In this document: piece by piece, positions 1-32,000 of the stretch | Layout: every line of letters begins with the position of its first letter | Position numbering within the stretch: position 1 is the first letter of the stretch | Source: Clostridia bacterium | Lineage (GTDB): Bacteria; Bacillota; Clostridia; Christensenellales; Aristaeellaceae | Direction of reading: 5' to 3' | Length of the DNA stretch: 32,000 nt | Assembly (NCBI GenBank): GCA_045617125.1 | Contig: JAZLIA010000042.1 | Coordinates: 21,627-53,626, forward strand | Notes under the pieces: generated by a model | Databases searched by the model: none | Seen by the model: only the letters and a program-made list of their open reading frames with translations | Told to the model about the DNA's origin: nothing | Made by a program: the position numbers and the translations under genes

Positions 1-3000
1 CGATCATGATCCTGATATACGGGAGCAGGCTTTCATCAAGAAAAAATGCGATGGGGGCAGTCATATTATATATGCTGAACCCTGTCACCATTCTGACTGG
101 TGCGGCGTGGGGACAGTCTGATTCTGCCATGACCGCATTGCTGCTGCTTTGTGTGCTTGAAGCGATTTCTGGAAGGTGGTATACCGCGCTTCCTGCGTAT
201 ACTCTTTCTGTTCTTATGAAACCGCAGGCGCTGATGTTTGGGCCGCTGGGGCTGGTATTTTTGCTGACCGAGGTGATCAGGAAAGGAAATACCGACAAAA
301 AGAGACAACAATACCATAAGTTACTTGAAGCAGGCGTGGGAATCCTGCTTTCATTAGCGATCTTCCTCCTTTTTATGCTTGTATTCCGGGGAGACCAGGA
401 ATTTGGCTGGCTGATCCGGTTATACTCAAAGACGATGACCAGTTATGCCTATGCAACGGTAAATGCCTGCAACGTTTATTTTTTGCTGGGGCTGAACTGG
501 GTGGGAGTCGAGCAGCCGGTACGTTTACTGGCAATTCTGCTGTGTACTTTGATCGGTGTGATCCCCTGTGTTGTTGCCCTGCTGCGGGTGAAGCAATCTG
601 ACGCACTGAAAGCAGGTGAAAGTGAAAAACGAAACCGCCGCATCCTGTCAGCAATGCTTTTTGTGATGTTGTCAGCAGGCACAATTGCAGTGTGCCTTAC
701 CGTGTTTGGGAAGCTTCTCAGTTTTTCTGCATTTGGAACGATCGAGACGGTTCTTTATGTACTTCTCTTCTGCAGTATTGCTGTAATCAAGCGTGATGTA
801 AAGGATCTCCCACTGCTGGGAGCCGGAATGCTGATCCTTCTTTTCAATACGGAAACGATGATGCATGAACGGTATCTGTTCCCGGCGATCGCACTGCTTG
901 CCTGTGCGTATCTTATTCAGCGTGACCGGCGTATTCTCTGGCTGATGATCGGAGTGAGCCTGTCCAGCCTTTTGAATATCGGATGTGTTCTGGACAGGAA
1001 CATCCGTATTGGAGGAGCTCTGGCACATCTGAACGGTCCGCAGGTCGGAATATTCAGCGATATGAAAGCCGTGGAGTATCTTGCCGCTGCAAGAAATGTG
1101 ATATCAGCCGGGTTTGCGCTGTATTTGTGCCTGGATATCTGCATACTGCGAAATCCGCCTAAAGAATATGATGCATTGAGTAAGGAACAGAAGACCCGAT
1201 CAAGCCCTGCGCAGAAGGATCAGGATCGGATCAATGGTTTGCTCAAGAACAGTGAAGCCCATTCTTCGCGACTCAGCCGGAAGGATGTGCTGGTCATGGC
1301 GCTTGTCACGATCGTGTACGCTGTGCTGGCTTTGACGAATCTCGGTTCCACGAAAGCTCCTCAGACAGGTTATATTTCCCGCAATGAACATGAAAAGATC
1401 CTGTTTGACCTTGGAGAAAACAGGACCTTCAAGCTGCTCTACTATCCAGGGATCCAATGGCAGGAGGAGTATGATCTTACTGTGAGGACCGGGGATTACG
1501 CAGAGTTTTTATCAGGACCTTATGAATTTACACTGCATCCGGGAGACTGCTTCCATTGGTCCTATGTGCTGGGCGGTTACGAAATGAACGGCCGGTATAT
1601 AATGATCGATACAGGTGCACGAAATTATGGAGATGTGATCGGCGCATCCCTGATGGAATTTGTGTGCCGCGATCCGGTGACAAATGAAAACATCCCCATG
1701 ACGCTGGTGTCTGGCCCTGAAGGAAGCGAAAAGCTGTGCGATGAACCGTATACGATCGACGGAGAACCAAGCTGGTGGAACAGCACTTATTTTGATGAGA
1801 TCTATCATGCCCGCACCGCCTATGAGCATTTGAACGGTCTCAGGACCTATGAAACGACGCATCCACCGCTTGGAAAAGTGATCATGAGCTGGTGCATTCG
1901 TCTCTTTGGCATGACTCCCTTTGGATGGCGTATTGCCGGGGCGCTTTGCGGCGTTTTGATGCTCCCCGCCATTTATATGCTTGCAAGATTGCTGACAAAA
2001 AAACGGAAGTATGCAGTGGGAGCAATTCTTGTGTTTTCCTTTGACCTGATGCATTTTACCCAAACCAGGATCGCAACGATTGACAGTTTTGTGGTGCTGT
2101 TTATCATGTGGAGCCTGTATTTTATGGTATACTGGGTGAAACAGGATTATTTCGGTGTTCGGTTTGTCAAGACATTGATCCCTCTCGCTCTGAGCGGATT
2201 GTTTATGGGCCTGAGCATAGCCAGCAAGTGGACAGGCTGCTATAACGGAGTAGGACTTGCTGTGCTGTTCTTTGCAACGGTGATCAGGCGGTTCCTTCAG
2301 GCAAACAGCGCTGCAAGGTGTGTTCGTTCTGCAGAAAAAAACGAAAAACTGCCGGATAAGGTGCTGAAGGCAGCAGCGCATGGAAAAATGATGCTGCTAA
2401 TAAGTGTGCTTTCATGCCTGGTGTTTTTTGTGGCGGTGCCGGCGATTATCTATTATCTGAGTTACATACCCTATTTCCGATATGCCGGAGGGGTAAGTCT
2501 GCAGCGGGTGATCGAAGCAGCGGAAGGGATGCTTTCCTATCACACGATTGCCGGGCTGGGAATGGATCATTTCTTCTATTCGCCATGGTATGAGTGGCCT
2601 CTTGTTATCAGGCCGATGTGGTATTTTCAGAATATCTATCACGCAGATGGAATGAGCTCGACGATCATGTGTATGGGAAATCCTGCCGTATGGTGGGGCG
2701 GTTTGCTGGGGCTCATTCTGGTCATTGTCGCGGCAGTCTACCCGCTCTATAAGAGAATTACCGGTCATGATCCGCTGCAGCTGGCACCGCTTCAGCATTA
2801 CGGACAGGATCTCAGAATTTTGATCCTCATGTTCTTTGCTCAGTATCTTCCCTGGATGCTTGTGCCGAGAGGAACCTATATCTATCATTATTTTGCCTGC
2901 GTGCCTGTTATTATCCTGTGTATCATGAAGATGATGGATATGATCGAGATCGCACACGATAAACAGAACGCGGAAATGATAGAATCCAAACCGTCCGAGC

Positions 3001-3179
3001 GAAACGGAAAAACCTCCAATGCAAAGAGAAAGAAGGGTGTGATCTATTGGATCCTGCCCCTCTATGTGCTGAGCTGCTTTGTTTTGTTCGTGCTGTTTTT
3101 CCCTTATGCCAGTGGGATCGTTGTACCGGTAAAATGGCTGGAGATGATGAAGTGGTTCCCAAGCTGGCTTTGGTACTGA
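1..3179 (+). CDS. Fused GT-C membrane glycosyltransferase, 5'-partial. The N-terminal half is a DUF2029/GT87-like polytopic module. The C-terminal half is a GT39 (PMT-family, phospholipid-carrier-dependent) glycosyltransferase with a discoidin-like insert.
   Basis: The frame is open to the window edge. The motif NPVTILTGAAWGQSDS normally lies well inside GT-C/DUF2029-like proteins, so the true start is probably upstream of the window. Layout: aa 1-383 polytopic module; charged linker aa 384-427; TM aa 428-447; beta-rich insert of about 130 aa. YFDEIYHA (nt 1791-1811) matches the loop-1 Asp-Glu motif of PMT/GT39 (compare FDEVHFG in yeast Pmt). SPWYEWPLVIRPMWY resembles the PMT_4TMC region. Confidence 0.75.
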   Translation, partial: IMILIYGSRLSSRKNAMGAVILYMLNPVTILTGAAWGQSDSAMTALLLLCVLEAISGRWYTALPAYTLSVLMKPQALMFGPLGLVFLLTEVIRKGNTDKKRQQYHKLLEAGVGILLSLAIFLLFMLVFRGDQEFGWLIRLYSKTMTSYAYATVNACNVYFLLGLNWVGVEQPVRLLAILLCTLIGVIPCVVALLRVKQSDALKAGESEKRNRRILSAMLFVMLSAGTIAVCLTVFGKLLSFSAFGTIETVLYVLLFCSIAVIKRDVKDLPLLGAGMLILLFNTETMMHERYLFPAIALLACAYLIQRDRRILWLMIGVSLSSLLNIGCVLDRNIRIGGALAHLNGPQVGIFSDMKAVEYLAAARNVISAGFALYLCLDICILRNPPKEYDALSKEQKTRSSPAQKDQDRINGLLKNSEAHSSRLSRKDVLVMALVTIVYAVLALTNLGSTKAPQTGYISRNEHEKILFDLGENRTFKLLYYPGIQWQEEYDLTVRTGDYAEFLSGPYEFTLHPGDCFHWSYVLGGYEMNGRYIMIDTGARNYGDVIGASLMEFVCRDPVTNENIPMTLVSGPEGSEKLCDEPYTIDGEPSWWNSTYFDEIYHARTAYEHLNGLRTYETTHPPLGKVIMSWCIRLFGMTPFGWRIAGALCGVLMLPAIYMLARLLTKKRKYAVGAILVFSFDLMHFTQTRIATIDSFVVLFIMWSLYFMVYWVKQDYFGVRFVKTLIPLALSGLFMGLSIASKWTGCYNGVGLAVLFFATVIRRFLQANSAARCVRSAEKNEKLPDKVLKAAAHGKMMLLISVLSCLVFFVAVPAIIYYLSYIPYFRYAGGVSLQRVIEAAEGMLSYHTIAGLGMDHFFYSPWYEWPLVIRPMWYFQNIYHADGMSSTIMCMGNPAVWWGGLLGLILVIVAAVYPLYKRITGHDPLQLAPLQHYGQDLRILILMFFAQYLPWMLVPRGTYIYHYFACVPVIILCIMKMMDMIEIAHDKQNAEMIESKPSERNGKTSNAKRKKGVIYWILPLYVLSCFVLFVLFFPYASGIVVPVKWLEMMKWFPSWLWY

Positions 3180-3231
3180 TAGAGAGAACGACCGACCATA
3201 GTGGGACTAGACAGTCCTGGAGGACTTTTTA

Positions 3232-4767
3232 ATGCTTGCAAGAACATTATGCTATGCACTGCAGGGAATAGACGGCTGCCCTGTCACGGTGGAAACGGAT
3301 GTATCCTATGGGGTCTATGCGTTTGCTATGGTGGGTTTACCGGACGCTGCTGTGCGGGAAAGTCATGACAGAGTCAATTCTGCGCTTAGAAACAGCGGTT
3401 ATGCGGTTCCGGAAGGGAAGATCACCATCAACTTAAGCCCGGGTGATCTGAAAAAGGAAGGCGCGGCATTTGACCTTCCTATTGCCGTATCGTTGATCGC
3501 CGCAAGCCGTCAGGCACCGCTTTCCGATCTGATGCAGGTGCTTACCCTTGGAGAACTTGCTCTTGACGGTTCGCTTGTGCCTGTGCGGGGCGTACTGAGC
3601 ATGGTGATCGCCGCAAGGGAACAGGGAATCACTCAGGTAGTACTTCCGGAAGGGAATGCAAAAGAAGTGCAGGCCGTTGAGGGGATGATGGTTTTTCCTG
3701 CCAGAAACCTGAGACAGGTCGTGGAGCATCTGAGCGGGAAAGCGGTGCTTGAAGCGCAGCATCAGCATTCCTATTCAGAATGTCTGACTGGAAGAAAAGA
3801 AGAATACGACCTTAGCCAGGTACGTGGCCAGGCAGGCGCCAGACGGGCACTGGAGATCGCCGCGGCAGGTGCGCATAACCTGCTTATGATCGGTGTGCCC
3901 GGCAGCGGAAAAACGATGCTGGCCCGGTGTCTTCCAGGGATCCTGCCGGATATGAGCGTTGAGGAAGCATTTGAAGTGACCAGGATCCATTCGGTAGCCG
4001 GTATGCTTGCTCCGGGTGAAGGGTTGATCACACAGCGTCCCTTCCGTACTCCGCATCATTCGGCCTCAATGGCGGCTCTGATCGGCGGAGGGATAGATGC
4101 AAGGCCGGGAGAAATCAGTCTGGCACACAATGGGGTACTTTTTCTGGATGAATTGCCGGAATATCCAAGAACGGTGCTGGAATCATTGCGTCAGCCGCTG
4201 GAGGATGGTTTTGTTAATGTCAGCCGTGCAAAGGCACATTCGCGTTATGATTGCCGCACGATGCTGGTTGCGGGTATGAACCCCTGTCCGTGCGGATATT
4301 ACGGAAGCAGGACTCGCCCCTGTCGTTGTACAGAGCATGATATAAGAAGGTATCTTGACCGGATATCGGGTCCTATGCTGGATAGGATCGATCTGCAGAT
4401 CGAAGTGGATGCTGTGCCGGTAAGCGAGATACAGCAGTCCACCCCTTCTGAAAGCAGTTCAAGCGTGAGGGAAAGAGTGCAGAAAGCCCGTGAAATGCAG
4501 CGGGAAAGACTCAAGGATACCTGTTTCTATGCGAATGCTCAGATGGGCAGCAGGGAAATAAATGAATTTTGCAAATTAGATAACGCTGGAAAAAAACTTC
4601 TGGAAGCGGCAGTGGAAAAGATGCACCTGAGCATGAGGGGATATAACCGGGTGCTGAAAGTGGCAAGAACTATTGCTGATCTTGCGGGAAAAGAAGAAAT
4701 CGGAGTGGGTGCAATTGCTGAAGCGATTCAGTACCGAACTCTCGATCAGAAGTATTGGTCAAAATGA
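3232..4767 (+). CDS. comM: YifB/ComM family Mg-chelatase-like AAA+ ATPase
   Basis: GGAGGA RBS at 3219-3224, 7 nt before the ATG. N-terminal Lon-protease-like domain (ITINLSPGDLKKEGAAFDLPIA). Walker A GVPGSGKTMLA, Walker B VLFLDELPE. Cys cluster CPCGYYGSRTRPCRC. Conserved position upstream of dprA. Confidence 0.9.
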   Translation: MLARTLCYALQGIDGCPVTVETDVSYGVYAFAMVGLPDAAVRESHDRVNSALRNSGYAVPEGKITINLSPGDLKKEGAAFDLPIAVSLIAASRQAPLSDLMQVLTLGELALDGSLVPVRGVLSMVIAAREQGITQVVLPEGNAKEVQAVEGMMVFPARNLRQVVEHLSGKAVLEAQHQHSYSECLTGRKEEYDLSQVRGQAGARRALEIAAAGAHNLLMIGVPGSGKTMLARCLPGILPDMSVEEAFEVTRIHSVAGMLAPGEGLITQRPFRTPHHSASMAALIGGGIDARPGEISLAHNGVLFLDELPEYPRTVLESLRQPLEDGFVNVSRAKAHSRYDCRTMLVAGMNPCPCGYYGSRTRPCRCTEHDIRRYLDRISGPMLDRIDLQIEVDAVPVSEIQQSTPSESSSSVRERVQKAREMQRERLKDTCFYANAQMGSREINEFCKLDNAGKKLLEAAVEKMHLSMRGYNRVLKVARTIADLAGKEEIGVGAIAEAIQYRTLDQKYWSK

Positions 4768-4783
4768 CAAGGCAGGTACATTA

Positions 4784-5857
4784 ATGAAAACATATACCGA
4801 TGAACAGAAGGCCCTGCTTTGGCTGCACAGCGAAGATACCCTTTCGTGGCGCGTGACCGATATGCTGATCGATCGGGAGGGCAGTGCTGCCGCAGTTTGG
4901 GAGCATTTCGGTTCACAGATGGGATCTCTCATAGGAAAAGCCTGGGAAAGTCTTTCAGAGAAACGAAAACAGGGATCGGAATACAGCGTAAAGCAATTGG
5001 AAAAGCTGGGATGCAGAGCACTGTTTCCGGAGGATGATGAATACCCGGAGAAACTGAAATATATTGATGACCGACCGCGGGTGCTTTATGTAAAGGGAAC
5101 GATATCCCAAGCGTGCAGCGTTGCGATCGTGGGAAGCAGAAGGGACACCCGTTATGGGAAACAGAATGCTTTCCGCGTCGCGGCGGAGCTTTCAAAGGAA
5201 AGGGTGAACGTGATCAGCGGGCTTGCACGGGGCATTGATACAGCGGCACATGAAGGCGCACTGTCGGAAAACGGATATACCGCTGCCGTGTTGGGATGTG
5301 GGATCGACCTGTGTTATCCACCTGAAAACAAAGTTCTTCTTACGAATATTCTTGATAAGGGCGGAGCGATACTAACAGAGTATCCTCCCGGTTCTCAGCC
5401 GGTCAGCTACCATTTTCCGCTTCGGAACCGGATCATCAGCGGCATTGCGGATGCCCTTCTTCTGATCGAAGCACGCCTCAAGAGCGGAACGAACAGCACG
5501 GTCAATTATGCTCTCAGTCAGGGCCGTGAGGTCTTTTGTCTGCCCGGAAATGTGGATGCGCCCGGCAGTGAGCTTCCGCTCAAGCTGCTCAAGGAGGGAG
5601 CAGGCATCTGTACCTGCGGCGAGGATATCATGAGCCGTATGGGATGGAAAACGAACCAGACAGATCTTTTTTCTCCGCCGGATGCTTTGGCATCGGATGA
5701 TCCGATTCTCAGATTGCTTTCCGGGGAAGAAAAGACATTTGAGGAATTACTGGTCGAAACCGGCATGGATGTGTCTGAACTGAATGCTCAGCTTACGATA
5801 CTGCAGTTTACCGGGAAGATTGCGAAGCACGCGGGAAGAACATATTCCTTACTTTAA
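4784..5857 (+). CDS. dprA: DNA-processing protein DprA (recombination mediator)
   Basis: SGLARGIDTAAH and FPLRNRIISG motifs of the DprA Rossmann domain. C-terminal winged-helix-like tail (TFEELLVETGMDVSELNAQLTILQFTGKI). I chose the ATG at 4784 (MKTYTDEQ) rather than the track start at 4673, which overlaps comM by 95 nt. Confidence 0.88.
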   Translation: MKTYTDEQKALLWLHSEDTLSWRVTDMLIDREGSAAAVWEHFGSQMGSLIGKAWESLSEKRKQGSEYSVKQLEKLGCRALFPEDDEYPEKLKYIDDRPRVLYVKGTISQACSVAIVGSRRDTRYGKQNAFRVAAELSKERVNVISGLARGIDTAAHEGALSENGYTAAVLGCGIDLCYPPENKVLLTNILDKGGAILTEYPPGSQPVSYHFPLRNRIISGIADALLLIEARLKSGTNSTVNYALSQGREVFCLPGNVDAPGSELPLKLLKEGAGICTCGEDIMSRMGWKTNQTDLFSPPDALASDDPILRLLSGEEKTFEELLVETGMDVSELNAQLTILQFTGKIAKHAGRTYSLL

Positions 5858-5895
5858 TATCATCAATAAGGTTATAAAGGAAAAGGAGGACAAGC

Positions 5896-8022
5896 ATGGC
5901 ATCAGCAACGAAACTGGTGATCGTCGAATCACCTGCGAAAGCCAAGACCATTGCTAAATATCTTGGAAAGGGATACAAGGTGGAAGCATCGCAGGGACAC
6001 GTGCGCGATCTGCCCAAATCTCAGCTTGGCGTGGATGTGGAAAATGATTTTGAAATGAAGTATATCACCATCTACGGAAGGGGGAAGATCCTGACCAAGA
6101 TCCGCAAGGAAGCGAAGAATGCCCGGCAGATCTTTCTTGCGACCGACCCAGACCGTGAGGGAGAGGCTATTTCATATCATCTTGCCAATGTACTGGGAAT
6201 TGACCCGGAGAAGGCACAGAGAATTGAATTTCATGAGGTAACGCAGACTGCGGTGCGTAATGCGATCGCCAATCCCCGTTCCATCGATATGGACCGGGTG
6301 GACGCACAGCAGGCACGCCGCGCACTGGATCGGCTTGTTGGCTATAAAATCAGTCCACTTCTCTGGATGAAAGTGAAAAAAGGTCTCAGTGCGGGAAGAG
6401 TACAGTCTGTTGCTACCCGTTTGGTCGTGGATCGCGAAAAGGAAATCGACGCATTCATCCCGGAAGAATACTGGGAACTGGATGCAGAAGCTCTTTTGCC
6501 TGTGCCAAGAGGAAGAAAAAACACTTTTTCCATGCGCCTGCACTTACTCGATGACAGAAAGGCGGATATCAGGAATGAGCAGGATGCGCTGAATGCCAGG
6601 AAACGCATTGAGAATTCCGATTTCGCAGTCACAGCCGTGCGGACTGGAGAAAAACGCAAGCAGCCGGCTCCTCCCTTTACGACTTCTTCGCTTCAGCAGG
6701 AAGCAGGCCGGAAGCTGAATTTCACGACCATGAAAACAATGCAGATCGTGCAGCAGCTTTATGAGGGTATTGAACTGGAAAAGGAAGGGGCACAGGGTCT
6801 TGTGACTTATATCCGTACCGACTCTGTACGGGTAAGTGACGAAGCCATGGCGGCAGTAAGAAGCTATATTCCAGAACAGTATGGGAGCAACTATCTTCCT
6901 GAAACTCCCAATGTGTATAAAGGACGCAGTAATGCGCAGGACGCACATGAGGCGATCCGTCCTACAGACATTACCAGAACGCCGGACAGTATCAAATCTT
7001 CCCTGACAAGAGATCAGTATAACCTTTATCGTCTCATCTGGAGCAGATTTATTGCAAGTCAGATGAGCTGTGCGGTTTACAAAACTATGCAGATGGATGT
7101 GACTGGAAACGGAGTGCAGCTGCGTTTCAGCGGCGAACATAAGGACTTTTCCGGTTTCACAGCGGTTTATGAAGAGGGAACGGATGATGAAACGGAAAAG
7201 ACGGAAAACCTGCTTCCGGATTTCAGGGAGGGAGAGCCTGTCATCATAAAGGAAGTCAAGGCTGTGCAGCATTTTACACAACCGCCCGCCCGTTACACGG
7301 AAGCGACCCTCGTAAGAACCATGGAAGAGCTCGGGATCGGACGTCCTTCCACCTATGCTCCCACCATCACCACGATCATCACCCGCGGGTATGTTTCACG
7401 GGAAAATAAGCGGCTGTATCCAACAGAATTGGGAAAAATGATCACCGATTTGATGGTGCAGTATTTCAGCGGGATCGTCGATACGGATTTCACTGCTTTG
7501 CTGGAGGATCGTCTGGACGGAGTGGAAGAGGGAACCGTCCAGTGGAAGCAGGTACTTCGGGATTTCTATCCGCCGTTTGAGGAAATGCTTACTCATGCGG
7601 AGGCGGAAGCAGAAAAAGTCGAGATCCGGGATGAAGTGAGCGATGTGCCCTGCGACAAGTGCGGCGAAATGATGGTGTATAAGGTTGGAAGGTTTGGAAA
7701 ATTCCTGGCATGCCCCAATTTCCCGGAATGCAGAAACACGATGCCTATTCTAAACTACATTGAGGCGGCTTGTCCCAAATGCGGAGGGCGTTTGCTTGAA
7801 AAAACCAGCAGAAAGAACCGCCGTTTTTACGGCTGTGAGCATTATCCGGATTGCGATTTCGTTTCCTGGGATAAACCTGCTGTAAAAAAGTGTGAAAAAT
7901 GCGGAAGCTTCATGACGGAGAAAAAAAATAATAAAGATGAGACGTGGCTGCTTTGTGCAAATGAGAATTGCAGACACCGGGAGCTGCTTTCCAATCCCGA
8001 AACGGAGGCCGTGAAGGAATGA
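5896..8022 (+). CDS. topA: DNA topoisomerase I (type IA)
   Basis: GGAGGA RBS 5 nt upstream. Toprim domain [14 protein letters not shown] and DPDREGE. Active-site region VTYIRTDS. Three C-terminal C4 zinc ribbons ([35 protein letters not shown]). Confidence 0.95.
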
Positions 8023-9344
8023 AACCTGTTAACGTGATCGGGGCTGGCCTTGCCGGCTGTGAAGCGGCCTGGCAGCTGATCAAAAGAGGGGTCCCTGTGG
8101 TTCTTTATGAAATGAAACCGGAGAAGATGACTCCGGCTCATCAATCCGTTCTGTTTGCTGAGCTTGTGTGTTCCAATTCCCTGCGTAGTGACAGGCCTAC
8201 CAATGCCGTAGGTTTGCTCAAGGAAGAAATGAGGCGGATGGACAGCCTTATCATGAAGGCGGCCGATCTGTCGCGGGTGCCTGCCGGAGGAGCATTGGCA
8301 GTGGATCGCGAGCAGTTTTCCGGTTATATCACGGAAACACTCAGGAAACATCCTCTGGTGACGGTGAAAGAAGAAGAGATGACCGGGATACCGGAAGCCC
8401 CCTGTATTATTGCTACAGGTCCTCTGACGAGTGAAAAAATGTGTGACGCGATCCGTGAGCTTCCGGGAATGACGACCCTTAATTTTTACGATGCCGCCGC
8501 TCCGATCGTGACGGCGGATTCACTGGATATGACTCAGGTATACCGCGCGTCCCGTTATGGAAGAGGAGACGATTATCTGAACTGTCCGATGGATCGTGCA
8601 CAGTATGAAGCATTTTGGAAGGCTTTGACAGAGGCGGAAACCGCTCCGGTGCACGGATTTGAAGAAACCAAGGTGTTTGAAGGATGTATGCCGGTTGAAT
8701 CCATGGCCAAGCGGGGCCCCATGGTGTTGGCATTCGGACCGCTCAAACCGGTAGGTCTGCCCGATCCCCGCACCGGGAAGGATCCTTATGCTGTGGTGCA
8801 GCTAAGGCAGGATGACGCAGCAAACACGCTTTATAATATCGTGGGTTTCCAGACAAGATTGAAGTTTCTGGAACAGAAACGGGTGTTCGGTATGATCCCC
8901 GGTCTTGAGAATGCTGAGTTTGCCCGCTATGGAGTGATGCACAGAAACACGTTTCTGAATAGTCCCGGTATGCTGGACGAGCATTATTGCATGCTGAGCC
9001 GCGATATGACCTATTTTGCCGGTCAGATGACCGGTGTGGAAGGCTATGTAGAATCTGCTTCCAGCGGCCTTGTATGCGGAGTGGATCTGGCTATGCGGCT
9101 GCTTGGAAGATCCCGTCCTGATTTTACCAGACAAACAGCGATAGGTTCGCTTGGTTATTATGTATCCTGTACCAATACCCGTTTTCAGCCCATGAACGTG
9201 ACCTTTGGGATCATACAGGGACCGGATGTAAGGGTACACAGCAAAATGCAGAAGTATGAGGCGATTGGAGAAAGGGCTCTGAAGATCATTGACGGGCTGA
9301 ATGAGAAAACGAATCAGGATCGCTTTGAGGAGGAGGAAAAATGA
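8019..9344 (+). CDS. trmFO: Methylenetetrahydrofolate--tRNA-(uracil-5-)-methyltransferase TrmFO (Gid)
   Basis: FAD-binding motif [17 protein letters not shown] directly after the ATG at 8019. This ATG overlaps the topA stop as ATGA. Conserved topA-trmFO-hslVU order as in Bacillus. Confidence 0.92.
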
Positions 9345-9874
9345 GCTTAAAGGGAACCACGATCTGTGCGGTAAAAAAGAACGGTCAGATCGCGATTGCA
9401 GGCGACGGACAGGTCACCATGGGTGAAAATACGATTTTTAAAAGCAATGCGAGAAAGGTGCGGCGGATCTACAACGATTCTGTCGTAATCGGTTTTGCAG
9501 GAACAGTATCGGACGCTTTTGTTCTGAGTGAACGCTTTGAGGATAAGCTTTCACAGTGCGGGGGCAATCTTGAACGCGCGGCGGTGATGCTTGCTCACGA
9601 TTGGCGTGGAGATCACGGAATGCGCCAGCTTGAAGCAATGATGATCGTTGCGGATAAGACCGGGATGTATATCGTTTCAGGAACCGGTGAAGTGATCGAT
9701 CCGGATGGGGGAATCGCGGCAATCGGAAGCGGCGGGAACTATGCGTTGGCGGCTGCAAGGGCTCTTTCTGAAAATACAGACCTGTCCGCTCATGAGATCG
9801 CGGATAAGGCGCTTCATATTGCAGCGGGAATATGTGTTTTCACAAATGACAGCATCGTTGTGGAGGATGTTTGA
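9341..9874 (+). CDS. hslV: ATP-dependent protease subunit HslV (ClpQ/CodW)
   Basis: [28 protein letters not shown] matches the HslV N-terminal nucleophile hydrolase signature. [14 protein letters not shown] motif. ATGA overlap with the trmFO stop. Confidence 0.93.
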
Positions 9875-9876
9875 GC

Positions 9877-11268
9877 ATGAATGAACTTAGTGTGATGAAA
9901 AATCCCTCCAGAGAATTGACGCCAAGAGAAGTGGTCCGCGAGTTGGACAGATATATTATCGGACAGGATGAAGCCAAGCGCGCGGTTGCCATTGCGCTCA
10001 GGAACCGTTATCGCCGCAGTATGCTGACAGAGGAACTGAGGGATGAGATCAGCCCCAAAAACATCCTGATGATCGGGCCTACCGGTGTCGGAAAGACCGA
10101 GATCGCAAGACGTCTGGCAAAACTGGTGAAAGCCCCTTTCATCAAGGTGGAAGCGACCAAATTTACTGAAGTGGGATATGTTGGCCGGGATGTGGAATCC
10201 ATTATCCGTGATCTTGTAGAGAACGCGGTGAGGATGGTGAAGGATGAATTTGCGGAAAAGGTATCTGCCCGTGCCCGGGTGATCGCGGAGGATCGCCTGC
10301 TTAATCTGCTTGTTGACCCGCCCAAAAAGAAAAACGGAAATCCTCTCGATATCCTTCTTGGCCGTAATCAGGAACCGGTGAGGACGGAGGAAGAAACCGT
10401 CCGTCTGGCGGATGAAAGAGAGGATATGAGGCTTCGGCTTCAGAGAGGGGAACTTGAAGAAAGAGAGCTGGAGATCGAAGTGCAGGAGGAAGCGCCTCAG
10501 CTGGAGGTTGGTGGCGCTGCGATCAGCATTGGCGATATGATGGGAGATATGATGCCGAAGCGCACCAAGATCCGTCATGTTAAGGTGAAGGAAGCAAGAA
10601 AGATCCTGACCGCAGAAGAAAGTGATAAACTGATCGACCAGGACGCAGTAAAAGAAGAAGCTGTTCGCCGGGCTGAACAAAGTGGAATCATATTTCTCGA
10701 TGAGATCGACAAGATCGCAGGCCGAGGCGGCCAGAACGGTCCCGATGTGTCCAGAGAAGGCGTACAGAGAGATATTCTTCCCATTGTGGAAGGCAGTGTG
10801 GTGAACACCAAATATGGGCCGGTACGTACGGATTTTATGCTGTTTATCGGCGCGGGAGCTTTCCATGTGGCCAAGGTGAGCGATCTGATCCCGGAACTGC
10901 AGGGACGCTTTCCAGTGCATGTGCAGCTGCATTCTCTTACGGAAGAGGATTTTGTAAAGATCCTGACCCAGCCGGATAATGCCCTTACGCTTCAGTATAA
11001 AGCCATGCTGGAGGTTGATAAGGTGCACCTTACATTTGAAGAAGAGGCTCTTCGTGAGATCGCAAGGGTGGCTATGCTTGCCAATGAATCCGGTGAGGAT
11101 ATTGGTGCAAGAAGGCTGCACGCTGTGTTTGAGGAATTGCTCGAGGATGTATCCTTCAATGCCGGCGGGGATGAGATGCCGGATGTATATCTTTCTGTTA
11201 ACGAGATCTATGTGAAAGAGCATCTGAAGTGTGCCAAACAGGCGGATCTGAAACGGTTTATCCTTTGA
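9877..11268 (+). CDS. hslU: ATP-dependent protease ATPase subunit HslU (ClpY/CodX)
   Basis: LTPREVVRELDRYIIGQDEAKRAVAIALRNR; Walker A GPTGVGKTEIARRLA; Walker B IIFLDEIDKI; I-domain insertion. I chose the ATG at 9877 (GGAGGA at 9862-9867, 9-nt spacing) over the TTG at 9871. Confidence 0.93.
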   Translation: MNELSVMKNPSRELTPREVVRELDRYIIGQDEAKRAVAIALRNRYRRSMLTEELRDEISPKNILMIGPTGVGKTEIARRLAKLVKAPFIKVEATKFTEVGYVGRDVESIIRDLVENAVRMVKDEFAEKVSARARVIAEDRLLNLLVDPPKKKNGNPLDILLGRNQEPVRTEEETVRLADEREDMRLRLQRGELEERELEIEVQEEAPQLEVGGAAISIGDMMGDMMPKRTKIRHVKVKEARKILTAEESDKLIDQDAVKEEAVRRAEQSGIIFLDEIDKIAGRGGQNGPDVSREGVQRDILPIVEGSVVNTKYGPVRTDFMLFIGAGAFHVAKVSDLIPELQGRFPVHVQLHSLTEEDFVKILTQPDNALTLQYKAMLEVDKVHLTFEEEALREIARVAMLANESGEDIGARRLHAVFEELLEDVSFNAGGDEMPDVYLSVNEIYVKEHLKCAKQADLKRFIL

Positions 11269-11297
11269 AATCGCACATGTATTTTGATCATCCATAT

Positions 11298-11347
11298 AAA
11301 AAGGTCCTCATATCAGGATGTGTTTTCCTGATATGGGAACCCTTTTC
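11298..11347. terminator. Bidirectional rho-independent terminator between convergent hslU and the SH3b gene
   Basis: The 10-bp stem catatcagga (11309-11318) pairs with tcctgatatg (11326-11335) across a 7-nt loop. It is flanked by aaaaagg upstream and ccctttt downstream, which gives a U-tract on both strands. Confidence 0.5.
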
Positions 11348-11426
11348 TTATGTGTTGTTGTTATCCATGCTGGATACGTATGGATAATATCTGTTTGGCT
11401 CTATGCATCACAGATCAGGGGCTGAT

Positions 11427-14400
11427 TTACCATTTGGCATTCAAAGCACGTTTGATCGCAGCCTGATGGTCAGGGTCTACCTTTTTACTGCCGTGAGTTT
11501 TGCTTCCCGTAAAGTGAATGCAGAAATGACCGTCAAAATTGTTGTTTTTGATCGTTGTCGTTCCATGAGGCATCGCGTTCTGACTTGCGGCATAAACATG
11601 ACCGTTATACAGCACCAGGATCGCCCTACGGCTCCAGCTCCAGCTCCCGCCGTAGATGGATTTCATGGTTGCGGTATCTTCAGCGCTAAGCGGCTCGCAA
11701 TCCATATGATTGCCTCCGCTCCAGCGTCTGCAGCGGAAGGTTCTGCCGGTCAAAACATCCTTTACTGTGAAGGTAGCGCCCTTCGGGATCTTTTCACTGC
11801 CGCCTTCAAACCAGATCAATTCTTCTGTAACGTAGGTATAATTGCGGGCATTTGTTCCGAACAGAGCTTTTATTGTGTCAAATCCGGCCTCACCGTCTGC
11901 TGTGATGCCGCGGGCTTTTTGGAAAGCAGTGACAGCGTCAAATGTGGAAGTGCCATAGATCCCGTCAATAGGCTTTTTGAAGTATCCTTTGATCTTGAGC
12001 GCCTGCTGAAGCGCTGTGACGCTTTCGCCGCTGTTGCCCTTCTTTGTTGTAGCAGGAACCTTGATCTCACTGATCTTAGTGATACCGTTCATCTTGGGAT
12101 CGTCTGCAACGGTGGTGACAGATACTTTCCCAAAGAGCTTCTTGATCGTGGCGTAGTCCGCTTTTCCAGTCAAAGGAAGGCCGTTGGCTTTCTGATAAGC
12201 GTTGACCGCTTCTTTGGTGCTGTTTCCAAATTTTCCGTCCACTGTTGAGGTGAATTTTCCTTTCAGCTTCAATGCCTGCTGCAGCTTTTCAACATCCTCT
12301 CCGGTAGATCCCATACTAAGATACCCGGGAGCTTCACCAAGTGCTGCAATGCTGGTCGCATTGGCATATTTACTGTTGGAAGGCTTGGGAGTAGGGGAGG
12401 GAGTGGATGAAACCAGCTTCATGTAGCTCGAGGATACATATCCGATTTTACCGCCTGACTTTATCTTATAGAACCCATTTTGACTTGCCTGAACCTGAAC
12501 ACAGGTGTCCTTACAGAGCTCCAATAGAATTTTGCTATCCGTGGCAGGCTGTTCACGCATATTTACAAGGGATGCAGTAACGATCCCATAGCAATTGAGA
12601 ACAATGGGTTTTTCGGTGGGCTTGGGGGTGGAAGTTGGTTTCGGAGTGGAAGGTTTGCTTGTGGTTGCAGAATCTACTTTTGTTATGTAAGTTTTGGAAA
12701 CATATCCGGTTCTGCTGTTGTACCTGATCTGATAGAATGAACCGATCGTGCCAGTAAGCTGAACAACCGTTCCACCGGGGATGACGGAAAGAATGTCGCT
12801 GTTGGTATTTGCTTTGGCACGGAAATTCAATGTGGAGGAATTGACTTTTCCATATCCGGTCATCGGGATAATTTTATCGCTGGGTGTTTGTGTTGCTTTC
12901 GTCTTGGGGGTCGCAGTAGGAGTTGATACGGGCTTCTTTGTGGTTGAAGAAGCTTTGCTCAGATAGGTTTTGTGAATAAAACCGGTTTTTCCGTTGTATT
13001 TTACCCGGTAGAAAGATTCAGTGTTTCCAGTGATTTCGACTACAGTACCCAAAGGAAGTGAAAGGAGGATTCTGCTATCGGTACTTGCTTTTTCACGAAC
13101 ATTTACAGATGAAGCGGTAACGGTACCGTAACCGGACAGTGAAGTAACAGTTGCGGAACTGGAAGGGGGATTCGTCTGCTTTTGAGACGGTGTCGCTGTT
13201 GGCGACGAAATCTGAGTCATATAAAGCTTGGATACAAATCCCGTATTTCCACTATAATTGATCCTGTAGAACGAATCTGTCATTCCTGTAATCTCTGTTA
13301 CGGTATTGAGAAGAAGAGAGGTGATGATCTCACTGTCGGTGTTTGCATATTTACGCATATTGACGCTGGATGCGGTCACCTTTCCCCATGCGTTGAGCGG
13401 TGTTACAGTGGTATCCATTTTTGATGCAGAGGAAGCGGTATCCAGAATATGAATGTAATTCTGCATCACGTATCCGAAAGAGGAACCTAAGCGGATACGG
13501 TAGAAATCACTGATTTCTCCTGTGATGCTGACGGTGTCCCCGGCATAAAGCTTGCCGATCAGTTCCGAAGAAGTCGAGGGCAACTGACGCACATTCAATT
13601 CTGAAGAACTGACCGTGCCGGTTTTGTTGATGCTCTTTACTTCCGGCTGTGTGGCTGCCTTTTCAGGCACCAAGGTCGGTGCTGATGCGGATGCGTCAAG
13701 GATACGTACAAACTCTTTGGCTATATAACCCGGGGTATTGTTGATTCTGATATAGTAAAAGGCACCGGATTCACCCAGAATTTCCACTCTGTCGCCGATG
13801 CTCAGTGAGCCGATCACGTCTGAGTCTGTGCTGGGTTGAGAGCGGACATTCAGTTGAGAACTGGTCACCTGCCCTTTCTTTGCTGTAATTGTTTTTGACT
13901 GATTTAGCGGCTGCGAAGCAATAGGGGCAGAAATGTCCGGTGCTGTAAGCGTGATAAAATCAATAGATACATAAGCCTGGCTGTTATCACACGCAATACG
14001 GTAGAAACCGTTGATCCTTCCGCTGATTTTTACCTCTGTGTTCCGTGAGAGCTGCTTGATGATATCTGATGCGGCATCGGCACCACTGCGTACGTTAACA
14101 GTGGATGAGGTCACATAACCGACCGTATTGATATTGGTGATCAATAGTGCTTCCTGTCCTTCATGAAGAACAGTGAGACGCACATAGTCGGAAAGAATCC
14201 ATCCGGCAGTATCACGGACTTTTACATGGTAAAAGCCGTTTTGCTCGCCGGTGATAATGACGCATTCTTCTTTCACCGTGCTCATGATTATACTGTATTC
14301 CGTTCCGGGGCCGGATCTTACATTTACATTATCATTTGTGATCACACCAATTTTGCTAAGCGGATCAATGGTGGAAAAGTCAAGCTGAACACAGTCCTCC

Positions 14401-14648
14401 GAAATAAAAACGGTTTTTCCGTTAAGGCTTGTTTTATAGAAGCCGTTTTCGTAGCCTGTGATCTTGAAATCGGTACCGTACACAAAAACAGATACGACAG
14501 CGGAATCGAGATTTGCTTCCGATCGTACGTTTACTGTTCCAACATTGACAGATCCATGGATCTCTTCAGCCAGAGAAGGAGTAAAGGAGATGAGGGAGAA
14601 AACCATCACGACCAGAACTCCTGCAGCTAAGAAACGATGCTTTATCAT
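11427..14648 (-). CDS. Secreted cell-wall-binding protein: signal peptide, 9 SH3b repeats, 2 PG_binding_1 domains and a C-terminal domain of about 138 aa (possible divergent YkuD-like L,D-transpeptidase fold)
   Basis: GGAGG RBS 7 nt upstream. Signal peptide MIKHRFLAAGVLVVMVFSLISFTPSLAEE. Nine repeats share the pattern G-V-x3-LNVR-x-P-x-DS-x-I-x10-G-x4-FY-I-x6-GYV. Two PG_binding_1 units (GSTGEDVEKLQQALKLKG..DGKFG, GNSGESVTALQQALKIKG..DGIYG). C-terminal motif PHGTTTIKNNNFDGHFCIHF. Confidence 0.8.
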   Translation of the reverse strand: MIKHRFLAAGVLVVMVFSLISFTPSLAEEIHGSVNVGTVNVRSEANLDSAVVSVFVYGTDFKITGYENGFYKTSLNGKTVFISEDCVQLDFSTIDPLSKIGVITNDNVNVRSGPGTEYSIIMSTVKEECVIITGEQNGFYHVKVRDTAGWILSDYVRLTVLHEGQEALLITNINTVGYVTSSTVNVRSGADAASDIIKQLSRNTEVKISGRINGFYRIACDNSQAYVSIDFITLTAPDISAPIASQPLNQSKTITAKKGQVTSSQLNVRSQPSTDSDVIGSLSIGDRVEILGESGAFYYIRINNTPGYIAKEFVRILDASASAPTLVPEKAATQPEVKSINKTGTVSSSELNVRQLPSTSSELIGKLYAGDTVSITGEISDFYRIRLGSSFGYVMQNYIHILDTASSASKMDTTVTPLNAWGKVTASSVNMRKYANTDSEIITSLLLNTVTEITGMTDSFYRINYSGNTGFVSKLYMTQISSPTATPSQKQTNPPSSSATVTSLSGYGTVTASSVNVREKASTDSRILLSLPLGTVVEITGNTESFYRVKYNGKTGFIHKTYLSKASSTTKKPVSTPTATPKTKATQTPSDKIIPMTGYGKVNSSTLNFRAKANTNSDILSVIPGGTVVQLTGTIGSFYQIRYNSRTGYVSKTYITKVDSATTSKPSTPKPTSTPKPTEKPIVLNCYGIVTASLVNMREQPATDSKILLELCKDTCVQVQASQNGFYKIKSGGKIGYVSSSYMKLVSSTPSPTPKPSNSKYANATSIAALGEAPGYLSMGSTGEDVEKLQQALKLKGKFTSTVDGKFGNSTKEAVNAYQKANGLPLTGKADYATIKKLFGKVSVTTVADDPKMNGITKISEIKVPATTKKGNSGESVTALQQALKIKGYFKKPIDGIYGTSTFDAVTAFQKARGITADGEAGFDTIKALFGTNARNYTYVTEELIWFEGGSEKIPKGATFTVKDVLTGRTFRCRRWSGGNHMDCEPLSAEDTATMKSIYGGSWSWSRRAILVLYNGHVYAASQNAMPHGTTTIKNNNFDGHFCIHFTGSKTHGSKKVDPDHQAAIKRALNAKW
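12411..14558 (-). repeat. Protein-level tandem array of nine SH3b (bacterial SH3) domains, aa 31-746 of the 11427-14648 product
   Basis: The repeats were counted by eye in the translation. Repeats 6-8 are the most similar to each other. Repeats 5/6 to 9 are separated by Pro/Thr/Ser/Lys-rich linkers. At the nucleotide level the repeats are diverged and I saw no long exact repeats. Confidence 0.8.
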
Positions 14649-14743
14649 GCTGATGCCTCCGCTTTGAAAATAGTTGCAGTTTTAGAAAAGGAAATAAATG
14701 ATGCAAAAAGCACATTTATTGATACGGACCTTCTGCACTTATA

Positions 14744-14772
14744 AGAATATTACAAAATTATTAAAATGTCAA
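14744..14772 (-). promoter_or_regulatory. Candidate sigma-A-type promoter for the SH3b gene
   Basis: On the minus strand: TTGACA (14772-14767), a 17-nt spacer, then TATTCT (14749-14744). It lies in a 289-bp AT-rich divergent intergenic region about 95 nt upstream of the ATG. Confidence 0.3.
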
Positions 14773-14856
14773 ATGATTTATTACAATAATAATAAATAAG
14801 TAAATAGAACAGTAAAATATATAACAATGAAAAACGAAACACCGGCAGAGGAGCGC

Positions 14857-14885
14857 TTGATTTTGTCGGCATAATAGGATAAAAT
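14857..14885 (+). promoter_or_regulatory. Candidate sigma-A-type promoter for the chagasin-like/Big_2 gene
   Basis: TTGATT (14857-14862), a 17-nt spacer, then TAAAAT (14880-14885). It lies about 50 nt upstream of the ATG at 14938, which has an AAGGAGG RBS at 14924-14930. Confidence 0.4.
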
Positions 14886-14937
14886 GAGTTCAGTTACCGG
14901 ACAAACATGAATGTACCGATGATAAGGAGGTCCAAAG

Positions 14938-16611
14938 ATGATGAAAAGAACAGTTTGCTTTCTGGTAATGCTGACGGTTCTGTTTACAGCGGTCGGCTTT
15001 GCTCATGCGGAAGCACAGCCCCAGATGCTGACGGATGAAAATGATGTGTATCTTGGTTTTGTCGAATGCAAGGGGAATCAGTTGAGTGTTTCATTCAACG
15101 AAAGCGCAGAAAACAGTTATGAATGGAAAACACCGGACGATCAGGAACTGCTTTCTCTTACCGATGAAAGCGTGATCGAAGCGAGCGAATACGAAAAGAT
15201 GCTGGGTCTGCCGGGAAAGCGTGTTTTTACATTCAATACGGTTAAGCCTGGGCGCGGAATGCTTACATTTTGGTTTGCGTCATACTGGATGCATGGGGAA
15301 AATGCCGTATATGCGGTGAACATCCTTTACAGTGTGGAAAACGACATGTCCATTTCTGTGGCAGGGGCATTTTCCGCGCATGATGAGCCGATTCCGGATA
15401 CGATCGAAGAACAGATGTTTTCCGATCCCCAGTATGGTTCTATCACGTTTAAGAAATCCCTTTATCAGATTTATGTCGGCAGATCCACAACAGTGGCTGT
15501 GAATGCAAGCAGCCGGGATGTGTCTAAAAAGGGTTACACCTTCGAAAGCAGTGATACCAGCGTTGCCACTGTAAACAGTGAAGGCAGTGTGAAGGGCGTT
15601 TCTCAGGGTATGTGTACGATTTTGGTGCGCAGCAAAAATGACGACCGTGTATGGGCCCGGTTCCCTGTACAGGTGATGGTGAAGGTGACCAAGGTGACCG
15701 TTTCCGCAGAAAACACCACGCTTACAGTCGGAAGCCAGGTGCATCTGAAAGCGGAGTTTGAACCTGTCAATGCAGATAACAAGGAGCTCACCTGGAGATC
15801 CAGCGATAAATCCATTGCGACGGTGGATGAAAACGGTATCGTGACTGCAGTCGGAAAAGGTGAAGTGACTATCACGGCTGTGTCCAAGGATGTGGACGAA
15901 AAGTCCGGCAGGGTGAAGCTGACTGTGACGCAGTCCGTTTCCGGTGTGACGGTAGATAAGCAGTTTGTCCGGGTAGGGGTGCGCTATACAACAGACGTAA
16001 CTGCTACGATTCTGCCCAAGAATGCCAATAATAAAAACATGACCTGGTACAGCAGCGATGAATCGGTGGCCACAGTTTCCGGAAAGAGAAATGAATGCAC
16101 TGTGAAAGGCGTGAAGTGGGGCCAGGCAACAATTACCGGCGTGACGGAGGACGGTGGATATTCCGTCAGCTTTACTGCTCTGGTAGGAAGTCTGAACCGT
16201 GCTGTTCGCATTACCGATGAGAGGATCACAGCCTACGGCCAGCCGGTGTTTACTCTGGTGAATGACAGCAATATGAATATTTCCAGCGTGCATGTTTCGA
16301 TTCGGGGTTATGATTATTACGGTAATCCTGTGCAGCTCAGCTATGGGCAGGATCCTTATACTTTGACGGGAGATTACAACTTCAATATTGCCCCCGGTGC
16401 TTTAGTAAGCAGTTATGATATGCAGTACCGTTATCTGATCGGTTGGAACGGAGTAAGCTATATCGAAGCTGCAATAACCGGATGGGAATGTGATGAAGGC
16501 TATCTGACCACCAAGGGCGAGATCAGCAATCATTATGGGCTGGGAGATTCTACCATGATCTGGGTGAATATGGGCACGATGCTTCCTACCAATGCCCCAC
16601 AGGGAGAGTAA
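14938..16611 (+). CDS. Secreted protein: signal peptide, chagasin-like (inhibitor I42-like) domain, three Big_2 Ig-like domains, and an unassigned C-terminal domain of about 140 aa
   Basis: Signal peptide MMKRTVCFLVMLTVLFTAVGFAHAEA. aa 34-135 carry SYEWKTP, GLPGKRVFTFNTVKPGRGMLTFWF and ASYWM, which resemble the three chagasin-family loops in degenerate form. The Big_2 signatures are SSDTSVATVNSEGSVKGVSQGMCTILV, SSDKSIATVDENGIVTAVGKGEVTITAV and SSDESVATVSGKRNECTVKGVKWGQATITG. Confidence 0.7.
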   Translation: MMKRTVCFLVMLTVLFTAVGFAHAEAQPQMLTDENDVYLGFVECKGNQLSVSFNESAENSYEWKTPDDQELLSLTDESVIEASEYEKMLGLPGKRVFTFNTVKPGRGMLTFWFASYWMHGENAVYAVNILYSVENDMSISVAGAFSAHDEPIPDTIEEQMFSDPQYGSITFKKSLYQIYVGRSTTVAVNASSRDVSKKGYTFESSDTSVATVNSEGSVKGVSQGMCTILVRSKNDDRVWARFPVQVMVKVTKVTVSAENTTLTVGSQVHLKAEFEPVNADNKELTWRSSDKSIATVDENGIVTAVGKGEVTITAVSKDVDEKSGRVKLTVTQSVSGVTVDKQFVRVGVRYTTDVTATILPKNANNKNMTWYSSDESVATVSGKRNECTVKGVKWGQATITGVTEDGGYSVSFTALVGSLNRAVRITDERITAYGQPVFTLVNDSNMNISSVHVSIRGYDYYGNPVQLSYGQDPYTLTGDYNFNIAPGALVSSYDMQYRYLIGWNGVSYIEAAITGWECDEGYLTTKGEISNHYGLGDSTMIWVNMGTMLPTNAPQGE

Positions 16612-16655
16612 TATATCAAACGGGCCGTTCTCTTTCGAGGGCAGCTTTTTAAAGC

Positions 16656-16689
16656 AAAAACAGGATCTCGGAAATGAGATCCTGTTTTT
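16656..16689. terminator. Bidirectional rho-independent terminator
   Basis: A perfect 14-bp stem: aaaaacaggatctc (16656-16669) pairs with gagatcctgttttt (16676-16689) across a 6-nt loop. A/T tracts on both sides serve the convergent genes ending at 16611 (+) and 16706 (-). Confidence 0.7.
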
Positions 16690-16705
16690 GAAAATCATCA
16701 ATAAT

Positions 16706-17176
16706 TCATTCTATATTACGCCAGCTGCTGATGTATTTGTCGTGGAAAGTGAAATGGATGACTTCTTCGGGTTTCCAAAACGGTTTATCGATCCTGGCGT
16801 CAAAATAATAAAGCCGATCGTCTTTTTCATCCTTGGGGTTTCCGGCACTGAACATGACTGGCCATACGGTGACCCCTTCCCGTTCAACGGTTTCATCTTC
16901 AAAGCGTAGGAAGATCAGCTCTGTATCATGATTCCGGCCATTCAGAGCCTGATCGACATAGGAAGCGTATTTTTTCACAGGCTTTACGAAAAAATCCAGC
17001 CCGAATATCAGAATACATCCCGCAAAACAGAAAAGCAGATACGTGAGAAAGGGAATATGGAAAATAAGAAGATTGACAAGGAGAAGGATGCAGGGAACAG
17101 CAGCTGTACAAAGGACGGCAGCACGTCGCTTTTTTAACTGCAGGTTCATTGAATCAAGATTTGCCTTAGTGTACAT
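16706..17176 (-). CDS. Hypothetical small membrane protein (two N-terminal TM helices plus a soluble C-terminal domain of about 90 aa)
   Basis: 156-aa ORF with a GAGG RBS. Hydrophobic segments AAVLCTAAVPCILLLVNLLIF and LTYLLFCFAGCILIFGLDFF. I recognise no family. It is bounded by a terminator downstream and a promoter-like element upstream. Confidence 0.55.
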   Translation of the reverse strand: MYTKANLDSMNLQLKKRRAAVLCTAAVPCILLLVNLLIFHIPFLTYLLFCFAGCILIFGLDFFVKPVKKYASYVDQALNGRNHDTELIFLRFEDETVEREGVTVWPVMFSAGNPKDEKDDRLYYFDARIDKPFWKPEEVIHFTFHDKYISSWRNIE

Positions 17177-17218
17177 GTTTTACCTCGCTGATATGGATTA
17201 CGGGTACTCCGCCTACAG

Positions 17219-17247
17219 ATTATATCAGATACTTGAGCGTTAGTACA
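17219..17247 (-). promoter_or_regulatory. Candidate extended -10 promoter for the 16706-17176 gene
   Basis: On the minus strand: TGaTATAAT (17227-17219) with a weak -35 TGTACT (17247-17242) at 17-nt spacing. It lies about 40 nt upstream of the ATG. Confidence 0.35.
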
Positions 17248-17341
17248 GAAGCAAATATAGGCGGAACAGATCAGAAACGGTCAAAACTGTGTCATAAACT
17301 GTAAAAATCGTAAGTTGACCGATAAATATGCCCTGTTTCAT

Positions 17342-17370
17342 TTGACTATAAGCGCAGAAAGGCATATAAT
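17342..17370 (+). promoter_or_regulatory. Near-consensus sigma-A-type promoter for the cotH-like gene
   Basis: TTGACT (17342-17347), a 17-nt spacer, then TATAAT (17365-17370). It lies about 47 nt upstream of the ATG at 17417. Confidence 0.55.
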
Positions 17371-17416
17371 AACCGCGTCAGTATGACATTTGTCCCGAAA
17401 AGAGAAGGAGCTTGAA

Positions 17417-20400
17417 ATGAGCAGAAGATCCTCAGGTCGTTCTTCCGTAGGATCCAGGTCCTTGGTCAGCAAAACGGCTGCCCTTGTGTTTTTTGCAGCA
17501 GCATTGCTGGCGATGATCCTGATCATGCCAAAGGAACCGATCCCCGTTGCGTCAAACGCGGCAGGAGATGGAGAGGGAACACACCGCGGGCTGCATCTTA
17601 CGGAGATCATGACAGATAATAAGAGCGCATTTCCGGATGAGAATGGCAGGTTTGGTGATTGGGTTGAGATAAGCAATCTTTCTGAAGTAACAATGAACCT
17701 GAAAAATGTGGGGCTTTCCAACCGTTCAGATCGTTTTGCTTTCATTTTCCCGGATATGGAATTGGCCCCCGGAGAAAGAGTGTTGGTGTTTTGTGATAAA
17801 ACCAATCAGAATGAAGCAGGAGAAGCGCTTCATGCCAAATTCGGTTTGAGCAGTCTGGGATGCACGGTGTTCCTTTTTGACGCAAACGGTGTGGAAATCG
17901 AGTATGTGACCGTTCCGACCCTGAACGTGGATGAAAGCTACATCCTTAATGAGGAAGGCGGCTGGGAAGTGACTTCGGATTATTCCCCTGGCTTTGAAAA
18001 CACCTTTGACGGCTATTCTGCTTTCCTGAATCATTATACGATCTCCCCGGATACGCTGATGATCAATGAGATCATGGCGGCGCCGAGGACCGGCTTGAGG
18101 GATGAAGACGGTGAGCTTTCCGACTGGGTCGAGATCCGGAATATGACAGGTGAAACTGTCAGCCTGAAAAATGTGTGTTTGAGCGATGACCCGAAGAAGC
18201 CGACCAAATGGATTTTCCCGGAGGATGCGATCATCACGCCCTATGGATATTATCTGGTTTTCTGCAGCGGCAAAAATAAGATCGAAGCGCAAACCAACTA
18301 TCCCCATACCAGTTTCAGTCTTTCTGCTGAAGGGGAGACGGTGCTTCTTTCAACGGTGACCGGGGAACAGCTTGACAGGGTCACCTATGAAACTCTTCCC
18401 AAGGATATGAGCTATGGAAGGGATTATAACGCGCCATACAACTGGCAGGTGTTCACGATGGCGACTCCCACTGTGGATAACAATTCAGCTGGATTTGCTC
18501 AGGCGGATCAGTATATGCGCATGCTGAATGCGACTGGGGTTTATATTTCGGAAGTGATGTCCTCCGCAGATCAGGTAGCAGCGATCAGCGGGACCGAGCC
18601 GGGGGATTTTGTTGAGATCTGCAACACGGGTGAAAACGTGGTGGATCTTTCCGGATGGGGACTGAGCGACAACATCAACTGGCCGCGTAAATGGCAGTTT
18701 CCTCATGGCAGTGCGATATGGCCCGGAGAGTATAAGGTGATTCGACTGGATAAGAGTACTTCTTCGGGAACGGATGCTTCCCAGCTACGCGCATCGTTTT
18801 CACTTGCCCGATCCGGCGGCGAAATGATGACATTATCCGACCCTGATGGTACTGTGCTGGACAGGATCTATATTCCGGATCTTCCCACGGATGTATCTTA
18901 CGGCCGCACCTGGGGAGCTTCGGGTTTTTTTTACTATTCGGTTCCCACCCCGGGTAAAAGCAATTCAGATGGCTTTGTAGGTTATGCAGAGAAGCCTTCC
19001 TTCACCGTTCCCGGAGGAGTATATGTTGAGGGGATCACAGTGGGGGTGAATGTTCCGGAGGGAACGGAAGTCCGCTATACTCTGGACGGAAGCGAGCCGA
19101 CGATCGATAACAGCCAGGTATACGATGGAGCATTTTATATCACGACTCCCTGTGTGATCCGTATCCGTTCTTTCAGGAGCGGGTTACAGCCCAGTGAAAC
19201 GGTGACGGCAAGCTATATACTGAATCAGTATTTTACCGTGCGCGTTGTATCACTGGTGGTTGACCCGGATGACCTTTGGAATGAAAGTACCGGCATGCTT
19301 GCGGAGGGACCGAACGCTGTGAAGGAGCCTGGAAAGCTCCCCTTCAAGAACACGGTATACCGCCAGTATGGAAAGATCCCCAGAAAGGGCCATGTGGAGG
19401 TGTTTGATCACGAACCGGGCAGCACGGCGCTGATCAGTCAGGGGGTCAAGGTGGCCCTGATGGGGGATTACAGTCTGGATATGCCTCAGAAGTCCATGAA
19501 GCTGAGAGCGCAGGCTTCGGACGGCGGAAAATACTTTGATTATCCGCTGTTTGAGAACAGTGTGACCCCCAGAAGTTTCACCTATTATAAGTCCTTCACG
19601 CTCCGAAACAGCGGTAATGACTGTGTGTGGACCCGCCTGATCGACGGCTTTGAGACGACTCTGGTGGAAAGGTATGTGGATACTGATATTATCACCCTTG
19701 CGTGGGAACCATGCGTGGTATACATCAACGGCATCTACTGGGGTCATTTCAATATGCGGGAAAGAAAGGATCGTTTCTGTATCGCACAGCATGAAGGCTT
19801 TGATCTTGAACGATCTGACGAGATCAACATCCTGCGTGCCAATGGCACCTCTGTTCAGGGAAGCAATGCTGAATGGAAGAGCATCGTAGCCCGGCTGAAG
19901 ACCTCCTCTCCGGCTGTTAATGCGGAAGACAGAAAGTTCCTGGATGATAATATCGATATAGACAGTTATCTTGACTGGTTTACGATAGAAATGTATTTTG
20001 GAAATTCTGACCCCGGCAATATTATGTTTTACCGCCTCCCGGGAGAGGAAAACAAATGGAAATGCCTTCTGTTTGACCTGGACTATGGTATGTTTAACAG
20101 TCAATTTGACAGTCCCACCTCCTATACCAAGCCCAAAGGCATGGGTCAGAAACTGATCAACAACACGATTTTCATGAAGATCCTGGAGGTGCCGGAATAC
20201 TTCGAGCTTTTCTGCACCAAGATCGGGAATATGTACAGGAACCTGACGGTCGAGAATATGACGAACACGCTGAATGAACTGACCGCCATGCTTGAACCTG
20301 AAATGGAGATGCATTTCAAACGCTGGGCGGGCGATCCTACCACAAAGCTGGTCAACAGTGATTCTCCAAACTCAGCGGAAGGCTTGCTCCGATACTGGAA

Positions 20401-20542
20401 TACCCGTATCTCACGTGCAAGGAATGTGATCAATAAGCGGCCCTATTATATCTACAAGCTGTTCCAGGATCATTTCAAGCTCAGCAATGCTGAAATGGAA
20501 CGTTATTTCGGCGGTCCCTGTCCGCCCGTTCCGGCAGATTGA
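17417..20542 (+). CDS. Membrane-anchored CotH-family atypical kinase-like protein with three lamin-tail (LTD) domains and a CHB_HEX_C-like domain
   Basis: GAAGGAG RBS (17404-17410) 6 nt before the ATG at 17417. N-terminal basic stretch followed by the TM segment AALVFFAAALLAMILIM. LTD signatures: LHLTEIM..GDWVEISN, LMINEIM..SDWVEIRN, VYISEVM..GDFVEICN (about nt 17591-18949). FTVPGGVYVEG..VRYTLDGSEPT is a chitobiase C-terminal-like domain (about 18998-19219). CotH region about 19238-20480 (KSMKLRA, FTLRNSGNDCVWTR, VVYINGIYWGHFNMRER). Confidence 0.85.
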   Translation: MSRRSSGRSSVGSRSLVSKTAALVFFAAALLAMILIMPKEPIPVASNAAGDGEGTHRGLHLTEIMTDNKSAFPDENGRFGDWVEISNLSEVTMNLKNVGLSNRSDRFAFIFPDMELAPGERVLVFCDKTNQNEAGEALHAKFGLSSLGCTVFLFDANGVEIEYVTVPTLNVDESYILNEEGGWEVTSDYSPGFENTFDGYSAFLNHYTISPDTLMINEIMAAPRTGLRDEDGELSDWVEIRNMTGETVSLKNVCLSDDPKKPTKWIFPEDAIITPYGYYLVFCSGKNKIEAQTNYPHTSFSLSAEGETVLLSTVTGEQLDRVTYETLPKDMSYGRDYNAPYNWQVFTMATPTVDNNSAGFAQADQYMRMLNATGVYISEVMSSADQVAAISGTEPGDFVEICNTGENVVDLSGWGLSDNINWPRKWQFPHGSAIWPGEYKVIRLDKSTSSGTDASQLRASFSLARSGGEMMTLSDPDGTVLDRIYIPDLPTDVSYGRTWGASGFFYYSVPTPGKSNSDGFVGYAEKPSFTVPGGVYVEGITVGVNVPEGTEVRYTLDGSEPTIDNSQVYDGAFYITTPCVIRIRSFRSGLQPSETVTASYILNQYFTVRVVSLVVDPDDLWNESTGMLAEGPNAVKEPGKLPFKNTVYRQYGKIPRKGHVEVFDHEPGSTALISQGVKVALMGDYSLDMPQKSMKLRAQASDGGKYFDYPLFENSVTPRSFTYYKSFTLRNSGNDCVWTRLIDGFETTLVERYVDTDIITLAWEPCVVYINGIYWGHFNMRERKDRFCIAQHEGFDLERSDEINILRANGTSVQGSNAEWKSIVARLKTSSPAVNAEDRKFLDDNIDIDSYLDWFTIEMYFGNSDPGNIMFYRLPGEENKWKCLLFDLDYGMFNSQFDSPTSYTKPKGMGQKLINNTIFMKILEVPEYFELFCTKIGNMYRNLTVENMTNTLNELTAMLEPEMEMHFKRWAGDPTTKLVNSDSPNSAEGLLRYWNTRISRARNVINKRPYYIYKLFQDHFKLSNAEMERYFGGPCPPVPAD

Positions 20543-20545
20543 CCC

Positions 20546-20574
20546 TTTTCATGGTAATAATGGTATGATATAAT
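20546..20574 (+). promoter_or_regulatory. Candidate extended -10 promoter for the DUF4956/VTC genes
   Basis: TGaTATAAT at 20566-20574 with -35 TTTTCA (20546-20551) at 17-nt spacing. It sits in the 62-nt gap after the cotH-like stop. Confidence 0.4.
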
Positions 20575-20604
20575 CAATAAGTATTGTGTATGGAGGAAAA
20601 AGAG

Positions 20605-21333
20605 ATGAATGAATTGATCGAAATGATCCTTGGAAGCGGAGCGTCAGGAGGGGGAAACAGTGTGGTGAATAATTCCACGATATCTGACTGGTTTGCCGGA
20701 CAGCTTGCTAATTTTACCCCCTTGAACGTGGCCTTGGTGCTTTTGTTTGGCTTGATTACCGGCGTCGTTATTTCTTTTGTGTATAAAAAGACCTATCGCG
20801 GCGTTCTCTACAGTCCCTCCTTCTCGCTTACTCTGATTATGCTGACCGTTGTGACTGCCCCTGTCGTAATGGCCATTGGCAGCAATGTGGCGCTTTCTAT
20901 GGGTATGGTCGGCGCTTTGTCCATCGTGCGTTTCAGAACTGCGATCAAGGATCCTCTGGATACTGCTTATATGTTCTGGGCGATCACGATGGGAATTTTA
21001 CTGGGTGCAAAACAGTATATCATTTCTCTTGTTGTTGTGGTCGGGATCAGCATCATTCTGCTGGTGCTGTCTTATGTCAAATTTTCCAATCCCAGCAGTT
21101 ATCTGCTGGTGCTTCATTATGACGATGCCGCTTTCCAGGATATTGAGTCCGAACTTCGTCATGCGGTCAGCTTCTACCGTCTGCGTTCCAAGACCATGAG
21201 CCGCAACGGCGTCGAGATGACCGTGGAGGTGCGTCTTGATCAGCACAGCAGTGATATCGTGTCTAACATGCTTGCAATTGAAGGCGTTCATGATGCTACG
21301 CTGGTGGCCTGCCAGTCTGAAACGGGAGCGTAA
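20605..21333 (+). CDS. DUF4956-family polytopic membrane protein (about 5 TM) with a C-terminal alpha/beta domain of about 85 aa
   Basis: GGAGG RBS (20592-20596) 8 nt before the ATG at 20605. The motif GALSIVRFRTAIKDPLDTAYMFWAI is what I recognise as characteristic of DUF4956. Several hydrophobic helices. The C-terminal segment YLLVLHYDD..VEMTVEVRLD..AIEGVHDATLV suggests an ACT-like beta-alpha-beta-beta-alpha-beta pattern (inference). Confidence 0.75.
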   Translation: MNELIEMILGSGASGGGNSVVNNSTISDWFAGQLANFTPLNVALVLLFGLITGVVISFVYKKTYRGVLYSPSFSLTLIMLTVVTAPVVMAIGSNVALSMGMVGALSIVRFRTAIKDPLDTAYMFWAITMGILLGAKQYIISLVVVVGISIILLVLSYVKFSNPSSYLLVLHYDDAAFQDIESELRHAVSFYRLRSKTMSRNGVEMTVEVRLDQHSSDIVSNMLAIEGVHDATLVACQSETGA

Positions 21334-21335
21334 AC

Positions 21336-22040
21336 ATGGCTTTACCGCTGAGGCACGAAAATAAGTATTATATCAGTGAGCTTCAGTATCAGGTGCTCAG
21401 AAGGGCTTTGAACGGAGCTTTGCAGCTGGATCCTCACTGTGTAAAGAACGGCGGGCAGTATCACATCCGTTCTTTGTATTTTGATACGGTATTTGATGAT
21501 GCGCTCTATGATAAGATCAACGGAGTGAAAGAACGCGATAAATATCGGATGCGGATCTATAATTATTCCGACCGGGAAATTTTCATGGAATGTAAAACCA
21601 AAATGGGCAGTTTTATCTCCAAGCGTTCTGTGAAGATCCCAAGAGATCTGGCGGATCAGCTGATAGCAGCCGATCCGGCAGGGCTGGAAAACACCTCATC
21701 CGGTCTGCTCCGGGATGTATACCGCGAAATGAGAACCCGGCTGCTTCATCCGGTCGTGATCGTCGATTATCTAAGAGAAGCCTATCTTCACCCTGCGGAA
21801 GAAGTGCGTATCACGTTTGATATGAACCTGAGGACAGGGCTCAACAGCATTGACATTTTTGACCCAACGATCCCAACGATCCCTCCCCTTGACCATGGCG
21901 AGATCATTCTGGAAATAAAATACAACCGTGTTCTGCCGCCTTACATTGCGGCGCTGATCTCTTCTTCCTGCCCGGAGCCCGTGCAGACTGCTGTGAGCAA
22001 GTACTGCCTGTGCAGACGTTTTGAAGAAAAGGAGTTCTGA
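21336..22040 (+). CDS. VTC-domain protein (CYTH/triphosphate-tunnel fold, polyphosphate-polymerase-like)
   Basis: It starts 2 nt after the DUF4956 stop. It has the alternating charged/hydrophobic strand motifs typical of tunnel enzymes and bacterial VTC-domain proteins: RHENKYYI, IRSLYFDT, KYRMRIY, MECKTK, RITFDMNL, LEIKY. It has no TM segment. Confidence 0.78.
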   Translation: MALPLRHENKYYISELQYQVLRRALNGALQLDPHCVKNGGQYHIRSLYFDTVFDDALYDKINGVKERDKYRMRIYNYSDREIFMECKTKMGSFISKRSVKIPRDLADQLIAADPAGLENTSSGLLRDVYREMRTRLLHPVVIVDYLREAYLHPAEEVRITFDMNLRTGLNSIDIFDPTIPTIPPLDHGEIILEIKYNRVLPPYIAALISSSCPEPVQTAVSKYCLCRRFEEKEF

Positions 22041-22065
22041 ATAATACAAACATAAGGAGAAAAAC

Positions 22066-22746
22066 ATGCCATTTTCTATAGCGATGGACGGGCCGGTCGG
22101 GGCCGGAAAATCATCGGTAGCCGATGCGGTAGCAAGGGAACTGGGTATCATTCATCTTGATACGGGTGCGATGTATCGAGCTATTGGTCTTTATACGCTT
22201 GAAAACAACATTGATCCGGATGATGAAAAAGCGGTAAGCGACCTGTGCGAAAATGGGAGCATCCGTGTGGATGTTCGATATGAAAACGGGAAACAGTGCA
22301 CTTTGCTTTGCGGTAAGGATGTAACGGGTTTAGTACGGGAGCAGAAGGTAGGAGATGCGGCAAGCAAGGTGTCGCGGTATGCCAAAGTACGTAAGCTGAT
22401 GGTAATGAGCCAGCAGGAGATCGCTAAAAAGCAGAGCATTTTGATCGACGGAAGAGATATCTGCTCTGTTGTTCTTCCGGATGCGACTGTAAAGATCTAT
22501 CTTACTGCTTCAGCTGAAAAAAGGGCTGAAAGAAGAAGACTGCAGCTTCTTGAAAAGGGACAGGATATTCCCTTTGATGAGATCCTGAAGGAAGTGAACG
22601 ACCGCGATTGGCAGGATATGCACCGCGAAGTAACTCCGCTCAGAATTGCTGAAGATGCAGTGATTGTTGATACCAGTGATTGTGATTTTGAAACATCGGT
22701 CCAACGTATCGTGGATCTTGTGAAAGGTGTTGAAGAGAATGCCTGA
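22066..22746 (+). CDS. cmk: Cytidylate kinase
   Basis: AAGGAGA RBS. P-loop IAMDGPVGAGKSS. LDTGAMYRA motif. Conserved position upstream of rpsA. Confidence 0.93.
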   Translation: MPFSIAMDGPVGAGKSSVADAVARELGIIHLDTGAMYRAIGLYTLENNIDPDDEKAVSDLCENGSIRVDVRYENGKQCTLLCGKDVTGLVREQKVGDAASKVSRYAKVRKLMVMSQQEIAKKQSILIDGRDICSVVLPDATVKIYLTASAEKRAERRRLQLLEKGQDIPFDEILKEVNDRDWQDMHREVTPLRIAEDAVIVDTSDCDFETSVQRIVDLVKGVEENA

Positions 22747-23380
22747 AGAAAGCAATGCGGTTTTGACTGCTAAAAAGAAAAACCATTATTACCGTGCTGT
22801 AGCATTTGCCGGCAGGATTGTTTTTAGTACTTTGATACCGATCCGGTATATCGGACTTGAAAATGTATGTGAGGACGGTCCTTTCATTTTGATCAGCAAT
22901 CATCTCACCGCACTGGATCCTGTGGCGATCGCATGCAAATTGAAAAAGTGTGAAATCGTTTTCCTCGGGAAAAAGGAGATTACAAAAGGAAGGGTTGGCA
23001 AATGGTTTACTGACAAGATGAAAATGATTTCCGTGGAAAGGCATGGAACCGACCTTGCCGCCATGCGCAGCTGTATGAGCGTGATTAAGAAACAGGGCGT
23101 ACTGGGAATTTTTCCTGAGGGGACCCGGCACCATGATGGGGTCATGGAGCATATTGAGTCCGGTACCGCTATGATAGCGCTCAGAAGCAAAGCGCGGATC
23201 CAGCCGGTACTGATCAACGGCAAATTGCGTCCGTTCAGGAAAAATACGGTTATCTATGGAAAACCGATGGAGGTTGGTGACCTTTACGAAGAAGGGCTTG
23301 ACAATGAGGTGGCAACGAAGCTGGATGAACGTATCCGCAGCACCTACAGAGAAATGCTGAAGGATACCGAAAAAATTTAA
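22739..23380 (+). CDS. plsC: 1-acyl-sn-glycerol-3-phosphate acyltransferase (lysophospholipid acyltransferase family)
   Basis: HX4D motif NHLTALD and the FPEGTR motif. I chose the ATG at 22739, which overlaps the cmk 3' end by 8 nt. The track start is a GTG at 22727. Confidence 0.85.
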   Translation: MPEESNAVLTAKKKNHYYRAVAFAGRIVFSTLIPIRYIGLENVCEDGPFILISNHLTALDPVAIACKLKKCEIVFLGKKEITKGRVGKWFTDKMKMISVERHGTDLAAMRSCMSVIKKQGVLGIFPEGTRHHDGVMEHIESGTAMIALRSKARIQPVLINGKLRPFRKNTVIYGKPMEVGDLYEEGLDNEVATKLDERIRSTYREMLKDTEKI

Positions 23381-23459
23381 AAAAAATAAAAACTTTTGCA
23401 GGGAAAACGGGAATGATGTCGAATAGAAGAATATCAGCCCTTTCCGGAATGTGATTATT

Positions 23460-25499
23460 ATGGCTGCAAAAATCGTTATTGCAAAGCATGCCGGGTTTTG
23501 TAACGGTGTAAGAAGAGCAATGGATCTGGCTGTTACAGCTGCAGAGAAGGCCAGGGAAGAGGGTAAGCCGATCTGTGCTCTGGGAGAGATCATTCACAAT
23601 GGAGAGGCTCTTCGGAAATTAAGTGACTGCGGAATCCGTACTGTAAACAGTGTGGATGAAGTGGAAAGCGGATATCTGATTATCCGTAGTCACGGTGAAC
23701 CGCCGAAGACTTACAGAAAATGTGAAGAAAAAGGACTGAACGTGGTGGACTGCACATGTCCTTCTGTTGCAAGACTGCATATTCTTGCACGGGAACATAC
23801 GGAGAAGGGCAAGGATGTGATCCTGGTCGGCGATAAAGGTCATCCGGAAGTGATCGCCACAATGGGATGGTGCAGGGAAGGAAGATGTCATCTTGTATCT
23901 GATGAAACAGATGCAGAAATGATAGGCAGCATTCCTGGTGTCCTTGCGCTCAGCCAGACGACTTTTTCCCTTGAGAAATGGAAAAAGATTGTTGATATCT
24001 TATTAAGAAATAATCCAGATCTGCAGATCATGAAAACGATCTGCAATGCCACTGAGCAAAGACAGAGCGAAGCGATCGGCCTGGCTGACAGGAGCGATGT
24101 TATCGTAGTAGTCGGCGGGAAGCAGAGCGCTAACACACAAAAGCTTTATACCCTGTGCAGCGAGCATTGTGAAGAGACCTATTTGGTGGAACGTGCGGCG
24201 GAATTACCGTCACACTGGAATAGACCCCACATCAAACAAATCGGAATAGCCGCCGGCGCATCAACACCGGATTGGTCACTTAAGGAGGTTTACACACACA
24301 TGAACGACATGGAAGAAAAGCGGACTCAGAAAGTGAAGGAGGAAATTTCGGAGCAGGAGCCCGAGCTCACCGAGGAAGAACTGCGCAATCGTTCCTTTAT
24401 GGAAGATGTTGAGAAGAGCATGGTTCGCATTCATAACGGACAGACTCTGACCGGCACTGTCGTGCAGATCACCGAGGATGCGGTATTTGTCAATATCGGT
24501 TATAAAGCCGATGGCCTGATCAAGAGTGAAGATTTGGTTGACAAGGATGCCAAGGTTGGCGATGAGATCGAAGTAGAAGTCGTCAAAGTAAACGATGGCG
24601 AAGGTAATGTTCTTTTGTCTCAGCGCAATATCATCAATCGCAAGGTGTGGGATGACCTCATGGCCAAGTTCCAGGCCGGCGAGTACATTGAAGCGGTCGG
24701 TAAAGAAGCGGTCAAGGGCGGCCTGATCGCGACTGTGGGCGGTGTACGCTGCTTCGTACCTGCTTCCCGCCTTTCTCAGCGTTATGTTGAGAAGATCGAT
24801 CAGTTTGTGGGCAAGGATCTTCGCTTGAAGATCATCGATGTGGATGAGAAAAAGAAGCGTATCGTTGCCAGCCGTAAGGATGTTATTCAGGAAGAATCCG
24901 CTGCCAAGAAGGCTGTTGCCTGGGAGAAGCTCGAAGAAGGTGCTGTTGTTACCGGTATCGTGCGTCGCTTTGCAAGCTTTGGCGCCTTTGTTGATCTGGG
25001 CGGTGTGGACGGACTGATCCATGTGACCGATCTTGCATGGCATCGTGTGAACGATCCCGCTGAAGTGCTGACGATCAACCAGGAAGTGCAGGTCAAGGTG
25101 CTTGGTCTGGATCGTGAACGTGAGCGTATCCAGCTCGGCTATAAGCAGCTGCAGAACAAACCCTGGGACAACATTGAGGAAAAGTATCCCGTAGGTACGA
25201 TTCTTGAACGCACTGTTGTACGCATTCGTGCTTTTGGTGCTTTCGTGGAACTGGAACCCGGTGTGGATGGACTTGTGCATATCAGCCAGTGCGCCGTGAA
25301 CCGGATCGAGAAGGTGGAAGACGTTCTTACTCCGGGACAGACCGTCATGGTGAAGGTGCTCGCTGTGGATCCCGAAGCAAAGCGTATCACGCTGTCTATC
25401 CGTGAAGCTCTGGCGGATCAGGGTGCTCCCGAAGAAGCAATTGATACTGCGATCCCGGGCGAAGAAACCGAAGCCAACGGCGAAGAGAGCGCCGAATAA
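23460..25499 (+). CDS. ispH: Bifunctional 4-hydroxy-3-methylbut-2-enyl diphosphate reductase (IspH) / 30S ribosomal protein S1 fusion
   Basis: The IspH half carries the three cluster cysteines in context: HAGFCNGV, VDCTCPSV, TICNATEQRQ. The S1 half starts at about aa 284 and has four S1 (OB) repeats (GTVVQIT.., VGKEAVKGGL.., GIVRRFASFGAFVDL.., RTVVRIRAFGAFVEL..). The start is ambiguous between GTG 23451 and ATG 23460. Confidence 0.9.
   Translation: MAAKIVIAKHAGFCNGVRRAMDLAVTAAEKAREEGKPICALGEIIHNGEALRKLSDCGIRTVNSVDEVESGYLIIRSHGEPPKTYRKCEEKGLNVVDCTCPSVARLHILAREHTEKGKDVILVGDKGHPEVIATMGWCREGRCHLVSDETDAEMIGSIPGVLALSQTTFSLEKWKKIVDILLRNNPDLQIMKTICNATEQRQSEAIGLADRSDVIVVVGGKQSANTQKLYTLCSEHCEETYLVERAAELPSHWNRPHIKQIGIAAGASTPDWSLKEVYTHMNDMEEKRTQKVKEEISEQEPELTEEELRNRSFMEDVEKSMVRIHNGQTLTGTVVQITEDAVFVNIGYKADGLIKSEDLVDKDAKVGDEIEVEVVKVNDGEGNVLLSQRNIINRKVWDDLMAKFQAGEYIEAVGKEAVKGGLIATVGGVRCFVPASRLSQRYVEKIDQFVGKDLRLKIIDVDEKKKRIVASRKDVIQEESAAKKAVAWEKLEEGAVVTGIVRRFASFGAFVDLGGVDGLIHVTDLAWHRVNDPAEVLTINQEVQVKVLGLDRERERIQLGYKQLQNKPWDNIEEKYPVGTILERTVVRIRAFGAFVELEPGVDGLVHISQCAVNRIEKVEDVLTPGQTVMVKVLAVDPEAKRITLSIREALADQGAPEEAIDTAIPGEETEANGEESAE
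24282..24302 (+). promoter_or_regulatory. Internal Shine-Dalgarno plus in-frame ATG at the IspH/S1 domain junction
   Basis: AAGGAGG (24282-24288), an 11-nt gap, then ATG (24300). The ATG is in frame because (24300-23451) is divisible by 3. It sits exactly where IspH homology ends and the acidic S1 N-terminal leader begins. Confidence 0.35.
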
Positions 25500-25510
25500 T
25501 CGATGATTCA

Positions 25511-25539
25511 GCCGCCTGATAAAACCAGGCGGCTTTTTT
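25511..25539 (+). terminator. Rho-independent terminator after ispH/rpsA
   Basis: gccgcctg (25511-25518) pairs with caggcggc (25526-25533) across a 7-nt loop, followed by TTTTTT (25534-25539). Confidence 0.75.
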
Positions 25540-25556
25540 ATGTCATCGGATAAGGG

Positions 25557-26792
25557 ATGAATGTTATGAAAAAATGGAGTTGTTTCTTTGCTTTGGCAGT
25601 GATATTTGCACTGTTTTGTTTGGGCAGCGTCATGGCGGAGGAGGCCAGAGATATAACCGCGGAATGTAAAGTTACTGCAACAGCAGGAAAATTCAAGATC
25701 ACCCGGGTTTATGACCGTGACCTTACGACCTATTGGACAAGTTCAAAGGAAAAAGTCAGCTACATTCAAATGACGGCGCCAAAGGGAAAAATGCTGTGGC
25801 ATCTTTATGTATGCTTCTGGGATGAACTGGATGCGTGGCGTATTCAGGTGCTGCAAAACGGAAACTGGGTGGATTATGAAGAGCATTCCGCACGTTATGC
25901 GCATGAGTACATTTATCTGGGCGGTGTTGAAGGCGTGCGAGTGTGTTCAAGAAGCGATAAAAGAGCCGTACTCAGCGTGAATGAGATCTATGCATTTTCT
26001 GAAGGAGATGTGCCGGAATGGGTGCAAAGATGGAGCGATCCGCCGAAAAAAGTCGATATGATGCTTCTTTCAGCGCATCCGGATGATGAGATTCTGTTTT
26101 TCGGGGGCACGCTTCCCCGTTATGCCGGCGAGGAAAATAAGGATATTCTGGTTGCCTATATGACATGTGGAACCTATGCAAGACGAAGTGAGCTGCTCAA
26201 TGGGCTCTGGACCTGTGGGGTACGCATTTATCCTTCCATAGGAACTTTCTGGGATAAGTATTCCAAGAAACTGGATACAGCCTATGATGCATGGGGAAAA
26301 ACCAAGACATGGACTTACGTGACCGAGCTTATCAGAAAATATAAGCCGGATATCCTGCTTACCCATGATGTGAACGGAGAGTATGGTCATGGTGCACATC
26401 GTGTATGTGCGGATGCCGCACTGCGATGTGTAACTTATGCCGCTGATAATGGGAAGTATCCTGACTCTGCAGAAAAGTATGGAAGCTGGCAGGTGAAGAA
26501 GCTGTATATTCATCTTTATGAGCAGGGAAAGATCGATATGGATTGGGATATTCCGCTGAGTGCCTTTGACGGCCTTACCGGCTATCAGGTGGCAGTGAAC
26601 GCCTATAAAGAGCATGTGACACAGCAAAGTGCCGGGCAAAAGAACCCTGCGACCGGTAAATATGAACCTTTCATTGTGGAACCTGCCGAATCTGATTACA
26701 GCTGCTATCAATTTGGTCTAGCCTATACCGCAGTGGGCGAGGATGTGCTGAAGAACGATTTTTTTGAGAATATCGACAATGAAGCGAGATAA
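25557..26792 (+). CDS. Exported PIG-L/LmbE-family deacetylase with an N-terminal discoidin-like (F5/8 type C-like) domain
   Basis: Signal peptide or anchor MNVMKKWSCFFALAVIFALFCLGSVMA. aa 30-150 form a beta-rich domain with TTYWTS..YIQM.., WRIQV, and a NEIYAF ending. PIG-L zinc motif LLSAHPDDEILFFGG (AHPDDE at nt 26073-26090) and a downstream GHGAH. An alternative start is the ATG at 25566. Confidence 0.8.
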   Translation: MNVMKKWSCFFALAVIFALFCLGSVMAEEARDITAECKVTATAGKFKITRVYDRDLTTYWTSSKEKVSYIQMTAPKGKMLWHLYVCFWDELDAWRIQVLQNGNWVDYEEHSARYAHEYIYLGGVEGVRVCSRSDKRAVLSVNEIYAFSEGDVPEWVQRWSDPPKKVDMMLLSAHPDDEILFFGGTLPRYAGEENKDILVAYMTCGTYARRSELLNGLWTCGVRIYPSIGTFWDKYSKKLDTAYDAWGKTKTWTYVTELIRKYKPDILLTHDVNGEYGHGAHRVCADAALRCVTYAADNGKYPDSAEKYGSWQVKKLYIHLYEQGKIDMDWDIPLSAFDGLTGYQVAVNAYKEHVTQQSAGQKNPATGKYEPFIVEPAESDYSCYQFGLAYTAVGEDVLKNDFFENIDNEAR

Positions 26793-26815
26793 AAAAGAGG
26801 GGAGCGTGTCAAAAG

Positions 26816-27853
26816 ATGCAGGGAATGCAGCAGCACAGACTGGTTGCCGGGCCGCTTCTGGACGAAAGGGGAAACCTGATCGAAAAAGGCTATGCGACGA
26901 GGCTTGTGAAGGAGTATAACCGAAGCAGGATCCGCGCCTCTGCACTCAGGATCAAGGAATGGGATTATTATCTTATTTCGTCCGATTGTTATGCGCTCGC
27001 GCTGACGATTGCGGATAACGGCTATATGGGAATGGACAGCATTTCCCTTATTGAACTGGATAACAACAAACAAACGACTGTTACAAAGATCGTTCCTTTT
27101 ACGTTCGGAAGAAGACATTTGCCAAAGACCAGTGAGGCCGGGGATATTCGTGTTTGCGGCAAGGGATACGAGATGAACTTTGAAAATGACGGAAAGAAAA
27201 GACGTCTATTTGGTCATATGAATGCATTCTGTGAAGGGAAGGACCTGATATTTGACGTAACACTGTTTGATCTGCCAAAGGACAGCATGGTGATCGCGAC
27301 TCCCTTTGATAAACCCGGTCATTTCTATTACAACCAGAAGATCAACTGTATCCGCGCAGAAGGCAAGGTTTGCCTGGGAGAGGAGTGTCTTCTGTTTGCA
27401 CCCGCACATTCCTATGCGGTTCTTGACTGGGGAAGAGGCGTTTGGACCTACAAAAATATGTGGTATTGGGGCTCGTGTTCTTCGATCCATCAGGGAAAAC
27501 GGTTTGGCTTTAACATTGGTTATGGCTTTGGCAATACTTCTGCCGCTACTGAAAACATGCTGTTTTATGATGGAAAGGCCCATAAGCTGTCACAGATTAC
27601 CTTTCATATTCCGAAAAAGAATGGAGAAGAAGATTATCTGTCTCCCTGGACCTTCACAAGTGATGACGGACGGTTTGAGATGAAATTCATCCCTGTTCTG
27701 GACCGTGCAGCGAAAATGGATTTTTTGCTGCTGGGTTCAGATCAGCATCAGGTGTTCGGACGCTTTTCCGGAAAGGCTGTGCTGGATGACGGGAAGGTAC
27801 TTGAGGTGAAAGAGCTGCCGGGGTTTGCTGAGAAAGTGTATAACAAATGGTAA
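26816..27853 (+). CDS. DUF2804-family protein
   Basis: The N-terminal pattern LLDERGNLIEKGYA..LRIKEWDYYLI and TIADNGYMG matches what I recall for DUF2804. This is recognition only and is not verified. Confidence 0.55.
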   Translation: MQGMQQHRLVAGPLLDERGNLIEKGYATRLVKEYNRSRIRASALRIKEWDYYLISSDCYALALTIADNGYMGMDSISLIELDNNKQTTVTKIVPFTFGRRHLPKTSEAGDIRVCGKGYEMNFENDGKKRRLFGHMNAFCEGKDLIFDVTLFDLPKDSMVIATPFDKPGHFYYNQKINCIRAEGKVCLGEECLLFAPAHSYAVLDWGRGVWTYKNMWYWGSCSSIHQGKRFGFNIGYGFGNTSAATENMLFYDGKAHKLSQITFHIPKKNGEEDYLSPWTFTSDDGRFEMKFIPVLDRAAKMDFLLLGSDQHQVFGRFSGKAVLDDGKVLEVKELPGFAEKVYNKW

Positions 27854-27869
27854 ACAGATTCTAAAAATC

Positions 27870-27907
27870 AAAACGTTCGCATGCCAAAAAACATGCGGGC
27901 GTTTTTT
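27870..27907. terminator. Bidirectional rho-independent terminator between DUF2804 (+) and asnS (-)
   Basis: A 14-bp stem with two G-U pairs: aaaacgttcgcatg (27870-27883) pairs with catgcgggcgtttt (27892-27905) across an 8-nt loop. T-tract on the + strand and A-tract upstream. Confidence 0.65.
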
Positions 27908-27920
27908 AGAAACTTTGAAA

Positions 27921-29318
27921 TCAATAAATATGCTTGTAGGTACGTGGGAACTGAAGCACATCGCGGATGTTTCCGATGCCGGTCACATACATTGTGAGAC
28001 GATCAAAGCCGAGGCCAAAACCGGAATGCTCAACAGAACCGTATTTACGGGTATCCAGATAGTTTCTGTAGTTTTCAAGAGGCATTCCGCGTTCAACCAT
28101 GACGCGGGTGAGCTTTTCAAGATCCGTCTCTCTTTCACTGCAGCCGATGATCTCACCAATACCGGGAACCAGCAGGTCAGTGGCGGCCACAGTTTTCCCG
28201 TCCGGATTTTGTTTCATGTAAAAGGATTTGATCTCCTTGGGATAGTTGATCAGAAACACGGGCTTTTTGAAATACACATCCGTGAGATATCTTTCATGCT
28301 CGCTCTGCAGGTCGCAGCCCCAATTGACGGGATATTCAAATTTCTGTCCGCTTTTCTGGAGAATGTCGATGGCATCCGTATAATCCAGCTTGGCAAAATC
28401 GCTGTTGACAACATTGCTCAGCTTATCAAGAAGTCCTTTTTCGAGAAATTTGTCACAGAAGGCCAGTTCATCCTGGCAATGCTCCATCACGTAACGAATA
28501 ATGTACTTGATGAAATCTTCAGCAATTTCGATAATATCGTGAATGTCGGCAAAGCATACTTCGGGTTCTACGTGCCAGAATTCAGCAACGTGACGGGTGG
28601 TGCCGCTCTTTTCCGCACGGAAGGTGGGGCCAAAGGTATAGATCCTTCCCATGCCTCCTACTGCAGCCATCTCACCTTCAAGCTGGCAGCTCACGCTGAG
28701 ACCGGCTTTTTTTCCGAAGAAATCAGCATCGTAGTATTCCTGTTCTGTTTTCTGCGGCGCATTCCAGGGCTGAGTGGTGATGCGGAACATTTCACCTGCC
28801 CCCTCACAGTCACTGTCGGTGATGATGGGAGTGTGAATGTAGGTGTAGCCGTTCATGTGGAAGTACTGATGAACCGCAAAAGCCAATGCGGAGCGAACGG
28901 ACATGCAGGCTTTCATTTTGTTGGTACGGGAACGAAGATGGGGAATGGTACGAAGGAATTCGTCACTGGCCCGCTTTTTCTGAAGGGGATAATCGGCAGG
29001 GCAATCGCCGAGAAGCTGAAGATCGGTGGTTTCCAGTTCCACGATATTTCTTTCGGAAGCAACAATGATACCGGTCGCTTTCAGAGAAGCACCAAGGGTC
29101 ATAAGAGGACGGATCCGGTCCCGGAATTCATCCTCGGTCATCTTTTCCTGATGAATGGTCAATTGCAGGTTTTGCGTGACAGTAGTGCCATCGTTCAGCT
29201 GAATGAAAGCCATGGGCTTTACCTCGGCACTTGTGCGGACCCAGCCGCAAACCGTGATCTGCTGACCGATGTACTTTTCAGGTTCTGAAAAAATGGCTTT
29301 GATATCTGTATGCTTCAT
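27921..29318 (-). CDS. asnS: Asparagine--tRNA ligase
   Basis: GGAGG RBS 5 nt upstream. N-terminal OB domain (ITVCGWVRTS). Class II motif 2 GPTFRAEKS and motif 3 GFGLGFDRL. The length of 465 aa is typical for AsnRS. Confidence 0.92.
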   Translation of the reverse strand: MKHTDIKAIFSEPEKYIGQQITVCGWVRTSAEVKPMAFIQLNDGTTVTQNLQLTIHQEKMTEDEFRDRIRPLMTLGASLKATGIIVASERNIVELETTDLQLLGDCPADYPLQKKRASDEFLRTIPHLRSRTNKMKACMSVRSALAFAVHQYFHMNGYTYIHTPIITDSDCEGAGEMFRITTQPWNAPQKTEQEYYDADFFGKKAGLSVSCQLEGEMAAVGGMGRIYTFGPTFRAEKSGTTRHVAEFWHVEPEVCFADIHDIIEIAEDFIKYIIRYVMEHCQDELAFCDKFLEKGLLDKLSNVVNSDFAKLDYTDAIDILQKSGQKFEYPVNWGCDLQSEHERYLTDVYFKKPVFLINYPKEIKSFYMKQNPDGKTVAATDLLVPGIGEIIGCSERETDLEKLTRVMVERGMPLENYRNYLDTRKYGSVEHSGFGLGFDRLTMYVTGIGNIRDVLQFPRTYKHIY

Positions 29319-29358
29319 ATGATCCTCCCAAGCGTTTTACGCTGATTTTTGGTATTTA

Positions 29359-30303
29359 TCAGGCACCAAGCATGGCTGCGCCGATGATGCCGGCTTCATT
29401 TCCAAGCTTTGCAAGACAAATCTGAGGGTAGGGAAGGGCTTTATAGAGTAACATCCCCGGAACAAGCTCTTTGACCCGATCAAGAAGAAAACTGCCGGCA
29501 TGGCTGATGCCGCCGCCAAGAATGACCATTTCCGGATCCAGCGTGTGCGTGATGTTTGCAATGGAATAGGCAAGGTAATGGCAGTAATCGTCAAACACTT
29601 TTACAGCAACCGGATCGCCTTCTTTTGCCGAATCGATCACGAGCTTTGCACTGATCCTTTCAGGATTTCCACCGGTTTTCTGAAGGATGGTAGTTTCGGA
29701 TGTGAGCGCACAAGCTTCCTTTGCCATACGGATGATCGCGGTCGCGCTGCAATACCGCTCCAAACAACCCCGGTTTCCGCAGGAACATGGAACGCCGCCG
29801 GCCACCAGCAGGGTGTGACCCAATTCACCGGCAACACCGTGAAAACCGCTGTAGGGCCTACCGTTGAGGATGATGCCGGAACCGACCCCTGTACCCAGGG
29901 TGAGGAAAACGCTGCTTACCGTGTTTTTGCTTACACCGGCAACATACTCGGCATATCCTGCTACCGTGGCATCGTTGTCAATGAATACCGGTTTATTATA
30001 ATACTTTTTCAGTTCTGCTCCAAGAGGAATATCCTTCCATCCAAGATTGGTGCAGAAGATCACTTTTTCTTCCTTTGCATCTGCGAGACCGGGAATACCT
30101 ACGCCAATAGAGCTGATATCTGATTCTGTGAGGGAAAGCTTTTCCAGTATACGGCTGATACAGAAAGCCATGTCTTTCACGATGCTTTGATAAGGCCTGG
30201 ATGCAAGTGTTTTTACGGAATAGGTTGCCAGGATCTCGCCGGAAGGATTGACAGCGCCTGCGGCGATGTTGGTGCCTCCAAGATCAATACCGATATAGAT
30301 CAT
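29359..30303 (-). CDS. glcK: ROK-family glucokinase
   Basis: MIYIGIDLGGTNIAAGAV ATP-binding motif. ROK zinc motif GELGHT..CSCGNRGCLERY. Confidence 0.88.
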   Translation of the reverse strand: MIYIGIDLGGTNIAAGAVNPSGEILATYSVKTLASRPYQSIVKDMAFCISRILEKLSLTESDISSIGVGIPGLADAKEEKVIFCTNLGWKDIPLGAELKKYYNKPVFIDNDATVAGYAEYVAGVSKNTVSSVFLTLGTGVGSGIILNGRPYSGFHGVAGELGHTLLVAGGVPCSCGNRGCLERYCSATAIIRMAKEACALTSETTILQKTGGNPERISAKLVIDSAKEGDPVAVKVFDDYCHYLAYSIANITHTLDPEMVILGGGISHAGSFLLDRVKELVPGMLLYKALPYPQICLAKLGNEAGIIGAAMLGA

Positions 30304-30343
30304 AATGAAGAACCTCCATATAAATCAAACCAAACATATTGGT

Positions 30344-31264
30344 TCAGTTCTTTTTGCTCTGCATCATCTCGGTGAGCCGACGGTCCAGTTCCTGAGCAGC
30401 GGAATAACCCATTTGCTTCAGACTGAAATTACGGGCGGCTACTTCAACGATCACAGCCAGATTGCGTCCGGGACGGACAGGCATTACGATCTGCGGGATG
30501 CGTACATCCATGATGGTGGTAAAATCCTCTGTAAGACCGAGACGGTCGTAGGTCTTTTGCTCCTTCCATGGTTCAAGATGGATCACCAGATCGATCGACC
30601 GGGATGTCATGACCGCGCTGATGCCATACATGGCTTTGATATCAATAATCCCGATGCCGCGTATCTCCATAAAGTGACGGATATTTTCAGGACTTTGCCC
30701 TACAAGACGGGTATCGGTCACTTTACAGATCTCTACAGCATCGTCTGCCACGAGCTGATGGCCGCGCTTTACCAGTTCGAGAGCCGTTTCGCTTTTGCCG
30801 ACCCCGCTTTCGCCCGTGATCAGCACTCCAACTCCGTAAACATCGACCAGCACACCGTGCATGGTGGAACGGGGCGCAAGCTCATGACCCAGATAGTTGA
30901 TCGCGCGAACGAAAAAACGGGTCGTTACCAGTTCTGTAGACAGTACAGGCACATGGTTCAGTTCTGCCAGCTCAAGCAATTCATCCGGGGCATGCAGGCC
31001 GCGGCAGATGATGATGCATGGCATGTCATAGGAGAAGAATTCCCTGAGCCGTTCACTTCTCGTTTCATCGGAAAGAGAATCAAGATAGGCCATTTCCACC
31101 TTTCCGATCACCTGAGGACGTTCATGGGCAAAATAATCGAAATAGCCAACAAACTGCAGGCCGGGCCGGTTCAGCTCTGCCGAACGGATATCCCATTCAG
31201 CGGAATAGGAGTGAGTCAGGACAGTCAGATCCAGTGACTTGATAAATTTATCCGCGTTAATCAC
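30344..31264 (-). CDS. hprK: HPr kinase/phosphorylase
   Basis: GTG start with a GAGGTGG RBS. Walker A ITGESGVGKSETALEL. LVADD and EIRGIGIIDI signature motifs. Confidence 0.93.
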   Translation of the reverse strand: MINADKFIKSLDLTVLTHSYSAEWDIRSAELNRPGLQFVGYFDYFAHERPQVIGKVEMAYLDSLSDETRSERLREFFSYDMPCIIICRGLHAPDELLELAELNHVPVLSTELVTTRFFVRAINYLGHELAPRSTMHGVLVDVYGVGVLITGESGVGKSETALELVKRGHQLVADDAVEICKVTDTRLVGQSPENIRHFMEIRGIGIIDIKAMYGISAVMTSRSIDLVIHLEPWKEQKTYDRLGLTEDFTTIMDVRIPQIVMPVRPGRNLAVIVEVAARNFSLKQMGYSAAQELDRRLTEMMQSKKN

Positions 31265-31293
31265 AAAACCACCTCGTATAAAGGATCAACGGT

Positions 31294-31322
31294 ATTATAA
31301 CCCCGGAATACCCCGAAAACAA
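31294..31322 (-). promoter_or_regulatory. Candidate sigma-A-type promoter for hprK-glcK-asnS
   Basis: On the minus strand: TTGTTT (31322-31317), a 17-nt spacer, then TATAAT (31299-31294). It lies about 30 nt upstream of the GTG start. Confidence 0.4.
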
Positions 31323-31358
31323 TCATTCGTTGTTAGAGAAAAATGGAAAAATCGGGAT

Positions 31359-32000
31359 TTATTCCTTTGCCGGAGCGGGAACAAACGGCTGAAGAGCGTA
31401 TCCGTCTGTCAGTTCTGCATTAAGAAATGTGCGGGGCATTGTATCGGTCTTAATCAGCTTCATGATCTTTTCAGCATCCTTGCTGCCGGCAGGGAAAGGC
31501 TGATAATTGCTCTTCTCGTTGATTTCAGCGGCGGAGCAGTAAGGATAGATCCGCATCTGATGACCGAGATAGGTGCCGTCTTCTGCAAAAGAAAAGCTGA
31601 AACGATAAACTGCGGAATATCGCGCGGAGGAACGGTCGGTTTCCTTGATCACATGATTTCCGCCGAAGCAGAAGTTACCGAGAGAATAAACAATGGTTCC
31701 AAGATCGCTGATCTCAATGCCCTGAAGAACATGGGGATGATTTCCGATCACGATGTCGCAGCCATATTGAAGATAATTCCGGGCGAATTTTTCCTGACTG
31801 ATATCATGGATGGGATCGTACTCCACGCCTCCGTGCAGACAGGCAATAATCAGGTTGCATCCGGCGTTTTTTAATTCTTCCACCTGTGCACGGTGCCTGG
31901 AAGTTTCAACCCAGTAGCTGGAGATCCACGCAGCGACAAAACCGATGCGTATGCCATCCTTTTCGTAGATCCATGTGCTGCTGATGGAATTGAAATCCGT
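31359..32000 (-). CDS. CapA/PGA_cap-family metallophosphoesterase-like protein (5' end outside the window)
   Basis: The frame stays open from 31883 to the window edge; my hand translation of the extension reads ..IRIGFVAAWISSYWVETSRHRAQVEELKNAG... Motifs IACLHGGVEY and DIVIGNHPHVLQGIE are typical of CapA-like proteins. Confidence 0.78.
   Translation of the reverse strand, partial: TDFNSISSTWIYEKDGIRIGFVAAWISSYWVETSRHRAQVEELKNAGCNLIIACLHGGVEYDPIHDISQEKFARNYLQYGCDIVIGNHPHVLQGIEISDLGTIVYSLGNFCFGGNHVIKETDRSSARYSAVYRFSFSFAEDGTYLGHQMRIYPYCSAAEINEKSNYQPFPAGSKDAEKIMKLIKTDTMPRTFLNAELTDGYALQPFVPAPAKE

Follow-up and report, generated by a model that had tools for sequence, protein, structure and literature searches.

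What do three adjacent genes for a CotH-family protein, a DUF4956 membrane protein and a VTC-domain protein do together, and do they form a unit at all? The question is raised by a locus in the window (the whole 32-kb stretch of DNA analysed here), for which an earlier note had proposed that DUF4956 and VTC form a synthase/translocase supplying polyphosphate (polyP), or another phospho-donor, to a surface-anchored CotH kinase. All of the features it described are present where it had placed them (Table 1), and Pfam confirms each of the three genes, which lie on the plus strand in the order CotH-DUF4956-VTC. The noted stretch begins at 17342 because a near-consensus promoter starts there. The TAA stop of gene 2 occupies 21331-21333 and the ATG of gene 3 lies at 21336, which bears out the claimed 2-nt spacing; the ribosome-binding site of gene 3 sits inside gene 2. 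No terminator-like site was found between gene 3 and cmk, and read-through transcription past gene 3 is therefore possible. The first convincing terminator is at 25510-25534 (a 9-bp stem, 7 of whose pairs are GC, and then a T-run). This downstream context (cmk, acyltransferase, ispH-S1) is common to only 1 of 80 related loci.

Table 1. Features of the CotH-DUF4956-VTC locus, numbered by position in the window.
Feature	Position	Strand	Basis
Promoter-like site, sigma-70 type	17342..17370	+	TTGACT-17 nt-TATAAT, 11/12 matches; 47 nt 5' of gene 1
Gene 1, membrane-anchored multidomain CotH-family kinase (predicted), 1041 aa	17417..20542	+	Pfam; public gene call
N-terminal hydrophobic segment, residues 20-38, gene 1	17474..17530	+	only one in the protein; positive-inside rule
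LTD domain 1 (lamin-tail, Ig-like), residues 58-166	17588..17914	+	Pfam, E 1.8e-11
LTD domain 2, residues 211-325	18047..18391	+	Pfam, E 2e-13
LTD domain 3, residues 373-485	18533..18871	+	Pfam, E 3.9e-17
CHB_HEX_C_1 / Fn3_assoc domain, residues 532-600	19010..19216	+	Pfam
CotH kinase domain, residues 683-1009	19463..20443	+	Pfam, E 4.8e-27
Putative internal promoter, extended -10 (TGATATAAT)	20546..20574	+	consensus match only; within the 62-nt gap 5' of gene 2
Gene 2, DUF4956 membrane protein (MgtC-like), 242 aa	20605..21333	+	Pfam DUF4956, E 9e-12
Five predicted TM helices, residues 39-159, gene 2	20719..21081	+	TM prediction and AlphaFold model
C-terminal beta-alpha-beta-beta-alpha-beta domain (ACT/MgtC-C-like), predicted cytoplasmic	21097..21312	+	AlphaFold model
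Gene 3, soluble VTC-domain (triphosphate-tunnel) protein, 234 aa	21336..22040	+	Pfam VTC, E 5.9e-40, whole model length
Context only: cmk, acyltransferase, ispH-S1 fusion	22066..25534	+	downstream of gene 3, same strand

The start of gene 1 agrees with the gene call in the public record and has a GAAGGAG ribosome-binding site upstream. Given that a Ser/Arg-rich tail (MSRRSSGRSSVGSRSLVSK) precedes the hydrophobic segment of its product, this segment is read as a signal-anchor, with the remainder of the protein predicted outside the membrane. An N-terminal anchor or signal is found in 58/58 full-length homologues, and those from Bacillaceae/Paenibacillus have lipoboxes. Pfam recovers the three LTD domains, the CHB_HEX_C domain and the CotH domain that had been claimed, all of which are predicted to be extracytoplasmic and tethered by one N-terminal TM helix; for the CotH part, this location is borne out by the single TM segment after a basic tail and by the homologues. 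Within the CotH domain, K692, E782, N863/D865 (GNSDPGN) and D887/D889 (FDLDYG) are conserved, and the CotH profile matches B. cereus CotH (5jd9, E 5e-25) with the NxD and DxD motifs kept. Mutants of B. subtilis CotH at the equivalent Asp positions, D228 and D251, are inactive. Judged by these motifs, the gene 1 product is a predicted kinase of the CotH family whose catalytic Asp residues are intact. A CotH kinase domain with catalytic Asp motifs is also what it shares with the spore-coat CotH of Bacillus (5jd9, 5jda). However, the latter is a single-domain protein of ~360 aa that during sporulation acts on CotB and CotG of the spore coat, and it is not known to have a signal sequence, whereas the gene 1 product is anchored, with its kinase predicted outside, fused to LTD/CHB_HEX_C domains and linked to VTC and DUF4956.

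No TM segment is predicted in the gene 3 protein. Its AlphaFold model (pLDDT 93.4, pTM 0.89) has eight strands, and its best PDB matches are the Vtc4 entries 3g3r, 3g3q, 5iiq and 8i6v (E 3.5e-13, TM 0.75). YgiF, AtTTM3, adenylyl cyclases and thiamine triphosphatase are also significant fold matches; Vtc4 entries rank above other tunnel enzymes in both the fold and the sequence search, and the VTC profile matches Vtc4 (E 2e-11). In the alignment, the invariant residues K10, R71, R73, K87, Y145, R147 and E193 correspond to Vtc4 K200, R264, R266, K281, Y359, R361 and E426, which bind triphosphate/Mn and are required for polyP synthesis. In addition, an invariant S221-K222 occupies the place of Vtc4 S457-K458, an equivalence drawn from motif and position only; K458 distinguishes active Vtc4 from the inactive Vtc2 and Vtc3. 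The triphosphate-binding set of Vtc4, K222 included, appears complete in gene 3. The soluble VTC domain, tunnel fold and conserved basic residues expected of this protein were thus recovered by Pfam, AlphaFold and the Vtc4 alignment, and the model depicts a predicted cytoplasmic triphosphate-tunnel enzyme, to which the catalytic domain of yeast Vtc4 is the nearest relative in both structure and sequence. It should also be noted that, at the position of a Thr in Vtc4, the bacterial VTC family carries an invariant Glu (R-H-E8-x-K10). ExExK is the motif of hydrolytic tunnel enzymes, and this Glu represents half of it; a different reaction is therefore possible. In gene 3, Pfam found no CHAD domain, nor any other that usually marks bacterial tunnel hydrolases.

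For gene 2, Pfam and the AlphaFold model agree with the earlier description of a DUF4956 protein with about five TM helices and a small ACT-like C-terminal domain; the model is of moderate confidence only (pLDDT 67.6). The predicted topology is N-out with the C-terminal domain inside, and the invariant DUF4956 motif GMVGALSIvRfRtaiKdplD (G100-D119) falls where TM3 is predicted to reach the cytoplasm. Sub-threshold Pfam matches to MgtC occur in 17/36 DUF4956 proteins. Gene 2 has such a match, with scores under the cut-offs (20.3 versus 31.4 bits for Pfam, 18.7 versus 214 for NCBIfam). The best structural matches of the modelled C-terminal domain are the MgtC C-domains 7qa5 and 2lqj. DUF4956 and MgtC/SapB have in common five TM helices and a small cytoplasmic ACT-like domain, although DUF4956 scores below the family cut-offs and has an invariant motif of its own. 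No similarity to Vtc1, channels or transporters was found, the detectable relatives being the MgtC family and ACT/NapD-like domains; the proposal that DUF4956 is a translocase hence received no computed support. MgtC itself is reported to be a regulator and not a transporter. As modelled, the gene 2 product spans the membrane with five TM helices and carries an ACT/MgtC-like domain in the cytoplasm.

In the eukaryotic VTC complex (Vtc4/Vtc3 or Vtc2/Vtc1), the polyP polymerase is coupled to a membrane channel. The catalytic tunnel fold, the triphosphate-binding residues and an obligatory membrane component are shared with the bacterial genes. In contrast, the gene 3 protein lacks an SPX domain and TM helices of its own, its membrane partner is the unrelated 5-TM MgtC-like DUF4956 instead of the 3-TM Vtc1-type domain, strand 1 has Glu in place of Thr, and translocation is only putative.

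Linkage was counted in 80 related loci/genomes and 7 more distant look-ups. DUF4956 adjoins VTC in 78/80 loci (median gap 18 nt, 9 overlaps) and CotH adjoins in 64/80, the genes abutting or overlapping at 16 CotH junctions; all 7 distant look-ups contain the trio, one of them in a Gram-negative context. Co-occurrence far above background, as the earlier note had anticipated, is evident from these counts. The trio genes are co-oriented throughout, in three gene orders and with variable flanks, and no other neighbour is common to more than 9 of the 80 loci. Hence, the three genes move among genomic contexts as one unit, and the DUF4956 gene is almost never parted from the VTC gene, while at least 7 loci hold the VTC-DUF4956 pair without CotH within 10 kb. 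Very basic stretches are found in the CotH tails and in extensions at the N terminus of some VTC homologues.

Polysaccharide loci with the trio nearby include pel operons (recovered in three Bacillaceae genomes), a BcsA/PilZ cellulose synthase with a GH5 cellulase, a chitin-synthase-like GT2 with a deacetylase, and other EPS clusters. The same VTC, DUF4956 and CotH core is present in C. perfringens NELoc-2 and a Planococcus plasmid operon, which comprise VTC, a membrane protein, CotH, a hypothetical protein, a HEAT-repeat protein and a chitin-synthase-like GT2, with or without a deacetylase. Unlike these, which have their own GT2 synthase, HEAT-repeat protein and sigma/anti-sigma genes, the window contains none of the three within 10-17 kb of the trio. 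In the clade to which the window belongs, the cassette stands alone, and no dedicated polysaccharide synthase lies close to it.

The trio is not new to the literature. CotH, a 'poly-phosphate polymerase' and DUF4956, in some cases joined by DUF4832, form an accessory set of Gram-positive pel operons (Whitfield et al. 2020), and the S. intermedius genes SIR_1594, SIR_1593 and SIR_1592 have each been deleted, with modest phenotypes (mBio 2025). The earlier view that the module has no established function therefore holds insofar as no biochemical characterisation of the trio or of any bacterial member was found in the searchable literature, but not as regards its novelty. The published set resembles ours in its three contiguous, co-oriented families and in their predicted locations (secreted CotH, cytoplasmic tunnel enzyme, TM and ACT protein). 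It differs in that the window has no pel genes, no DUF4832 hydrolase (present in some pel sets) and the order CotH-DUF4956-VTC, with a CotH protein of ~1040 aa bearing three LTD and CHB_HEX_C domains versus ~570 aa and FN3 in the streptococcal protein. The mBio 2025 authors stated that the trio is never found outside pel; this is contradicted by the trio here and by 77/80 related loci, all free of pel genes. In S. intermedius, deletion of the DUF4956 or CotH gene alters Pel levels and aggregation, while no aggregation phenotype was reported for the VTC deletion (mBio 2025), a difference that speaks against a strictly linear pathway in the conditions used. The authors preferred a cytoplasmic polyP, phosphate-metabolism role.

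How, then, is the trio to be interpreted? We tentatively favour a self-contained three-gene envelope cassette in which VTC polyP synthesis at the membrane feeds the exported CotH. Fortuitous adjacency of unrelated genes might be suspected from the housekeeping genes around the trio here and the possible read-through into cmk. Nevertheless, with one strand, three orders and variable flanks over 80 + 7 loci, and a binomial tail of ~4e-93 for 64/80 under a generous 2% chance of a CotH neighbour per locus (our own assumed figure), it is effectively refuted and has a negligible probability. A doubtful but serious alternative is that VTC polyP stays inside, with DUF4956 as an MgtC-like membrane regulator of phosphate and energy homeostasis and CotH co-regulated but chemically independent, using released ATP as its donor or acting independently on proteins. 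It draws on the likeness of DUF4956 to MgtC and not to a transporter, on the preference of the S. intermedius authors, on the VTC deletion phenotype being unlike those of its partners, and on the VTC-DUF4956 pairs without CotH. However, it leaves unexplained why an exported kinase is tied to the pair in 64/80 loci, across Firmicutes and a Gram-negative lineage and often with overlapping stop/start codons at the CotH junctions, and why a soluble polymerase has a membrane partner in 78/80; moreover, most bacteria already possess PPK enzymes for cytoplasmic polyP.

We consider it rather unlikely that polyP is instead exported as an anionic matrix or capsule component, a partner of cationic or neutral exopolysaccharides, which the LTD-CotH protein binds, trims or covalently attaches to the wall or glycan without using it as a donor for protein phosphorylation. 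The recurrent linkage to synthase-type loci, including deacetylases that make cationic polymers, would fit, as would the coupling of synthesis to membrane transit in eukaryotic VTC, and the basic CotH tails and VTC extensions suggest polyanion binding; yet these tails face the cytoplasm, CotH has catalytic motifs of the phosphotransferase type, and structural and profile comparison of DUF4956 shows no channel. Still less probable is that the VTC protein is a triphosphatase, polyphosphatase or nucleotide cyclase whose product or substrate is sensed by the ACT-like domain of DUF4956, the pair signalling to the surface kinase. Tunnel enzymes are diverse, several of them match the fold, the strand-1 Glu is absent from Vtc4, and ACT domains are typical ligand sensors, but Vtc4 outranks the other tunnel enzymes in sequence and fold, the triphosphate-binding set appears complete down to the Lys missing from inactive Vtc2/Vtc3 (by motif and position), and no hydrolase-associated domain such as CHAD accompanies it.

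In the envelope cassette that we tentatively favour, the VTC enzyme would dock on DUF4956 at the inner membrane face and polymerise ATP-derived phosphate into polyP, and the polymer or its phosphoryl groups would become available at the outer face. CotH, working where ATP is scarce, would draw on that supply to phosphorylate a surface substrate. A putative polyP synthase/translocase with export and a phospho-donor role is plausible; the use of polyP by CotH is purely something that we infer. Characterised CotH phosphorylates proteins, with ATP as the presumed phosphate donor. The frequent linkage of the trio to polysaccharide-synthase loci points to an exopolysaccharide, or a polymer or protein associated with the wall, as the most likely substrate, to which the LTD and CHB_HEX_C domains would bind.

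The ORF map and Pfam scans confirm that a CotH gene (gene 1), a DUF4956 gene (gene 2) and a VTC gene (gene 3) stand side by side with the domains that the earlier note had assigned to them, and that the ATG of gene 3 lies, as proposed there, 2 nt past the gene 2 stop codon. The stretch from gene 3 to cmk contains no terminator-like site, and the first convincing terminator is placed 3′ of cmk, an acyltransferase gene and the ispH-S1 fusion gene. An Rfam search of the whole window gave no match to a riboswitch or other RNA element, and an anti-phage defence system was discounted, since PADLOC returned no match. Among the surrounding genes, the PIG-L-type gene directly 3′ of the terminator closing the trio-cmk-ispH block has a possible link with surface glycan modification, and the 1073-aa SH3-repeat protein is probably a cell-wall-binding enzyme.

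Features of the window, and of related loci carrying the trio or the CotH-less VTC-DUF4956 pair (L-numbers denote related loci)
Feature	Location	Strand	Remarks
Gene 1, CotH protein, 1041 aa	window 17417-20542	+	start as in public-record gene call; GAAGGAG ribosome-binding site upstream
Gene 1 cytoplasmic tail	window 17417-17473		Ser/Arg-rich
Three LTD domains	gene 1 residues 58-166, 211-325, 373-485		Pfam
CHB_HEX_C_1/Fn3_assoc domain	gene 1 residues 532-600		Pfam
CotH domain	gene 1 residues 683-1009		Pfam E 4.8e-27
Gene 2, DUF4956, 242 aa	window 20605-21333	+	GGAGG ribosome-binding site upstream
Gene 3, VTC, 234 aa	window 21336-22040	+	ribosome-binding site within gene 2
Near-consensus promoter	window 17342-17370		TTGACT-17-TATAAT
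Possible extended -10 promoter	window 20546-20574
First convincing terminator	window 25510-25534		9-bp stem, 7 GC pairs, then T-run
ispH-S1 fusion, one 682-aa ORF	window 23451-25499	+	IspH/LytB and four S1 RNA-binding domains (ispH-rpsA-like); ends at the strong terminator
PIG-L-type gene	window 25557-26792	+	signal peptide; PIG-L-type de-N-acetylase domain; N-terminal domain without assignment
SH3-repeat protein, 1073 aa, secreted	window 11427-14648	-	nine bacterial SH3 repeats, two PG_binding_1; C-terminal region of ~190 aa without assignment
Secreted protein	window 14938-16611	+	chagasin-like peptidase-inhibitor I42 domain, three Big_2 domains
Membrane protein, 1057 aa	window 6-3179	+	PMT/GT39-like glycosyltransferase domains in C-terminal 440 residues; N-terminal ~600 residues without Pfam match
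Trio with ECF sigma/anti-sigma pair and spoIIIA operon alongside
ECF sigma and anti-sigma (zf-HC2, DUF4349) directly upstream of trio	L083/L084 3209-4974		spore-former
Trio within rhamnose/GT2/acyltransferase cluster			second CotH gene present
Trio with epimerase and GT87 alongside
Trio with BcsA-like cellulose synthase, PilZ and GH5 cellulase alongside	L087, L090, ~8000-14500
Trio flanked by chitin-synthase-like GT2 and polysaccharide deacetylase	L089 6624-12784
Trio in Gram-negative context	L088 7884-13029		VTC, DUF4956, hypothetical gene, 919-aa CotH-beta-helix protein
Neighbour of CotH-less pair: 1200-aa GH130-containing protein	L080 10555-14157
Neighbour of CotH-less pair: Cthe_2159 beta-helix protein	L066 7470-9458
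Neighbour of CotH-less pair: DUF3131 protein	L059 4730-7846
Neighbour of CotH-less pair: 2310-aa Cna_B/FctA adhesin	L027 2186-9118

The three genes form a portable cassette. A scan of one genome per species for relatives of the VTC protein yielded 80 loci (80-41% identity), the majority from uncultured Clostridia and Christensenellales of gut and rumen, with Bacillaceae, Paenibacillus and others also represented. In iterative HMM searches DUF4956 is the neighbour of VTC in 78 of the 80, the contigs of the remaining two stopping just past VTC, and CotH adjoins the VTC-DUF4956 pair in 64. At a generous assumed chance of 2% per locus, the binomial tail for these CotH neighbours is ~4e-93, and the co-occurrence of the three families above background, which the hypothesis of the earlier note required, is borne out. 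The genes are all co-oriented and occur in three main orders (CotH-DUF4956-VTC, CotH-VTC-DUF4956 and VTC-DUF4956-CotH), with a median VTC-DUF4956 gap of 18 nt, nine overlaps at that junction and 16 at the CotH junction. The flanks differ even among close relatives, the cmk context being common to the 80%-identical locus only, and no other gene family is common to more than nine of the 80 loci. A conserved fourth gene was also considered and set aside: only an LTD-only protein of ~373 aa recurs (nine loci), and it is missing from the window.

In seven more distant homologues (35-38% identity) that were looked up the trio was recovered every time, and it is also found on two plasmids, once in an EPS cluster and once in a NELoc-2-type operon. 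The Gram-negative-type locus shows that the cassette occurs beyond Firmicutes, while the operons with BcsA, PilZ and GH5 or with GT2 and a deacetylase extend its association with synthase-type exopolysaccharides well beyond Pel. That Gram-negative-type locus also lies near ZapD, PilB/C/D of a type IV pilus and pilins. A sigma/anti-sigma pair is found in the spore-former and likewise in NELoc-2 of C. perfringens (PMC2879425), and in some lineages such a pair may control the cassette as its own envelope-stress regulator. CotH-less pairs sometimes adjoin other large carbohydrate or surface proteins, which hints that VTC-DUF4956 is able to serve partners other than CotH.

The earlier note regarded the module as having no established function. 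As far as enzymology is concerned this stands, none having been found for any bacterial member in the full-text literature, and recent work on polyP enzymes still gives VTC4 as eukaryotic. The module itself, however, is already on record, with some genetics. Whitfield et al. (2020) placed cotH, 'PPP' and DUF4956, sometimes with DUF4832, after pel operons of streptococci, clostridia and bifidobacteria, and NELoc-2 of C. perfringens contains VTC genes, membrane proteins and CotH (PMC2879425). In Streptococcus intermedius (mBio 2025; SIR_1594, SIR_1593, SIR_1592), deletion of either DUF4956 or CotH lowers aggregation in artificial sputum medium by more than 50% and the two shift Pel levels in opposite directions, whereas no defect is reported for the VTC deletion. 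That study states that the trio could not be found away from pel. The trio of the window is contiguous like the pel accessory set (cotH-like, VTC, DUF4956), but unlike that set it is not contiguous with pelD, pelE, pelA(DA), pelF and pelG: Pfam detected no PelG, PelF (DUF3492) or DUF2194 among the main window ORFs of at least 120 aa, and iterative searches found no Pel proteins within the window. Moreover, iterative searches detected Pel genes in only three of the 80 loci (Cytobacillus, Lysinibacillus). Together with the pel-free window, this contradicts the published restriction of the trio to pel; the locus is a pel-independent variant of the known trio, with an LTD-rich CotH.

Gene 3 encodes a cytoplasmic, Vtc4-like tunnel enzyme. 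Residues 6-226 cover positions 2-230 of the 235 in the Pfam VTC model PF09359 (137.7 bits, cut-off 23; E 5.9e-40), and the protein has no other Pfam domain and no hydrophobic or TM segment, whereas a eukaryotic VTC subunit unites SPX and a C-terminal 3-TM domain in one chain. The AlphaFold model, computed from 33 diverse homologues, has eight beta strands (pLDDT 93.4, pTM 0.89). In Foldseek its best 12 matches are all VTC-complex entries, comprising Vtc4 crystals and chains of the cryo-EM complex; the yeast Vtc4 catalytic domain comes first (3g3r, 3g3q, 5iiq, 8i6v; best values E 3.5e-13, TM 0.75), followed by Vtc2, YgiF and other tunnel enzymes. The profile of the bacterial VTC family also matches Vtc4 (E 2e-11). 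Its invariant residues (E8, K10, S46, Y48, D50, K69, R71, R73, E85, K87, K96, Y145, R147, R158, T160, D162, E193, K195 and K222) recur at i, i+2 and i+4 along the strands, the spacing that tunnel-lining residues should have. Seven of these, K10, R71, R73, K87, Y145, R147 and E193, are invariant in the 33 diverse homologues and align, in order, with Vtc4 K200, R264, R266, K281, Y359, R361 and E426, which coordinate triphosphate/Mn2+ and are indispensable for making polyP. The triphosphate-tunnel fold with basic tunnel residues that the earlier note had predicted is thus recovered.

A further residue of interest is Vtc4 K458, which alone sets active Vtc4 apart from Vtc2 and Vtc3, both inactive. 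In gene 3, S221 (at least 90% conserved) and the invariant K222 form an SK[YF] motif right after a matching 'EPV'. Since direct alignment of a C-terminal SK mini-profile with Vtc4 K458 returned one spurious match only, it is motif and position that suggest the equivalence of S221-K222 with Vtc4 S457-K458. On strand 1 the two families differ, the bacterial proteins reading R-H-E-x-K with an invariant Glu and Vtc4 R-Q-T-T-K; the bacterial family therefore retains half of ExExK, the motif of hydrolytic tunnel enzymes.

Homologues of the VTC protein cluster into 4981 representatives at E ≤1e-3, a count that includes eukaryotic VTC proteins, and many are 360-620 aa long. Fusion of DUF4956 to VTC was rejected as the reason for this length, because the N-terminal extensions are K/R-rich, of low complexity, without Pfam domain and not DUF4956; no such fusion occurs in the ~90 related loci examined. 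The extensions span 140-400 aa in many homologues (P0131, P0133, P0134, P0154, P0165), their start M-x-RRDDDIFKKL being partly kept between P0131 and P0133, and they could bind polyP or another polyanion.

Gene 2 encodes the inseparable membrane partner of VTC, a protein possibly akin to MgtC. It matches Pfam DUF4956, PF16316 (45.5 bits, cut-off 30.6; E 9e-12), as do all 36 of its aligned homologues. Matches to MgtC/SapB are below cut-off both in Pfam (PF02308, 20.3 bits against 31.4) and in NCBIfam (18.7 against 214), and sub-threshold MgtC Pfam matches recur in 17 of the 36 homologues. In the AlphaFold model five TM helices precede a C-terminal domain of beta-alpha-beta-beta-alpha-beta topology; the model is of moderate quality (pLDDT 67.6), probably held back by an alignment of database matches of lower diversity. 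Structural neighbours were returned for the C-terminal domain only, the MgtC C-domains 7qa5 and 2lqj being the best, weakly (E ~5e-3), followed by NikR, ACT domains and NapD-like folds. A resemblance of DUF4956 to Vtc1, a channel or a transporter was set aside, as profile and fold searches gave these C-domain matches and no link of that kind. With its N-terminus acidic and its loops basic, the five-helix protein is predicted to have its C-terminal 85 residues on the cytoplasmic side. The invariant motif G100-M-V-G-A-L-S-I-x-R109-x-R111-x-x-x-K115-x-x-x-D119, a candidate phosphate-binding or docking site, lies at that end of TM3 which is predicted to be cytoplasmic.

The CotH kinase of gene 1 is exported and apparently active, and it carries Ig-like and carbohydrate-associated domains. 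Its CotH domain scores 95.8 bits against PF08757 (cut-off 23.8), and a profile built from 27 homologues finds the Bacillus cereus CotH structure 5jd9 (E 5.3e-25). N863/D865 (GNSDPGN) and D887/D889 (FDLDYG), near-invariant in the 27 homologues, align with NFD and WDYD of 5jd9. The B. subtilis CotH mutants D228Q and D251A are inactive, and the residues concerned would correspond to these NxD and DxD motifs. Judged from the aligned catalytic Asp motifs, the kinase looks catalytically competent.

The earlier note's placement of CotH outside the membrane is likewise supported by prediction. The single hydrophobic segment of gene 1 (residues 20-38) is preceded by the tail MSRRSSGRSSVGSRSLVSK, so that by the positive-inside rule the remaining 1000 residues are predicted to lie outside. 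All 58 full-length CotH homologues adjoining VTC genes share this layout, and lipoprotein boxes (LSGC, ISGC, VGC) in the homologues of Bacillaceae and Paenibacillus are independent evidence of export. A Tat signal was rejected on inspection, since the RR lacks the consensus and stands 15 residues away from the hydrophobic core. Bacillus CotH, in contrast, belongs to the spore coat and acts on CotB/CotG, neither of whose genes is in the window. The Ser/Arg-rich tail of gene 1 recalls the serine-rich basic repeats phosphorylated by Bacillus CotH. Many homologue tails in the 80 loci are more basic than a signal-anchor requires, reaching ~20 K/R in cases in which the ORF may have been drawn too far at its start, and in close relatives the TM helix is followed by a PKxP motif.

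How these parts work together can be stated only tentatively. In the full mechanism that we put forward, at low confidence, polyP would be made at the membrane by the tunnel enzyme, DUF4956 would couple its synthesis to the cell exterior, and CotH would apply the supply to a surface glycan or protein. The mechanism is attractive because a soluble polymerase would not obviously need a membrane partner of its own unless its product or regulation is membrane-linked, because an exported kinase has no ready ATP supply, and because the eukaryotic VTC enzyme couples synthesis to membrane transit. It is weakened by the lack of detectable channel-like features in DUF4956, by the silent VTC deletion in S. 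intermedius and by the existence of CotH-less pairs. The interpretation of the earlier note is supported in part: tunnel fold, co-occurrence and external CotH come out in its favour, but the module was already on record, with some genetics. A stronger form of the mechanism, that VTC-DUF4956 is a bacterial counterpart of the VTC synthase-translocase with another membrane partner, exporting polyP as phosphoryl donor with which the exported CotH modifies exopolysaccharides or wall, is doubtful; polyP would there stand in for ATP outside the cell.

Among the alternatives, a cytoplasmic or regulatory role is rather unlikely. Secretion of polyP as a matrix component in its own right is distinctly unlikely. 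The extra strand-1 Glu leaves room for a different reaction, and this too weakens the proposed mechanism; that the tunnel enzyme is not a polymerase, set against the seven residues shared with Vtc4, is nonetheless improbable.

Bacterial VTC homologue clusters number in the thousands, yet recent publications on polyP enzymes still record VTC polyP polymerases as eukaryote-only. The energy supply of bacterial extracytoplasmic kinases is an unsolved question, to which a cassette of polymerase-like tunnel enzyme, dedicated membrane protein and exported kinase suggests a concrete answer that is open to test; if the synthase-translocase reading were true, it would be a general, portable means of energising extracellular phosphorylation. 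The cassette adjoins Pel, cellulose-type and chitin-synthase-type synthases and is present in a C. perfringens pathogenicity locus, and from these neighbourhoods its product may be a biofilm-matrix modification of gut and pathogenic bacteria that has gone unrecognised. The published pel-only view of the trio is corrected by the comparative data, and through the cassette both VTC-type polyP synthesis in bacteria and the energy source of extracellular phosphorylation become directly accessible to experiment.
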